Shown: positions 1-64,000 of the stretch, in pieces | Numbering within the stretch: the stretch's first letter is position 1 | How the letters are laid out: every line of letters starts with the position of its first letter | Source of the DNA: Hyaloraphidium curvatum SAG 235-1 | Taxonomy: Eukaryota; Fungi; Monoblepharomycota | NCBI GenBank assembly: GCA_025558095.1 | Contig: JAIVFI010000016.1 | Span: 558,001-622,000, forward strand | DNA length: 64,000 nt | Reading direction: 5' to 3' | The notes under the pieces: generated by a model | Seen by the model: only the letters and a program-made list of their open reading frames with translations | Told to the model about the DNA's origin: nothing | Database searches by the model: none | Translations under genes and position numbers: made by a program

Positions 1-1230
1 GGCGGTACGGTAGCGGAAGCCGAGCTGGTCCTAGCATGGCGAGGTCGTGGTGCCTCCGGTGCGATCTCCTCATTGTTCGCCCCGTCCATGCCCGATTCCG
101 AGGCAACGGTGCCCTGCAACTTGACCTCCGCGACCGGGTAAGGAACAGGAGTGGGTTGCGCTGCGGTGAGAAGCACGGCGGTCCCCTTGGCGCGGTAGGT
201 GATGATGCGCTCGCTCTTCTCAAGGTCCAGATACTGCCGGAAGCCGACCACGGCGTTGCCGCCCATGGCAGCGACCCGCTTTCCCAATTGACGGCGGATG
301 TGGCCCGAGAGCCGGAACAACAAGAGCTGTCGCGACTCGTTGGAGAAACGAGGGGTTCGGAAAGTGTCCCTGGAAAACCACCCCGGTTCAGAAAGTCGTC
401 GAACAGAAGAATGATTCCGAAAACTCACGCCCAATGGTACTCCGGATCATCGTTCCAGTCCAGCAGTTCGACAAATCCGAGGACCTGGCTCACCCGGTAG
501 TAGTAGCCGCCAGGGCCAGCGAACGCCTGGCCGGGATACACCATGATGTCGCCGTGGGTAGGCGACTCGGGCCCGATATCCGACGGCACCCTGATCACGT
601 CCCTCCCGTCGTCGTCCATGGTCCCTCTCCGCTGGACCGGCGGGCCCGGCGGCGGGCAGGCCACCATGCTCGGCGTGCAGAAGTACTGAACGCCCGCCGA
701 CGAGTCCCTGAACGGGTTCGAGTCCCCGAAAAATTGCAGCCTGATCTGCACGTTGATTTCGCCGCGCACGCCCAGCAGCGTGTCGACGATCGGCACCCAG
801 CCCGAGATCTGCCCGGGGGACCCCCGCGCCGCCCCGGCCGTGCCCTCGTCCCACGCGGCCGTCAGCAGCGGGTTCAAATCGAAGAACACGAGGCCGATAA
901 TGTCGTCCGACGTGATGACGTCCGAGTCGACGACGCGCAGTTCCAGCGGCTCGTTCTGGATCACCGAATCGTCCCCGACCTCGAAGCGGAAGTCCTCGTT
1001 CCACACGGGGTTCAGCGTGCGCCGCGCCGTCTCCGTCCGCTTCACGTCAAAGTCCGCCAGCCGCAGCTCGACGTACGCGTCCGTCAGCTCGGTCTGTGCG
1101 CGCAGCAGCAGCCGGGACGCGGGACGGAGTCAGACGCGTCAAGCGGCTCCGCGCGGTCGGGACGTACCCGGACGTCCATGATCGGCAGGTTCCGCGCCGC
1201 CGCGATCCGGACCTTGAGAATGGACGGCAT
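1..1230 (-). CDS. C2-domain protein, C2CD5-like (5' part; continues beyond window start; introns at about 1094-1167 and about 370-429)
   Basis: The spliced N-terminus MPSILKVRIAAARNLPIMDVR|TELTDAYVELR...LNPVWNEDFRFEV...QNEPLELRVVD...ISGWVPIVDTLLGVRGEINV...DPEYHW|..FRTPRFSNESRQ..GGNAVVGFRQ closely follows the known C2CD5 N-terminus. Confidence 0.85.
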
Positions 1231-1441
1231 CTTGGCCGTCCGTCGCCGGCGGCGGTCCGCAGAATCCCACCAACGCGGGGTCGAAGAGTTTGTTTAAACT
1301 CGAATCGGAAGCGGCAACAACTGGATCATCGCGTGGTTAGAACCTTAGCCACACCCGACGTCGGCGAATCGGAGCCGAACTTCCCGCGTTTCCGACCTCG
1401 CGAGCACCTCGTCTCCCCTTTCTTTCGTGAATCGAAACTCG

Positions 1442-2184
1442 ATGGCCCCTTACAAGCTGCTTTGGAGCCCGGGCTCGTGCGCTTCGGTCGTTCAGCTGGT
1501 CAGCAGACTCCAACGAATTGCGCCCTCCCGAGCTCACCGCACGTCTTGCAGTGCCTCGAAACCGTCGGCGCCGAGTACGAGTTCATTCCGAAAGATGAGC
1601 TCGCGAAGCTGTCGCCCTTGAAGCAGGTGGGGCCTGGCTTCGAGCCGTGGGAGACGGACGCTGATGTGCTTTCCCCTCTCCCCAACCGAAACCAGATCCC
1701 TGTCCTCATCCTCCCGGACGGCACGCTGATGACCGAGTCCGTGGCCATGATCCTCCGCCTGGACGATGACTTCCCCGGCAAGCTGCTCCCCGCCCGCGGC
1801 ACCCCCGAGCGCGCGCAGGCCTACCGCTGGCTGCTGTTCACCAACGTGGACCTCCACGAGACCGTGGGCAGGTGGTACTACGCCCAGCGATTCACCACCG
1901 GGGACCCCGCGGGGGTCAAGGAGGCCTGCCTGGCCCGGCTCGCCCAACTCTTCGAAGTCCTGGAGCAGAACGCGTTCCAGGGCGGCCCGTACGTCCTGGG
2001 CAAGGAGAAGTCGGCGTGTGATTGGCACGTTTGCATGACGATCGAGTGGCTCGGGTGGACGGGCACCCGGGACGCCGTGTTTGCAAAGTGCCCCAAGGTC
2101 AAGGCGCTGCGGGAGGAGATGCACAAGGACCCGCTGCTCAACAAGATCTGGGTCCAGAACAAGTTCATCGAGGCGAAGGTGTGA
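1442..2184 (+). CDS. Glutathione S-transferase (spliced; introns at about 1499-1551 and 1627-1695)
   Basis: MAPYKLLWSPGSCAS N-terminus, QIPVLILPDGTLMTESVAMI (IP..L..G..L.ES GST motif), and a helical C-terminal domain with YVLG...SACD. Confidence 0.85.
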
Positions 2185-2217
2185 TGCCGCGGTCTTTTCC
2201 TTGATTATGCCAGTACA

Positions 2218-2952
2218 TTACACGGTACCAAAAACTCGAACACAAGGATGTAAGAATACTCTACACAAACACTTGGCTGGCAGGCTTGCGCGTGCAAGCA
2301 CTCTAGGCAGCGTCTGGCTGGCCCCGGTTTTGGGAGATCGACCGGCTTTGGGAAAGCGACCGGCATATGTCACCTTCCCCCTTCCCGGCAGTGCGCGGCA
2401 CTCGAGGCATTTGGCCCCGACCTCCACGAAGAGCTTGGCGCCCGCAGTCTGCACTTCGTCGTACCACATCGCAATGGTCTCCTGCTCCATTTCCATGACC
2501 AGCGGGCGCGGCACGCGCTTTTCCAGCTTGATGCGGCGGACGTCCGCAATCCCCGAAGACACGAGGTCCTTCGCCGTTTCCTCCGACCAGTCCGCGCCGT
2601 CTGGCGGAGGATAGGCCTTGAACAGCCTGATGGTAGCGACGGCGTCCCTGTTGGGCGGCCGGCCCTCCAGCTGCCGCGCGAACGAGTTTGCCAACCAGCT
2701 GCAGTCGCTGGCGTCGCACGCCCGGACAAAGTGCATCGCCATGTCCCTGTAGGCTTCCGGCGGCACGGACGGGTGGGGCGCGGTGGACCGCGCGCCGCAG
2801 CCCGGGCCGGGGAAGCCGCGCGACGCGACGAGCGCCTGCGCGCCGTCGGTCATCCGCTCGAGCAGCGCGGCCGAGCTGGGCAGGCCCGAGACGTCGGGGC
2901 CGGGGAATGTCTGCCGGCGCGACGTCCGCGCGTCGTGCACCACGTACTGCAT
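2218..2952 (-). CDS. Hypothetical Cys-containing protein
   Basis: Open frame from ATG 2952 with coding-like GC3 and spaced Cys pairs (RACDASDC, CLEC). No family recognised. Confidence 0.45.
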   Translation of the reverse strand: MQYVVHDARTSRRQTFPGPDVSGLPSSAALLERMTDGAQALVASRGFPGPGCGARSTAPHPSVPPEAYRDMAMHFVRACDASDCSWLANSFARQLEGRPPNRDAVATIRLFKAYPPPDGADWSEETAKDLVSSGIADVRRIKLEKRVPRPLVMEMEQETIAMWYDEVQTAGAKLFVEVGAKCLECRALPGRGKVTYAGRFPKAGRSPKTGASQTLPRVLARASLPAKCLCRVFLHPCVRVFGTV

Positions 2953-3427
2953 CGCGGCAGGAACGGAATTCGCCCACGGCGGTCCTTTTGGAATCTTGGT
3001 GACTACCACCGTCCCCGCGGACTAAACCACAAGTTCCATTCGAAGTTTGACCGTTGGAGAAGTCCGCAATGCATACGGAGAAAGACGTGTATTGCATGTC
3101 TCGCGAGTATGGGGGATTGAGGTGTGATTGAGGAGCAAATGGTATCCACCAAGAACGCGTCGGCAGGCGAGCCGATCGCGGCCGAGCCATGGTTTTCTCA
3201 GTTGTCATCTACCGTGCTTGCTTCTTAGGGATAAGTTACTTCATCGAAGCGGGTGGATGTGCTCGCAGGGATGCATCGAGTCGAGGAAGTCAACAAGCCG
3301 ACGCGTGCCGCGGGAGACAAACGCGTTCCATCTGTTTCGCAGCTGAACTTTCGGAAAGCCGCGCAGCGGACCCACCCACCGTCTCTTCATCAACCTCTTC
3401 AATACCTCATCTGCCCGGAACCCCGCT

Positions 3428-4665
3428 ATGGCCGCCTCCGTGCCCGCCAAGACCCTCCAGCTCCAGTCCCTCGTCAAGGACGGCTCCGTGGAGCTCTCCC
3501 TCGTCGAGCGCGACGTGCCCGCGCCCGCCGCCGACGAGGTCGTCGTGCGGATCGCCGCGGCGCCCATCAACCCCTCGGACGTGTACACGATCATGAGCGG
3601 GGCCGACGCGACCAAGGCCGCTGCGTCGGGCACCCCCGAGCGGCCCGTGGTCACGGCTCCCATCCCCGCCGCCGCGATGGGCCTAAGCTCCGTCTCCGGG
3701 CGCGTGGGGCAGCCCGTGTTCCCCGGCAACGAGGCCGGCGGCGTCGTCGTGGCCGCGGGTTCGTCGCCCGAGGCTCAGGCCCTACTGGGCAAGGTCGTCG
3801 GCCTGTGGGGCGGCGCAATGTACGCGCAGTACCGCGTCATCAAGGTGTCTGCGTTCCCGATCCCGCCGGCGGTGCCGATGCGCGAGGGGATCACGCCCGA
3901 GCAGGCGGCGGCGTGCTTCGTGAACCCGCTGACGGCGCTCGCCATGGTCGAGGCGATGAAGCTCGAGAAGCACAAGGCGCTGCTGCACACGGCGGCGGCG
4001 TCGAACCTGGGGCAGATGCTGGTCAAGATCTGCAAGGCGGACGGGATCCCGCTGGTCAACGTTGTGCGCAAGCCGGAGCAGGCAGAGCTGCTGAAGAAGA
4101 TCGGGGCGGAATACGTCTGCGACTCGAGCCAGCCGACGTTCGAGGAGGACCTGATCGAGGCGCTCTACAAAACGGGTGCGACGCTCGCCTTTGACGCCGT
4201 CAGCGGCGGCCCGCTGGCCTCCACCATCCTGTCGTGCATGGAGAAGGCGGCCATCAAGCGCGAGGCCGAGGCCGGTGGGGCCTACAACCGCTGTAGGTGT
4301 CCCGGTTGTGATCTTTCCCTGAAGCAACGCTCGATGACATCTCCTGGTGTTTTGCAGACGGGTCGAACACGTTCAAGCAGCTCTACATTTACGGGCGTCT
4401 GGACCAAGGCCCAACCCAAATCTTCCCGACCTTTGGCTTCTCATGGGGCATGGGCGGCTTCCTTCTCATCCCCTTCATGGTCAAGGCCGGCCCTGAAATC
4501 TCGGAGCGCATGATCCGCAGGGTGGTGGACGAGATCGACACGACCTTTGCCAGCGGATACACGGACGAGATCACCCTGCAGCAGGCGCTGTCGCTCGACG
4601 TCCTGCACAAGTATGTCAAGACCGCGACGGGGCAGAAGTATCTCGTGCGTCCGGACAAGAACTGA
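3428..4665 (+). CDS. MDR-superfamily NAD(P)H oxidoreductase (enoyl-thioester-reductase/NADH-oxidase-like; one intron at about 4293-4357)
   Basis: Motifs AAPINPSD, GNEAGGVVV, CFVNPLTAL, HTAAASNLGQML, and terminal ATGQKYLVRP. Confidence 0.85.
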
Positions 4666-4836
4666 ACGTGGACGGACGATCAGGGCAGAGTGCTGACAGC
4701 AATCTTGCTTGGGTGTGTGGGCTTGTAAAGCGGAGATCAGAACGATAGAAGCGACAGGTCATGTGCGGTTGCATGCGTCAGTCGCCGCGCGCGCGAGCCT
4801 TGTGCCCGGCCGGCAGAACGCAATCTCCGTGTCCCA

Positions 4837-6083
4837 ATGGCGCCCTCTGACGCGTCCGCCGGCGGCCCTGGTGGCACCGGCGGCGCGAACGGCAATGGCG
4901 AAGTGCCGCGGACCGCGCCGCGAGCCGTGCCGGCCGAGGCGGAACCCCCCGCGGGCCGGGGGAGCGGCCCCACTCCGCCGACGGACGCTGTCGACGACGC
5001 GCTCGAGCTGCACGAGCCGGTGCAGGACGTGTACCTGCCGCCGACGCACTTCTACTACTCGCGATTCGCGCCCAAATCCGACCTGGCAAAGTTCCTCCCC
5101 GCGGTGCCGGAAGCCCTGCGGCCCGCGGTGCTCGCCCTCGCCGCGCACGAACCGCCCGTGGACGACAACGGGTTAACCGACCGCCGTGCCGCCGTCTGCG
5201 TGGCAGTGCACGTCACGGACTCGCCTCCGCACGCCGTGGCACGCGGCGACCCGCCGCAGCGGCTGGAGGTCTGGCTCACCCGCCGCTCGGCGCGGCTGCG
5301 CACCCACTCGGGCGAGGTCGCGCTGCCCGGCGGCCGCGTCGACAAGGAGGACAGGGACGCCGTGCACGCCGCGCTGCGCGAGGCACACGAGGAGATCGGG
5401 CTGCCCCCGATGCTGTGCCTGTACCTGACCCAGCTGCCGCCGACGCTGTCGCGGCAGGGGCTGCTGGTGACCCCCGTGGTGGTGCTGCTGGTGCACAACC
5501 TGGACCCGGCGAGGAAGAGGCGGCCGTTTGCGCCCGTCCCGAACCCGGACGAGGTGGCGAGCGTCTTCTCGGTGCCGCTGGACCTCTTCCTGCGCTCCAG
5601 GGGGCACGGGCACAGGGACATGGACTGGTGGGCTTCCTGCCGTGCTGTCGTGCTTTCCTTTCCATGCTGATTTGCCCCGCGATACAGGCAGGACACGGGC
5701 TGGCGCATGCGCTCGCACTTCTGGGACTACGACGTCGCGGCCCGCGACGGCGCCGAGCCAGCACCCGGCGCCGCCGAGCCCCCTGGATTCCCGCGCAGGA
5801 GCATCGCAGAGGGCGGCGAATTCATCTTTGGTCTAACAGCGGGGATCATGCTCTCGGTGGTGGGTTCCCTGCACAAAGGTTCGGATGACACGCCGGGTTG
5901 CTAACCCCTCCTCCGCTTTTGCAGGCCCGGCTGGCGATGCCCGACTTCACCGTCGAGTTCACGATCGACCGCCCCGGCGCGCCGTCGGAGGAGGAGCGCA
6001 TCGCGTTCCTGCGCAACGGGGGCAAGTTCGCGCCCGTTCCGCCCGTGGTGGTCAAGGAGGACGCGCCGGCGCCGAAGCTGTAG
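4837..6083 (+). CDS. Nudix CoA pyrophosphatase (PCD1/NUDT7-like), spliced
   Basis: LTRRSARLRTHSGEVALPGG (NuCoA motif), the Nudix box AALREAHEEIG, PNPDEV..VFSVPL and IFGLTAGI. Ends in PKL. Confidence 0.85.
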
Positions 6084-6180
6084 GCGGTCGCAGGCGGAAG
6101 CGCGGCGGATTCGTGTGCGAGGGTCTTTTGTGGATCACATTCTTTTGTATTGCCGTTACGATTGCGGAGACCGTGGCTCC

Positions 6181-7359
6181 TCACGTGTCCAGGGCAGAGT
6201 GGAACGCTCGCGCCGAGTCCAGGTCGCCGAAAACTATGCAATAAAACTCCATCCCTCCGTTGAAGAAAAAGGGACCATCGAAAACGAGAATTGGGTTCTC
6301 CACGACAATGATTGTGTCGTTGACAGCGTTCTCGCCTCGCCCATCTATACACCGTAGCAGGCCGTCCGAACTGTGGACGGAGCCGGTGAGCCCCCGCGGC
6401 ATGAGCGAGGAGACAAACGACATCGATTGCGGGTCCAAGGTCTCGTCGAGTCGTGTTTGCAGCAGGTGCACGACATCGCCGCAGAAGCTGCGCCCCTTGA
6501 CCACCACGTCGTCCACTTTGGCGGTCCATCCCGGCCTTGCTTCGAGGACGGCCGCGATCCTTCCCAGCAACGCTTCAAGGTGATCGTCTTCCCACGAATG
6601 CAACTTGATCCTGATGTGGCGGTATTCGTAAGCCGGGGTGTTTCTCGGGCGGGCCCCGACCGCGACGCAGAAGCTGGCCAGGCCCACCATCCGCACGCCG
6701 AAGGTGCGCCTCACGAACTCGTCCTCCGAGCCGGGACCGGCCGGAATCTTCAGAGACGCCATGATAACCACGGCATCGGGGTCGTCGTCGTTCAGCACGA
6801 CCAGGAGGGCGCCGGAATCCAGAGCGGCAATGAACCGCGCCGTGTGCGCGAGGTACAGCTCACGACGAATCACTTGACCATGTTCGAGCCAGGAACGGCC
6901 AAAATTGCTCTCCCGGCCTTCCCGGGTGCAAAGGACGCGCTCGAGGTCGGCCTCCTCCTTCGGCTCCTCCAGTTCCTCGGCCAGCGCCTCCAGCCCGTAG
7001 AAAAGCGCGTCGTCCCTCAGCATCGCCCTCTCCGGCGTCCCCGGCGGCGGCAGCCCATCTTTGCCGGGCACGGAGTAGCCCCTGAGCAGCGGGTCGACGT
7101 GCCTGGCGAACAGCTCCGGGTCGCGGTCCAGGAGGAACGAAGACGGAGGGGTGCGACCGGCGTTCAGCGGGTGCGTGGGGGAAAAGTGGGGCGCGAAGAT
7201 GCTGGTGGGAAAGGCGGCGAGCGTCTGGCGCAGGTAGAGGAACTTGGGGCCCTGGACGAAGGAGATGGCGACGATGTCGGGTTCGCGCGACGGGGAGGAT
7301 GCCTGCGATCCGGTTGGCGCGTCCGGGGCCTGGAGGCCGCCGTCGGTATCAATGTCCAT
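6181..7359 (-). CDS. BTB/POZ (KCTD/WHI2-type) domain protein
   Basis: TLAAFPTSIF, FLLDRDPELF...LLRG and LRDDALFYGLEAL are T1-type BTB motifs. Confidence 0.7.
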   Translation of the reverse strand: MDIDTDGGLQAPDAPTGSQASSPSREPDIVAISFVQGPKFLYLRQTLAAFPTSIFAPHFSPTHPLNAGRTPPSSFLLDRDPELFARHVDPLLRGYSVPGKDGLPPPGTPERAMLRDDALFYGLEALAEELEEPKEEADLERVLCTREGRESNFGRSWLEHGQVIRRELYLAHTARFIAALDSGALLVVLNDDDPDAVVIMASLKIPAGPGSEDEFVRRTFGVRMVGLASFCVAVGARPRNTPAYEYRHIRIKLHSWEDDHLEALLGRIAAVLEARPGWTAKVDDVVVKGRSFCGDVVHLLQTRLDETLDPQSMSFVSSLMPRGLTGSVHSSDGLLRCIDGRGENAVNDTIIVVENPILVFDGPFFFNGGMEFYCIVFGDLDSARAFHSALDT

Positions 7360-7613
7360 CGTCGGGACGCGTCGCTTGTGGCCTCGTGGTGGTCCTGATC
7401 AAGGCGACCGCAACGGAGAAGGGCACGCTTTGGGACACAGGCCCCAATCAACCCGGCCGACGCTCGGAGCACTCTCGTAGCGAGTTTCCAACGTGTCAAG
7501 ATTCCAACGTTGGCCCTACATTCGACAAAAACGTGCTTTGTAAAACGATTCCAAGGCCAAGGATCTCAGGCACGACACCCCAGGCCCACCAGTTCAAGCT
7601 GCGCTCTTCAGGC

Positions 7614-8225
7614 TCAGGACGGCCACGCGGCAAACAGCTGGTTCATCCGCTCCACCTCATCCAGCCGCTCCCAGTTCGCATCCACGTTCTCCTTGTCCTC
7701 TGCTTTGTCCTTCTTGGCACAGGAAGCCTTGTGCGCCGGGAAATCCGCCGCCTGGCACTCTCTCGAGCAGTATTTGGCCACCTTGCACAGGCTGCACCGC
7801 TGCGACGCCGGCGCCCCCGACGAGCAACCCACGCGGGCGCACGGGTACTTGACCTGCTTGCGGCACCCCTCGCACACGCACTCGTCGCCCTTTGCCCACG
7901 CGCGGAGCTTCTTGTCGGCGACGGCGCGGCACTTGGCGGCGCGGCAGCTCGGCACCGCGCGCACGATGACGCGGCAATGGTGCGGCGGTTGCGCGCTCAT
8001 GGCGTGGTACGTCGTCAGCGTCGCCGCGGGGTCAGGTGCGCCGCCGCAGCCGAGGCAAGATGTTTCCAGGGAGGGCAGCCGCGAGCGGAGGTCGGCTTCG
8101 GCCAGCGCAACGGGGCGGCTACTGCTCTGCGATTGCAGGTCCTTGAGAACTACCACCGAAATATTCCATGCGTCGACAGCAGTGAACCGCCTTACAACTC
8201 GATCCCGCCACCTCGCCTTTTCCAC
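7614..8225 (-). CDS. MYND zinc-finger protein (start uncertain)
   Basis: CARVGC...RCSLCKVAKYCSRECQAADFPAHKASC is a canonical MYND finger. Confidence 0.75.
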   Translation of the reverse strand: MEKARWRDRVVRRFTAVDAWNISVVVLKDLQSQSSSRPVALAEADLRSRLPSLETSCLGCGGAPDPAATLTTYHAMSAQPPHHCRVIVRAVPSCRAAKCRAVADKKLRAWAKGDECVCEGCRKQVKYPCARVGCSSGAPASQRCSLCKVAKYCSRECQAADFPAHKASCAKKDKAEDKENVDANWERLDEVERMNQLFAAWPS

Positions 8226-8552
8226 TCGCCTTTTCCATCCGTGCAGTCTCCCTCCCGGCGCATCACCGGTCTCCCATCGATCCCGGCATAGTCCTCTTCG
8301 TGCTGGCGCGTGAAGATAACATCGATCACCTCCGCATCATTTGACCGCCGTAAGAACTTGCAAATTCACTGCATCCATGATTCGAGGGTAGCGCGCGGGC
8401 GGTGATGGGCAGCGGGCATTTCATTTCGAAACGTCTCCCGCGCCAAAAAGTCCATCCCTGCACGAATCCAGGCAGGATTAGCGCGCATCGCACGCCCCCC
8501 CCCCCGCGCCCCTTGATTTTCCGCCCTCGATTAACGCCCCTCCCGCGCCGGC

Positions 8553-9032
8553 ATGGCCTCCGCCACCGACTCCACGCGCGCCGCCGTCTCGTCCTTCTTC
8601 AACGGCTTCGCCGCGGGCGACATGGGTGCCGTCTTTGGCGCGCTGGCCGACGACGTCGAGTACGTGGTCAACTCGCGCGACACGGCCACCAAGGAGGCCA
8701 TACCCTGGTCGGACACGTTCAGGGGCAAGGACGCCGTGCAGGCGTTCTTTGTCCGCCTGACCGGCGCGTTCGACGTGCTGGCGTTCAAGCTGGACACGGT
8801 GCTGGCCGATGGCGGGGAGGCCGCGGCGTTCGGGTCGTTCCTGTACCGGGCCAAGGCGACGGGCAAGGAGGCGCCGACCGAGTGGGCGGCGCGGATCGCG
8901 GTCGAGGGGGGCAAGATCACCAAGTACCAGTTCTTCGAGGACAGCTACGCGATCGCGAGGGCGTTCGTGACGAAGGGCAAGTGGACGGTGAAGCCGGAAC
9001 CGACCGCGGAGGAGTCCGAGGTTCCCCTGTGA
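8553..9032 (+). CDS. SnoaL/NTF2-like (ketosteroid-isomerase-like) protein, intronless
   Basis: FAAGDMGAVFGALADDV...IPW..FRGKDAVQAFF...GGKITKYQFFEDS pattern. Confidence 0.8.
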   Translation: MASATDSTRAAVSSFFNGFAAGDMGAVFGALADDVEYVVNSRDTATKEAIPWSDTFRGKDAVQAFFVRLTGAFDVLAFKLDTVLADGGEAAAFGSFLYRAKATGKEAPTEWAARIAVEGGKITKYQFFEDSYAIARAFVTKGKWTVKPEPTAEESEVPL

Positions 9033-9362
9033 GGTGTTGACGGACGCGCGGCCGCGGATTGCCTCGTTGCGGAGCTTAGAGATGATTTGCTGTACGATCA
9101 TGTCTGTGTTTGGCCTTCAGGAGCGCTCGATGTTAGATTGATGCAGCCTTTCCAGATAGCCGATCCTCCCCGGTGCTTGAGCCCATCTGATCCGAGAAAC
9201 TAGCATCTCCCAGGTTCCAACTCTCCTCAAAATGATCAGACAAGTCCATCATTCCATTTGACCCCGGCCCGAGCTCGACCGTTGTCAGCGGCGAACGGCA
9301 TGGGATGTGGCGGTGCGTTGCCGCTGACTCCCTGCGAACTTGCGCACCTTCGACTTCCGACG

Positions 9363-11396
9363 ATGATCCCGCGGGAGTGCCCGCGGGCCCGCGGCCGACG
9401 CCGCGTTGCCGCCGCGCTGCTCTTTGCGGCGGCGCTGCTGGCCGGGGCGGCGGCGGCGGCGGCGCAGACGGAGGACTTTGCCGTCGACCCGCCGCGCGCC
9501 GCCGTCCGCGTGTGGAGCGCATCGCGCTTCGGCGCGTCGCCGTCCGCCGCCGACAACACCGTCGCGCTCAACGCCGCCGCGCGCAACTGCTCGAACGGCG
9601 GGACGCCGTGCAAAGTCGTGTTCGACGTGCCTGGCACATACCGCTTCCAGAGCACAAACTCGCTGCTCTTCGTGTGGCTCACAGACTTCGAGCTCGACGG
9701 CGGCGGAAATACCTTCCTCTTCTCGCGCACGTCCATCGTCAACCAGGCGTCGGGCCAGTCGCCGCCGCTGTTCTACATAATGGGCTGCCTGCGCTGCCGC
9801 TTCTCCAACTTTGCCGTCCACTGGGACTGGGACCGCTGGGCGCTGGGCTCCGTCGTGACGGTGCTGGCAGCCACGTCGACGCAGTGGACCTTGCGCTTCG
9901 ACGACTACGCGCAGGTCAACACCACCACGCATTTCGACTACCAGGTCCTGACCGAGCTGGACCCCGACACGCTGGCCATGGGCACCCGCAACAGCCGCGA
10001 GTTCTTCATGAGCGGTTCCGCCACGGCCACGTTTCCCGTCAACGCCCCCGTGGCAGACGTGGCCGACGTCATCCCCATCGCCGCGGACGGCGGGCCGTCG
10101 GACACGCTGGTGCTCACCTTCACGCGGTCTTTCAGCCCGCTGCCGAGGGTGGGAGCAAAGCACCTGCTGCGTCATTTGGTGTACGAGGTGCACGGGTTCT
10201 TTGGGCGCTCGTGCAACCACTGCACCTTTTCTGGCATCACCTTCCGCGGCGTGCCGGGCAAGTGCTTCACCCTGGGCGACGACACGTCGTTCCTGCAGTT
10301 TGAGGGCATCAAGGTTGAGAGGCAGCCGTGGAGCACCGCCAACCCGTCGTCGTCGGGCAAGCAGCTCTACCCGGTCTCGTCAACCGCAGACGGCATCTTC
10401 GTCCACAAGACGGGCGGCTACATCAAGATCATCGACTACGAGTTCTCGTGGGGCGGCGACGACGCCGTCAACATCCACAACCCGACCTCGTCCAAGGGCT
10501 TCACCATCCCCGCCGCGCGGCGCATCCGCGTTACCGACTCGCCCACCTGGCGCATCACCTACCGCATCGGCGACGAAGTCGCCTTCTACAACGCCGACTT
10601 CACCCCGACCAACTTCTACGCCCGCGTGACGAACGTGCAGTACGACAACGTGGCCAACTGGGTGCTGGACCTGAACCGCGACCTCCCCTCGCGCTTCTCC
10701 GCCCTCGCCTCGAGCCTTGTCGTCAGCCAGTCGCGCTACCGCGCCGCCAACGTGATCGTGCGCAACGCTTACGTGCACCACTCCCGCGCCCGGGGGATGC
10801 TCATCCAGTCCTCCTCCACCGTCGTCCGCGACTCGCGGTTCGAGCACGTCCACATGGCGTGCCTCGCCGTGCGGGCGTCGGCGTGGTGGGGCGAGGGCAC
10901 GGGGGCGGCCGAGGTGCTGGTGACCAACAACACGTTCGAGCGGTGCGACAAGCAAGGGACGGGGCAGGACCTCGGCGCGCTGCGGATCGACGGGCAGGAG
11001 GCCTCGGGGGATTTCGGCGCGACGTGGAGGCTGCATTCGGACGTCGAGGTTAGCGGGAACCGCTTCCGCAACGTTCCCGGACGGCTGTGGGACGTGTCCT
11101 CGGTCTCGCGCGCCCTGTTTGCCAACAATCTCGTGTACACGGGGCCCTCGGACCTTTCGGTGTCGCCGATCCGGCCCAGCTCCGGCGAGACGTACCGCGC
11201 GGGGCAGGCCGTGGTGTCGATGGCCAAGGACGTGCTGGTGACGGGCAACACGTGGTTCGTGAGGAACCTGACCGAGTGGGACGCGCCGGTCGCCGTGGAT
11301 GCGGACACGACGACCAACGTGGTGCAGGAAGGGAACATGGTGGTGCTGCAGACGACGGGGTACGCGATCGCGGTGGGGGATCTGGTGCCCGAGTGA
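9363..11396 (+). CDS. Secreted right-handed beta-helix protein, GH110 (alpha-galactosidase)-like, intronless
   Basis: Hydrophobic signal peptide, FGA..ADNT.ALNAA start, STADGIF and GDDAVNIH motifs, RARGMLIQ, parallel beta-helix repeats. Confidence 0.7.
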   Translation: MIPRECPRARGRRRVAAALLFAAALLAGAAAAAAQTEDFAVDPPRAAVRVWSASRFGASPSAADNTVALNAAARNCSNGGTPCKVVFDVPGTYRFQSTNSLLFVWLTDFELDGGGNTFLFSRTSIVNQASGQSPPLFYIMGCLRCRFSNFAVHWDWDRWALGSVVTVLAATSTQWTLRFDDYAQVNTTTHFDYQVLTELDPDTLAMGTRNSREFFMSGSATATFPVNAPVADVADVIPIAADGGPSDTLVLTFTRSFSPLPRVGAKHLLRHLVYEVHGFFGRSCNHCTFSGITFRGVPGKCFTLGDDTSFLQFEGIKVERQPWSTANPSSSGKQLYPVSSTADGIFVHKTGGYIKIIDYEFSWGGDDAVNIHNPTSSKGFTIPAARRIRVTDSPTWRITYRIGDEVAFYNADFTPTNFYARVTNVQYDNVANWVLDLNRDLPSRFSALASSLVVSQSRYRAANVIVRNAYVHHSRARGMLIQSSSTVVRDSRFEHVHMACLAVRASAWWGEGTGAAEVLVTNNTFERCDKQGTGQDLGALRIDGQEASGDFGATWRLHSDVEVSGNRFRNVPGRLWDVSSVSRALFANNLVYTGPSDLSVSPIRPSSGETYRAGQAVVSMAKDVLVTGNTWFVRNLTEWDAPVAVDADTTTNVVQEGNMVVLQTTGYAIAVGDLVPE

Positions 11397-11619
11397 GGCG
11401 GCGCGGCGATCGCATCCGGCGATGACTTATGGCCAGCAGGGCTCATACCTATGTCACACGATTGGGAAGCATATCATCTGAATTCTAGCATGTAGAACCC
11501 AGCAAAGCATTTGAAGTTTGAAGCTTGGCCGAGCTTCGTCGCTCGAGTCTCGGGCCGGTTGAAAGCCGAGTGCGGGCAGTTGAGCCGACCCGCACTCGAA
11601 CAAACTCGGCCTCGCAGAC

Positions 11620-13043
11620 ATGTCGTCCGCCAACGCCCGCGCCTCCGCCGTCGCTTCGCACCTTGGCGTTCGTGTTTCTTGCCGCCCTGCGGCGCTCCGC
11701 TGCTCGAGACGGCCGCTGACGGGTCCCGTTTCCATCCTTCCCCCGACACCGTCGGTCGTCTACGGACTCGCCCGTAATCGACTGGGCATCCATCGCGCTT
11801 TTCCGACGCGCTCTCTGCCACCGTTGGCGCCCGTACCGTCCCTTTCTTGCACTCCGGCGCTGCCGTGGACGCGGGCCCTCCGACCCCGTTTTTCTGTCAC
11901 GTCGGTCGGGTGACTCCCGCACCTCGAAAACGCGTGCACAGGCCTTCCCCGGCGGTCTCGTCGCCGGCCAGGTTGCCATCATCACCGGCTCGGGGTGAGT
12001 TTTCCTCCCTTTGCTCCAGGGCCGGTTCGCCGAAAGCTCACTCCCCGGCCCGCCGTAGCCAGGGCATCGGCCGCGCCGCCGCGCTCCTCTTTGCCAGGGA
12101 GGGCGCCTCGGTCGTCGTGACCGACATCGACAAGGCCAAGGCGGATGCCGTGGCCGAGGAGATCAAGGCCGAGGGCGGCAAGGCCATCTCGTTCCCGGGT
12201 GACGTGACGGACCCCGCTTTCCCCGAGGGGATCGTCAAGGCCGCCGTCGATGCTTTCGGCAAGATCAACCACATCGGTGAGATTGATTGCCGGATGGGGA
12301 AGAGGCGTGTTTGACGATTCCTTCTTCCGGATCACTCCTGACGCTTTCACTGCTGATCACTCAATACCACGACCATTGCCCCTTCCGAATCTCTGCCGAC
12401 CCTTTCTCTGTTGATCACCGGATGCCAATCATCGATCGCCCGCTCCAGTCAACAACGCCGGCTACACCTGGGACGGCATGATCCACAAGATGACCGACAA
12501 GCAGTGGGACACGATGCAGCTCGTCCACACCACCGCGCCCTTCCGCCTGATCCGCGCCGCGGCCGAGTACATGCGCAAGAACGACGGCGAGCCCCGCGCC
12601 ATCGTCAACATCTCGTCCACCTCGGGCATCCACGGCAACGTCGGCCAGATCAACTACTCCACGGCCAAGATGGCGGGTTTTGTCTTCATTTGGGTGTTTC
12701 TTCCGCTAACCGTCTTCTACAGGGCGTCCTCGGCATGACCAAGACCATCGCCAAGGAGTGGGGCCCGCTGGGCGTCCGCTGCAACTGCATCGCCTTCGGC
12801 CTCATTGACACCCGCCTTACCCGCGCCAAGGAGGCCGGCGAGGCCGTCGTCGTCGACGGCCAGAAGATCGCCATCGGCGTGCCCCAGCGCATGCGCGCCG
12901 AGGGCTCCGGCTACCAGGGCATCCCGCTCCGCAGGCCGGGCAAGCCCGAGGATGCCGCCGGCGGTATCCTCTTCCTGTGCTCGCCCCTTTCGGGCTACGT
13001 CACCGGCCACTGCCTCGAGCTGACCGGCGGTGTCGGCATCTAA
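11620..13043 (+). CDS. Short-chain dehydrogenase/reductase (3-oxoacyl-reductase-like), multi-exon, with PTS2-like N-terminus
   Basis: VAIITGSG|QGIG, VNNAG, NISS, YSTAK and GVRCNCIAFG motifs across exons. The first exon is MSSANARASAVASHLG. Confidence 0.85.
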
Positions 13044-13215
13044 GCTGCTCTGCTTTGTCGGACGATCTTGGGCTCCAATATACGGCCGTTGCTTCTATGC
13101 TCTGCTTTCCCCTTCATGTTGGCTACGGACTGGGATGGGAGGTGATGCCTGGGGACCAAGTCATAGATCTTTTGTCCGTCTCGCTGGCCACATTCCCCAG
13201 ACCGCCCACAGCAGA

Positions 13216-16200
13216 CTACGAAACCGGCCTCCGGACGGGCTTCTGCACCCCGGCCACGTGGGGCATCGGGCACTCGAAGCCCGCCGCGCAAGCACCGGCC
13301 GCGTAGTGCGGGCACACGCCCGGCTGCTGGCTCTGCTCGGGCTGCGGGGCGGCCTGCGCCGCCTGGCGCCCCCCGCGCTGCCTCTGCCGACCTCCGCCGC
13401 CGCCCGCCTGCTCCTTCCCTCCCTGGTTGGCGGGTTTCTTTGCGGCTGCTGCCGCGGTGGTCTTCTGTTGCTCGATCGTCGCCTTGATGTTGTCCAGGGT
13501 GGATTGCAGCAGCGCGGTCGCCTGCTGGGACTGCTTGGCAGATTGAGCCGGCTGCCGCTGGCGGTCTCGTCGCCCCGATTTGCCTTCGGAACCCGATGGC
13601 GGAGAGCTGTTGTCTGGCACAAGGGAGGAAGCGGAGGCGACGGCAGCCGCGGGCGCGTCGCCGGCCTGAGCTTGGATCGGAATCTCTTCTGTTTTGGTCG
13701 CACCCGACGCGAAAACTTTGCTGATGACGAGCGTCGCGGGAGCAGCGGCAGGCGGCCGCGCTGGTGCGGGGGTGGATCTTTCCGGAGCAGGAGGTAGCTG
13801 CACGGCGGGATTCTGCTTGACTACCTGCGCCAGCATCGCCGACGTCGGGATGAAGGACGCAACGGGGGGCCGGTCCACACTGCTCGCGGCGCGGCCCGTC
13901 ATCGCGCCCTGCTGCCGCGAGGGGTTGCCCAGTATGGTGACCTGTCCCCCGAACTGCTGCTGGCCCTGTCCTTGGAAGACAGGCCTCGGTGCCTGGCCCG
14001 CCGACTGCCTCGGACGTTGACCGTACGGCTGCCCGCGTTGCTCCGGCGCAACGAGGCCCTGCCAGACGGTGCCGCGGACGACCTGCTGCCAGCACATACG
14101 AAACACGACCATCTCCGGCTGCCGATCGAGCAGGCTGTCGGTTCCAGAGCCACCAGCGTCGGCAGCCTGGCGCGCCTGGTTGAGACGGCGTTGCCACATG
14201 ACGCCGTCGAAGTACTTCCAGGCCCGGGACACGGAATCGCCGAGCGGGCGGCAGCACGCGTCGTTGAGCATCGACAAGGCAAGCATCGTCCGCAGGAACA
14301 GGTTGCCGAGGTGCACGGTGCGCGGCGAAAGGGGCACGTCCCATGGGTTGGCGGCCGCGGCAGGGCGCCCGCGGTAGCTCGGGGATCGCATCGCCTGGTT
14401 CACGGCCTGCGCGAGCAAGGCTTGGGCCTCGAGCGGCTTGACGCGTGCCGCGAAATTCGGGTTGGAAACCAGGTGCCGCAGAGCAAGGCACACGGCCGTG
14501 AGGACGGGAGGAGTGCCGTAGTTGAGGTGAAAGTCCGAAGGTGCACCAGCACAGAGGTAAAAGGCACGGAGACGCTGGTGCTGCTGCGCTGTGAGCAGGG
14601 AAACAAGGCTGGGCAATGATTGGCCGTTGATCTGGAAAAGCATTTGAAGCAAGGTCAGCGACATTGTGTGCCAAACCGTGCAGTCTTCCCACCTCCAACG
14701 TCGCGCTCGCCTTTTCCGGCTCGGTAAAATGCTTTCCCACGCTCATCACCCACTCGGCAACCTTGCCCTGCTCCAGCAGCTCCTCGGCGTCCGCAATCGT
14801 CGAGAGATCGTCGTCGTCCCCCTCCTCGTCGCCCGATTCGGCGAGCAGCTTCCTCGCCTCCTCTTCCAGATCGTCCTCGACCTCCTCGAGATCGGCATCG
14901 GGCTCCTCGGCAGCGACGGCAGGCTCCCCTGAATCCTCGTCCTCGCCGATCAGCCCCGCGATCCTCGCCACGCTGTCCCTGAACCCGTTCTCGTCGACCT
15001 CGTCGTCTTCGGGCGGGGCCGGGAACGCGTCGGCGGGCTGCGCGGGGGCCCAGGCACCGCTTCCGAAAGCGGATGCGGTAGAAGGTTTGGACGGGACGGC
15101 GGCGACCACGGCGGGGTCGCCGAGCCAGGGAGCGGGGTTGGGGAAAGGTGAGGGAGAGCTTCGCGGCGGCGAAGGAGGAAAGCGCGGTGAGAGGCCGGGA
15201 GGTGGCGCCGGGGAGGAAGGCGGAGAGGGGTTGGCAGCCGAAGACGGCACGACGCCGGAAAGCGGGGGGATGGGTGAGAAAGAGGGTTTGGCTGTTGGGA
15301 GAATGTCCGGCAGCGAATGCGGCGTCGGAGGTGTCGCCGCCGCCGGATGCACTTTCGGTTTGTCCTCGGCGCCGGGGTCGGCAAGAAGAACCCCGTAAAC
15401 CCTTCTGAAAAGCTCCTTGGTAAGCTCCCATGTGCCCGGAAGCGCACCGGGCGCGGTCGGCTTCTGCTCGACCACGACGCCAAAGTTGACGAGCCTCTTC
15501 GCGAGCACGGAAAGGCACTCGTAGTCCAAAACGCCCTCCGTGTGCATCGCAACCACGCGCTCCCACACCCCGGGCGCTCGCAGCGCCGCAGGGACAAGAT
15601 GCGTGTCGACGCCGTCCCTGATCCCGTCGAACGAGTACTGCCGCAGCGACGCGCGCAGCCGCTCCGCCAGCTTCGCCGGCTGCGGCGCCGTGCGCCTGAA
15701 GTCCCTCGGCAGCGTACGGGCGTACGCCGCGATCGCGTTGGCGATGGCATTGGCGTCGTGGGGTCCGATGCCCTTGCCCTGCACGTGCTCCAAGATGAAG
15801 CCGGAGGCGCGGGCAAAGTAGTCGTCGCCGGGCGCGGCCGCGTCGCCCGGGCCGAAGTTGTCGAGAAAGCCGACGCGCCGACCGTAGTCATTGCCGCTCA
15901 GGGTGGCGAGGAGGGGCCAATACTCGGGCAGCAGGCCCGGGAAGATTTTGGCCTTGGCTTCGCGGTCGATGAGGGTCGTCCGCATGCCCCGGAGGTTGCG
16001 CAGCGAGAGCACGCGGGGGATGTCGAATGCCAGGTAGTCCGAATCGTCGGCCAGGACGGCGTAAGCGCCCTTTTCGATGGCGCGGTGGGCGATTTCGCGG
16101 TCGGCTTCTCCGAGGGAAAAGTGCACCTCGCAGCCGGCGTCGCGGAAGGCGTTGGGGATCGCGCGGGTGGTCGAGACCGGCAGGAACCACAGCTTCTTGG

Positions 16201-16667
16201 GCGGCATCTGCTGCGATTCGGGAGGCAGCATCTCCTGCGCCGCGAGGTAGTCCATGATCTGCTCCGCGCGCCGGGCTTCCACAGTGCGGCGCGATACCCA
16301 GACCTGAGGGGGAGAGGACAATGAGACGTCACAAGACAGGAGAATCCACGAATGCAGAACCCACCTTGCGCTTCGTGGCCTCGATTTGGCCGTCGAAGAC
16401 GACCGTGAGCGCCCATCCCGCGCGCGTGAACCGCTCGACGAACGTGCGGACCTCGGCCGCCAGCCGCTCGAACTGCCCCCCGCGCACCCAGTCGATGTGG
16501 GGCGAGTAGAGCCTGCGGAAGAGCCCGTTGCCGTCGACGACGATTTCGTTGGAGGACGCCGCGCCTCCGCCCGCCTTGCGCAGCGCGGCGAGCCGCCGCC
16601 CCTCGGCGATCAGGTCGACGTGCCGCGTGGCACGTTCGACGAACGCCGTCAGGCCCGCGACGCCCAT
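13216..16667 (-). CDS. PIN-domain (Asteroid/FAM120-like) protein with C-terminal CCCH zinc finger (introns at about 16304-16363 and about 14634-14692)
   Basis: MGVAGLTAFV, VVDGNG, WVRGGQF, VVFDG, EADREIA, VLADDSDY and LSGNDY motifs. The C-terminus has CPHYAAGACAAGFECPMPH. Confidence 0.8.
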
Positions 16668-16804
16668 CCCGCCGCGAGGGACGCGTCCTTGGCGCCGCTT
16701 AGAGATTTGTTTGTTTTGTCGCCGAGCTCAGAGGTTTCCCGTATCTGGCGATCACGCAACTCGCGGACAAGAAAACACGCGCCGAGATCTGGGCCTCGCA
16801 ACCG

Positions 16805-18325
16805 ATGGAGCTGCCCGTCAGGCTCCGCATACCCCTCGCGAGCGCACCGTCTGCTTCCGATGCGGCGCCCCCGGGGCAAACCGCGTGGCTCCCGCTCGTC
16901 GTCGTCGGCGGAGGCGACCGTGCGCTTCGGACCGTCGAGCGGCTGCTCGCGGCGTCGCCCGGCCAGCAATCGCCGCAAAGGGCGCCCATCGTGGAAGTGG
17001 TCTGCTCGGCCAGGCATCTGAAGAGCCCCGGGCTGGCATCGCTCCTGAAAGGCGAGCCCAGGCTCAGGCGGAGACTTGAGAGGCTGGGGGACTTTGCCAC
17101 CCGGATCGCGGCCGCGTTTTCCGGGCCGAGCGGCCCGGGGAGACCGCTGGTTTTCGTCGAGACGGACTACGGGCACCAATTCGACAGGGACGAATGGGAC
17201 GCGGAGGGGACGGCGGGCCACATCGCAGTCGCGCAAGCGTGCCTGAAGGCCGGGCTCATGGTCAGCGTCTGGGGATTCCCGGAGCTGTCCACGTTTGAGC
17301 TGGACGCCGGCGCATTTGCCGCAAAGCAGGACACGCCGGTGGCTGCCCCGGAGTCCGCCTCTGTGTCGACCCGGGACGACGACTCGAGCACCTTGAGATC
17401 ACCATCCCCCGGCATCGCCTCGCCGCCTCCCCACCCCCATCCAGCCCTCCCTCTCCTCTCCCCCGCACCCCCTTCATCCCCACGCGGCACCCTACACCTC
17501 GTCGGCGCCGGCCCCGGCCACCCCAGCCACCTCACCCTCCTCGCCCTCTCGGCCCTTCTCTCCGCCGATGCCGTCGTCACGGACCGCCTCGTCTCCCCCG
17601 CCATCCTCTCCCTCGTGACCCGACTGAGCACCCGCAACCCGCGGATCGTGGTCGCGGGGAAGCACTGCGGGCGCGCGTCGAGGGCGCAGGACGAGATTTA
17701 CGTCGAGGTGCTGGCGGCGCTCGAGGCCGGCGAGACGGTGGTCAGGCTCAAGTCCGGGGACCCGTTCGTTTTCGGTCGCGGGGGCGAGGAGTACGCGCGC
17801 TTCGCGAGGATGGGGTTCGCGGTTCGCGTGGTGCCCGGCCTGTCTTCCGCGCTGGCGGGCCCGGCCGCGGGGTTGGTCCCCGCCACGCACAGGGGCGCGG
17901 CGGACCAGCTGCTCGTCGCGACGGGGGTCAAGGAGGATGGGTCGATGCCCGGGTTCCCGGAGTACAGCGGGAGGAGGACGTGCGTGTTCCTGATGGCCGC
18001 GGGGAGGCTGGGCGAACTCGCCGGCGCGCTGGCGGAGCGCGGGTTCCCGGCGGACGAGCCGGCAGCGGTGGTGGAAAAGGCAACGTGGGGCGAGCACGGG
18101 GAGGGGGACGAGGCGCTGGAGAGGCTGTTTGGGATAGTGCCGGGCTCGGGCAAGGGCGAGTGGGACACGGGTTTCGAGGGCGGGCAGCAGGTGGTCAGGG
18201 GTACGCTGGAGACCATTGCCGCGCTGGCGAGGGACAGGGGGATAACGAACCATGCCGTGCTGGTGGTCGGGAAGGTGGTAGATGTGCTTTCGGGCGGGAC
18301 GGATGAGAGCGGGAAGAGTGCGTGA
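16805..18325 (+). CDS. MET1: Uroporphyrinogen-III C-methyltransferase (MET1/CysG/CobA-like)
   Basis: LHLVGAGPGHP, DRLVS, VVRLKSGDPFVFGRGGEE, VVPGLSSALA, VVEKAT. The N-terminus has a degenerate VVVGGG dehydrogenase-like part. Confidence 0.85.
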   Translation: MELPVRLRIPLASAPSASDAAPPGQTAWLPLVVVGGGDRALRTVERLLAASPGQQSPQRAPIVEVVCSARHLKSPGLASLLKGEPRLRRRLERLGDFATRIAAAFSGPSGPGRPLVFVETDYGHQFDRDEWDAEGTAGHIAVAQACLKAGLMVSVWGFPELSTFELDAGAFAAKQDTPVAAPESASVSTRDDDSSTLRSPSPGIASPPPHPHPALPLLSPAPPSSPRGTLHLVGAGPGHPSHLTLLALSALLSADAVVTDRLVSPAILSLVTRLSTRNPRIVVAGKHCGRASRAQDEIYVEVLAALEAGETVVRLKSGDPFVFGRGGEEYARFARMGFAVRVVPGLSSALAGPAAGLVPATHRGAADQLLVATGVKEDGSMPGFPEYSGRRTCVFLMAAGRLGELAGALAERGFPADEPAAVVEKATWGEHGEGDEALERLFGIVPGSGKGEWDTGFEGGQQVVRGTLETIAALARDRGITNHAVLVVGKVVDVLSGGTDESGKSA

Positions 18326-18413
18326 TATCGATACAGGCATGATTGACGTCTTCGAACCTTTCCTCCTTATCACCGTGCGCGCCTAGCACCTCGTGCTCCA
18401 CAATGCTTGCCGC

Positions 18414-19067
18414 TCAGCCAGACTTCGTCGGTTTCGGATGATCGTCCTCGTCGCCATCGTCCTCCGTAGGATCCTCCCCGACCGTGAAGCTCCCGTCAAA
18501 GTCCTTGGGCAGCTCCGGCGGGGCCAGGCACGTCGGGCAATCGCTGAACGTGGTCGCCCCAGGCGACGCCTGCAGTTTCTCCCTGTTTGCCGCCACCGCC
18601 GCCGCGGCATCGTAAATCGCCGCCGACGTCGCCCCCTGTCTCCACCTGGCCAGCTCGACCGACGACCCCACCACCACCGCCGTCGCAAGCAGCCCCGCCA
18701 TGCACGCCAGCACGAAGCACAGAGCCCTCTGCGCCCTCCTCGCCGCCGCCGTCTTCTCCGTCCCCGGGGTGACCGCCGACCCGGGGGCCGCATGCGGGGC
18801 ATCGAGCATCGACAGCGACGAGCCCGTCTGCAGCCTGCGCAGCTCCGGCTTCCGATCGGCCATCTTGGACTTGGAGGGCCAGGTAAACTCGACCTCCTTC
18901 TGAGGGGTCGGGGTGGCGAGCAGCTTCTCGATGCCTTGCAGCTCCTCCTCGCTAAGGGCGGCGACAAAGTCGAGCTCGTGCGGCGCGGGGGAGGGCAGGT
19001 GCGCCGCGAGCGGGGGCGGCGGCGGGGCGCGGGTGTGCTGATGAGCGCCTTTGGACGGAGGTGCCAT
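18414..19067 (-). CDS. Hypothetical single-pass membrane protein
   Basis: ORF with one hydrophobic stretch (ALCFVLACMAGLLATAVVVG) and an acidic tail. Confidence 0.5.
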   Translation of the reverse strand: MAPPSKGAHQHTRAPPPPPLAAHLPSPAPHELDFVAALSEEELQGIEKLLATPTPQKEVEFTWPSKSKMADRKPELRRLQTGSSLSMLDAPHAAPGSAVTPGTEKTAAARRAQRALCFVLACMAGLLATAVVVGSSVELARWRQGATSAAIYDAAAAVAANREKLQASPGATTFSDCPTCLAPPELPKDFDGSFTVGEDPTEDDGDEDDHPKPTKSG

Positions 19068-19267
19068 TGCGGTGGCTGTTGCGGCGGGGATAATGCGGAG
19101 CTTCGACGTGGGGGTGTTGGGGTCCAGCTTTCCAGAACTCCGCGCCCCGGCCGGACGCCACGCCTCCCCCCGTAAACAAACACCGCTCGCTCCCCCTCCG
19201 GACACCGCACCGCGCCCAAACCCACCGGAGTTATCAGCCTTGATCCTCCCGACGCGCCCGACGCAGC

Positions 19268-20284
19268 ATGTCCTCCCCTCCGCCGCCGCGCCACCCGCTC
19301 TTCGCGGGCCTCATCGCTCCGTCCCACCCTCTCAAGGACGCGCGCGACGCGTTCGCGGACCCGGCGGCGTGGTGGCGGCACTATTGGCGCAAGTGGCTCG
19401 GGTCCGAGATCCCCTCGGTCGGCACGCCGGCGCCCTCGGCGACGGTGCTCATCTTCTCCTTCCTCGGCGCGTTCCTCGGCATCTTTGCCGTGGCCATGAT
19501 AACCTACTCGGCCGGCGTCCCCGCCATGGTGCGTCCCAACTCCCATGCGCCGGGTACAGTGGGCTGACTCCCGTCACAGATCGGCAGCTTCGGCGCCTCG
19601 GCCGTGCTCATCTTCGGCACCATCGAGTCCCCCCTCGCCCAGCCGCGCAACCTCGTCTTCGGCCACCTCCTCTCCGCCTTCTGGGGCGTCTGCACCGCGC
19701 ACATCCTCGAAGCCTCGGGCGTCCCCGCCTCCGAAACGGGGTGGCGCCGCTCCCTTGGCTGCGCTTCTGCGGTCGCCGGCGCGCTCCTGCTGATGCAGAT
19801 CACACGCACCACCCACCCTCCGGGCGGCGCCACCGCGCTGATCGCCGCGTCCTACCCGGCGCCGTGCAGCCCGCAGCCGTGCTACGTCGCCTGGACCTAC
19901 ATCGTGTGGCCGGTGGGGCTGGGGTGCGCGGTGCTCCTGCTGACGGCGCTGGTCGTGGAGAACCTGGGGGGGAGGAGGTACCCCGTGTACTGGTGGGCGC
20001 CGTACAGGAAGCCGCCGGCCGCGGCGGAAGCGGCGCCGGAGAAGGACGGGGGCGCCGCGCGGGTACCCGGGCCGGTGCAGCCAAAGGACGCCGAGGCGGT
20101 GGTCGTCGAGGACCGCACGGACGAGGAGATGCGAGCGCGGCAGCTGGAGCAGGAGGCCGAGGTGGCGGCGGGGGAGGACGTCACCCCCGGTATCGAGTTC
20201 GAGGAGCTGGAGAGGGAGCTGGGGAGCTATGGCGGCGGTGCGGACGGGGTCGAGATGCGGGACGTGGCAAGCGGGAAGGCGTGA
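19268..20284 (+). CDS. HPP-family membrane protein (one intron at about 19529-19579)
   Basis: SFLGAFLGI, IGSFGASAVLIFGTIESPLAQPRN and THPPGGATAL are HPP-family signatures. Confidence 0.9.
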
Positions 20285-20324
20285 ATCTTCCTGGAATCGA
20301 AGACCTTTGAAGACGCGGGATGGG

Positions 20325-21896
20325 CTACAGCTGGTATGCCCCGTCGAGGTCGATCCCGCCCAGCTCCCCCGCGTACGGATCCCCGCCCAGCGTGTCCGCG
20401 GCCTCGGGCGCCATCGCCCTCCCGTTGAGCTCCAGCAAAAACATGCGCGCGTGCGCCATGCCCCTCTGCGGATCCTGCACCGGCTGCGGCGCGTACTCGG
20501 GGCCCGAGACGTCGACGAGGGACGAGAAGATGGTCCGGGCCTCGGAAAACGCCGCCGAGGCCTCCTCGAGCGCGGCGGGGGGCAGCTTGCGCGCGGTTTC
20601 GGGGTCCGCGAGCACCGCGTCCAGCGTGCCGTGCTTCCGGATCAGCCGTAGCGCGTTGACGGGTCCGATCCCGGGGAGGTTGGGGGCAAAGTCGGTGCCC
20701 AGGAGCAGGCACAGGTCCAGGAACTCCGCCGGGCCAAGGTCCAGCAGCTCCAGCGCCCGGCGCACGTCGACCGTGTCCAGCTCGCCGATGTCCAGGTCGC
20801 GCTCGCGCCCGCGCTTGGCCTGCGGGGGGGCGATCAGCCGGATCCCCGAGGACTGGGTGAGGCCGTACAGGACCGCGTCCGTGTCGGTGGTCATGACCCC
20901 GCCCGCCGCTATGCCGGCCGCGCAGAGCGACGCCGCGAGACACTCCCCTTCGTATCCGGGCGGCGCGGTGTGCACCTGCACGCCCATGATCCGCAGGAGC
21001 TCCTGCAGCGGTTCCACGAGCACCCTGCGGGACGGCAGGTCCACGCGCGTGTTCAGCACCTGGAAGCGCTCGAACTGCTCGTCCGAGATGCGGCGAATTT
21101 CGTCGGCCACGGCGCGGCGGTGCCGCTCGGGCAGCTCTCGGGGGGTTTCGGGGCCGCCGGCGGGGGCCACCCTGTCCGCCAGAAGGGCCAGCTCCCCGAC
21201 GATGTTCGCCGTCGCCTCCTTCAGCGACTTGGACACCGAGCCGTCCGACGCGTGCGTGTACAGCGCCTGGAAGTTGCCCATGGCCCCGGCGAGGTAGTTC
21301 CCCGTGTCGGCGAGCGCGCGGCGCACTTCCGGCCCCGTCCTCGGGTTTTCGGGCAGCACCGGCGGTATGAGCGTCGGGTTGACCAGCGGCGCCACGTCGG
21401 AAATGTCCCTTTCGCGCTCCGCCAGCGCAGCCTGCGCGGTTTTGGAGAGGGCGACGGGCTCGGCGAAGCTCTCGCGCAGCCGCTCCACGGCGGGCGCCCC
21501 CGGGCCGAGGTCGCCGCGCTCGATGCCGTCGGCCACCACGGCCAGCAGCGTTGCGGCCCGCTTCAGCGCCTCGCCGCGGATGTGCTGCCCGTCGCGCTTT
21601 GCGCTCCTCAGCTTGTGCTCGCGCGCCTTCTGCCGCGGGCCCCTCCCGCCGCCCGCGTCGAACGCCACGACCGGCTCGGCGCCCGCCGCACGCAGCGCCG
21701 CCACCAGCCGCACGACGCCTCTCAGGTAGCCGTGCGGGCTGCGCTGCCCGCGGAAGCTGAAGCCGTGGAACAGCCGCCACATCGTCTGGTCGCCGTCGAC
21801 CGCAACGTGCTGCCCCGCGAGCTCCGACGCCGGGATGCGGGACAGCGCGCCAGGCGCGAACCGCCGCAGGAACGGCGTGAGCCCGCGGATTCCCAT
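20325..21896 (-). CDS. XPG/FEN1-like 5' nuclease (PIN + H3TH), intronless
   Basis: MGIRGLTPFL, VAVDG, VVAFD, YEGECLAA, TTDTDAVLYG and LLLGTDFAPNLPGIGPVNALRLIRKHGTL motifs. Confidence 0.85.
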   Translation of the reverse strand: MGIRGLTPFLRRFAPGALSRIPASELAGQHVAVDGDQTMWRLFHGFSFRGQRSPHGYLRGVVRLVAALRAAGAEPVVAFDAGGGRGPRQKAREHKLRSAKRDGQHIRGEALKRAATLLAVVADGIERGDLGPGAPAVERLRESFAEPVALSKTAQAALAERERDISDVAPLVNPTLIPPVLPENPRTGPEVRRALADTGNYLAGAMGNFQALYTHASDGSVSKSLKEATANIVGELALLADRVAPAGGPETPRELPERHRRAVADEIRRISDEQFERFQVLNTRVDLPSRRVLVEPLQELLRIMGVQVHTAPPGYEGECLAASLCAAGIAAGGVMTTDTDAVLYGLTQSSGIRLIAPPQAKRGRERDLDIGELDTVDVRRALELLDLGPAEFLDLCLLLGTDFAPNLPGIGPVNALRLIRKHGTLDAVLADPETARKLPPAALEEASAAFSEARTIFSSLVDVSGPEYAPQPVQDPQRGMAHARMFLLELNGRAMAPEAADTLGGDPYAGELGGIDLDGAYQL

Positions 21897-22020
21897 CGGC
21901 AGAACCGAGGGCTAAACGGGCCCTAACTGGTCCCGAGGGGTTTAAGAAACGCGCCTGGGACACGAGTCCCGCTCATCGCCCCCGAGTCCACATTTTATTG
22001 GAAGGGACCGCCTTATGCCA

Positions 22021-22836
22021 TCAGAGCTCGATGTCCGCGACGACCGCAAAGTGGTCGCTCGGCCAGCGCCGTTTCCCATCCGGGCCCGCAAACCCCGTAC
22101 GGTCCACCGCCGCCCGCACCACCCGCACCGGCCTGCCCCTCCCTTCCCGCACAAAGATGTAGTCAATGTGCTCGCCCCGCCCACCATCGCGGCCCGTGAA
22201 CCCGTGGAACGTGCCGATGCCGTCCGACGAGGGGTCCGCGGCCAGGAGCGCGTCGGTAAAGTGGGAACGGAGGCACGCGATCGCCGGCTCGGTGGGCGGC
22301 GCGTTCAGGTCCCCCATGAAGACCAGCGGCGCGTCGTCCGGAAGCAGCCTCGCCGTCACCATTTCCGCGCTCCTCCGCCGGATGTCCGCGTTGACGTAGT
22401 CAAAGTGGGTCACGGCGGCGTCGAACGGCGCGCCGTCCTCCCCGACGGCCACGAACCGCGCGCGCATGCAGAAGCGCGGGTGCGCGGCGTTCCACGAGAT
22501 GCTCCCCGGCACGTCCGGCGCGTCGGAATACCAGAACTTCGCCGGCGGGCCGGTGCAGAACAGTTCGTGCCCGCGCCAGACGAACGCCGTCCCCTCACCC
22601 CCCAGTGCCCCGTCGTCCCTCCCCGCAAACATCCCGACCCACCCGTCCCCGAGCAGCCGCAGGATCTCCCCGTACTGCCAGTGCAGCACCTCCTGGAAGC
22701 CCACGAGGAGCGGCGGGCCCCGCGCGTGAGACAGAACCAGCCGCGCCACGTCCCCCGCGCGGTGCGGCCACGCGTCCGGCCCGTCCTTGGCCGTGCCGTA
22801 GCGCACGTTGAACGTGACGAAGCGGACCGCGGGCAT
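22021..22836 (-). CDS. Endonuclease/exonuclease/phosphatase (EEP) family protein, intronless
   Basis: TFNVRY, VGFQEV, VTHFD, MGDLNA, IDYIFV and PSDHFAV motifs. Confidence 0.88.
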   Translation of the reverse strand: MPAVRFVTFNVRYGTAKDGPDAWPHRAGDVARLVLSHARGPPLLVGFQEVLHWQYGEILRLLGDGWVGMFAGRDDGALGGEGTAFVWRGHELFCTGPPAKFWYSDAPDVPGSISWNAAHPRFCMRARFVAVGEDGAPFDAAVTHFDYVNADIRRRSAEMVTARLLPDDAPLVFMGDLNAPPTEPAIACLRSHFTDALLAADPSSDGIGTFHGFTGRDGGRGEHIDYIFVREGRGRPVRVVRAAVDRTGFAGPDGKRRWPSDHFAVVADIEL

Positions 22837-22966
22837 CGTGCGCGTCCGGCCGGCGGCGAATGTTTGTTTACGCGTCGGCGTCGAGCTTGCCTCCACCGGC
22901 GATCGCCTCATCGTCTCCCGCCCGCCTCGTCCTCGCGAAACCCGTCGCTCGCCGCGCGACACGAAA

Positions 22967-24546
22967 ATGGACGGGCTCCCGGCGACCTACAAGGCCGTCG
23001 AGATCAAAGGTTCGCCCGTTCGCCCCGCATCGCGGCCGGAACGCGGGTGACACGTCGCCCCGTCCGACACGGCAGAGTTCTCGCCGTCGTTCAGGAAGGC
23101 CGCGCAGGTCGCGACCAAGAAGACGTCGGAGCTGCTGGAGAAGCTGGCCGCGAGGCCGGATGGCGTGCTGGTGCGGGTGCACTACACCACCCCGCGGGCT
23201 TCCGATAGGTGGGTCTCGCCTGCTCCCGGAACACCGCGGTGCTCCGTCGTTGATGAGTTCGGCGTGGCCCACAGGAACGACTCGAACGGGAACTACGGCG
23301 CCATGGACGGGCTGCCCTTCGTCGCCGGGTTCGAGGGCGTCGGGAGGGTGGTCAAGGTCGGCACCGGGGTGCAGGGGTTCAGGGAGGGCGACGCGGTGGG
23401 GATGGTGCTCTCGTGGGTTCCGACGGCGCCGTCAATCTCGTGGCTGAGGCTGACGTAGACTTCTCCCTTCTGCCGGCAACCCACAGGAAGCGCGGCGCGG
23501 CGGCAGAATACAACGTCTTCCCGGCGCACGAGTGCTTCCACCTCCCCGCCGCAATCCCGGAGTTCCTCACCTTCTTCAACGCCGGGTGCGTCCGCCCCGC
23601 GGGCCGATGCCGTCGGTGTGCCGCTGACTCTCCTCCTCCCCCCTCGCGCCTCCTTTCACCCCTTGCCCCCCTTTTAAGCCTGACCGCCCTCGGCGGCCTC
23701 ATCACCCCCGGCGCCGGCGCCATGCGCGTCGCCCCCGGCTCCCCCCTCTCCGCCCTCTTCCCCTCCAACGTCGACGCCGGCACCCCGTACCGCCCCGAAA
23801 CCGTCGTCGTGACCGCCGCCGCGGGCGGCGTTGGGCTGATGGCGTGCCAGCTCGCGCTGGCGGGCGGCAACACCGTCGTCGGGCTCGCCGGCAACGACGA
23901 GAAGCTCGCGGTGCTCAAGGGGCTGGGGGTGCAGCATGCGGTCAACTACAAGTCGTTCGCGACGCCGCAAGAGATGGCGGACAGGATCAAAGAGCTCGCG
24001 GGGGAGGCGGACATCATCTGGGAGACGGTCGGGGGCCAGACCTTGCTCGCGCTGTCCGGGATCGTGGCCAAGGGCGGGCGGCTGGTGATCATCGGGCAGA
24101 TTTCCAACGGCTACGGGGACGAGGAGGCGGCCAAGAAGAAGCAGGAGGCCGCGACGGGGCAGGCCAAGCTCGAGGCGTCGGTGTCGAGGCTGCTGGCGGC
24201 GCCCAACCCCGCGCGCGATAAGGCGATCGCGGAGGTCAAGGCAAGGGGGGGTGACGTGAGGAGCTACCTGGTCACGGCGGGGAAGCAGGACGACTTTTTT
24301 GAAAAGCAGGTGGCGGCGGAGGTGGAGCTGTGGAAGATGGGGAAGCTCAAGGGGATCACGGACGACACGATGGGATTCACTGGGGTGGGTAGTTGCCAGG
24401 GGTCTCAGTGGCGGCGTGACCTAAAGTCTCCTTGGCAGGTCGACAAGTACATCGACGCCGTGGAGTACCTGCATGACGGCAAAAACATCGGCAAAGTCGT
24501 CGTCAAGGTCGCCTCGGACGCGGACACGTCGGCGCCCAAGATGTAG
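22967..24546 (+). CDS. MDR NADPH oxidoreductase (PTGR3/quinone-oxidoreductase-like), multi-exon
   Basis: PFVAGFEGVG, VVTAAAGGVG, IIWETVGG, GRLVIIGQIS and AVEYLHDGKNIGKVVV motifs. Confidence 0.8.
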
Positions 24547-24571
24547 TCCCGCCAATAGTCCGGCTATGGAT

Positions 24572-25486
24572 CTAGACGAAGAACTTCTTGAACCACTCGA
24601 TCGTCTCCTCTGCGGCCTCCTCCGGCACATAGTGCCCTGACTGCACGGCAGCGCCTTGCACGGGTTGTCCCGACGCGACGAAACCCTTCCACACCTCAAG
24701 AGGCTGGTACCACTCGTTGACGCGGCCCTTGCGGCCCCACAGGACCAGCAGCGGGCAGTCGATCTTTTGCGCCTGCAGCGTCGCCCGGTCCAGCTCGAGG
24801 TCCACGGTGGCGGCCGCGCGGTAGTCCTCGCACATGCCCCTGATGGCCTCGTCCGAGGCAAAGCACTCGAGGTAGTCCTCCACGGCTTCCTTGTGGAAGA
24901 ACGCCGGCATGGTGTGCCCCTTGCCCCAGGCGCAGTGGTCTAGCCACCAGAACCGGCCCCCGTCCACGGCCGAGATGAGCTTCTCGGGCATGGGAGCCGG
25001 CTGCGCGAGAAACAACCAGTGGTGGTAGCCCATGGCCTCCTTCATCGTCATGGTCTCCCACACGGTGATGGTCGGCACAATGTCCAGCACCGCGGCCTTG
25101 ACCACCACACCCGGGTGGTCGATTATCAGCCGGTGGAGCACCCTTCCGCCGCGGTCGTGCCCAGCAGCGGAGAACCGGTCGAACCCCAGGCTCCGCATCA
25201 GCGCCACCTGGTCCCGCGCCATGTTCCGCTTCGACATCGGGTGCTTTTCCGCATCGGCGCCCGCCGGCGCGTGCGCGGGCTTCGTCGACCGGCCGTACCC
25301 GCGCAGATCGCTGCAGACGACCGTGTGCGTCGCCGAAAGCGCGGCGGCGACGGCGTGCCAGATGTAGAGCGTCTGCGGGTTTCCGTGGAGGAGGAGCAGC
25401 GGCGGGCCGGAACCGCCGACCTTGTAGCGGATCGACGCGCCGTTGACCTCGGCGATGGCCTCGCGGAAGCCGGCAAACAAGAACAT
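24572..25486 (-). CDS. Alpha/beta hydrolase, fluoroacetate/haloacetate dehalogenase-like, intronless
   Basis: HGNPQ, DLRGYG, GHDRGGRV, LDIVPT, YHHWLFLAQPAP, CEDYRA and SGHYVPEE motifs. Confidence 0.85.
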   Translation of the reverse strand: MFLFAGFREAIAEVNGASIRYKVGGSGPPLLLLHGNPQTLYIWHAVAAALSATHTVVCSDLRGYGRSTKPAHAPAGADAEKHPMSKRNMARDQVALMRSLGFDRFSAAGHDRGGRVLHRLIIDHPGVVVKAAVLDIVPTITVWETMTMKEAMGYHHWLFLAQPAPMPEKLISAVDGGRFWWLDHCAWGKGHTMPAFFHKEAVEDYLECFASDEAIRGMCEDYRAAATVDLELDRATLQAQKIDCPLLVLWGRKGRVNEWYQPLEVWKGFVASGQPVQGAAVQSGHYVPEEAAEETIEWFKKFFV

Positions 25487-25813
25487 GATGCGGCTTTGGG
25501 AGGGAAAGAGATCCACCAATCGCCGAGCCGGCGGGAGACGAATCAAAACCGCAACAACTCCTTCAAGTCAGTCGAAAACTCCGTCCAAAGGAGGTACGGA
25601 ACGAACTTATGGTGCAAAAGGCACCAATGTATCCGGTCCGGCCGTTGGATAATGGGATGTTACTTGCAGTCCAGGGTGACGTGGATGTTCATCACGACGA
25701 TCTGCGAAAGGCCTGCTATCGGGCGCCAGGGACCACGGCCTTGCGGAGTGAGGGTGGCCAACAAACAACGTTCCCATTTCCCCAAACTAGCATACAATAA
25801 TCGTTTCCGTTTC

Positions 25814-28267
25814 CTATAGCCTTCCAACGACATCGTTGATCGTTCCCCGCAGACTACTGAGCTCACCCGCGACGTAGTTAACGGCCTTGACGAACGCAAT
25901 CAGCGTCACCTCCTCCACCGTGGCGCAATCCCGGTCGTCGCCGCCTTCGTCCGCTTCCACCCACTGCTCGCGCGCCTCCGGCATCCGCCTCCCCCCGCGC
26001 ACGGATTCCGCGCACATCCACGAGTCCATCACCATCCCCGCCGTCACGTCGGCGAGGCCCTTGACGTGCGCCAGGTGCTCCCCCTCGGGGTAGGATACGC
26101 CGACCGCCACGAGCCGATCGAGGACGCCGTAGAGCTTCTGCATGACGGTCCTGTAGGCGGCTTCGTCCACGGGCAGGCCGATGGCGATCTCGGCCTTGGC
26201 AAAGGCGAGCTGCTGCTCTTGCGCCAGGAGCACCGTGTAGGCCTCGCCCTCCTTGGCGTCGAGGGCGGGTGCGCCGCCAGCGTCCTTGCCGGCCGCGGCC
26301 GTGTTGAGGAGCGTTCCGATCTCGCCGATGACCTCGAAGACGTGCGCGACGTCCCGCCTGAGCGCCGCCTTGGCCGATCGGGGGAAGATGAGGACGGTGA
26401 AGGCCAGCGCGAAGCCGCAGCCGATGGCCGACGCGACGAGGGTCCGGGTTGCAAAGACGAGCGGCGAGTCCGAGAACACCTGGGGCGGGAGGGTGATGTG
26501 GTTCCAATAATAGCCCAAGACGACTTGCGGATAGGTGATCAGGGTGGTAAGGCCCAAAACCGTGAAGGCTGGCGACAGCTGGATCATCCCGAATCCAAAG
26601 AGGGCGATGGGCGCAAACATGAACGCGAGGCCGGGGCGGTTGTCTGGAAAGGCACACAGCGAAGCCAAGCTCCATGCCCATGCCAGCACCACCCCCCCGA
26701 GCTGCAGCACGGAGCCCAGGAAGGTGCCGCCGGTGGTGTTGCTGAGCAGGATGACGAGCGTGAGCGCGGAGGCGGCCATGTTCCACTGGATGAAGAACTG
26801 CCGGCCGGGGCCGGGGATGAGCATGATCAGGGCGACGAGGGTGACCGCCGTTGCGACCTTAAGACCGTACACCGATGCATCGGAACCGAGAGAATGGAAA
26901 ACCCGTCCGAAACCTGCCCTCACACCGGTTGCAGTTGCTGCAGCTGGTTGCGCCCCGTTGGCGGCGGGAGCAACGTGGAACAGGCGCCGGATGTCGAAGG
27001 CGGCGGGGTTCAACCGCAGCTTGCGCGGACCGGCGAGGTCGGCCACGGCATCCAACAGCGCCGCACAGCGCTTGAGCGTCTCTCTGTTTGCGAAGGTGAT
27101 GCCGACGGCCAAGGCCGAGAACTCGGGGGCGATCGTCTTGACGCATTCGCCCTCGTACTCTTGGAGGAGCGCGCGCAGCGAATCCGCGCCCTCGCGGGCA
27201 ACGGCAGCCAGATCGCGGCCCGGGGGAGGCGAAGCGACGTTGCGGAGAGCGGCCGAGACGGCTGCGACGACCCTGTCGAGGAGCGAGTTGGAGATGGGCA
27301 GGCCAACGGTCACCATCCTGTCCTTGTCCGCGCTGGAAGTCGCCGCCGACACGAAGGAGGCGAAGGAGAGCAGATGAACCTGGAGCGTGCGGGTGGCGGA
27401 CAGGATCGGGCCGAGCGAGCCTGGGGCGAACTCGCCGACAACCACGGGCTCCGAGAGGGCGCCGCCCAAATCAGACTGCAGCCCGGAAATGTCCCTCCTG
27501 ACGGCGCCGACCGCTTGCAGAACGGGCTGGGGATCCTTGGAAAAGTCCCTCGAGGCTGGGATGGCAATCTCCGCGAGGCCGGCCAGATTGACCAGGGCAG
27601 AGTTCCAGGCACGGCGGTAAGCGGCGGCCGCCGAGGCGGGGAAAATCAGGACGGCGCTGAGGGCCGACACGGCGAGGCCGAGGGTGAAGCTGCCCGCAAA
27701 GTCCATCATCTCCCGCGGTACAAAGGCCCCGTTGGTTTGGTACACGGCCGTAAAGATGGCGAAGAAAGTCATAAGTGAGACAAGGAGGGCGAAGCCCATG
27801 AAAGCCATGCTGGTCGCGCGCAACGCATTGGCTGGCCAATAGATCAGGAACAGCAGGACGGCCATGGCGGCCAGAGATCCCTGCGAGATTCCGAGGACGG
27901 CCGTCCACGCAAGGCAGCCGGCGCCCACACCGGCCAGGCCGAAGACGAGCTGTGAGAAGAAGGGTCCGAGCGGCAGCATGGGCGCCATCACCACGACGCC
28001 GACGACGATGTTGCCGCGGTAGGGGAAGCCGAACTGGGTCGCGATTGCCGAGATGAAGGCGAAGATGGCCGCGACCTCGTACGCGAAAGCCGCGCGGAGG
28101 GCGTTGCGGAACCGCGGGGAGACGTAGAGGGAACGCGCACGCGCCGCCACCGGCTGCTTGGAGCCCGCAGACGCGGCCGGCGGCGCGGGGGGCATCTCAA
28201 CGGCGACGGCGCCGGACTTGGCCTCGAGCGCTACGGCGTCCGCCATCTTCTCGCCTGCAGCCTCCAT
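25814..28267 (-). CDS. FUSC/aromatic-acid-exporter (ArAE/ALMT-like) membrane protein
   Basis: Two multi-TM blocks each ending in LIFP.SA, with YGLKVATAV, TTGGTF and intervening helical regions. Confidence 0.7.
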   Translation of the reverse strand: MEAAGEKMADAVALEAKSGAVAVEMPPAPPAASAGSKQPVAARARSLYVSPRFRNALRAAFAYEVAAIFAFISAIATQFGFPYRGNIVVGVVVMAPMLPLGPFFSQLVFGLAGVGAGCLAWTAVLGISQGSLAAMAVLLFLIYWPANALRATSMAFMGFALLVSLMTFFAIFTAVYQTNGAFVPREMMDFAGSFTLGLAVSALSAVLIFPASAAAAYRRAWNSALVNLAGLAEIAIPASRDFSKDPQPVLQAVGAVRRDISGLQSDLGGALSEPVVVGEFAPGSLGPILSATRTLQVHLLSFASFVSAATSSADKDRMVTVGLPISNSLLDRVVAAVSAALRNVASPPPGRDLAAVAREGADSLRALLQEYEGECVKTIAPEFSALAVGITFANRETLKRCAALLDAVADLAGPRKLRLNPAAFDIRRLFHVAPAANGAQPAAATATGVRAGFGRVFHSLGSDASVYGLKVATAVTLVALIMLIPGPGRQFFIQWNMAASALTLVILLSNTTGGTFLGSVLQLGGVVLAWAWSLASLCAFPDNRPGLAFMFAPIALFGFGMIQLSPAFTVLGLTTLITYPQVVLGYYWNHITLPPQVFSDSPLVFATRTLVASAIGCGFALAFTVLIFPRSAKAALRRDVAHVFEVIGEIGTLLNTAAAGKDAGGAPALDAKEGEAYTVLLAQEQQLAFAKAEIAIGLPVDEAAYRTVMQKLYGVLDRLVAVGVSYPEGEHLAHVKGLADVTAGMVMDSWMCAESVRGGRRMPEAREQWVEADEGGDDRDCATVEEVTLIAFVKAVNYVAGELSSLRGTINDVVGRL

Positions 28268-28651
28268 TGTCGAGGAGCACTGTCCGTGTCCGTGCGTACG
28301 CGGGTCCCGGGTTCTCGTAGTCGGTTACTGGTCCTTTTATCAAATGGCCGGGCGGCTTCGCGGGCAGGGAGACGTTTGAAAACTGTGGACGGGACCGCGC
28401 CAAGCCAGCCAAGGACCCTCTTACAAATCCGCGCCGATTATCCTGCGTGCCCGATCACTGCAAACGAAGAATCGGAATCCAATTGGTCTAATCCGCGTTA
28501 ACGTGAAGCCGAGGCGCTGGGATGCTGGGATCCCAACGGCGTGGGACCTCATGCCATTTAGCTTCAACGGGCCGTCGATGGGGCCGCTGGAAGGCGCCGT
28601 TATGACATGGTTTTTCTCGACGCAGCGAGCAGCAAAGGAATAGATAGTTCG

Positions 28652-28801
28652 GCCGTCGCGGCGTTCGGGGCCACTTCGGGATGGGCCTCGTAGCTGACCT
28701 CGTGGTGGACACCCGTCGTCACGATGGCCGCGGAAGCGTGGGCCGGAGCGTGGGCCATTCCCTGGACCATTTTTGTGCTCCATGTTGTCTTCCTCTGGAT
28801 G
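28652..28801 (+). pseudogene. Remnant of the 7-TM receptor-like family (TM3-TM4 region) with an in-frame TAG
   Basis: Translates AVAAFGATSGWAS*LTSWWTPVVTMAAEAWAGAWAIPWTIFVLHVVFLWM, against AIAAHGAMSGWAAWITTFWTPIVTVAPEALAGAWVVPWTILMLHIVFFWM in the 43573-45136 gene. The TAG at 28691-28693 replaces Trp. Confidence 0.85.
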
Positions 28802-30069
28802 GTTAGCTGATCAGCTCGCAGGTTTCATCTTTGGAGCCAGCTCGCGGGATTGGGGCCGCCCGACCCGGAGAGGGAGGGTGGGCGGGGGGAGAGAAAGGAG
28901 AAAGAAGATCATGTTCGGGTTGCCCGGGACCTAGTTTTAGTCCTTGGTCGCGTTGGCCGTGACGGGGGCATCCGAAGTGGGAGGGTGTCGTAGAGCTGTC
29001 GTGGACGCTGACGGCTGGAAGGGCGGAAAGCGCCATGAAGCGCGCGGGGCGATCGGGCGCGCGGCGGGCTGCATTCTCGGGCTTCGGCTTGGCGACGGAT
29101 GGGGCGACAGAGCGGAGACAGCCGACTCTGGTGCGATTCGTTTGGAGGCTGGTGGCCGTTACCCGCTTTCCACTTGGCCGGATCGATCATCTTCGGGCGG
29201 GCTCCACCAAAGAACGGGCTTCCCGGCGCCGTCGGGCGGGACACCGCCGCACCGATAACCTGCGTGATATTTTCTGAGGCTAACTGTTAACTCGGAAGCG
29301 CGGTCCGAAGCCGCCGATGCAATTTCTCGCGCGGGTGGCACCGCGCAGGCTCGGGAGAGGTCCCTGTCCAGCCGCCGTTATGTATGCCGACGGCCGCCAA
29401 ACCTTTCCCACGGCCCTGGGCCGGCCGGCCACATCCTCCCGATGTACTGTCCGCTTCTCGCTCCGCCGAGCCGCGTTTAGACGTAGGGATAGTCATCGAA
29501 CGCCACTCCCGCATGGTCATCTCCCCGATTGGCGCTCACGTCGGCAACAACGCAAACGCAGTACATCCCCGGCGATCTGCTCCCCTTTCCAAGTCCGTTT
29601 TTTTGTCTGGGTTGCGGCTACCTGCCAGCGCGGCACTGGGCGGCGGCGCGGCCAAGACTAGGGGACAGGGCGGGGCTGGTGAGGGGTGCCTTCAGGGTCG
29701 CTATGGGGACGGCGGAATAAACGAAGCTGTCCCTTTCTGGACCTTGGCGAGGGTTAGGTTGGGCTGCGGGAAAATGCATCGCCGAGCCCCGCGCCGCAAA
29801 GCCGGGGAGATCCCTTTGCTCAAACCGCACAAGATTGACGTTCCAATCGCTTTCGGAGTGCATGGGGAATCAGGGCGGCGCGATTGTGCGGCTCGGCGGC
29901 AATGGAGCCGCAAGTCGCCGCCAAGTCGCCGTCATGGACCCCTACGCCCAGGCCCGAGGCGGCAAACGTCGGCTGCTAGGGACCGTGTAGTACACAATCC
30001 CACCGCCGTGCCCAAAAAGGCCCATCAGCACTCCCCGGGCTCTCGATCAACCCCCCATCCGGCATCGTC

Positions 30070-31862
30070 ATGATCCGCCGCGCCATCGTAGCCGCGCTCG
30101 CCCTGCTTTGCGCGCTGGTCCTGGCCGCCGCGCCGGCCCGCGTTGCCTCCATCGCCGTCGCCCGCCGCGCCGCCGACGGCGCACTCGGCGCCGCCGCTGA
30201 AGACTTGTACGCCGGCGCTGCCGCCGACGAAGGGCACGTCCTGGCCGCACGCCAGGCCAAGAAGAGTGGGTGCCGCCGCGCTGCGGTGTCCCTTGGTCGT
30301 GCCCGGTGCTGACGTTCCCAATCACCTCCCGCCAGCGTCCACCAAGCGCAAGGCGACGACCAAGAAGGTGATCAAGAAGACGACGACCAAGAAAGTGGTT
30401 AGGAAGACGACCACCAAGCGGAAGGCTACGACCAAGAAGGGCAGCGCCGCCGGGAAAGTGACCACCAAGAAGATCATCAGGACCACTGCTCGCAAGGTCG
30501 CGCAGGTGTGTGGGAGGCAAGGACGGTGCGGCTCCGGGATCGCTCACGCTCGACTGCTTCTCGTCCGATCGAGCAGACCACTGCGCCGCCGGCCCCGCCT
30601 CCGCCGGTGATCACCACATCCCCGCCCGCCCCGCCTCCGCCGGCGCCGACTACCGCCGCTCCCCCGCCCGCGACCACCGCTCCCCCGCCTCCGCCTCCCG
30701 CGACCACGGCGCCTCCCCCGCCGCCGCCCACCAGCACCGCCACACGCACGCGCAGGGTCCAGGTCACGCAATCGGTGAGCGAATCTCCTTTTCCGGTCCA
30801 CATGCAGCAAGCTGACGGCGATCACTCACCCTGCCGCGCAGTACTTCCCCCTAGGCCCCACTGGCACGGTCGCCTACTGCGCACCCAGCAGCGTGTCCGT
30901 CTCCCGCGGTGCGGTGAACACCTACGATGTCGTTGTGAACACTCCCTCCGCCGTCAACCTAGACGACTTCTTCGTGACCATGGACGCCGACATCCAGGGC
31001 GCCAACCTGCTCGTTGTCACCCTTCTTCATCCAACGAAACCCTACGTCGATCTGTTCAAGAACGCAAACTCGCAGACGTGTCTGACCCCCAGATCCGAGC
31101 GCACCTTCTCCGACTCGGCACCCCAGACTTCGGCCGCGAACTGTGCCGCGACCACGCTCAAGCCCGTCACGAACTCGCTTGCCGCGATAAAAAGCGGCTT
31201 TGGGGGCCTCCAGCTCTACCGGTTCGTGGTGAGCATGCCGTCACCCGGCGGCGACCCGACACAAGGCAACGGCACCATCTACAGCCTCTGCATGAGGGCG
31301 GTGTACCCAGCGGTAAGCCAGATCGCGCATGGGCCACGTGCATTCGATCCTGACGACGGACTCCGATCTCCAGGTTACGCCCCCAACGCCCGCCGCCCCG
31401 ACCAGCCAGTGCCTCGACCTGAGCGCGCCCGACAAGGGCGTGATCGACAAGAAGGACGCCGAAGTCCGCTTCCCGCTCACCATCTCGGGCGTGCCCGGCG
31501 CCATCACCAGCTTGATCATCACGCTCCAGTTCTACTCGCCCGACATGCGGAACATCGAGACCTACGTGTACTCCGCATCCTCCGACACCAAGTCCTCCTA
31601 CCCGATCCCCATCACCAATGCCACCGTGGCCAATTGCGCGGCGAGCAACCCCAAATGGACCTTCCGTGACGACGGGTTTTACAAGTACGACGCCTGCGAC
31701 AACACGGACCTCTACCCGGCCTCCGCGCTGGCCGAGCTGCGCGGGTTCCCCGTGAGCGACACGTGGTACATCTCGGCGATAGACTCGAACAAGAACTTCG
31801 GGACCTCTATCGCAAAGGTGAACGAGCTGTGCCTGTACTTCAACGGTGCGACGCCGGCCTAG
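30070..31862 (+). CDS. Secreted protein: signal peptide, Lys/Thr-rich basic repeats, Pro/Thr stalk, two proprotein-convertase-P-domain-like modules (4 introns)
   Basis: MIRRAIVAALALLCALVLAAA, KKTTTKK repeats, TTAPPP repeats, and two modules with TF.D, P...LA..G and terminal LC..F/Y. Confidence 0.65.
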
Positions 31863-32116
31863 GCGTGTGGCAGGCGGGCGGAGGAGCGAGCGAGGGTGGC
31901 AGCAGTTAGAGAAAAAGGCCGAAAGGAAGCCCAGAGATGTTGATATGTGACAGGAAGGGCGAGCTACTTCATAGATTGTATCGCGCAAAGACTGACAAGT
32001 CAGGACATCGCCGGCTGCACCCCGCGCGGAGCCGACTCGGCGCGCCATACGTCCACTCTCGCCGATATCGTGCTTGGGGAGTAAAGGCCGTCAATGAAAC
32101 CATTCGTCTTTTCCGC

Positions 32117-35100
32117 TCACTCGGTCTTGAGCCACAAACACCACTCATAGAACCGGAATGTCCTCGGAGGATCCGTCATCGCCGGGCGGAATGCGAGCGT
32201 CCAGGTGCCCCCCGGCGCCTTGCCGCGGTAAATGCGGAAAGGCTCCCGCGGCTTGACCGTGTTGGACTCGCAGGTGCCGTTCGCAACGTCGCCGGGGTAG
32301 ACGCTCGTGTCGTCGCGGAAGGTGAAGTAGACCCTGCGCTCGCTAAAGTCGCACGACTGCGCTTGGGAGCTCATCAGGTAGTTTGCTGTGCCGTCGGGGT
32401 GGGCGAGGGATGCGTCCGTGCCGTACTCGTGCCTGTACATGAGGCTGACAGACACGTTCGCAATGGTCCCGCCGGGGGGCACGGTGACGTTGCGCAGGTA
32501 CACGACCTCCGCGCCCGAAGACAGCGTGCCTGGTCCTTCGAAGTAGGTCCGGTCGCAATAGGAGGTCATGCCGGGCGCGACGTCGGGGGTCTCGGTGGTG
32601 ACGGTCCGCTGCGTGCACGAGCGAAGCATCAGAAGTTCCGAACAAGACAGTGGCATGGAAGCACCCACCGATGTCGTCGAAGTGCTCGTGCGACTCGCGG
32701 GCATTCTCGTGCTGGAAGCCGACGTGCTGGTGGAAGCGCCTGGCTGCGCGATCGTCCCACCCTCCTGCGGGACGCAACTTCCATCCAGGAGCTCGAGCGT
32801 CGTCATGGCTAGCGCGTACCCCGCCGTGCGCTCCATCGTGATCGAATCGTCTGGCGAGGTGACGGGCCTGTTGGGCGCCGTGGTTCCTGGCCTGAAGATG
32901 CGAAAGCTGAAGCTCGTGTCGGTTGGAGCAAAGGGCACCATGGCGCCGTTGACGAGGGCGTCGGGCGCCGGGCTGGCGTCCACGTCCGCGCGGCCGGCCA
33001 AGGCGGAGTTGATGGCCTCGATGGCGTCGTACGCCTGGCGCGCGGTCGAGAACGGGAGGGAGACGTTGGCGGCGGAACCAAAGTAGTCGTTGAAGGCAGC
33101 CCGCCCGTCGGCGCCGCCCAAGTTCTGCCGGAAGATGACGTTGTACGACTTGCAGCCGATCACGACGTTGTTCAGGACGGATTTAAACGTCGCAGTCTGG
33201 GATCGGATCCACGCTTTAGTGCTACCCAAACTGTGCGCGCTCCGATCGAAACTCACCCCGGAACTGCACGCCAACCCGCTCGACACAACCGGAGCCGGCG
33301 GCGGGCAGGGTCCCTGGGTTATGGTCGGTCCCAGGGTTATGGAGCGGCTGGTCGTCCTCGTAAAGGACGTCGTGGAAGTGAACGAGGTGCTCGAGGTTAA
33401 GGTGGTCGCCGTCCTCGTCGTCGCCGTGCGGCTGGTGCTTGTCGGCGTGCGCGTGGTGGTGCTGCTGGTTGCGGTGCGGGAGCTGCTCGTGGCCGTGAGG
33501 GTGGAGCTGGTAGCTGTCAATGACCTCGTGGCCGTAATGGTAGAGCTCGTGGCCGGGCGGCTGCTTGTGGTCGCGGTCTGCGTCGAAGAAGCCCGTGGGA
33601 GGGTTGTCGACGAAGCCGGCCGCGGCACTGTTGTGGACGATGCGGCTGGCAGCGCAGTGCTGGTCACCGTTCTGCTAGTGCTGCTCGCCGTCCTGCTCGC
33701 CGTTATGCTGGTGCTGCTCGCTGCTACGGTGCTGCTACTTGCTGTCCGGCTGCCAGTGCGCGCCGGCTGCGTCGACGTCGGGAGCACAGCAGTCGTCGAG
33801 CTCGGCCTCGGGGCCGTCATAGTGCCCGAGGCCGACCTTGTACTGCTCGACGCAGTGGCCGTGCCCGAAGCCGACCTTGTGCTGCTCGACACAGTGGCCG
33901 TCATCGAAGCGGTCGGGGACGCGGTCCGCGTGGCCGTCCGCGTTTCGGTCGGCGAGGCTGTCCGAGTGCCCGTGCGCGTGGCTGATGCGGTCGCCGACGC
34001 CGTCTGGGTTGCCGTTGGCGTCCTGGTCGTCGAGGTCGACGGCGTCCTCCTCCAAGCCTACACCGGTGCACGAAACATGTCAGACATGCATGCCGACATC
34101 ATCGCCATCCGAAGCACCCACCGTGGTCTGCCTCGCCGGTCCAAGCCCCAGATTGACCGCGTAGAACGTCCGCTCCTCGTTCTCCGGCCCCGCGAGCCCG
34201 TAAAGCCTCCCGTCCGCGCCCTGCAGCACCCCGCTCAGCGGCAGCACGATTCCGTCGCGGTCCGCCATGGAATAGTTGGCGAATCCCGCCGCCCACCCCC
34301 CGTCACCGGACGAGGGGAAGCGGAAGATCTCGGCCGCCGTGGTGCCGTACAGGTCGCCGCCGATTTGGATCAGCGGCCCGCGGGGCGTGCAACCCCCGAC
34401 ACCAGATGGCCCGCGGAAGACGAAGAGCTGCTCGGAGCCGACGTAGCGCCGCCATCGGTACGCAGAGCCGCAGTTCTCCGGGCCGCCCTCGGAAAGCAGC
34501 CCTGGGCAGAAGGGAAAGGGTGAGCCATGCGATCGCAAAGGCTCCCCGTTCGGTCACCCACCAAACACGTCCGTCCCCACAGCCAACGGCGGATCCAACG
34601 CCATGCTCCCGAACCCGAACTGCGACTCAGACCAACCCCCGTCAGACCACAGCGCGAGCAAGGTCCCGTTGAGCGCCGTCCTCCCGTACAGCGTGGTCAC
34701 GTACACCGTGTCGTTGCCGCCGATCGACACGCCGCCGACGGGGCGGTAGCCCGTACTCGGCCTCGCGAGCTGGTAGAACACTTCCGGGGCAGGCGATCCG
34801 GGGCGGAGGCGGAATATCGCGCCGTCGTTCACCGACCCGCCCTGGTTCAGCGCACCATAGAGCGTGCCGTCCGAGCCCACTGCGAGCCTGCCCATGGGGT
34901 CTGAGCCGGAGGGCAGGGTGGCGATTGCGCGGACGGTGCCGGCGGCGTCGAGCGCCCAGATCTTGGGCGGAGAAGGCGTGCCTTCCTCGCCGTTGCGCCC
35001 GCTGGTGGTGCCGTAGAAGCAGTTGCACTGGCTCGAGTAGACGGGCACGGTCTCGGGGAAGCACCCCGCCCCGTCGTCCTGGAAAAGGTGTACCACGGAG

Positions 35101-37097
35101 AACGCGCCCGACGGGGTGATCGAGAACAGGGTGCCGCACTCGTTAGCTGTCGTCAGTCCTGTGAAGCCCCGCGCGACGCCGAGGAAGTTGCCGTCGGGCG
35201 CCTCGGCGATGCCGGTGACGGTGCCGAGGTCGGCGCTGATGCGGAACAGCACCGTCGGGCTGGCGGCGGGGAAGGTGGCACGAGTGGCCGTCCGCGAGGC
35301 GCTGCGGGTGGCCGTCCGCGTAGCCGTGCGGGAGGTGCTCGTCGCGGTGCGGGTACTCGTCGTGCTTTGGCGCAGCCCGACGTCGAGGGCAAAGAGCGTC
35401 CCCGTCGCCCCCGTCAGCGAGCCCGAGGTGACCCCGTAGAGCAGCCCGTCGTCACCCAGCACCAGCCCGTCCACGGGCTGCCCGCCAAACAGCTCCGGCT
35501 CGCCGTTGCCCGCGGGATAACCCTCGTACCAGGAAAAGGTGAGCACTATCTCGGCCCCCGTGCTCCCGTCCGCCTTGACGCGCATGATCCTGCCGCTCGA
35601 GTAGCTCGTCGAAGTGCCGCCGTAGTAGAGCCAGCCCCCGGCCTCGACCATCCCAGTCGTCCCGCCGCGGTCGCCCTGCATGTGCGCCAGCACGGCGAGC
35701 TCCCCCGAAGGGCGCAGGATCCACGCGGTGCCCCGGTTGTTTGCCCCGCCCTGGCGGCACGTGCCGACAACCGACCCGTCTGCCAGCCGCAGCACGTAGT
35801 CGTACGCCCTGACCCCCGTGGACGCGTTGAAATGCGCCAGCGTGGACAGCAGCCCGGCGGGCGAGATGCGGAAGACAGTGCCCTCCCCGAACCGCCCACC
35901 CTTCGTCGTCGCGCCGTACATCAGCCCGTCCGCGCCGAGGGTGAGCCCGCTGTAGGGCTCGCTGCCCCTCTCCGCCGCGTTGGGCCCGCCGAAGTGGAAA
36001 AGGATGGTCAGGGTGCCGTCCTGCGCGGCGCGGAACACGGTGCCGCCGTCGTAGAGGCCACTGATCGTTGTGGTCCCGTAAATGTTGCCGTCTGGCCCGC
36101 GGACGACGGATCCCATGGGCGAGGAGCCGGTGCTGACGTTGAAGCCCACGAACCCGGAGATGGATCCCGTCGCGGGGCTGTAGCGCGCCACGGTCCCCAG
36201 GCCCGATGGCCCGCCCGACTGCGTGGGGATGTAGTAGGCGCCATCCGCACCCGGCACGGGCCTCCCCTGCGGGTATCCGCCCGTGTTGCGGTCGATGAAA
36301 TAAGCGACGATCCGCGGGCTGTCCCCGGGGATGTACCGCCACACGGCGCCGCAGTCGCCGCACCCGGGGTTAACGTCGTAGTCGCCGCCGGCGTACGAGA
36401 CGCCGTAAATCGTGCCATTGTCGGCGAGCGCAATGCCCCGCGCCCCGTTCAGGTTGTAGTCCAGCTTGGCCAATAGGGTCGGCGTCGCGCGGAACGTCGG
36501 GGTGGCGGTGGTCGAAGTCCGCGTGATTGTGCGCGACGTGGAGGTGCGGGAACGTGTGGTGGAAGCGGACCGGGTCGTGCCGGTCAGCGAGGTCGACGAG
36601 AGGGTTGACGGCGTGCGGGTCGCCGACGCCGTGGGCGAGGTGGACGTGAGCGACGAAGAGGTGGGGGAGGCGGTCGAAGAGGACGCCGTCCTCGACGCCG
36701 AGCGGGTCGTTGAAGCAGTCAACGAGGTCCGCGACGTGGTCGACGAAGTCCGCAAAAGCGTGATCGAAGAAGAAGTCGGCGTCGAAGACGAGAGCGTCCG
36801 CGAGGCCGAGAGGGAGTTGGTCGCGGAGCGCGACGAGGAAGAGGGCGTCGAAGGCGAAAGTGTCCGCGACGCCGAGCGGGTCGCCGACCGCGTGGCCGAC
36901 GACGACGAGCACCCTCCAAAAACCGTCACCGTGCGCTCCGCGGTCACCGTGACCGTAACCGTGCGGAACTCGGTTGCCGCGCAGGTGCCGGTCGGGCCCG
37001 CCTGCCGCGGCTCGATCGCGGCGCCGCCCGCCCCGCCGCACGCGGCCAGCGCGAGCAGCAGCCAGATCGACAGCATCGCCAGCGCCGTGCGGCCCAT
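32117..37097 (-). CDS. Giant secreted modular protein, copy A: S/T stalks, two GloVer-repeat-like beta-propellers, unknown domain, P-domain-like C-terminus (4 introns)
   Basis: Signal peptide MGRTALAMLSIWLLLALAAC and repeated DG.LYG.T..GG..G.GTVF units. Exons are joined by GT-AG introns near 34502-34560, 34058-34120, 33197-33256 and 32609-32668. Ends GTWTLAFR...FYEWCLWLKTE. Confidence 0.75.
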
Positions 37098-38177
37098 GAC
37101 CCGGGATGGGCGGCGAAAACGGCCCGCCGGGCGGTTCGGGAGGTGCGGCAACCCCGTCAGCGTCAGCCGCCCCAGCCGCCACTCCGCGACCCCGCGCACT
37201 CGGATCGGGCAAAGTTGGTTTCTCACGGTGATGAGCTTACAAGGCGAAAGGTCGTCCGCCTCATTGGTGAGCTGGAGAAGCCGATGCCCAAACGCTCAAA
37301 TGAGCGCGACACCGCTTCCGCCGGCTCCTGGTCCCACAAATCACTTCTACTCTCACTCGCCCATACCAAACCTCCTCGTTGATCACCCTGTCCTACACCA
37401 TCTTAGTCCATCAAATGAACGCGAGAGAAGCTGGATGCCCTCCGGCATAGGAAGCCGAGCCTGCTTGACGCATTCGCGACGGAGCTCACCCCTCTTGACT
37501 TGGACTTTTCTCCGCAATGCGTTTTGCTACTGCCTACTCTAAATGAGGTGGGTGGCGCTTGCGGCGGGATGGCGCGGGTGCGGGCGAGCTCATGGATTGT
37601 TCGGATGGTTTGGCTCATGAAGGCGAACTTCGAGGCGGTTCAGGGGGCCACGAGGCTACAGATTCTAGTGGCGTGGCGAGAGAGGGATCTTACGGGGCGA
37701 AGCCATGGGACTAGAGAGCGCGAAAAGGAACTTCGCCGCGATCACCAAGGTCAACGAAAGGTTTGCCGTCCTTGAACGGCGCTTCACCTAAACTAGGTAC
37801 TGGAGAACGTCGGGAGCTGGCATTGGCCAAAACGGCCGTGTCATAGCCGGTCTTTTATTTGACTTTGGAAGGGCGCGAGGCGTCAGGAAATCGCGCCAAC
37901 GCCGATGTCTCCAGCCCGGGGGGACCCATTGTCAGGGACGCCGGGACCCATCGCGGGGCTGTAGGTGCGCGGAGCCGGCCCACCGCCCCATCCGTCCGCC
38001 CTTGGCTCCATCCAATTTCTCCGCGACAGGAGCACCCCTCCAGGCACGCCCCCTCGGTCCGATCCGAGTGGGCGGCGGGTCGGCGGTGGTGGCGGCTGGG
38101 TTGGCTGACGCCGCTTTGTCGTGCGCCCTTGCGCCGGTCCGACCGCCCTGCGACGTTCCGGGCGCCCATCCCGGCCG

Positions 38178-41100
38178 ATGGGCCGCGCGGCGCTCGCGAT
38201 GCTGCCGATCTGGCTGCTGCTCGCGCTGGCCGCGTGCGGCGGGGCGGCCGGCGCCGCGATCGAGCCGCGGCAGGCGGCGGCGACGACGTGCCCCGCGACC
38301 GCGTTCCGCACGGTCACGGTCACCGTGACGGCGGCGGAGAGGACGGTGACGGTTTTTGGAGGGTGCTCGTCGTCGTCAGCAACCGCGTCGTGGACGTCGT
38401 CGACCCGCTCGGCGTCGCGCACGCCCTCTTCGCGGACACCCTCTTCTACGTCCCTATCCGCGACCACATCTCTCTCGCGGTCGCGGACGGCGTCGTTCTC
38501 CACGACGTTTTCCTCTTCGCTCTCAGCCTTGCGGACGCCGTCGTCGTCGACCCCCTCATCCTCCTCTTTCACCTCTTCATCTCGCAAGTCCACCTCGCCC
38601 ACGGCGTCGGCGACCCGCACTTGGTCAACCCTTTCGTCGACCTCATTGACTGGCAGGCCGACCACCAGCTCGTTCACGGCTTCGCCGAGCCGCACGGCGA
38701 CGAGCTCAACTCGGACGGCTTCATCGACCACCTCACGTTCCCGCACCTCGTCGTCCCGTACAGTTACGCGCACTGCGACCACTGCAACCCCGATGTTCCA
38801 CGCGACGCCGACGCTCCTCGCCAAGCTGGACTACTCGCTCACGGGCGCGCAAGGCATCGCGCTCGCCGACAATGGCACAATCTACGGCGTGTCGTATGCC
38901 GGTGGCGACTACGAACTCGGCCCCGGGTGTGGCGACTGCGGAGTAGTGTGGCGTTACGTCCCGGGTGACACCGCGCGGATAGCCGCATTCTTCAACGACC
39001 GCGACACGGGCGGATACCCGCAGGGGCGGCCCGTGCCTGGCTCGGATGGCGCCTACTACATCCCCACGCAGTCAGGCGGCAGATCGGGTCTGGGGACCGT
39101 GGCGCGCTACAGCCCCGCGACGGGATCCATCTCCGGGTTCGTGAGCTTCAACGTCAGCACCGGCGCCTCACCCATGGGATCCGTCGTCCGCGGGCCGGAC
39201 GGCAACATGTATGGCACCACCTCGTTCGGCGGCCTCTACGACGGCGGCAGCGTGTTCCGCGCCGCGCAGGACGGCACCCTGACTATCCTTTTTCACTTTG
39301 GGGGCCCCAACGTGGCGGAACGGGGCGGCGAGCCCTACGGCGGGCTTACCCTCGGCGCGGACGGGCTGATGTACGGTACGACCTACAAGGGGGGCCGGTT
39401 CGACGGCGGCACCCTGTTCCGCATCTCCCCCGCGGGCCTGCTCTCCACCCTGGCGCACTTCAACGCATCCACGGGGCACAGGCCGGTGAACTACCCGCTC
39501 AGACTGGCCGACGGGTCCGTCGTCGGCACGTGCCGCCAGGGCGGGGCAAACAACCGGGGCACCGCGTGGATCCTGCGCCCGTCGGGGGAGCTCGCCGTGC
39601 TGGCGCACATGCAGGGCGACCGCGGCGGGACGACCGGGATGGTCGAGGCCGGGGGCTGGCTCTACTACGGCGGCACTTCGACGAGCTACTCGAGCGGCAG
39701 GATCATGCGCGTCAAGGCGGACGGGAGCACGGGGGCCGAGATAGTGCTCACGTTTTCCTGGTACGAGGGTTATCCCGCGGGCAACGGCGAGCCGGAGCTG
39801 TTTGGCGGGCAGCCCGTGGACGGGCTGGTGCTGGGTGACGACGGGCTGCTCTACGGGGTCACCTCGGGCTCGCTGACGGGGGCGACGGGGACGCTCTTTG
39901 CCCTCGACGTCGGGCTGCGCCAGAGCACGAGCACCTCCCGCACGTCGGCCACCCGCACGGCGTCGACCAGCGTGGCGCCGACCGCCACAAAGTCAATCAC
40001 CGCGACTCAATCCACCGCATCGAGGACGGCCTCGAGGTCGCAAACCGCAACCGTGCCGACGAGCTCGCGGTCGGCCACGGCCACCCGCCGATCATCCACG
40101 GCCGCGGCGCCGGCGATGCCGTCGACCACCGCGCGCTCCACGACCAGCAGATCCGCCAGCCGCAGCCCGTCGACCACCTCCACCCGATCGTCGAGCACCT
40201 CCCGCACCCGGACCACCACGACGACCCCGCCAATCATCGCCCGCGTGCTGCACCGCTTCGACTGGACCGCTGGCAGCCCCATCGGCATCGCCCAGGCACC
40301 CGACGGGAGCTTCAGGGGGACCAGCTGGGTGGGAGGGCAGGACAGCTGGGGCACCTTCTTTTCGCTGTCTGCGGCGGGAGCGTACAGCACCCTGTTCACG
40401 TTCGACGGGACGACCAGCAACCTCGTCTACGCGTCGGGCCCGCCCTCCTATTCCCCGCAGTGCCAGTGCTTCTACGGCACCACCGAGGGCTCCGAGTTCT
40501 ACATCGGCCCGGACGGCGAGACGAGCTTCTCCGCCGACGGCACTCTGTACTCCGTCGACCTGGCCGGTACCGTATCGGTTCTCGCTCGGTTCTCCCCAAG
40601 GGACGAGCGGCCCAGCGGCGCGCTGGCGATCGGTCCCAACGGCACCGTGTACGGGACACTGTACACCCCCGCGGGGGACGGCGGCCAGGTGGGGAAGGTG
40701 TACAGGTACGACCCTTCCTCCGGCACCGTTTCGACCGTGGTCGACCTCGCCGCGGCCGGGCTGGGCGCGTATCCGGACGGGGTGACCCTGGGCCCGGACG
40801 GCAGGCTGTACGGCGCGGTGGCGATGCTGGACGACTTCGAGGCGGCGGGGTACCTGTACAGCGTGGGCACGGACGGGTCGGGGCTGCTGTCGGGGGCGGT
40901 CGAGCGCAACGTCGGGAAGCCGGTGCTGGGCGCGCATGGGTACGCGTACGGTGGGTGCATCCCGGGCGCAACCTGCCACTGCCGTCGCTGACGCCAGCGC
41001 AGCGATTACGTTGGAGTTCAGAAACTCCTTGTGCTTTGGCAGGATCGTCCGTTGGCAGCCCGGGTCGCCGGTCACGACGCTGTTCACGTTCCCGTCGGAC

Positions 41101-43453
41101 GGCTCCTACGGTTGCAACCCCTCGGCGCCCCTCCTGCGCGTCGGCGACGACTTCTTCGGGACCACGCAGGCCAACATCTTTCGCCTGCGGCCGCCTTACA
41201 CCGAGGTCGAGGTGGTCGTTTGGGCTGGCGGCTCGGCTTTGGAGGCTCCCTTCGGCGGAAGCATGGAGCTCCTGCTGCCCTCCGAGGGCGGCCTCGTGCA
41301 AGCATCCGACGGGCGCATCTTCGGCGTGTCCCGGGCGCCCTGGTGGGCGTCGTCTGAATTCTACGGCGCCTTCTTCGCGATCGACCTCCGCCTGATTCCC
41401 CCCCCCCCACCGACGGCACGCCCGAACTCCGTGGGTGGCCGCGCCGCCTCGTGCGCATTCCGACGCTGATTCGATCCCCACGCAGACGTTCACACAGAGC
41501 ACAAAGACGGCCTCGCGGACACCTTCGCCCCCTGCTTCGGTGACGGCGACTTCGTCCACCAGTTCACGGTCCGTTTCGCGTACTCCGACGACAACGCGGC
41601 CGCGCTCGACGACTGCTGTGCCGCTGACGTCGACGCAACTGGCGGGTACGAGCAGCAGAACGGCGAGCAGCAGCAGCAGGACGGCAAGCAGCGGCACCCG
41701 GACGGCAAGCAGTAGCACCCGGACGGCAAGCAGTAGCACCCGGACGGCAACCAGCAGTACCCAAAAGGGAAGCAGTAGCATCCAGACGGCAAGCAGCAGT
41801 ATCCGGACGGCAAACAGTAGTACCCAAAAGGTAACCAGCAGCAGCAGGACGGCGAGCAGGACGGCCACCACCACTAGCAGAACGGCGACCAGCACTGTGC
41901 TGCCGGCCGCATCGTCCACAACAGTGCGGCGGGCCGCGTCGACAACAGTCGCGGGGCCTTCGTCGACGAACTCCCCGCGGGCTTCGTCGACAAAGACCGC
42001 GCCCACCAGCAGTCGCACAGCAACGAGATCCTCCATCACGGCCACGAGGTCATTGACAGCTTCCAGCTCGACTCTCTCTGCCACAAGCAGCTCCCGCACC
42101 GCAACCAGTAGCACCACCACGCGCACGCCGACGAGCACCAGCCGCACGCCGACGACGAGGACGGCGACCACCTTGACGTCGAGCACCTCGTTCACTTCCA
42201 CGACATCCTTTACGAAGACGACCAGCCGCACCATAACTCTGGGACCGACTATAACCCAGGGACCCTGCCCACCGCCGGCTCCAGTTGTGTCGAGCGGTTT
42301 GGCGTGCAATTCGGGGGTGAGTTTCGAGAGAATCGCGCACCGTTTGCGTGGAACTAAGGCGATCCGATCCCAGACGGCCACATTCAAGTCCGTCCTGAAC
42401 AACGTCGTCATCGGCTGCAAGTCGTACAACGTCATCTTCCGGCAGAACTTGGGCGGCGCCGACGGGCGGGCTGCCTTCAACGACTACTTTGGTTCCTCCG
42501 CCAACGTCTCCCTCCCTTTCTCGACCGCGCGCCAGGCGTACGACGCCATCGAGGCCATCAATTCCGCCTTGGCCGGCCGCGCGGACGTGGACGCTAGCCC
42601 GGCGCCCGACGCCCTCGTCAACGGCGCCATGGTGCCCTTTGCTCCGACCGACACGAGCTTCAGCTTCCGCATCTTCAGGCCCGGGACCACGGCGCCCAAC
42701 AGGCCCGTCACCTCGCCGGACGACTCCATTAAAATGGAGCGGACGACGGGGTACGCGCTAGCCATGACGACGTTCGAGCTCCTGGATGGGAGCTGCGTCC
42801 CGCAGGAGGGTGGGACGATCGCGCAGCCAGGCGGTTCCACCACCACGTCGGCTTCCAGCACGAGAGTGCCCGCGAGTCGCACGAGCACTTCGACGACATC
42901 GGTGGGTGCTTCCATGCCACTGTCTTGTTCGGAACGTCTGACGCTTCGCTCGTGCACGCAGCGGACCATGACCACCCAGACGCCGAACGTCGCACCAGGC
43001 ATGCGCTCGTACTGCGACCGGACCTACTTCGAAGGACCGGGCACGCTGTCCTCGGGCGAGGGGACTCTTTACCTCCGCAATGTCACCGTTCCTCCCGGCG
43101 GGACAGTCGCCAACGTTTCCGTCAGCCTCACGTACTCGCACGAGTACGGCGCGGAAGCGACCCTCTCCCACCCCGATGGCACTGGCAACCGGGTCCTGAC
43201 CCTCCAAGGATTGTCGTGCAATCTCGGCGACCAGGTGACGCAGTTCACCTTCCGGGACGACGCGGCGTCCTATCCAGGCGACATTGAGGGCGGCACCTGC
43301 GAGTCCAAGACGGTCAAGCCCTGGGATCCCTTTAGGGTCTATCGCGGGAAGGGGGCGGCGGGGACCTGGACGCTCGCGTTCCGCCCGTCGAATACCTACC
43401 CGCCTCAGGTGTTCCGGTTCTACGAGTGGTGCCTGTGGCTCTATACCGAATAA
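38178..43453 (+). CDS. Giant secreted modular protein, copy B (inverted paralog of copy A; 4 introns)
   Basis: Same architecture and intron positions as copy A. MGRAALAMLPIWLLLALAAC...FYEWCLWLYTE. Confidence 0.75.
41650..41885 (+). repeat. Coding tandem repeat, degenerate 21-nt unit (RTASSST)
   Basis: CGGACGGCAAGCAGTAGCACC and variants are repeated in tandem in the S/T stalk of copy B. Confidence 0.8.
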
Positions 43454-43572
43454 GGAGGAATAGACAATTCTCGCATACGTTATCACTCGACCACAAGAAG
43501 GGCTGGCCTCCATTGGGTAAGCTTCGCCTTCGCCGTCCATTCAAGCAATCCCTCCCTGCTCGCGGCATGCAG

Positions 43573-45136
43573 CTAGTACGACGGACAGATGCTCTCGATG
43601 GTAAAGAACAGTCCCGCGCTCCGCAGAAGGCTCCACAGGCCGATGGCCACCGTAACCATTGTCACGAAGAACGTCCTGAGCACCTGGAACGTGATGGGGA
43701 ACCCCACAAGGGTCGCCTGGAGCGACCCGACGTCCCTGTAGGCGCGCAGCAGCCTGTCCACGAGGCGGATCCGCTCTGCGCGGCGCGGGTCGGGATCCTG
43801 GCCACCTTCCCGGGCCTCCCATTCGCGCAACCGGACCTGTGCGGATTCGTACAGGTTTCCGACGCTGGAGGCCAGCCGGTTGGCGTAGGCGGAGAGGTAG
43901 GCATCGTAGAGGAAAATGCCGAGGACGGCCGCGACGCCGACGATGGTACCCACGGTGATGCACGATCCGACGGCCTGTGCCGCAAGAGTGAGCTCAGCGG
44001 GCATGCAAGCGGCCACGGATGCCACCTACCGCGACGGTGACGATGCTGAAGAAGTAAACGGCGAGCATGATCCCCCATTCTCGCGTGTGCCGGTCCCCAG
44101 CAGCGAGGCGCACCGTGGCGGCCGCGACCAGCTGGCGCCGGAGCTTGACCAGCAGCCGCACATGCGCCTCGTACTCGTCGTCTTGGGGCAGCGGTTCGCG
44201 GCAGCAATCCAAGACAGAGAAGAGGTTCGCCGCCACCGCGCGGTGGAGGAGGCGGAGGGTGGGTCGCAACCCGGCGGGGCACCGCATCATGTTTGCTAGG
44301 GCCGACAACGGCATCCAGAAAAAGACAATATGCAGCATGAGGATAGTCCAGGGAACCACCCAGGCTCCGGCCAAAGCTTCCGGCGCCACTGTCACAATGG
44401 GAGTCCAAAAGGTGGTAATCCATGCGGCCCACCCCGACATGGCACCGTGGGCCGCGATGGCCAGGGAAAGCTGCAGCGCAATTTCCGACCCGAGATTTCC
44501 CAGGCATTCGGAGCACGGGCACTCGGGGTCGTCGGGCCAGTGCTCGACGAGCACGGACGGCTTTTCCGAGTCCTCCTTATTCTCCGGGTCGCGCGATCCC
44601 AATCCTGCAAGCTGGCTCCACCGCACGAAGCCAGTGAGCTGATCACCACCGAAATTCCATGCGGTGGTGCGGTGGCCGCAGCGCATGAGCGCCCTCAGCG
44701 GTGGGGTGAGGAAGGTCAGGTAGAAGGTCGTTCCGAAGGCGACCACCTGCGGGGTGCGGAAACGCCCGTTTGATGCTGTAGCGGTGAGTGCGAGGAGTGC
44801 GCATCCCGAGCCGACGACGAGGAAGAGCTTTGTGGCGACAACAGCGCGGGGTTCCACTACGGTCCGCATGCCCCTGGAGCGCTGGAGCTGCGAGAGCCTT
44901 CGCAGGGAGGGCCACGGCGACAGGGCGCGCGAAAAAGACTCCCAATTCAGGGCGTGGGAGGTGCGGAAGTCGGCCGCGGGGTCGGAGACGCGGTCGTCGC
45001 CCTCGGGAGGCATGCCGCCCTCGCGGGCCTTGGTCGGCCAGGGAAAGAGTGCGGCCCATTCCGCGGGCTCGAAATCCTTCGGTGCGCGGCCATATATGCG
45101 GGTCGCCATTGGCAGCGCGTCAGAACCCGACGTCAT
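43573..45136 (-). CDS. 7-TM membrane protein, 7TMIC (gustatory-receptor-like/DUF3537-like) family copy 1 (intron 43975-44029)
   Basis: FEPAEW N-terminal motif, HWPDDPECPCSEC, several TM helices, and C-terminal ATLVGFPITFQVLRTFFVTMVTVAIGLWSLL...SICP. The family link is an inference. Confidence 0.7.
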
Positions 45137-46040
45137 TCGCAATGGACAGCCGAACCCAAGGAGACCAAAAGGATACGGGGCGCCGCTGACAGGCGCCGAG
45201 ATGCTCCCTTCCGCCGAACCGTCTATTCCTTTGCTGCTTATTGCATTGAGAAAGTCATGTCGTACGGTGCCTTTCAGACGGCCCGCATCGACGAACCGAC
45301 CAACCAGCAAAGGATAGTGGCGGATGGCCCACGCCGGGAGCGCCTGAATCGGGCCCGCGAGGCTTCCGCGGTGCCCACGGACCCCGACCTGGGCGACCGC
45401 GGACCCGGCTAGCAGGCCGCGCGGATCAGCCGGCTCGAGGCGGAGCTCGCGGCAGCCGAGAACGGCTGGAGGAAGCAAGGCTGGATACGGAGGAGACTGC
45501 GTGAAAGCTGATGATGCCGAATCGCGGGCCCGGAACCACGAGAAGGTGGTCCGCAAGCTGCGGATCCGCGTCGCCAACCTCGAGGCCAAGGCCGCCAACG
45601 ACGCCTCGCGGCTGGCCTCGCTGTTTGCCGAGGTGGGTCCTTCTGGACGACACTCTGGGCCTGGCCGAGGGTAGAACGGTCGGATTGTCTCCATCCTCTG
45701 CTCCGAGACGAGCGGCTTCGACCCTGCCATCGCCTGCCCGATCGTCGCAGGGGCGGACGGACGGCAGGAAATAGTCGACGAGCTTCGCAGGCGGGTCGCA
45801 GCATTTCGAGCTTGCATCAATGCAGGGGAGTGCATCAGAGTGAAGGAGAGCGAAGAACGGCGCGGGAGGGTGCGGGGATACGGATGTAACGACTATGCGA
45901 CAACAGAAGCAGCTTGCCTGGTGTTGTCGCGTCGGGACAAGCGAGGCATCAAGGGGCGCCAGCTGCTGGGAGCGGCCGGGACGGCCGGGAGACAGACGCC
46001 GATCCAAACATCGTCCCGCAACCCCGCCGAGGCACTCAAG

Positions 46041-47047
46041 ATGCCCTTCGCAGACGTCAACGGGCATCAAATTGCTTACGAAGAGCACGGACCGAAAGAT
46101 GGTCGGCCACCGCGCGGGATTCGCCCGCTTTCCGGGCTCATCGCCGCCCAGGTCCCGCCGTCATCTTCCTCCACTCGTTCCTCATGGACAGGCAGATGTT
46201 CGCGCCGCAGGTGGAAAAGCTCAAGTCCAAGTACCGCTGCATCCTGATGGACGAGCGCGGGCACGGCGAGACCCGCGCGGGGGGCAACTTCGACTTCTGG
46301 GACTCGGCGAAAGACACGGTCGGGCTGGCCAAGGCGCTCGGGATCGAGCCCGCCGCGGGCGGAAAAGGCGGGGTCGTGATCGTTGGCATCAGCCAAGGGG
46401 GTTTCGTCGCGCTGCGGTGCGCCCTCCTGGAGCCGGACCTGGTCAACGGGGCGGTTGTCATGGGCTCGTCGCCCGATGACGAGAGCGAGGAGAACAAGGT
46501 GGCCTTTGGCCAGATTTTTGCCGGATGGGAGGCCAACGGGCTCGAGAGCGTCATTGACACGGTCATGTGGGTGTCCTTGGCAGGAGACAAGGGCGTTTTC
46601 AGTGGGTGTTCTGCGGACGTCCATTGGCCTACAAATAGTCGTGGTTCACAACTGGGCCGCACAGAGGGCGACGCCGAGATGACGGGGAAGATCCGGGCGC
46701 GGATGCTCAAGCGTAACTCGGAGGACGACGCCGCGATCTTCAACGCCCTGGTTTCGAGGGACTCGATCTACGAGAAGCTGAAGGAGGTCAAGTGTCCCGT
46801 CATCGGTTGGCTCGTGCTTCTTCTCCTCCCGCGGACCATGCCGCTGACGCGCCTCCGAATAGTGCTCCACGGGACCGACGACCACTCGTACCCCGTCGAA
46901 AAGGGCAAGCGGATCTGCGAGGGGCTGCCCAAGGAGCAGCTCAAAGGCTGGGTCGAGGTGCAGGGCGGGGCGCACTTCCTGTCCATCACGGATCCGGAGG
47001 CGGTGGAGGCGCCGCTGGCCGACTTCCTCGCCAAGTACGCAAAATAG
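46041..47047 (+). CDS. Alpha/beta hydrolase (PcaD/enol-lactonase-like), spliced
   Basis: IFLHSF, DERGHG, GISQGG nucleophile elbow, HGTDD and GGAHF motifs. Confidence 0.85.
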
Positions 47048-47116
47048 ACGCGCACAGTCGCACAGATTGGATTCTTGCAGCACTCCCGTACAGCTCAAAT
47101 GACTTGGCAACTCAAA

Positions 47117-47902
47117 TCAGGGGAGCCTTCCGTCCGCCTTGAAGTCCTCCACAATCTTGTCGAACGCCTGATAGGTCAGCCGCGCCAACGTACCCCCAAC
47201 GCTGACCCTCCTGACGCCGGCAGCAGCATAGTCGGAGAGCGAGATCGCAGGATCGCTGAGCACCGAGTTCACGAGCGCGTTGATGGGCTTGTCGGTCTCC
47301 CGCACCACCCGCGCCACGTCCTCGATCTTGCGCAGCCCGGGAGCGTACAGCACGTCCGCACCTGCCTCCGAGTACGCCTTGAGCCTTTTGATCACCTCGT
47401 CCATGTCGAGAGGGTTCATGAGGAACGCCTCGCAGCGCCCGACCAGCATGACATCGTGCCCGCTGGCGACGATGGCCTCCTTCGCGGCGCGCACCCTGGC
47501 AACGGCGTCGGCCAGTGGCAGCATCTTCTTGTTCGCGGCATCCTCGATCGACAGGCCCGCAACGCCCGTCTCCACGCACAGCGCGACGTTCTTAGCGACG
47601 CCTTCGGGCGTGTCGGCGAACCCGGCCTCGAAGTCGGCGTTCACGGGCAGGTCCGTCGCCGCGACCAGCAGCCTCAGGTGGTCGAGCACTTCCTCCAGAG
47701 ACATCTCGCCGTCGCTGCGCCCCAGCGCCATCGCGGCGCCGGATGAGGTCGATGCGAGGGCCTTGAAGCCGGCCTTGGCCAGGCGGACCGCCGAGCCCCC
47801 GTCCCACGGGTTGGGGATCGCGAAGCAGCCGGAGGCATGCAGCGCGCGGAATGCGGCGCGTCGGGACGCGATGGAGGCGGAGGACGGCGCAGCGGGTGGC
47901 AT
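47117..47902 (-). CDS. Isocitrate lyase/PEP-mutase family enzyme, intronless
   Basis: IPNPWDGGSA, ALASTSSG, VNADFEAGF, GLSIED, AGADVLYAPG and GVRRVSVGG motifs. Confidence 0.88.
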   Translation of the reverse strand: MPPAAPSSASIASRRAAFRALHASGCFAIPNPWDGGSAVRLAKAGFKALASTSSGAAMALGRSDGEMSLEEVLDHLRLLVAATDLPVNADFEAGFADTPEGVAKNVALCVETGVAGLSIEDAANKKMLPLADAVARVRAAKEAIVASGHDVMLVGRCEAFLMNPLDMDEVIKRLKAYSEAGADVLYAPGLRKIEDVARVVRETDKPINALVNSVLSDPAISLSDYAAAGVRRVSVGGTLARLTYQAFDKIVEDFKADGRLP

Positions 47903-48135
47903 TCTCAACGCTCCGAAGGTCGAAAAGCTAGAAGTCCGAAGTCTGAGCTCGACAGGACTGCTCCACCAGAACGAATAATCGCGGAATCTCCGTTGGGCTC
48001 TGAGAGGTCGGCAAAGCGCGCTCGCCGGAACGCGCCTTCAACGCGTCTTTCCCGGCGTGGAGTCGCGCTTGTAGCGCCGTTTGTTGATCTAAGCGATCCT
48101 GCGTTCCGTGGCCCGGAGAAGCGGGGAGGTTGGCG

Positions 48136-48723
48136 ATGGTGGAGCTCAAGGTCGGCGATACGGTTCCCGACTTTGAGCTCCAGGACCAGGACGGGAAGGC
48201 CGTGAAGCTGAGCGACTTCAAGGGCCGGCCTCTCGTCGTGTTCTTCTACCCGAAAGCCAACACTTTCGGCTGCACTCGCGAGGCGTGCAGCTTCCGCGAC
48301 AACATCGGCCTCTTCCCGGCGGGAACCGCGGTCGTGGGGGTCAGCTCCGACACGCCAGAGGCGCAGAGGGCATTTGCGGACGCGTACAACCTCGGATTCC
48401 CCCTGCTCGCGGACGTGGGCGGCGCGCTGCGGGCCAAATGGGGCGGTAAGACATCTGGACGTCCGCTCCTCAGCGTTTCATCGTTTGACTGCCCTTCTGT
48501 CTTCCCTGCTACCATCGCAGTGCCGAACTCGATGATGGGACTCAGTGAGTTACTTGCTGCAAAGTTGGCCTTGATTGCTCCAACTCGGCAACCATCTCCA
48601 GCTCCCGGCCGAGTCACCTACGTGATCGACAAGGACTTCGTCGTTCGCTCCATTTACAACTCGGGCATGGCGTATTGGGCCCACGTTACGGAGGCTGCCA
48701 AGGCCGTCAAGGCGCTTGCCTAG
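48136..48723 (+). CDS. Peroxiredoxin, BCP/PrxQ type (introns 48446-48520 and 48545-48601)
   Basis: FFYPKANTFGCTREACSFRD and PGRVTYVID motifs. Confidence 0.9.
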   Translation: MVELKVGDTVPDFELQDQDGKAVKLSDFKGRPLVVFFYPKANTFGCTREACSFRDNIGLFPAGTAVVGVSSDTPEAQRAFADAYNLGFPLLADVGGALRAKWGGKTSGRPLLSVSSFDCPSVFPATIAVPNSMMGLSELLAAKLALIAPTRQPSPAPGRVTYVIDKDFVVRSIYNSGMAYWAHVTEAAKAVKALA

Positions 48724-48749
48724 TTTTGAAGGTTTTGAAGACGTTTCAT

Positions 48750-49670
48750 CTACTCGGCACCTTCACTCTCGTAGTCCACTCCCTCCTTCCACGCATACTC
48801 ACGCACAAGTTCGTCCAACCCGCTCAATCCGAGCCACTCTACATACTTGCCGAGGATCGGCCCCGCGGTCGACTGGAATGCCCCGAGCTCATTCACATGA
48901 GGGAAAGGTTCGTCCGGTTCGGGCTTCCCCAAGAAGCGGCACAAAGGGCCCCAGCCTTCGGAGGGGCGGAAGACGAGCAGGTTCTCGCGGGGCACGGTGG
49001 CCTTGACGTGCTCGACATAGTGTCGGTGGTATTCGATCGCTCGGGACTGGAATCGGTTGTCAGCCTGGCACTGCCACGCGGGCAACCGCATCGACCATGC
49101 CTTGCTGAACTTGCCACCTTCATTGAGCTGGAACATCTGGCCGAGGTGCAGCCCTGCGTGGTCCACGGCAGTCAGCTCGTGGTCCGGGACCTTCTTCCAC
49201 GAGTCATCCTGCATTCTGAACAAATTGATGAAGGCGACGCCTTGGGAGTACGAGTTCCACCACTTCTCCATGTCGTCGCGGACGGTCAGGACGACCTTGG
49301 CATCTGGCACCTGGGCGAAAATCTCGTCGAAGGAGTAGTTGATGTCGACCAGAGCGTCGTAGTGGCGTCCAAACTCCGCCTCAAAGTCGACGTGCTTCCC
49401 ATTCAGGGCATCGATGAGGAGGCGGCATCCGTGCGGGTACATTTGGCTTCGGATCGAGGGTGCCCGTGGCACGATGCGGTCAGAAAGGAATCGTGCCAAC
49501 GGAAGCAGACAGACGTCTAACCCGACTTCACCGACCCCTTCCAAGATTGTTCCTCGGAAGTATACCGCCGTTAGTGAATGGCAGGGGCGCAGGCCAAGTT
49601 TCTCAAGGGCGACGTGGAGCGATAGAGTCCCCGTCCTGTGCATCCCGGCACCGAGGACCGTGATCGGCAT
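48750..49670 (-). CDS. Sulfotransferase-like P-loop protein (Sulfotransfer_4 type), one in-frame intron
   Basis: VLGAGMHRTGTLSL, PDAKVVLTVRD and EGWGPLCRFLGKPEPDEPFPHVN motifs. Confidence 0.85.
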   Translation of the reverse strand: MPITVLGAGMHRTGTLSLHVALEKLGLRPCHSLTAVYFRGTILEGVGEVGLDVCLLPLARFLSDRIVPRAPSIRSQMYPHGCRLLIDALNGKHVDFEAEFGRHYDALVDINYSFDEIFAQVPDAKVVLTVRDDMEKWWNSYSQGVAFINLFRMQDDSWKKVPDHELTAVDHAGLHLGQMFQLNEGGKFSKAWSMRLPAWQCQADNRFQSRAIEYHRHYVEHVKATVPRENLLVFRPSEGWGPLCRFLGKPEPDEPFPHVNELGAFQSTAGPILGKYVEWLGLSGLDELVREYAWKEGVDYESEGAE

Positions 49671-49827
49671 ATCAAATCCAAGGAGAAGAAGCGCCACCGA
49701 TTTCGGTCGACTCTGGTCAAAACGACAGGAATAGAGCGTGTGGGAGACAGCTCGGGCATCGAAACTTCGATCGCGAAGAATTGCGCCAGTGACGGCGTTT
49801 CGTCGCCGTTTCCCCCTTCACGCCGAG

Positions 49828-51351
49828 ATGCTGTCACCCGATGGCAGCAAGGAGGCGCAGAACGGACACGCCGAGGGCACCTTCTCGCTGCCGCCCCGGA
49901 TTTCGTTCTCGCCGGCCGAGTGGCTCGCGGCGGTGCCGAGCGCGGCCCCCTGGCCGGACGAGCTCTCCCATTTTGCGGGCAGTGCCGACCCCGCGGCCGA
50001 ACTCCGGGCCTCGTCGCCCCTGACCCCTGCCGCGATGCTTCGGGAGCTGGAAGGGACGGGCGTGGCGCGCTTCCTCGTGCAGGGGCAGTTCGCCGCAGCT
50101 CCGCTTGCGCGCTGGGTGGCTCTCCGGAGCCTTTTTCTTCACGGCATGGTGCCCACGTACGCTGTGGGCCCCTTTGTGCTGGGCGGGAACCTGTTTTCCG
50201 AGCGTGCATTGGTGGGAGGCACCGTGGCCCTCGTACTTGCCTATCCGATTTCGACGACCGCATTCCTCCTTTATTCCTCCTTCTACAACGACATCCGTCG
50301 TCCTGCGACTGCGGCGGGTCCCGCGAGCTCTGAACTAAGCCGACATTCGCTGGCCGGGGTCGTGCGCTGGTTGCAGCTCGTGCGCAGAGGGGAAGCGACC
50401 GCGGAGCTGCTTGACCACTCGGATTCCGACCCTCTGTGCCCCTGTTGCATGTGTGCCGGCTCGGTGGCTACAAAGGCCGGCTCGCTCCATCTCGCGGAGA
50501 TTCTGATCCGAACCCTGTCCGTGTTCTTCTGTCATGTCCTCATCGGTTGGACCTCGGTCGTGACGTTTGCAAACGCGTATTTCTCGACCTGGTGGGGCCC
50601 ACTACAGCTCGTGACCTCGGCTATCGCTTGCGTCCTCTTCATCGGTGTCAATAACCTCCTGCGCTATCCGGGGAACGTGGCCTCGTTGGATCTTTCGCGG
50701 CGAATCGTACGCCGCGCCGTAATGCTCTCGCTGCGCAACCTGCTGGCAAGGTACCAGGCGGTCTTGCACGCTCCTGACGGCATGGACACATCGGATCTGG
50801 TTTCCTCGGGGCAGGAACCATACCAGCAGCTCCACACTGCAATCGCTGCGAGCTGGCGGACGCGCTATAGCATCTTTGTTGGGGTCACACCCGGATTCCT
50901 GGTGTTTACTCTGTCGGTGTTGCTCTTTGGTGCCATACCGAACATCGTCGGTGGCATGTGCATCCCACTGTGGATAGTCATCGGCTTTGTCATCCTCATC
51001 GTCTTGTTCTCCCTGACGGATCTGGTCAACCTGAGCATTTCGAACGACCAGATCGAGGATGTCGTGCAGCTCTACTCTTCCGCGCGTCGCCAGATCCGCG
51101 AGCTCGTGGTGACAACTCGCACCACCGATCCCGCGAAGCGCGAAGCGGTGCAGGCGCTGGTCGCCCATTCCGAGCTGCTGGACAGCTACCTCGAGATCCG
51201 TTCCATCAAGGCCAAGGTGTTCGGGTTCGAGGTCAGCTTCGGGATGGTGCGCAACGTGGTGGTGAGCGGGGCCACGGTGCTGATCGCGCTCTGGACGGTG
51301 CTGCGCGCGGCAGGGGTGACGTTTACCATGCAGACCGTGTGCCCGGTGTGA
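49828..51351 (+). CDS. 7-TM membrane protein, 7TMIC-like family copy 2, intronless
   Basis: FSPAEW, HSDSDPLCPCCMC, seven hydrophobic segments, and C-terminal LLDSYLE...AKVFGFEVSFGMVRNVVVSGATVLIALWTVL...TVCP. Confidence 0.75.
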   Translation: MLSPDGSKEAQNGHAEGTFSLPPRISFSPAEWLAAVPSAAPWPDELSHFAGSADPAAELRASSPLTPAAMLRELEGTGVARFLVQGQFAAAPLARWVALRSLFLHGMVPTYAVGPFVLGGNLFSERALVGGTVALVLAYPISTTAFLLYSSFYNDIRRPATAAGPASSELSRHSLAGVVRWLQLVRRGEATAELLDHSDSDPLCPCCMCAGSVATKAGSLHLAEILIRTLSVFFCHVLIGWTSVVTFANAYFSTWWGPLQLVTSAIACVLFIGVNNLLRYPGNVASLDLSRRIVRRAVMLSLRNLLARYQAVLHAPDGMDTSDLVSSGQEPYQQLHTAIAASWRTRYSIFVGVTPGFLVFTLSVLLFGAIPNIVGGMCIPLWIVIGFVILIVLFSLTDLVNLSISNDQIEDVVQLYSSARRQIRELVVTTRTTDPAKREAVQALVAHSELLDSYLEIRSIKAKVFGFEVSFGMVRNVVVSGATVLIALWTVLRAAGVTFTMQTVCPV

Positions 51352-51805
51352 TTTGCAAAGCGAATCGCTGGTTCTTTGGCGAGTCACCGTACGTGATTGA
51401 ACAAAGTTCTGAGGCGCTCGGTCAATCTCGTTCGTTGCCCGCCGCTCGCCATCGGAATCTGACGATGTCAGCCTCTCTCATTCACGGTCCACTGAGATAC
51501 AAGCTCGAGACGTTGCCCGTCCTTCCTCGCGAGCCTTGTGGCGTTTTGCCACCCAGCTGCTAGCGAGTGACTCGCCGAGACCGCCCGCGCAACACCGCGT
51601 TTAGCCGCGTTTCTCCCTCGCCGTCTGCCGACAGAAATCGGGCCGTTTTCGGCGGGAGGCCGGAGTTCGCCGGACGCTCAGCGCTTTGCCGGCGACCGGA
51701 GCGGCCTCCGCGCCCTGTCGCCGGCCCGGTTAGGGTGGGAACCGCCCTTCGGGCCCGGCGATGCCGGGTGGTCCGGAGGAGCCTGCGGCTCCTCAAGCCT
51801 CGGAA

Positions 51806-53682
51806 ATGGGGAATATCGGGCATTCCCAGTCGGTTGTCGATGTTTTGGACCAGGTTTCCGAGAAGGGAGGGGCGGGAGACGTCGGGGACGCGGGGAAACC
51901 TGCGGCGCTGACGAGTGAGGACGGCGAGACCGGCTTCGCGGCCTCCCCGTCTCTGCCGTCGCCGCGACCCATAACGGACGCTGTTGGCGTTGGCGTTCCG
52001 GACGGCGAGGAGCCGGAAGCCGAGGGGCGCCCCGCTGCGGAGGCGGATGCGGACGAGCCGGGCGCGTCGCTGTCGCCGAAATCCGCCGGGCCGCCCTCCA
52101 CCGAAAGCGACGCCGTGACTCTGGACCATCCTACCGGCGAACCGTCCGGCGAACCGCCGGATCCGGCAGCCGGCGGTCCGCCCGACAAGGCCGCCCTCGA
52201 GATCGAGGATCCCTCCGGCAAGCCCGCCGCCGACCCTCGCTTCAAGGGCCTGGCGGCCGACACCCACGAGTACCCCGAGGGCGGCTTCGGCTGGTTCGTC
52301 GTCCTCGGCGCCTTCCTCATCCATTTCGCCGGCATCTCCCTCATCTACATCACCGGCGTCTTCATCCGCCTCTTCTTCTACGAGGACGTCTTCCCCGGCG
52401 CGACGTTTGCCCAGCTGTCGTGGATCAGCGCCGCCATCGGGCTGTGCCTACCCGTGCTCGGCCCGGTGTACGGCTTCGCGATCCCGCGGCTCGGCCCGCG
52501 CGTGGTCTGCGTGTCGGGCGCGCTGGTCCTCGCCCTGGGCTTCGAGCTGGCCAGCCTCGCGCAGACCACGTGGCAGATCGTGCTCACCCTCGGTCTGCTC
52601 ACGGGGATCGGCCAGGCGACCTTCTACATCTCGGCCGTGTCGACGCTGGTGCAGTGGTTTTCGCGCAGGAGGGGGCTGGCCATGGGAATCGTCGCCTCGG
52701 GGACGGGGCTGGGGGCGCTGACCCTCGCGCCGCTGGCGCAGGCGCTGATCGACGCGCTGGGGTGGCGGAGCGCGCTGCGCGTGCTGGGGCTGATCACGGG
52801 GACGCTGCTGGTCACGGGTGGGATGCTGCTGAAGACGAGGATGGGGACGTACGTCGATCTGCGGTTCTGGAGGAAGAAGGAGGAGCCCGCGGCCGACGAG
52901 GCGGGGGCACCGAAGAAGGAGGAGGCCAAGAAGCCGCCGTTCATCGACCGCAACTTCTTCAAGAACGCCAACTACGTGCGGCTGTACATATTCGCCTTCA
53001 TTCAGCCGTGGGTTCGGTCTCGTTAGTGTTGCTCAGTCAAGCTGACGTTCTGCATTTCCAGATTCGCCTTCCTTTTTCCCTACACTTACGTGCCCTCGTA
53101 CGCGGTCAACATCGGCCTCTCGGCCTCCACTGGCGCCCTCGCGCTCGCCCTCATGAACGCCGCCTCGTCGCTGGGCCGGATCGGCGTCGGCTACGCCGCG
53201 GACCGGTTCCTGGGTCAGATCAACTCATACGTTCTTTGCCTCCTGCTGCCACCCATCTTCTGCCTCACGCTGTGGACGACGTGCCATTCCATGGCGCAGC
53301 TATTTGCGTTTGCCGTGCTGTTTGGGTTCTTTGCCGGCGGATTCGTGGGTGGTCGCTCGCCTTTGTGCGCCAAGCTTGGAAGCTAATGGATGTTCCGCAG
53401 ATCGTCGCGTACCCGATCGTGCTGGCGCAGATCTTCGGCCCCGAGAACCTGGCCTCCCGTCTCGGCTTCCAGCAGACCGCGGGGCTGGTTGGCCAGCTTT
53501 GCGGGCCGATCATCGTCGCCACCATTCTCGACAAGAACACCCACCCGGAGGCGGACGGCAGCGTGTGGATCAACTACGTGCCTATGATCTGTTACCTCGC
53601 TGGAATGATGTTGCTGAACGTATCCATCATTGCCTGGGTGAGAATGGATATCACGAGGTGGAAGCTCTGGGTCAAGGTGTGA
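51806..53682 (+). CDS. MFS monocarboxylate-transporter-like (MCH/MCT) protein, spliced
   Basis: PEGGFGWFVV, QWFSRRRGLAMGIVASGTGLG, GWRSALR and GRIGVGYAADRF motifs. Confidence 0.88.
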
Positions 53683-53859
53683 CGGGTTGGGGTAGATCTG
53701 CTAGAGCTCTGAGAGACATAGAGCGATAGATGAAGTAGAGCTGTCCGATCGAAGCCATGATGGGAGGAGACGCCGAGGACGGGCGGTTCGGGCGGCAGAA
53801 GGGGGTTTCGGCGGCGGAGGCGGGGTCTGGCGGCCGCCACCGACACCTCACTCCCCAAA

Positions 53860-56738
53860 ATGACTGGCAAGGACAGGGACGACGACGCGGCGTCGGAGGA
53901 CGGCGCTGCGAAGGGCAAGCGCAAGGTCGCCTGCGTGCCTTGTGCCCAGCGGCGGAGGCGGTGCGACGCGGGGAAGCCCGCGTGCGACCGCTGCATCGAG
54001 ACGGGGGATGGGCCGGACTGCCACTATCCCGAGGGCGGCGGCCCGAAGCGCAAGCGGCTGCGGCGCGGGCTGTCGTGTGCGAGCTGCCATTCGGGGAAGA
54101 AGTCGTGCGACGGCAATTCGCCGTGCGGGCGCTGCGTGGAACGGGGCATCGCCGCCGCGTGCCGGCCGCGCGACGAGGACGCGGTTTCCGAACGGCCGGT
54201 TCGCGCGCAGCGCCCCGTCGCGCCGAGGAGCGAGGCCGGCGACCCCGGCTCGCCGTGGGACGGCAGGCAGCCCGGGTATGCCCTGCCGATCCCGCAGCCC
54301 CCGATGGCGGCCCCTCTGCCGGCAACCTACCCGCCTCCCTGGCTGCCTTTCGACGCTCCAATGATGGCAGGCGGATTTCAGGGCATGCAGGGACCGGTCG
54401 GGGCACACGGTATCGTGCCGAACGCGCTCGACAGGCTGCCGGCCCTGGCGCCGCCGGGGATCCCAGCCTTTGCCCCGCAGGCGGCCTGGACGCCGGCGTT
54501 CGCGGCGTTCCCGGACTCCATGGGCTCCATGGGCTTCCCAGGTATCATGGGTTCCATGTCGCCGTCGCCAATGCCGATGTCGGGCCTGTCTGCGCTGGCC
54601 TTTGCTGCCGCCCCGGAGCGGCTTCCGGCCCCGCCGTCGCCGATCCTGCAGCTGCCCGCCGAATATGCCGCGACCCTCTATCCCACCCTGCCTCCCGGCC
54701 TCCTCCCTCCTCCGCTCGTGCTCTTCCGCGCGGTCGACAACTTCTTCCAATATGGCGCGCAGAACCTGCTGCACCGCGCGACCTTCGACGCCCGCGTCTG
54801 CCGGGGCGAGTCTGCGGCCCGCGCCGCCTACCGCGCACGGTTCCGCACGCGACTGGTGGCCCTGTCCAGGGGCACTGCGCGTCCCGCGGGGAAGCTGGTG
54901 CCGGAGCTGCGCCCGAGCGGAGCGCTGGAGGAGAACATGGACGCCGCGCTGCTCGTCTCGGTCCTCTGGGGCGGGGCCAAGCTCGGGGCGCGGCTCGCAT
55001 CCGAGGGCAAGCGGGATGCCGACACCGGCATGGCGCCGGCGGCCATCGACGCGCTCGAGGGGTGGCTGCTGGACGAGATCGACGAGGTGTCGGCGTGGTT
55101 CGCGGCCGTGGGCGGGTCCACCGGGTCCGGGCTGGAAGTGCTTTGGCAGGAGATTTCGAACGGCTGGGGCAGCAGCTTTGCGGCCTCCACCCCGAACGCG
55201 GTGCAAAACAGCCCGCTGGGGTCGCCCAAGTCGGGCACGGCGGGCTCGCTGTCGCCGCCGCCCGCGCCATTCTCCTCGGCCGACCTGCCCCTTGCCGACC
55301 GCGAGGCGCACGAGCTCTTCATGTCGAGCTACCACCGCGACATCTTTGACGCCGTCATCGCCCTCTTCCACACTGGCTGGACCTACCAGTTCATGGGCAA
55401 CGGAAACGAATTCCGCAACGTGCTCGGGACCATTGCCCTGCGCGTCCTGCCCATGTGCCGGTTAGAGGAATGGTTTGCCAGGGGGCCGGACGACCGGCAC
55501 GATCCGCCGCCGGTGTGGATCCGCGCCGAGGAGAAGCTCAGGCTGGTTGCGCTCCTGCGGACGGGCATGTCGCTGTACGTGGAGCTCCGGAGCGGGCCCC
55601 AGTACGTCTCGAGCCCCGACGTCGTGCCGGCCGGGGACTTCGACTACGTGGTGCTCATCGTCGCCAGCACGCGCCGCCTGGCCAACCTGGAAATGCCCTG
55701 CAACGACCTCACGTTCGACAACCTGCCTTCGGCCGTCTGCGCTTTCCCCGGGCGGGATCCGCCGGTGCCCGTCACCTACGCGGGGCACATCGACATCGGC
55801 GTCGGGCGTCGCCTGACTCACGGCGACGCGTCGTGGTGGATGGAGATGACCCTCGGCTCGCCCCAGCGCCATTCGGCCCTCGCGTCCTCCTTCGGCCGCG
55901 TGCTCGCGCTGGGCCCCTACACCTTCCTCACCCTGGTAGGCGAGCTCATGTTCCGGCACATTGCGCTGCGCAACTGGCTCCACGGCCACTCCCTCGAGCC
56001 GCACGACCTCGACCGCGATCGCACCGACGTGCCCCCGGCCGTCCTGGCGGAAGCACGCGCCCGCCGCGCCGCCTTCCTCGCCCTGCTCTCGGACGCCGAA
56101 TCGCACCTCCCCTCCCCGCTCCGCGAGGCCTACGAGTCCGGCGACGGCAACGCCGTGCGCGCGCTGGCCGCGCGGCACTACGGCGAGCGGCACTGCGGCC
56201 GCCTCACCGCCTACCTCGCCTGGATCCACGTGCTCCACATCCTCGTGCGCAGCCCGGGCGACGTCGCGGGCTCCTTGGTACACCCGGACGAGCGGTGGCT
56301 CCGCGGGCCCGAGTTCCTCGAGTGCTCCGCGCACGCCATCGCCGTGTCGAGGCTGACGAAAGCCATCATGGAGGTGGCCGAGGACTCGGTCAGGGTGCCG
56401 CAGCTGCTGCCCTTTGCCGTGCTCCGCGCGGGGTTCGTCCACGCGATGGTGCTGCGCAGGCTGGGGGCGGGAGGGGGGCCGGTGGGACCCGAGGGGGACG
56501 AGGTGGTCAAGAGGCTGGTGGAGAGCACGGCGGCGTGCCTGGACGCGCTCAAGATCGGCGGGTCGGGGTGGTGGGTTGCCCGGTGCGGCGCGTTTCGTGC
56601 TCTCTCCTAACCTCGCTGGCGTTGGACAGGTCCTACACGAAGCAGGCGTACCGGATCTTTGAGAAGATCGTGCTACACGGGCTCGTTCCGACGGAGGAAG
56701 ATCTGGAGGCGCTCCGGGCGGGGCGGACGGTCCGGTGA
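53860..56738 (+). CDS. Zn2Cys6 transcription factor with two binuclear clusters (intron at about 56570-56629)
   Basis: ACVPCAQRRRRCDAGKPACDRCIETGDGPDC and SCASCHSGKKSCDGNSPCGRCVERGIAAAC, followed by a FFQY...LLHRATF middle region. Confidence 0.85.
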
Positions 56739-56829
56739 TGTCGCCAAGGGCTGGCAAATAAACTTCTTTGGGCACGCATCCCCTCGTGCGACGGGCCGCT
56801 GACGATCCGCCCCAGTGCTCCTCACGTCT

Positions 56830-56975
56830 CGCCGGACACACCGTCCCCAGGACCAGTACGACCCCGTGCCCCTCAGCACCGTCCACAATCCCGCGCCAGC
56901 GTGAACAGGTTGACGACCACCGCGCGCACCGCGCCGCGATCGATCGGAAACCCGAGGATCTTTTGTTGGTTGCCC
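56830..56975 (-). pseudogene. Frameshifted C-terminal (TM7) remnant of the 7-TM receptor-like family
   Basis: Three frames join as NQQKILGFPIDRGAVRAVVVNLFTLA / GLWTVLRG / GVVLVLGTVCPA, matching the C-terminus of copies 1 and 2. Confidence 0.8.
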
Positions 56976-57362
56976 GCGAACTGTCTGCGAGACTTGGGAA
57001 ATCGAGGTTCAAAAGAGGATTGATCCTTCCTGGAGACAGATCCAGTGGATTGCTCTCATCCTTGGTCGGTTGGTTTATTGGATCTTGGAGCGGTCGTTCT
57101 GCGCGAGGTGATCCGACAGACGAAGACATGGAGGTGCTTTAGCCGCGGGGACGTGGAGCACTGGATCACAAGCTGGCAGATGGATTTTCCAATGCGATTT
57201 TCTTTGGACTCGAGAGCCTTTAGATCCTTCTGGCCCGCCGCAGTCGAAGGTGCGCTTGACAGGTTCGGTCGGCTCCGGCGGCTTCGGTCGAGCCGACTAC
57301 TACACTCGCGTCCCCGCAAACTTCGTGTTTCCGTCACGTCGTGCCCGTGAAACGCGTCGAAA

Positions 57363-58643
57363 ATGAAGGCCGCGCTGCTGGTCGAGAACGGGAAGCCGCT
57401 CGTGCTCCGCGATGACCTCGCGACGCCGGAGCCGACAGGCACGCAAGTCCTCGTCGAGACGACGTTCTGCGGCGTCTGCCACAGCGGTGGGTCGTCTTTC
57501 GCCCCATTCGATGTGCTTTTCTGACCGATCGCAAATGCGCTCCTGCCGGAACGACGTGCTTTTCTGGCGAAACGCTTCCAGATTTGCACATCTGGGAAGG
57601 AAAGTACGACCTCGGCGGCGGGAAGGTCCTGGACATGCAAGGCCGCGGGTTGAAGCTCCCTCTTGCCATGGGCCATGAGGTCGTGGGCCGCGTCGCGAAG
57701 CTCGGCCCGGACGCCAAGGGCGTCGAGGTCGGAGCCGAGTACCTGGTCTACCCTTGGGTCGGCTGCGACAACTGCGCGCTCTGCCGCGCCGGGAGCAGCA
57801 ACATGTGCCTGACCCCTCGCTCCATCGGCGTCTACGCCGGCGGCGGGTACGCGACCCACGTGATCGTGCCGAATCCGAGCGTGCTGCTGCCAATCCCGGC
57901 CAACGTCGACAAGGCGGTCGCCGCGACGTACGCGTGCTCGGGGGTAACGGTCTACTCGGCGATCAGCAAAGTGAAGCCGCTGCTCACGGATCCGGAGGAG
58001 CCGCTCGTCCTTGTGGGGGCCGGCGGGCTGGGGCTCAATGCAGTCAGCCTGCTGCAGGCGCTGGGGCACAAGTACACGGTCGTTATGGACATTGACGAAG
58101 GGAGGCTGAAGACGGCGGAGAAGGCGGGGGCGAAAAAGACGGTCGACGGCCGCGGATCGGCAGAGGAGGTCGTCAAGAGGATCGTTGAGGCATGCGGCGG
58201 CACAGCTCCCGTGGCAATCATAGGTCCGTTTCTTTGAGCGCTAGCTTGTCGACGACCTAACCATGTTGGTTTGCAGATCTCGTCAACTCGTCGGCCACTG
58301 CGCAGGCGGCGTTCCTCGCCCTTCGCAAAGGCGGCAAGCTGGTCCAGGTCGGCCTGTTTGGCGGATCGCTCGAGCTGCCGTTGCCGCTGATGCCGATCAG
58401 GGCCTTGACCATCCAAGGTGTGTCTTTCGTCCATCGATTGTTTGCTTCGCTGAGCTTTGGGTCGCGTTCGCAGGTTCCTACGTCGGCAACCTGAAGGAGC
58501 TCAAGGAGCTCCTGGATCTCGCTGCCAAGGGCGGCGTCCAGCCGCTGCCGGTGGTTACGATGAAACATCCGGAGGAGGCGAACGAGGCACTGGAGAAGCT
58601 CAAGTCCGGAGGCGTCACGGGGCGGATAGTGCTCAAGGCGTGA
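57363..58643 (+). CDS. Zinc-dependent alcohol dehydrogenase, spliced
   Basis: CGVCHS|D, MGHEVVG, CDNCALC...C, YACSGVT, GAGGLG and GSYVG motifs. Confidence 0.9.
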
Positions 58644-58705
58644 TCACATCCATTCCCCACCCCCTTTTCTGTACAGTCTCTCTGTCTACCGAAAAACAAA
58701 GCTCT

Positions 58706-59098
58706 TCAGACCTTCATCGCGTCGGCCGCCCACTTCGTGAACAGCGCGGCGTCAAAGTACTCTTCTCCGACCAGGATCCTGTCGCCGGCCTCGTTCAGCG
58801 AGCACACCAGGGCAATGTCCACCTCTGCTTTGGCCCCATTCTTGGCCTCCAGCGTCATCACGTGCTGCAGCACGAACCCGTTGTCCAGCTCCCTGATCCG
58901 CGGGTTCGCAAACAGCACCGATTTGGTTGCGCCCGAGAGCCACTTAATTCCGGCGATGTTCTCCTCCAGGTTCTGCCACTTGCGGTCGCTGCAGTGCCAA
59001 ATCTTCACGTCGGGGTCGTAGACGGACGAGCGCACCGCCTCGACGTCGCCGGATTCGATGGCGGCGATGAATCGCTTCGCGACTTCGGTCGGGCTCAT
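58706..59098 (-). CDS. SnoaL/NTF2-like protein, intronless
   Basis: RFIAAIESGDVEAV..Y.PDVKIWH...GFVLQH...EEYFD pattern. Confidence 0.8.
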   Translation of the reverse strand: MSPTEVAKRFIAAIESGDVEAVRSSVYDPDVKIWHCSDRKWQNLEENIAGIKWLSGATKSVLFANPRIRELDNGFVLQHVMTLEAKNGAKAEVDIALVCSLNEAGDRILVGEEYFDAALFTKWAADAMKV

Positions 59099-59517
59099 TG
59101 GCGACGCGTTCGCGCGAACACGGGACTCCTCCGCTCGTTCAAGCTCGTGCGTCTTTCCCGCAAAGTAGGGAGGGCAACGCTTCTATCGAGGTTGCGGGCC
59201 GGGAGTGTTGGCTGCGGGGAAAGTGTGGCGGGTGGGAGACAGACTCACGGCCGGGTCCAGTCAGCAATCAGCTCCTTGCCGTTTCGTGTCGACTCGTCTG
59301 TCCATCAGCATCAAGGACAAGATCAATGGAAATAAAGGGCCGACCTGCGCCCTCGCCCACCCATGGGCACCTTCCTGCGCACCGCTTACAAGAGCAGAGC
59401 GCTTCCCGCTCGCAGCCGGTGGGTTCCGCGATTCAAAAGACAATATCGGTGGGTTCCATGCGATGTGATCAATCATGTTCGAACTCTGATACACTCCAAT
59501 ACGATCGCGGCTAGCGC

Positions 59518-60723
59518 CTAAACGGATGGACAGAAGCTCTCGACCGTGAAGAATATGCCCAGGCCCCTCAACACGCTCCACAGCCCGACGCAGAGCGTCA
59601 CCAGAGTCACCAGCAACCCCCTGGCGGTTCCGTACGTCACCTCGAACCCCAGAACCCTCCCCCGCAACTCCGACACCTCAAGGAACGACGCCAGCACGGC
59701 TTCGTGCCGCCTCAAGGGCCCGGAGGGGTCGTTGGCGGTGAGCACGCGGATCTCGCGGAGGGCGTCGTGGTACAGGGCAACGACGGAGGGGATGGCCGCG
59801 TTGCGGGCGGGGAGGTTGAATATGTTCACGAACATGTAGACGAGGTAGAGGAGGAAGGTGATGGTGTACCAAGCGAGAATGCACCGGCCGGTTGACTGCA
59901 GAGGAGGGCGGTGAGCTGGAATACCACAAGGCGGTCGAGGCCTGGCCAGAAGCACGTACAATAGTAGGGATGGCGCATAGAAAAAGGAAGGGGAAAACGG
60001 TGAATATGATGAGCTGGCTGGCAAATGCAAGGTCCTGGTTCGCGCGTGCTTTCCATTGTCGCATCAGCAGGTAATGCAGGCGGACACAGAGCTCCGAGGA
60101 TGCGACTGGCTGCACGACCACAGGCTCGGCATGCGGTTTCATATCGGCATCCTTGTTCAGTGCGTGCCGTAGCGCGATGCGCATAGTTTGCCTCTGTAGA
60201 CGTTCCTCCAGCCCATAGTACGCCATGTTGCCAATCGCAGGCATCCTTCCGAATACCAAGAAAACGTTGTATAGCACTTTGACGGCAACCCATGCGGCAA
60301 AGAGGAGTCAGCCCCACCACGCAGAGAAGAGGCGCGGAGCGAAAGTTGCGCACGTCGTGTAGCAAATCAACAGCTCGGACGTGAGCGCAGGAGCCAAATA
60401 TGCAATTGCTGCACTTCGCGCCCTACGCGTCACGACCAACTCGCTAACGATGTGGCCTGCGAGTGAGGGAAGCTGAGGTCCTGAAAATTGTGCGCCAACC
60501 GGCCCCGATCGTGTCCGTGACCGGGGCCGGCGGGGTCCTCAGCCGTGCGGCCGCTGCGCGCCTCGGCGTCGGTGAAGCAGTCGAGAGGCGGCGGCGGCGT
60601 CGGGAATAGCACCGTCCACTCCGCAGGCGTGAAATCGTCCGGGAGGCTCTTCCCCGCGTCTGCGGCCCCGTCTTCCATCTCGACCGCAGACGCGTCTCGC
60701 ACATCAAGGAGATTGTCGGCCAT
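59518..60723 (-). pseudogene. 7-TM receptor-like family copy 3, with internal deletion and nonsense codon (intron 59896-59959)
   Basis: The N-terminus FTPAEW...EDPAG runs to a stop at 60430. The TM1-2/Cys region is missing, there is an in-frame TGA at 60308-60310 (FSAWWG*LLF), and the C-terminus GRVLGFEVTYGTARGLLVTLVTLCVGLWSVL...SFCP is intact. Confidence 0.75.
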
Positions 60724-60986
60724 TGTCGTCTCGTAAGGGATCGAGACTATCTCCGGCCCGCAGGGGGTAGCTTTGGGGGACGGGCGGCGATGGAATAGGC
60801 CCGGAACGTTCGATTCGACGCGTCTCCGGCGCCAACCAGTCCGAAAAGTCGCCTTGTAACGTAACCTCGCAAGTTTTTCATCGTGCGTTTGGGAGATAGT
60901 AAAATCGAAGCACCTATGGCGATGCATTTTCGGGCAGGCCGCACGCAGCGGGATAACCTGCGAAGCTCGCATCCACACCGAACGAC

Positions 60987-62151
60987 CTAGAGCTTGAGCA
61001 GCGCCTCGTCCCACCCCCCGAACCCCTTCTCCCTGATCCACCCCTCCGTCAGCTTCCACAGCCTCTCGGCATCCGCCGCCGCCATGCGCTCCGGGGGCTT
61101 GGTCGCGCTCACGCTGCAGTCCTCGAGGTACGCACCGCCTTTGGCGTCCAGGGGCTTGTGCAGCGCGGCGTAGATGGTCGTCGAGGCGCCCTCGGAGGTG
61201 GTCTTGAAGCCGTCCCTGGGGGTCACACCGTCCCTGACACGACCAGCTCCAAGTCAGCGGGAATCCGACCGCGCGACGCGGGACGACGCACTCCTTGAAC
61301 CACCCCATGGCAACCTGCTCCTCGTGCTTCAGGTGCTTCTGCAGCCCGGTCATGATCCCGCCCGGGTGAAGCGAGTAGGCATGGATCCCGCGGTCGGCGA
61401 GCAACCGGTCCAGCTGCACGGCCATGAGGATGTTGGCGCTCTTGGACTGCCCGTACGAGGTCCACCTCTGCAAAATCGGATGGGCATCAGCCGTAGAAAG
61501 CGAGAGGGCGTGAAAGGGCCCACGTCGTACGACTTCTTGAGCATGGGATCGTCCCACACGATCCCGGAGCGCATGTGCCCGATGGACGAGACGGCAACGA
61601 TCCGTCCGCCCTTCTTGACGTGGCTGGCCAGCAACATTGTCAGGTACTGGTGCGCGACGTGGTTGGTCCCGAGCTGGGCCTGCCGCGGAGTTCAGCGAAC
61701 GCGCCGGCTGGACGCGGCGGTGTTCACCGACCTCGAACCCGTCGGCGGTCTCCTCCCGCTCGCGCAAAGCCATGATCCCGGCGTTCAAGATCAGGTAATC
61801 GATCCCGCCGTGCTCCTTGACCAGCGGCTCGACGTCCTTTGCAAACTCCCTGACCGCCGCGAGCGAGTTGAGGTCCAGCTTCCGGAACTCTGCCCCGCCC
61901 TTGCTCCCGGCCTTCTTGCAGTCCGCGTTGACCTCGTCGACCACCTTGCCCGCGGCCTCGGCGTTGCGCGCAGCCACGACGACGTGCGAGCCGTGCACCG
62001 CCAGCGCGCGGACCGTTTCCACACCGATCCCGGAGGCGCCGCCCGTGACGATCGAGAGCGTGTTTTCGAGGCCCGAGTTCTCGGAGCCGAGCTCGCCGGT
62101 GGCGACGACGGACGCGTCGGTCTTGGCAGGGAACGAGCGGATCTCGGCCAT
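60987..62151 (-). CDS. SDR, retinol-dehydrogenase/WWOX-like, multi-exon
   Basis: TGGASGIG, LILNAGIM, GTNH, VSSIGH, YGQSK, LHPGGIMTGLQ, GASTT and AERLWKLT motifs. Confidence 0.88.
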
Positions 62152-62420
62152 CTTGTGGAGATGAAGAGGTGTGGAAAGCGGTCCGAGGGCGCTGTTTCGA
62201 GAGAACCAGAGTTAAGGAAGTCGGAGCAGAGAGATTCGTAACTCCTACCGGTTCAGGCGGCCGGGGGAGACAGAGGGAGGGGAGGCGGCCCAACCGATTC
62301 TTGCGTGGCGTCACGGTAAACAAACAGCTCGTCGGCCATCGCGCGCCCATCGCTTCGTCCAGCGACGTCTCCGGCACCCGATCAACCTTATTTCATCTAT
62401 TTCAGACGGCGCCCCACGCG

Positions 62421-63765
62421 ATGACGCGCCCCGAACCCCCGCTCGGCCACCCGCCGCTCTCCGCGGTCGCCCCCGACGCGTCCGCCACGCTCGCCCGCCT
62501 GCGCGACACCTTCTACGCCGCATGCGACCGCCATCTCGCCCGCACCTTTCTCATCTCTCAGGGCGCCGCGAGCTCGCTCCCCGCGGAGCTGCACGCGCTC
62601 GTTTCGAGCCTGCCGGACTTCAGCCTGCCGTTCCACCCCTTCTCGCGGCCGGGGCAGGCCACCATCGGCCTCTGGACCGCGCTGTGCGATCCGCCGATGC
62701 TGAAGCAGTTCGGGCGGGCGGCGATGGATGCCGCCGGGCGGGCGCGGGAGGCGGCCCGGGGGGCCGAAGGCGCGGTGGTCGAGGCCGCGGAGGGGGTCGG
62801 CAGGCGGAGGGCGGATCTGTGGGCGGTGGCGATGATGTGTGCGCGGGTGGACGCGTGGGGTGTGTGGAAGGAGTGGAGGTGGTGGACCGTGGCGGTGGCC
62901 GATTTCGGTGGGCCTCTTCGGCGTCTCGTTCCCCGGCGTTGCTGATTCTTTGCCCCGCATTCAAAGCATTCGCGGTCTCACAACACCCCGAATCCCATCC
63001 CGCCGCCATGCTCCTGTACCCCCTTGTGTTTGACTTCTACCTCCTCGACCCGCTCGGCCTGGACCGGTCTCCGGCGCACGTGCCGACCTACCGCGCGGGC
63101 CTGGCGTCGTTCGCCAGGGGTGTGTGCCAGGTACTCGCGGTGAGGGGGACGGAGGGGGACGAGGCGCCGTGGAAGGAGATGGTCGACGTTGGTTGCCCGC
63201 CCTGCTCCACATGGGGCTGCCTGACCGCCCTTGCCTCCCAACCAGGCATCCATCACCCGCCTCCTCTCGGACAGTATCGCACCCTCGGATCTGCCCGCGA
63301 CCACCGTCCCCCTCCTCCGCTTGGATTTCGCCCGCGCCCTCGCGCGTCTCGGCGACGCCCCCGCAGCTCTGGCGCAGCTCGACCTTGTATCCGGCGACGC
63401 GGGGCTGGAAGCGCGGGCGGCGGAGATGAAGGGGAAGATCGAGGCGGGGGAGGATCTCGGGGGGCTGGGAGCGGCAGAGGGCGTGGGGCAGGATGGGGAG
63501 CTGGTTGAAGTGGACCGGGAGGCGGCGAAGGAGTTGCAGGCCGCTGCGGCGGAGGAACCGCTTTGCGGTTGGTCTCGTTCGATTTCGTTCGGACCTCGGC
63601 CGCTCACCCCCAATCCGTCCAGCCTGCCCCTCGTGCGACACCCCGAACCGCGGGGCTGGAACCCCCCTTCTCCGCTGCTCGAGGTGCAAGAAGGCCCGGT
63701 ACTGCTCGCAGAAGTGCCAACAGGCGCATTGGAAGGCGCACAAGGGCGGGTGCAGGGCCGAGTGA
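62421..63765 (+). CDS. MYND zinc-finger protein, multi-exon
   Basis: Terminal LRCSRCKKARYCSQKCQQAHWKAHKGGC. Upstream exons are joined by GT-AG introns near 62908-62967, 63188-63245 and 63568-63622. Confidence 0.7.
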
Positions 63766-64000
63766 TGGCTGGCTGTGCCGGGGGTCCGAAGTGGTGGGGA
63801 GGGGGGGCGGGGGCGGAGAAGGCCGGGGCCTGGCAGGGGTGTCGCACGGGAGGTGATGCGAGCGGGAGAGGGTGTGCCGAATGCCCTATAGGGAGTGAAG
63901 CTGTTGGCCGGCTGCTTGGCGATCCCAAATATGGAGTCCGTATCGGACCCTACTCCGGAAAGCACCGCATCCGACGCTCTGAGCGGGACGATCGATCCGG

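Follow-up and report, generated by a model that had tools for sequence, protein, structure and literature searches.

Overall structure of the locus

Here we describe two head-to-head genes, L and R, that form an inverted repeat in the chytrid fungus Hyaloraphidium curvatum; coordinates are those of the window, the whole 64,000-nucleotide stretch of DNA that was analysed. The inverted arms, taken from the blastn arm alignment and the inverted-repeat listing, span 32102-37208 (L) and 38059-43468 (R), and their homology extends ~110 nt 5′ of each ATG. The first-pass annotation had claimed a head-to-head inverted pair with mosaic identity, and this description is borne out.

37097-32117, minus strand: gene L, 1,578 amino acids, five exons (37097-34562, 34501-34122, 34057-33257, 33196-32669 and 32608-32117, including the stop codon)
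38178-43453, plus strand: gene R, 1,683 amino acids, five exons (38178-40950, 41003-41430, 41486-42316, 42374-42901 and 42962-43453, including the stop codon)
37209-38058, no strand: unique spacer of ~850 nt between the arms, bounded by the ends of the blastn arm alignment

The spacer is presumed to be a shared divergent promoter region. A sigma-70 promoter scan of it gave no match, that model being irrelevant to a eukaryote.

Gene R corresponds to the deposited model P0001 (DFJ74DRAFT_643599). RNA and DNA contigs were compared with gene R, and RNA contigs of run X1 skip its four introns (40951-41002, 41431-41485, 42317-42373 and 42902-42961), all of which are GT..AG. The model of L rests on its open spliced frame, on the comparison with R and on the deposited partial model P0056, with which the splice of L intron 1 is consistent; the L introns, also GT..AG, match those of R. 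Position and phase are common to all four introns (4/4), indicating that the gene was duplicated whole, as a single unit. P0001 and P0056 were considered as a possible second assembly or strain and rejected, both being gene models of the genome analysed here; the '98%' identity of the deposited proteins stems from frame errors in the linkers of the deposited models. Our analysis corrects two deposited gene models.

Transcription was seen for both genes in the RNA contigs. One R-type RNA contig spans 42410-42717 with zero differences, another carries L-specific letters, showing that L is transcribed, and the L letters at 42834, 42843 and 42866 are reproduced in independent RNA contigs. There were two sequence runs, both short-read and used at the contig level, and their contigs end at the near-identical patch described below.

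Module composition and relatives

Both proteins have the same module order: signal peptide, Ser/Thr linker, GloVer propeller 1, linker, GloVer propeller 2, long Ser/Thr linker, an orphan domain encoded by exon 4, and a P-like domain. Database searches were run exon by exon, and the spliced proteins were used in the codon alignment only. The GloVer tandem-repeat model TIGR03803 matched with 205.4 bits (L) and 214.7 bits (R) against an NCBIfam cut-off of 44, with seven matched stretches per exon-1 open reading frame, and Pfam gave no match on the four long open reading frames or on the single exons.

The P-like domain has no Pfam match to PF01483 even at E ≤ 10. In a language-model search, 30 of its 30 matches were PF01483 clusters (score 0.95), and its predicted structure (pLDDT 73, pTM 0.76) had as top PDB matches kexin-type proteases with P-domains (ASP, Kex2 and furin; TM 0.44-0.51), with birnavirus VP2 jelly rolls scoring alike. 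The exon-4 domain occurs in this genome in L and R alone; an atlas search returned unnamed bacterial clusters with low recognition, and its single-sequence fold reached a pLDDT of 36.

The closest genome relative of each module is its partner in the opposite arm. Propeller 1 is 90% identical to its partner versus 46% to the next paralog, the P-like domain 69% versus 30%, and propeller 2 only 35% versus 33% to a paralog on contig C32. Contig C26 carries another inverted pair of the family, in which a 400-nt block comparable to the core described below stands at 90-98% identity within arms at 64-85%. Outside the genome, the closest relatives, at 30-39% identity, are bacterial. In bacteria, choice-of-anchor GloVer-repeat surface proteins (TIGR03803) frequently carry P-domain, Ig-like or cadherin-like modules. 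L and R resemble them in having propellers far above the TIGR03803 cut-off and bacterial nearest outside relatives, but differ in lying in a fungal nuclear genome and in having spliceosomal introns, a eukaryotic-type signal peptide and mucin-like Ser/Thr linkers; the bacterial sorting anchor is absent. A literature search on GloVer/TIGR03803 found nothing relevant, and one for H. curvatum found mitochondrial papers only and no nuclear-genome paper.

Near-identical tracts and a divergent island

Identity between the arms is concentrated in discrete tracts, which we regard as putative conversion tracts:

35360-35801, minus strand: tract 1, L copy; last blades of propeller 1, dS 0.04, dN 0
39489-39930, plus strand: tract 1, R copy; low divergence from the L copy
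36094-36200, minus strand (L), with 39090-39196 (R): short low-divergence tract in propeller 1; 3 mismatches in 107 nt, window dS 0.09
32847-33181, minus strand: tract 2, L copy; exon-4 domain, partner R 42389-42723, 10 mismatches in 335 nt
32603-32776, minus strand: tract 3, L copy; end of exon 4 and intron 4, partner R 42794-42967, 5 mismatches in 174 nt
42389-42967, plus strand: tracts 2 and 3, R copy; exon-4 domain and intron 4

Tract 1 contains the patch for which 4-6 differences in ~400 nt had been claimed (35363-35775 versus 39515-39927); we count 6 mismatches in 413 nt. Its core (35368-35768 and 39522-39922) has 3 mismatches in 401 nt (99.3% identity), with adjoining flanks at 73-83%. 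The core edges are sharp, identity being 44/60 immediately upstream and 20/47 immediately downstream, and the 3′ edge of the L copy of tract 1 coincides with the beginning of Ser/Thr linker 2. Exact matches between L and R include runs of 170 and 116 nt, the longest in tract 1, and one of 87 nt, and the tract 1 sequence has exactly two occurrences in the genome. Silent differences affect 4 of 120 codons in the patch versus 53 of 212 in the remainder of propeller 1 (Fisher p = 5e-8); dS is 0.04 versus 0.40.

In the tail, a block of ~95-97% identity takes in the exon-4 domain and its 60-nt intron. The intron, a real one according to the RNA contigs, differs at 2 of 60 positions. The domain is 96% identical in amino acids and about 95% in nucleotides (28 differences across R 42380-42960), so that the first-pass annotation slightly overstated it as almost identical. 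Values of dS are 0.21 in the exon-4 domain and 0.64 in the P-like domain, the latter in agreement with the moderate divergence noted earlier (69% amino acid identity). Protein conservation is highest in patch 1 and the exon-4 domain (dN 0 to 0.015).

Between these regions lies an island in which the DNA of the two arms cannot be aligned:

33872-35359, minus strand: divergent island, L copy; Ser/Thr linker 2, propeller 2, introns 1 and 2, and the start of linker 3
39931-41533, plus strand: divergent island, R copy

The second propeller had been called barely alignable, and indeed it yields no DNA alignment and 35% amino acid identity. Its dS is about 0.9, which is saturated and makes its dN/dS of 0.88 uninformative. 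The two copies of propeller 2 are nevertheless reciprocal best matches in the genome and have in common the motif Y-S-x-Q-C-x-C-F-Y-G-T-T. The island is bounded by low-complexity, indel-rich Ser/Thr linkers, with lengths of 38 versus about 107 amino acids.

Introns track their exons: intron 4 is nearly unchanged, intron 3 is about 78% identical, and introns 1 and 2, within the island, are about 40% identical, that is, unalignable. Outside propeller 2, dN/dS is 0.07-0.4, indicating that L and R are both under constraint.

Evidence for gene conversion between the arms

The sliding dS comparison proposed as a check in the first-pass annotation shows non-uniform divergence along the arms, from 0.04 in the patch to saturation in propeller 2. 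By permutation of silent-site runs (the Sawyer/GENECONV criterion), the clustering has a P of about 5e-5 to 5e-4. The longest silent-identical run, 56 codons, was reached in 1 of 20,000 shuffles of the 5′ part plus propeller 1, in 10 of 20,000 for propeller 1 alone and in 4 of 20,000 for all alignable codons; the tail-only test was weaker (219 of 20,000). No third copy able to serve as donor was found in the genome. As a sign of biased conversion, GC3 showed no clear difference (0.91-0.93 in the patch versus 0.86-0.90 elsewhere). Patchy conversion between the arms is thus well supported: silent sites and introns are homogenised in discrete tracts, there is no third donor, and the runs exceed the permutation expectation.

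The locus is therefore probably best described as an old inverted duplication of one five-exon gene, followed by repeated interlocus gene conversion between the arms, a reading of the spatial pattern in one genome with no outgroup. An ancestral five-exon gene, encoding a large, probably O-glycosylated secreted protein, would have been duplicated head-to-head long ago. Homologous-recombination repair would then have repeatedly copied stretches of ~100-450 nt from arm to arm, each event locally erasing divergence, whether in an exon or an intron. The part that runs from linker 2 to linker 3, propeller 2 included, would have escaped; low-complexity linkers of different length may break homology and halt the tracts, and an island too diverged for recombination would have been beyond the reach of further conversion. 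As to the direction and timing of the events, these we infer.

It is well documented that neighbouring inverted paralogs convert one another, in tracts that range from tens of nucleotides to about 3 kb and reach into introns, and the inverted hsp16 and hsp70 pairs of C. elegans are cases of interlocus (ectopic) gene conversion (PMC3966223); arm-to-arm conversion is also described for Y-chromosome palindromes (Rozen et al. 2003, as cited in PMC3194840). L and R share with these systems the closely spaced inverted duplicates, near-identity tracts beyond what the flanks predict, the reach into introns and a tract scale of hundreds of nucleotides. They differ in encoding very large modular secreted proteins in a chytrid, in that some modules only are affected while one propeller stands at 35%, and in being known here from one genome.

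Alternative explanations for the mosaic

The extreme divergence of propeller 2 could instead reflect module replacement or diversifying selection. Under replacement, the duplicate would be younger (background dS about 0.4-0.6), and one propeller-2 cassette would have been swapped, via the Ser/Thr-coding linkers, for that of a distant family member. The unalignable island does start and stop in low-complexity linkers, and the resemblance between the two propellers barely exceeds that to the C32 paralog. We consider replacement unlikely, given that the two propellers are reciprocal best matches with a common motif, that both island introns keep their position and phase, and that the genome holds no closer donor. 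A single duplication with uniform neutral divergence, in which purifying selection on the protein or on an embedded nucleic-acid element maintained the patches, would fit the location of patch 1 and the exon-4 domain in the most conserved protein parts. It is nonetheless very improbable: synonymous sites are ten-fold less diverged in the patch, one intron, although removed by splicing, is 97% identical where others cannot be aligned, no Rfam family was found in the region, and GC3 is similar everywhere, so that codon bias is no explanation.

Least credible of all is that the near-identity was made by the assembly, if two diverged copies had been collapsed or cross-polished. A mixture of an L-type letter (39581) and R-type letters (39521 and 39635) does occur in one DNA contig of run X2 (39520-39751), but bubble popping in contig assembly can yield it. 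Both copies lie on one contig with unique flanks (the assembly comprises 55 contigs and 32 Mb), and independent RNA contigs match the sparse tract 2 differences of R exactly, as they do the three L letters given above.

Inversion and the shufflon-like reading

The first-pass annotation had also read the locus as a recombinase-free, shufflon-like generator of variants. Its gene conversion and its crossover geometry stand; the variant generator is not supported. Each of the two genes is complete, with a 5′ end of its own, and each is transcribed, leaving no constant gene with silent cassettes. In shufflons, such as that of plasmid R64 (Rci/sfx), a site-specific tyrosine recombinase acts on short, specific sites, and a single expressed gene is accompanied by several cassettes that lack a promoter. 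L and R share with them the idea of an inversion that rejoins a 5′ gene part with alternative 3′ parts. They differ in being two complete, expressed five-exon genes with long coding homology, instead of one expressed gene plus promoterless 3′ cassettes with short specific repeats, and no tyrosine recombinase was found: scans for PF00589 and PF00239 gave none of the former in the genome and the latter on other contigs only, so that no site-specific recombinase of these two families was seen at or near the locus.

Inversion by homologous recombination is a separate matter. Crossovers in the patches could invert an inner 3.7-kb or 9-kb segment at appreciable frequency, yielding chimeras of the L 5′ half with the R propeller 2 and tail, and the reverse, for use by the fungus. 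The substrate exists in the long, high-identity inverted 401-nt core, with its three mismatches, and in the exact matches of 170, 116 and 87 nt; a patch crossover would swap 3′ modules without loss of DNA, and the C26 pair is a second inverted mosaic in the family. Human inverted paralogs recurrently invert, as when AQP12A and AQP12B exchange first exons, the breakpoints falling in the sub-blocks of highest identity, and inversions of this kind between AQP12A/AQP12B and KRTAP5-10/11 are polymorphic, such inversion being a recognised side effect rather than the work of a dedicated system (PMC3961182). The human pairs resemble L and R in having inverted copies, a very-high-identity sub-block as the likely breakpoint and no dedicated recombinase for the exchange of parts; both orientations are demonstrated in humans, whereas L and R are known from the reference orientation and have shorter repeats (0.4 kb versus several kb). 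Yet two complete co-expressed genes allow only two states per patch, and the 5′ parts to be exchanged already share about 86-100% of their amino acids, so that at most a few near-equivalent chimeras and a small functional gain would result; tyrosine recombinases are undetectable in the genome, and resolvase-domain open reading frames lie on other contigs only. Judged from the sequence, frequent, functional inversion is improbable, and any inversions would be rare by-products with no dedicated role.

A further speculation, which we rate as more doubtful again, is that homologous recombination across conversion-maintained patches keeps the locus, and perhaps also the C26 pair, as a mixed population of orientation isomers, such that a clonal culture would express chimeric propeller and tail combinations. 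If so, it would be a modestly interesting case of chimeric secreted proteins arising through homologous recombination, in which conversion maintains the recombination substrate, a eukaryotic, recombinase-free analogue of invertible cassettes for secreted binding proteins.

Implications

Interlocus gene conversion is a well-known, ordinary process, and the locus opens no new mechanism. What L and R would provide is a clean, well-delimited case of concerted evolution acting module by module on a large secreted protein of modular build in an early-diverging fungus, in which the scaffold parts are held alike by conversion and propeller 2, set apart by indel-rich Ser/Thr linkers, has drifted to its present low identity.

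Locus layout and gene models

The assembly of the chytrid Hyaloraphidium curvatum that contains the window (C16:558001-622000) comprises 31.9 Mb in 55 contigs. Repeat finding and blastn delimited a large inverted repeat, with arms at 32102-37208 and 38059-43468 separated by a unique spacer of 850 nt. Each arm carries one gene (L and R, respectively), and the two are transcribed divergently, head to head.

Gene models of the inverted pair
38178-43453, plus strand: R, five exons, 1,683 aa
37097-32117, minus strand: L, five exons, 1,578 aa; modelled; splicing at the GT..AG sites homologous to those of R leaves the frame open
40951-41002, 41431-41485, 42317-42373 and 42902-42961, plus strand: R introns, GT..AG, skipped by the X1 contigs aligned to 37700-43650

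The contigs of sequencing run X1 derive from spliced RNA. They excise 42902-42961, so that the 60-nt intron proposed in the first-pass annotation is real. An X1 contig aligned to R reads C, G and A at 42834, 42843 and 42866, exactly the letters of L, indicating that L is also transcribed. All four introns share position and phase between the two genes. The deposited protein models are both faulty: that of R (DFJ74DRAFT_643599) translates Ser/Thr linkers 1 and 3 out of frame, and that of L (DFJ74DRAFT_671418) is cut to 513 aa, begins inside propeller 1 and runs into intron 2. The first splice of L matches this partial model.

Linker 3 of R contains a Ser/Thr-coding minisatellite (41617-41880; nine copies of a 21-nt unit) that is not present in L in that form and explains part of the length difference between L and R. 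At 38489, in linker 1 of R, a contig of sequencing run X2 at depth 5.5 is one base short, probably owing to a contig error in this low-complexity sequence. A low-depth X2 DNA contig (39520-39751) has the L-type letter at 39581, yet at 39521 and 39635 its letters are R-type. Bubble popping during contig assembly probably caused this mixture; less likely, the haplotype itself is mixed, through conversion that is still going on or through allelic variation.

Protein modules

Database searches were run exon by exon, and the joined proteins entered local scripts only. Both N termini resemble signal peptides by eye, and three long Ser/Thr-rich linkers (50-70% S+T) separate the modules. Each protein has two GloVer-repeat propellers; TIGR03803 scores reach 205 and 215 bits, where the model's cut-off is 44. 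Outside the genome, propeller 1 comes closest to bacterial GloVer proteins (30-39% identity). In a search of 5.8 billion proteins the relatives of the propellers (38730-41430 and 34122-36446) were bacterial only, yet the propellers lie in spliced fungal genes; these sequence matches suggest that the module came from bacteria long ago.

The exon-4 domain (R 42374-42901, plus strand; L 32669-33196, minus strand; about 140 aa) has no Pfam match and no further copy in the genome beyond L and R, and its language-model neighbours are unnamed bacterial clusters. After patch 1, the near-identical block described below, it is the best-conserved part of the pair (dN 0.015). For the exon-5 domain, the all-beta model (pLDDT 73) most resembles proteases with P-domains, namely Aeromonas ASP, Kex2 and furin (TM 0.44-0.51), although birnavirus VP2 jelly rolls score similarly. 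Its language-model neighbours are all PF01483 clusters; with no match to the Pfam model itself, it is here termed P-like for its modelled fold alone. The products of L and R are most likely secreted, glycosylated binding proteins.

Mosaic identity of the arms

Over most of propeller 1 the arms are 73-92% identical per 60 nt. Identity jumps to 59-60 of 60 across patch 1 and collapses where linker 2 starts.

Tracts along the arms of L and R
R 39522-39922, plus strand (L 35768-35368): core of patch 1, 3 differences in 401 nt
R 39090-39196, plus strand: low-divergence tract, 3 differences in 107 nt
R 42389-42723, plus strand: low-divergence tract, 10 differences in 335 nt
R 42794-42967, plus strand: low-divergence tract, 5 differences in 174 nt, intron 4 included
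R 39931-41533, plus strand (L 35359-33872, minus strand): island with linker 2, propeller 2, introns 1 and 2 and the start of linker 3

This bears out the mosaic described in the first-pass annotation. The near-identical patch it delimited contains 6 differences in 413 nt; the central domain and its downstream intron are close to identical (96% for the exon-4 domain; 2 differences in 60 nt for intron 4); the second propeller is barely alignable, blastn returning no DNA alignment across the island, whose proteins are 35% identical; and the terminal P-like domain is moderately diverged (69% identity).

Evidence for gene conversion between the arms

Synonymous divergence between L and R (dS; pooled Nei-Gojobori values per region)
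Patch 1: 0.04
Exon-4 domain: 0.21
Alignable part of linker 3: 0.28
Rest of propeller 1: 0.40
Linker 1: 0.51
P-like domain: 0.64
Propeller 2: about 0.9 (saturated)

Uniform divergence along the arms, which the first-pass annotation had set against its proposal of conversion, is rejected by these contrasts, by the silent sites and by the introns. Of 120 codons in the patch, 4 differ silently; elsewhere in propeller 1 the figure is 53 of 212 (Fisher p = 5e-8). A silent-identical run as long as the longest one observed (56 codons) arose in 1 of 20,000 shuffles when the 5' part and propeller 1 were taken together; the corresponding counts were 10 with propeller 1 by itself, 4 with every alignable codon and 219 with the tail by itself. 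Introns track their adjoining exons: next to the nearly identical intron 4 stands intron 3 with about 78% identity, and neither intron 1 nor intron 2 can be aligned. Because silent sites and an intron are homogenized as well, the pattern cannot be put down to selection on the protein. GC3 is alike in all regions, and no Rfam family was found in the region.

The best genome match of each module is its partner in the opposite arm: 90% versus 46% for the next paralog in propeller 1, 34-35% (reciprocal best hits) versus 32-33% for a paralog on contig C32 in propeller 2, and 30% for the next match to the P-like domain; the exon-4 domain has its partner as sole other copy. As patch 1 also occurs exactly twice in the genome, the exchange was between the two arms. 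Patchy gene conversion, as first proposed, is therefore well supported by the non-uniform dS, by introns that follow their exons and by the lack of an outside donor in the genome.

Reciprocal crossover between inverted repeats inverts the segment between them. In the head-to-head pair, such an inversion would join each 5' half to the 3' modules of the other gene, and with stretches of 170 and 116 nt matching exactly, the substrate is adequate. Inversions between inverted paralogs are already known, from the first-exon exchange of AQP12A and AQP12B and from the KRTAP5-10/11 duplicates, where breakpoints lie in the most identical sub-block (PMC3961182). Shufflon-like shuffling of modules at this locus is nevertheless unsupported. 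The locus is represented by one strain and no haplotig, and the two runs covering it are both short-read contigs that stop no more than about 36 nt from the edge of the patch. L and R are both complete and co-expressed, hence not silent cassettes, and since the 5' halves to be exchanged already share 86-100% protein identity, flipping would yield few, similar chimeras. No tyrosine recombinase (PF00589) was detectable in the genome, which fits a recombinase-free process but also leaves nothing marking the locus as a dedicated system.

Resolvase-domain ORFs lie on contigs other than that of L and R. PF00239 (Resolvase, serine recombinase) domains occur in nine places, including C4:373085-373513, C34:542991-543419, C46:168839-169267 and C9:539598-540026; four of the nine have an identical score, a pattern that resembles a multi-copy mobile element.

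Probable history of the pair and recurrence in the GloVer family

Gene conversion would have acted on an old pair. A whole intron-bearing gene was probably duplicated long ago in inverted orientation, given that neutral sites of the island are saturated, yet intron positions and phases are conserved. Short conversion tracts of differing age probably then reset portions of the arms. Ser/Thr linkers that differ greatly in length bracket the island, linker 2 measuring 38 aa in L versus about 107 aa in R, and these heterologies may end conversion tracts; propeller 2, once diverged, would have been beyond recombination, leading to runaway divergence. Outside propeller 2, dN/dS is 0.07-0.4, indicating that both copies were kept functional; the value of 0.88 for propeller 2 is uninterpretable because dS is saturated.

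The GloVer family of H. curvatum is small. It includes a second head-to-head pair of candidate P-domain plus GloVer genes (C26:184000-203900, loci L022 and L025; arms C26:190201-191519 and C26:197466-198780), one of which has an internal 455-nt direct repeat (95.6% identical). This pair is also mosaic: close to the 5' ends, a block of some 400 nt reaches 90-98% identity in arms of 64-85%. Adjacent inverted paralogs are well known to undergo conversion, which extends to their introns (PMC3966223). The L/R pair is a new example of this known process, gene conversion, and the mosaic C26 pair indicates that conversion between inverted arms recurs in the GloVer family.

What the first reader, a model, noticed from the sequence alone, without database searches (positions are those of the whole stretch)
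43573..60723. Candidate fungal chemoreceptor-like (7TMIC/GR-like) family undergoing birth-and-death
Seen in sequence: related proteins at 43573-45136 (-), 49828-51351 (+) and 59518-60723 (-), plus two remnants. They share F.PAEW...DPA at the N-terminus, about 7 hydrophobic helices, a long loop between TM4 and TM5, a short loop between TM5 and TM6, an N..I/V..LY..A...I/LR extension after TM6, and a split last helix (L..YL/FL...A/G.V.GF.V/I......V/F.T.....LW.VL). Established knowledge: a cytoplasmic N-terminus, long second intracellular loop and TM7a/TM7b broken at a G-F-x-I/V motif are hallmarks of insect odorant/gustatory receptors, plant DUF3537 and related 7TM ion channels. Inference: a lineage-expanded ligand-gated channel/chemosensor repertoire in an early-diverging fungus. 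Five copies in about 32 kb, three of them dead, is the turnover pattern typical of receptor families.
Basis: partly seen in the sequence, partly recalled or inferred. Interest (0 to 1): 0.9.

Follow-up and report, generated by a model that had tools for sequence, protein, structure and literature searches.

The report
Huge insect-chemoreceptor-fold family in a chytrid
The three genes belong to a family of about 180 or more seven-helix membrane proteins in the non-flagellated chytrid fungus Hyaloraphidium curvatum whose predicted fold is closest to insect smell and taste receptor channels, which would be by far the largest such repertoire reported outside animals; what they do is untested.

Summary
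The window is from Hyaloraphidium curvatum, a monoblepharid chytrid.

**Copies in the window**
- Copy 2 (49828-51351, +) is an intact, intronless gene of 507 aa.
- Copy 1 (43573-45136, -) is also intact. Its frame change is a 55-nt GT..AG phase-0 intron.
- Copy 3 (59518-60723, -) is a pseudogene. It has lost TM1-TM2 and the Cys loop and carries a frameshift.
- Two short remnants are real: 28601-28807 (+) and 56856-56974 (-).

**Family size.** Five capped genome searches found about 180 distinct places. A profile search found 460 protein representatives. All 12 public relatives sampled for a name are from H. curvatum.

The other published fold criteria are met:
- seven TM helices;
- N-terminus inside;
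- long inner and short outer loops;
- extended TM4-6;
- split TM7, with TM7b the most conserved helix.

**Limits.** The GR TM7 motif is not kept. Channel function, tetramer formation and expression are untested. Verdict: a new, very large 7TMIC-fold family.

The parts
44030..45136 (-). Copy 1, exon 1 (369 codons): N-terminus, TM1-TM5
   Evidence: Profile match to positions 11-346, E 1.5e-34. The open frame ends at a GT donor. The nearest paralogs, 46% and 41% identical, are on contigs 7 and 6.
43975..44029 (-). Copy 1 intron, 55 nt, phase 0, GT..AG
   Evidence: Read directly from the sequence. Splicing joins ..SIVTVA to AVGSCITVG.., which restores the family's A.GSC motif. Other paralogs split at the same profile position. 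The annotated protein P0056 also does.
43573..43974 (-). Copy 1, exon 2 (133 codons plus stop): EL3, TM6, TM7a, TM7b, C-tail
   Evidence: Profile match to positions 355-497, E 1.1e-37. It is 32% identical to copy 2 over 131 aa, E 1e-19.
49828..51351 (+). Copy 2: intact intronless gene, 507 aa
   Evidence: Single ORF. Profile E 2.5e-171. The identical 507-aa protein is on record in the protein collection as P0001. AlphaFold2 model: pLDDT 87.6, pTM 0.88.
59518..59895 (-). Copy 3, last exon (EL3 to C-tail), still an open frame
   Evidence: Profile match to positions 368-497, E 5.9e-40. It is 63% identical to P0056 and 37% identical to copy 1 exon 2.
59896..59959 (-). Copy 3 intron, 64 nt, GTACGT..CTCAC..CAG, phase 0
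   Evidence: Read from the sequence. It sits at the same codon position as the copy 1 intron.
59960..60307 (-). Copy 3, middle piece (TM4 to TM5)
   Evidence: Profile match to positions 255-367, E 1.2e-10. It is 38% identical to P0056.
60308..60723 (-). Copy 3, broken 5' part
   Evidence: It holds the N-terminal F.PAEW piece (60553-60660) and a TM3/EL2 piece in another frame (60311-60460), which ends in a TGA at 60308-60310. Profile positions 43-203 have no counterpart: only 92 nt lie where about 480 are expected. The locus is therefore a pseudogene lacking TM1, TM2 and the Cys loop.
56856..56974 (-). Remnant B: decayed TM7a/TM7b fragment with a frameshift
   Evidence: Two adjacent frames match profile positions 449-475 (E 3.7e-5) and 475-488. 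The translations read ..KILGFPIDRGAVRAVVV.. and ..GLWTVLRGTG...
28601..28807 (+). Remnant A: decayed fragment of a copy-1-like gene (TM3-EL2-TM4) with an in-frame stop
   Evidence: 62% identical to copy 1 residues 224-276, E 1e-13. 64% identical over 36 aa, E 1e-15. The stop codon is seen.

Best explanation
The three loci are members of a very large gene family that, as far as could be seen, is restricted to the chytrid Hyaloraphidium curvatum. About 180 places were seen directly, and the true number is probably 300 or more.

**Architecture (from the models and alignments).** The proteins are about 500 aa long and have the architecture of the 7TMIC superfamily (insect Or/Gr/Orco, animal GRL, plant DUF3537, PHTF):
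- N-terminus in the cytoplasm and seven TM helices;
- short outer loops;
- TM4, TM5 and TM6 prolonged into the cytoplasm;
- a last helix split into a cytoplasmic TM7a and a membrane TM7b.

**Mechanism (inferred, not shown).** By analogy with Or/Gr channels, I infer three things:
- subunits assemble through the cytoplasmic helix bundle into tetramers;
- the strongly conserved TM7b lines a central pore;
- the highly variable TM1-TM6 bundle forms a ligand pocket that differs from paralog to paralog.

The cell would then have a broad set of ligand-gated channels for sensing chemicals in the water.

**Family-specific additions.**
- A nearly invariant H-x3-D-x2-C-x-C-x(2-5)-C cluster lies in the cytoplasmic TM2-TM3 loop. 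It may be a metal-binding knuckle.
- One nearly invariant Cys lies in the TM5-TM6 outer loop and another in the extracellular C-tail. They may form a disulfide.

**State of the window copies.** Two copies are intact (copy 1 with one short intron, copy 2 without). One is a pseudogene and two are small relics.
For: **Family real and large**
- 82-91 matches in each of four genome searches capped at 81-87 scored candidates, with 680-882 first-look candidates. A fifth search, with copy 1 exon 1, gave 20 matches from 111 scored of 300.
- My union of the five searches is about 180 distinct places. Each new query added 16-45 unseen ones.
- The exhaustive profile search found 460 representatives at E<=1e-3 and 292 at E<=1e-30.
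- All 12 public relatives sampled for a name are H. curvatum hypothetical proteins.
- Nearly all scored loci are open frames of 480-600 aa.

**Fold**
- Model of copy 2: pLDDT 87.6, pTM 0.88. Model of a 31%-identical paralog with 119 sequences: pLDDT 91.6, pTM 0.90.
- In all-against-48,161 scans, the top 8 and top 7 rows are all insect OR/GR chains.
  - 295-346 residues are aligned, covering nearly the whole target.
  - The next rows are partial helical bundles of about 140 residues.
- Foldseek's best rows are also Gr9, Gr64a, OR28 and OR10, with probability 0.97-1.0.

**Topology**
- Mean K+R across 119 paralogs is 6.6-9.5 in the N-terminus, IL1, IL2 and IL3. It is 0.1-1.1 in EL1-3 and the C-tail.
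- Inner loops are 68-76 aa and outer loops 10-22 aa.

**Conservation pattern as in Or/Gr**
- TM7b has entropy 1.76, against 2.8-3.2 for TM1-TM6.

**Weak independent lead**
- The protein-language-model neighbours include DUF3537 (0.90) and 7tm_7 clusters (0.86).
- An Atlas fold hit to a cnidarian cluster has TM 0.56/0.69 over 362 residues.
Against: - No sequence-level link to any 7TMIC family. There are no Pfam hits at E<=10 for 28 members, and no OR/GR among PDB sequence hits with the profile.
- Foldseek E-values are weak (8e-3 and worse). Its TM-scores are only 0.3-0.41, and rmsd is 5-6 A in the VIA alignments.
- Both models come from the same predictor, whose training data may have included Orco.
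- The GR TM7 motif is kept at 1-2 of 4 positions at best.
- The tetramer prediction gave no answer.
- No expression data could be obtained.
- The first language-model neighbour is Tmp39, not a 7TMIC.
- H. curvatum has no known swimming stage (PMC8371127). Chemotaxis, the obvious use for a chemoreceptor repertoire in a chytrid, does not apply.
Confidence: 0.65

Rival explanations
1. The proteins do have the 7TMIC fold and are distant homologs, but they are not ligand-gated chemosensory channels. They would do something else in membranes, for example act as constitutive channels, scaffolds, or surface recognition or defence molecules. The high diversity would then come from conflict with parasites or viruses, or from self/non-self recognition, rather than from ligand tuning.
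For: - The function of most non-insect 7TMICs (PHTF, DUF3537, unicellular GRLs) is unknown (PMC9998090).
- The organism is non-flagellated, so it cannot steer towards a stimulus.
- The family has features absent from Or/Gr: a conserved cytoplasmic H/D/C3 cluster and a pair of extracellular Cys.
- The variable part includes all of TM1-TM6 and not only a pocket.
Against: - The conservation profile is the one seen in Or/Gr channels: TM7b best conserved, the rest of the bundle free to vary.
- Hundreds of intact, divergent paralogs is the pattern of receptor repertoires.
- Non-motile cells also sense nutrients and toxins.
Confidence: 0.2
2. The resemblance to Or/Gr is convergent or partly a modelling artefact. 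The family would be a lineage-specific seven-helix membrane protein of another origin, such as an orphan transporter or a structural membrane protein. Its helices happen to be placed in an Orco-like way by AlphaFold2.
For: - No sequence similarity to any 7TMIC.
- Foldseek TM-scores are below 0.5 and E-values above 1e-3.
- The literature itself leaves homology versus convergence open for distant 7TMICs (PMC9998090).
Against: - Every OR/GR/Orco entry ranks above every other protein in three scans with two models.
- The alignments run in order over all seven helices and nearly the whole target chain.
- Topology, loop lengths, the long TM4-6 and the split TM7 all agree independently.
Confidence: 0.15

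Closest known systems
Insect odorant receptors, Orco and gustatory receptors (Pfam 7tm_6, 7tm_7; structures 6C70, 7LIC, 8V02, 8JM9, 8VC1)
   Same: - Seven TM helices, N-terminus inside, short outer loops, long TM4-6, and TM7 split into 7a and 7b.
- TM7b is the most conserved helix.
- Repertoire size in the hundreds, and dispersed genes with some tandem pairs.
   Different: - No detectable sequence similarity and no Pfam hit.
- TM7 motif not kept.
- About 70 extra N-terminal residues.
- A 60-70 aa TM2-TM3 loop with an H/D/C3 cluster.
- Conserved Cys in EL3 and in the C-tail.
- Most genes are intronless. The one recurrent intron lies before TM6, not before TM7.
- Found in a fungus.
Unicellular-eukaryote GRLs, including the chytrid Spizellomyces punctatus and S. 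palustris GRL1 (Benton et al. 2020, PMC7746228)
   Same: - Chytrid fungi.
- 7TM with N-terminus inside and long inner loops.
- TM7 motif almost lost; Spizellomyces keeps 1 of 4 positions.
   Different: - Those are single-copy genes found by sequence similarity to GRL/DUF3537.
- This family has about 180 or more copies and no such sequence similarity.
- I could not compare the two directly, because no Spizellomyces sequence was available through the tools.
PHTF-like Class-B 7TMICs and other cryptic 7TMICs found only by structure (Benton and Himmel 2023, PMC9998090; Himmel et al. 2023, bioRxiv 2023.08.30.555482)
   Same: - Recognised by fold only.
- Class-B proteins also have an enlarged TM2-TM3 intracellular loop.
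   Different: - As I recall, PHTFs are one- or two-copy conserved genes.
- Here there are hundreds of fast-diverging paralogs in one species, and IL1 is only about 70 aa.
- Class assignment (A or B) was not tested.
Plant DUF3537 proteins (PF12056)
   Same: 7TMIC topology. A language-model neighbour at score 0.90.
   Different: Small families of 4-12 genes. No hmmscan hit of any member to PF12056.

Membership tests
7TMIC superfamily (fold-defined; criteria of Benton and Himmel 2023, PMC9998090) | Seven transmembrane helices | tested here: met
   Both AlphaFold2 models show the same helices. In copy 2 numbering they are TM1 79-118, TM2 125-161, TM3 213-239, TM4 256-278, TM5 353-376, TM6 381-405 (the helix runs on to 429) and TM7b 471-494. 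The hydropathy peaks agree.
7TMIC superfamily (fold-defined; criteria of Benton and Himmel 2023, PMC9998090) | Intracellular N-terminus | tested here: met
   Positive-inside rule over 119 paralogs. Mean K+R is 6.6-9.5 in the N-terminus, IL1, IL2 and IL3, against 0.1-1.1 in EL1-3 and the C-tail. This is a prediction only. DeepTMHMM was not available.
7TMIC superfamily (fold-defined; criteria of Benton and Himmel 2023, PMC9998090) | Intracellular loops longer than extracellular loops | tested here: met
   Median lengths are IL1 72, IL2 76 and IL3 68 aa, against EL1 16, EL2 22 and EL3 10 aa, with generous loop borders.
[not shown]
   - The top 8 and top 7 of 48,161 chains are all OR/GR.
7TMIC superfamily (fold-defined; criteria of Benton and Himmel 2023, PMC9998090) | TM4-TM6 projecting into the cytoplasm (anchor domain) and TM7 split into TM7a and TM7b | tested here: met
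   Secondary-structure elements of the model:
- helix 256-278 continued by 284-313 (TM4);
- 331-346 plus 353-376 (TM5);
- 381-429 (TM6, 49 residues);
- 435-460 (TM7a), a turn at G466, then 471-494 (TM7b).

The second model is the same. The 3-D packing was judged only through the alignments to OR/GR, not by eye.
7TMIC superfamily (fold-defined; criteria of Benton and Himmel 2023, PMC9998090) | Assembly into tetramers with a central pore; ligand-gated cation conductance | tested here: inconclusive
   Complex prediction with four copies of residues 276-507 gave 'no answer'. The chain itself did not fold in that tool, with pLDDT under 50. Conductance cannot be tested with these tools.
Animal Gr/GRL family (sequence-defined; Pfam 7tm_7, Trehalose_recp, 7tm_6) and plant DUF3537 | Match to the family profile | tested here: not met
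   No member of 28 scanned hits PF08395, PF06151, PF02949 or PF12056, even at E<=10. The family profile finds no OR/GR among PDB sequences.
Animal Gr/GRL family (sequence-defined; Pfam 7tm_7, Trehalose_recp, 7tm_6) and plant DUF3537 | TM7 motif (T/S)Yhhhhh(Q/K/E)(F/L/M) | tested here: not met
   The TM7b consensus is R-T-x-x-V-T-x-x-T-V-x-V-G-L-W-S-x-L-R. At best T483 or T480/L488 fit, that is 1-2 of 4 positions. The source calls the motif diagnostic but not definitive (PMC7746228).
Animal Gr/GRL family (sequence-defined; Pfam 7tm_7, Trehalose_recp, 7tm_6) and plant DUF3537 | Conserved intron just before the exon that encodes TM7 | tested here: not met
   Most members are single open frames. 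The one recurrent intron lies at profile position about 366, before EL3 and TM6.

The most novel reading that the evidence does not exclude
A non-swimming planktonic chytrid carries several hundred functional ligand-gated ion channels of the insect Or/Gr type. This would be an independent, insect-scale expansion of the 7TMIC fold in Fungi, used for chemical sensing of the water column. The family would also have its own cytoplasmic metal-binding knuckle and an extracellular disulfide. Large chemoreceptor repertoires of this channel type would then not be an animal invention. It would also give a simple microbial system in which to study how the fold is tuned.
Probability: 0.35. Interest if true: 0.85.

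Novelty: new variant of a known kind. Interest (0 to 1): 0.72.

Why it matters
**What was known.** Outside animals and plants, 7TMICs had been found as single genes or small sets. Two Spizellomyces chytrids have one each, and Thecamonas and Vitrella have six each (PMC7746228). Plants have 4-12 DUF3537 genes. A later structural screen added thousands of 7TMICs from archaea, bacteria and unicellular eukaryotes (bioRxiv 2023.08.30.555482).

**What is new.** I found no report of a 7TMIC expansion in any fungus, and none on this family. A family of about 180 to 450 members in a 32-Mb fungal genome would be on the scale of insect Or/Gr repertoires, as I recall them. It would be one of the largest gene families of this organism.

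**Why it would matter if the fold assignment holds.**
- Massive diversification of this channel fold would have happened independently in Fungi.
- It raises the question of what a non-flagellated cell senses with it.
- It offers hundreds of natural variants with one conserved pore helix for structure-function work.
- The added Cys/His cluster and the extracellular Cys pair are testable family-specific features.

Tried and rejected
- **Pfam:** scans of copy 2, the pieces of copies 1 and 3, and 28 paralogs at E up to 10 gave nothing relevant.
- **PDB sequence searches:** nothing relevant with copy 2 or with the family profile.
- **The search for homologous proteins:** with the protein and with the alignment it returned only 3 proteins, because the word filter was saturated. 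It says nothing about other taxa.
- **Complex prediction:** four copies of residues 276-507 gave 'no answer', neither support nor evidence against. The alignment was not used and the chain did not fold.
- **The look-up of sequencing runs:** I did not try another route.
- **The fetch from genomes:** A planned unbiased sample of 1.2 Mb to estimate copy density could not be taken.
- **The look-up of encoding contigs for P0056:** not on record, because records of the window's own genome are left out.
- **Tmp39 (TMEM39):** it was the first language-model neighbour at 0.93. I rejected it because no member hits PF10271 and no such fold appears in the scans.
- **Transposon-borne gene:** rejected. Paralogs are 23-57% identical at protein level, and the window copies lie among ordinary metabolic genes.
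- **Joined protein of copy 1:** Its exons were analysed separately by reference.

Full report
**1. What is in the window**

The region is GC-rich, about 61-71%, and gene-dense. Named relatives of the family identify the organism as Hyaloraphidium curvatum. The window also holds a fungal Zn2Cys6 regulator. H. curvatum is an atypical non-flagellated fungus placed in the Monoblepharidomycota (PMC8371127).

I ran a profile built from 28 paralogs over the six-frame translation of the window.
- Copy 2 is one open frame at 49828-51351 (+), 507 aa, E 2.5e-171. The identical protein is on record in the protein collection as P0001.
- Copy 1 (-) comes as two pieces in different frames.
- Copy 3 (-) comes as four pieces.
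- Remnant B is a small fragment at 56856-56974 (-).
- Remnant A is a weak hit near 28700 (+).

**2. State of each copy**

*Copy 1 is intact.*
- The frame change lies at a textbook short intron at 43975-44029: 55 nt, GT..AG, phase 0.
- Removing it joins ..SIVTVA to AVGSCITVG.., which restores the family's A.GSC motif.
- I did not build the joined protein.

*Copy 3 is a pseudogene.*
- It has an intron at the same codon position, 59896-59959 (64 nt, GTACGT..CTCAC..CAG).
- At least six other paralogs split at the same profile position, about 366.
- So does the annotated 492-aa protein P0056 on contig 2. This backs the intron reading without RNA data.
- Its lesions lie further upstream. Profile positions 43-203 (TM1, TM2, Cys loop) are missing: only 92 nt lie where about 480 are expected.
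- The TM3/EL2 piece ends in a TGA, and the reading then continues in another frame.
- Its last exon is still 63% identical to P0056.

*The remnants are real.*
- Remnant A (28601-28807, +) is 62-64% identical to copy 1 residues 224-276 and holds a stop.
- Remnant B (56856-56974, -) reads ..KILGFPIDRGAVRAVVV.. and, one frame over..GLWTVLRGTG... This is the family's TM7a/TM7b junction.

The window therefore holds two live genes, one pseudogene and two relics.

**3. Size and spread of the family**

- Four genome searches are capped at 81-87 scored candidates out of 680-882 first-look candidates. Each returned 82-91 matches, the weakest full-length ones still at about E 1e-20 or better. A fifth search, with copy 1 exon 1, gave 20 matches from 111 scored of 300.
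- Counting places by hand over the five searches gives about 180 distinct loci on most contigs. Each new query added 16-45 unseen loci, so the count is far from saturation.
- A rough capture-recapture from the first two samples (100 and 79 loci, 34 shared) gives about 230.
- The exhaustive profile search of 1.84 billion representatives gives 460 proteins at E<=1e-3 and 292 at E<=1e-30.
- All 12 public relatives I sampled for a name are H. curvatum 'hypothetical protein'. Hits below rank 150 could not be inspected, so relatives in other species are not excluded.
- Paralogs are old. Median pairwise identity is 27%, and the median to the nearest listed paralog is 38%.
- Only a handful of scored loci carry in-frame stops.
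- Young duplicates exist. An inverted pair on contig 20 is 73% identical in the first exon and 93-94% in the last.
- Small clusters occur on contigs 6, 9, 12, 22, 26 and 43.
- The three window copies are at most 37% identical to each other over the parts compared. Their nearest relatives are on contigs 32, 7/6 and 2.

**4. What the protein looks like**

Sequence methods find no known family.

*Models*
- AlphaFold2 with the 28-paralog alignment gives a confident model of copy 2: pLDDT 87.6, pTM 0.88.
- A second model, of a paralog 31% identical to copy 2 with 119 sequences, is better: pLDDT 91.6, pTM 0.90.

*Helices (copy 2 numbering)*
- A soluble N-terminal part of about 75 residues.
- TM1 and TM2, then a 60-70 aa loop with a short helix and the Cys cluster.
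- TM3, a short outer loop, then TM4 running on as a 30-residue helix.
- A return helix into TM5, then a 4-residue outer loop.
- A 49-residue TM6 helix.
- A 26-residue helix (TM7a), a turn at the invariant G466, and a final 24-residue TM7b.

*Topology*
- Across 119 paralogs the N-terminus and the TM2-3, TM4-5 and TM6-7 connections carry 6.6-9.5 Lys+Arg on average.
- The other loops and the C-tail carry 0.1-1.1.
- The N-terminus is therefore inside and the C-terminus outside.

**5. Fold comparison**

- *Foldseek against the PDB:* the best rows are BmGr9, Gr64a, Gr43a, OR28 and OR10 with probability 0.97-1.0. The E-values are weak (8e-3 and 6.5e-2) and TM-scores are 0.3-0.41.
- *Scan independent of Foldseek (48,161 chains):* the eight best chains for model 1 and the seven best for model 2 are all insect odorant or gustatory receptors.
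  - 295-346 residues are aligned, spanning model residues about 62-507 and nearly the entire target.
- *Published yardstick:*
  - Their PHTFs scored 11.8-12.9 and unrelated 7TM controls 2-4 (PMC9998090).
  - This family meets each of those criteria.
- *Weak, partly independent leads:* an ESM Atlas fold hit to a cnidarian cluster has TM 0.56/0.69 over 362 residues. Language-model neighbours include DUF3537 (0.90) and 7tm_7 clusters (0.86), but the first is Tmp39 at 0.93.

**6. Conservation**

- TM7b is by far the best conserved helix, with entropy 1.76 against 2.8-3.2 for TM1-TM6. As I recall, the pore-lining TM7b is likewise the most conserved part of Or/Gr channels.
- Nearly invariant residues fall into four groups:
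  - H197, D201, C204, C206 and C209 in the cytoplasmic TM2-3 loop;
  - R292 and R296 on the TM4 extension, W343, and N406 on TM6;
  - G466, R475 and T483 at the TM7a/TM7b junction and in TM7b;
  - C378 (outer TM5-6 loop) and C505 (outer C-tail).
- I infer that the H/D/C3 cluster binds a metal and that C378 and C505 form a disulfide.
- The GR motif (T/S)Yhhhhh(Q/K/E)(F/L/M) is not kept: 1-2 of 4 positions fit. Spizellomyces GRL1 keeps 1 of 4.

**7. Interpretation**

- *Most likely (about 0.65 for the reading as a whole; I put the fold assignment alone nearer 0.8):* a new sequence-orphan branch of the 7TMIC superfamily that expanded enormously in the Hyaloraphidium lineage.
- *How it works is inferred from Or/Gr structures, not shown here:* tetramers held by the TM4-7a bundle, a pore lined by TM7b, and a variable ligand pocket in TM1-6.
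- I put the full chemosensory-channel reading at about 0.35.
- *Rivals:*
  - the same fold with another role (0.2);
  - convergence or a model artefact (0.15).
- I do not file the family under the sequence-defined Gr/GRL or DUF3537 families. The profile match, the TM7 motif and the 3' intron were each tested and not met.

**8. Novelty**

- Fungal 7TMICs on record are single genes in two Spizellomyces species (PMC7746228). A later screen also mentions Chytridiomycota and Blastocladiomycota.
- No paper in the library links Hyaloraphidium with such a family.
- An earlier first-stage note of this scan (s1-705335) proposed the same idea for six genes on another piece of this genome. It was unchecked. 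The genome-wide results here cover it in general terms.

**9. Limits**

- No RNA evidence was obtained.
- No unbiased genome census was possible.
- There is no view of the weaker 310 profile hits.
- There is no direct comparison with Spizellomyces GRL1 or with PHTF models.
- The tetramer test gave no answer.

Noticed in passing
window 43975-44029 and 59896-59959; G000:C2:133356-133401, C12:731865-731920, C37:36924-36964, C20:564747-564772, C7:67843-67955: A subfamily shares one short phase-0 intron just before the A.GSC motif (EL3), at profile position about 366. Most family members are intronless. [quoted passage not shown]
   Followed up: partly
G000:C20:619914-623582: Two family members lie head to head, 73% identical in exon 1 and 93-94% in the last exon. 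This is a young inverted duplication, perhaps with gene conversion of the 3' exon. It is the best place for a selection test.
   Followed up: no
copy 2 residues 194-211 (window about 50407-50460) and residues 378 and 505: A nearly invariant L-x2-H-x3-D-x2-C-P-C-x(2-5)-C-A-G cluster lies in the cytoplasmic TM2-TM3 loop. There is also one conserved Cys in the TM5-TM6 outer loop and one in the extracellular tail. Possible metal site and disulfide, not known from insect Or/Gr as far as I recall.
   Followed up: partly
window 41435-43453 (+): A 672-aa ORF has a long Ser/Thr/Arg-rich low-complexity N-terminal half (repeats such as SSRTASS) and a structured-looking C-terminal half. It has no Pfam hit. 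A long antisense ORF overlaps it, as expected at this GC content.
   Followed up: no
window 25814-28267 (-): An 817-aa ORF with many hydrophobic stretches lies next to remnant A. It was not searched.
   Followed up: no
window 60430-62151 (-): The listed 573-aa ORF is a chimera of reading frames. Its start is a short-chain dehydrogenase (adh_short, E 3e-15). Its last ~100 codons (from the M at 60723) are the N-terminus of copy 3. The middle is probably intergenic or intronic sequence that happens to stay open in this GC-rich DNA.
   Followed up: partly
window 45914-59098: The family members sit among ordinary metabolic and regulatory genes: alpha/beta hydrolase, PEP mutase family, peroxiredoxin, sulfotransferase, MFS transporter, Zn2Cys6 regulator and zinc alcohol dehydrogenase. 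The window is therefore not a pure receptor array.
   Followed up: yes
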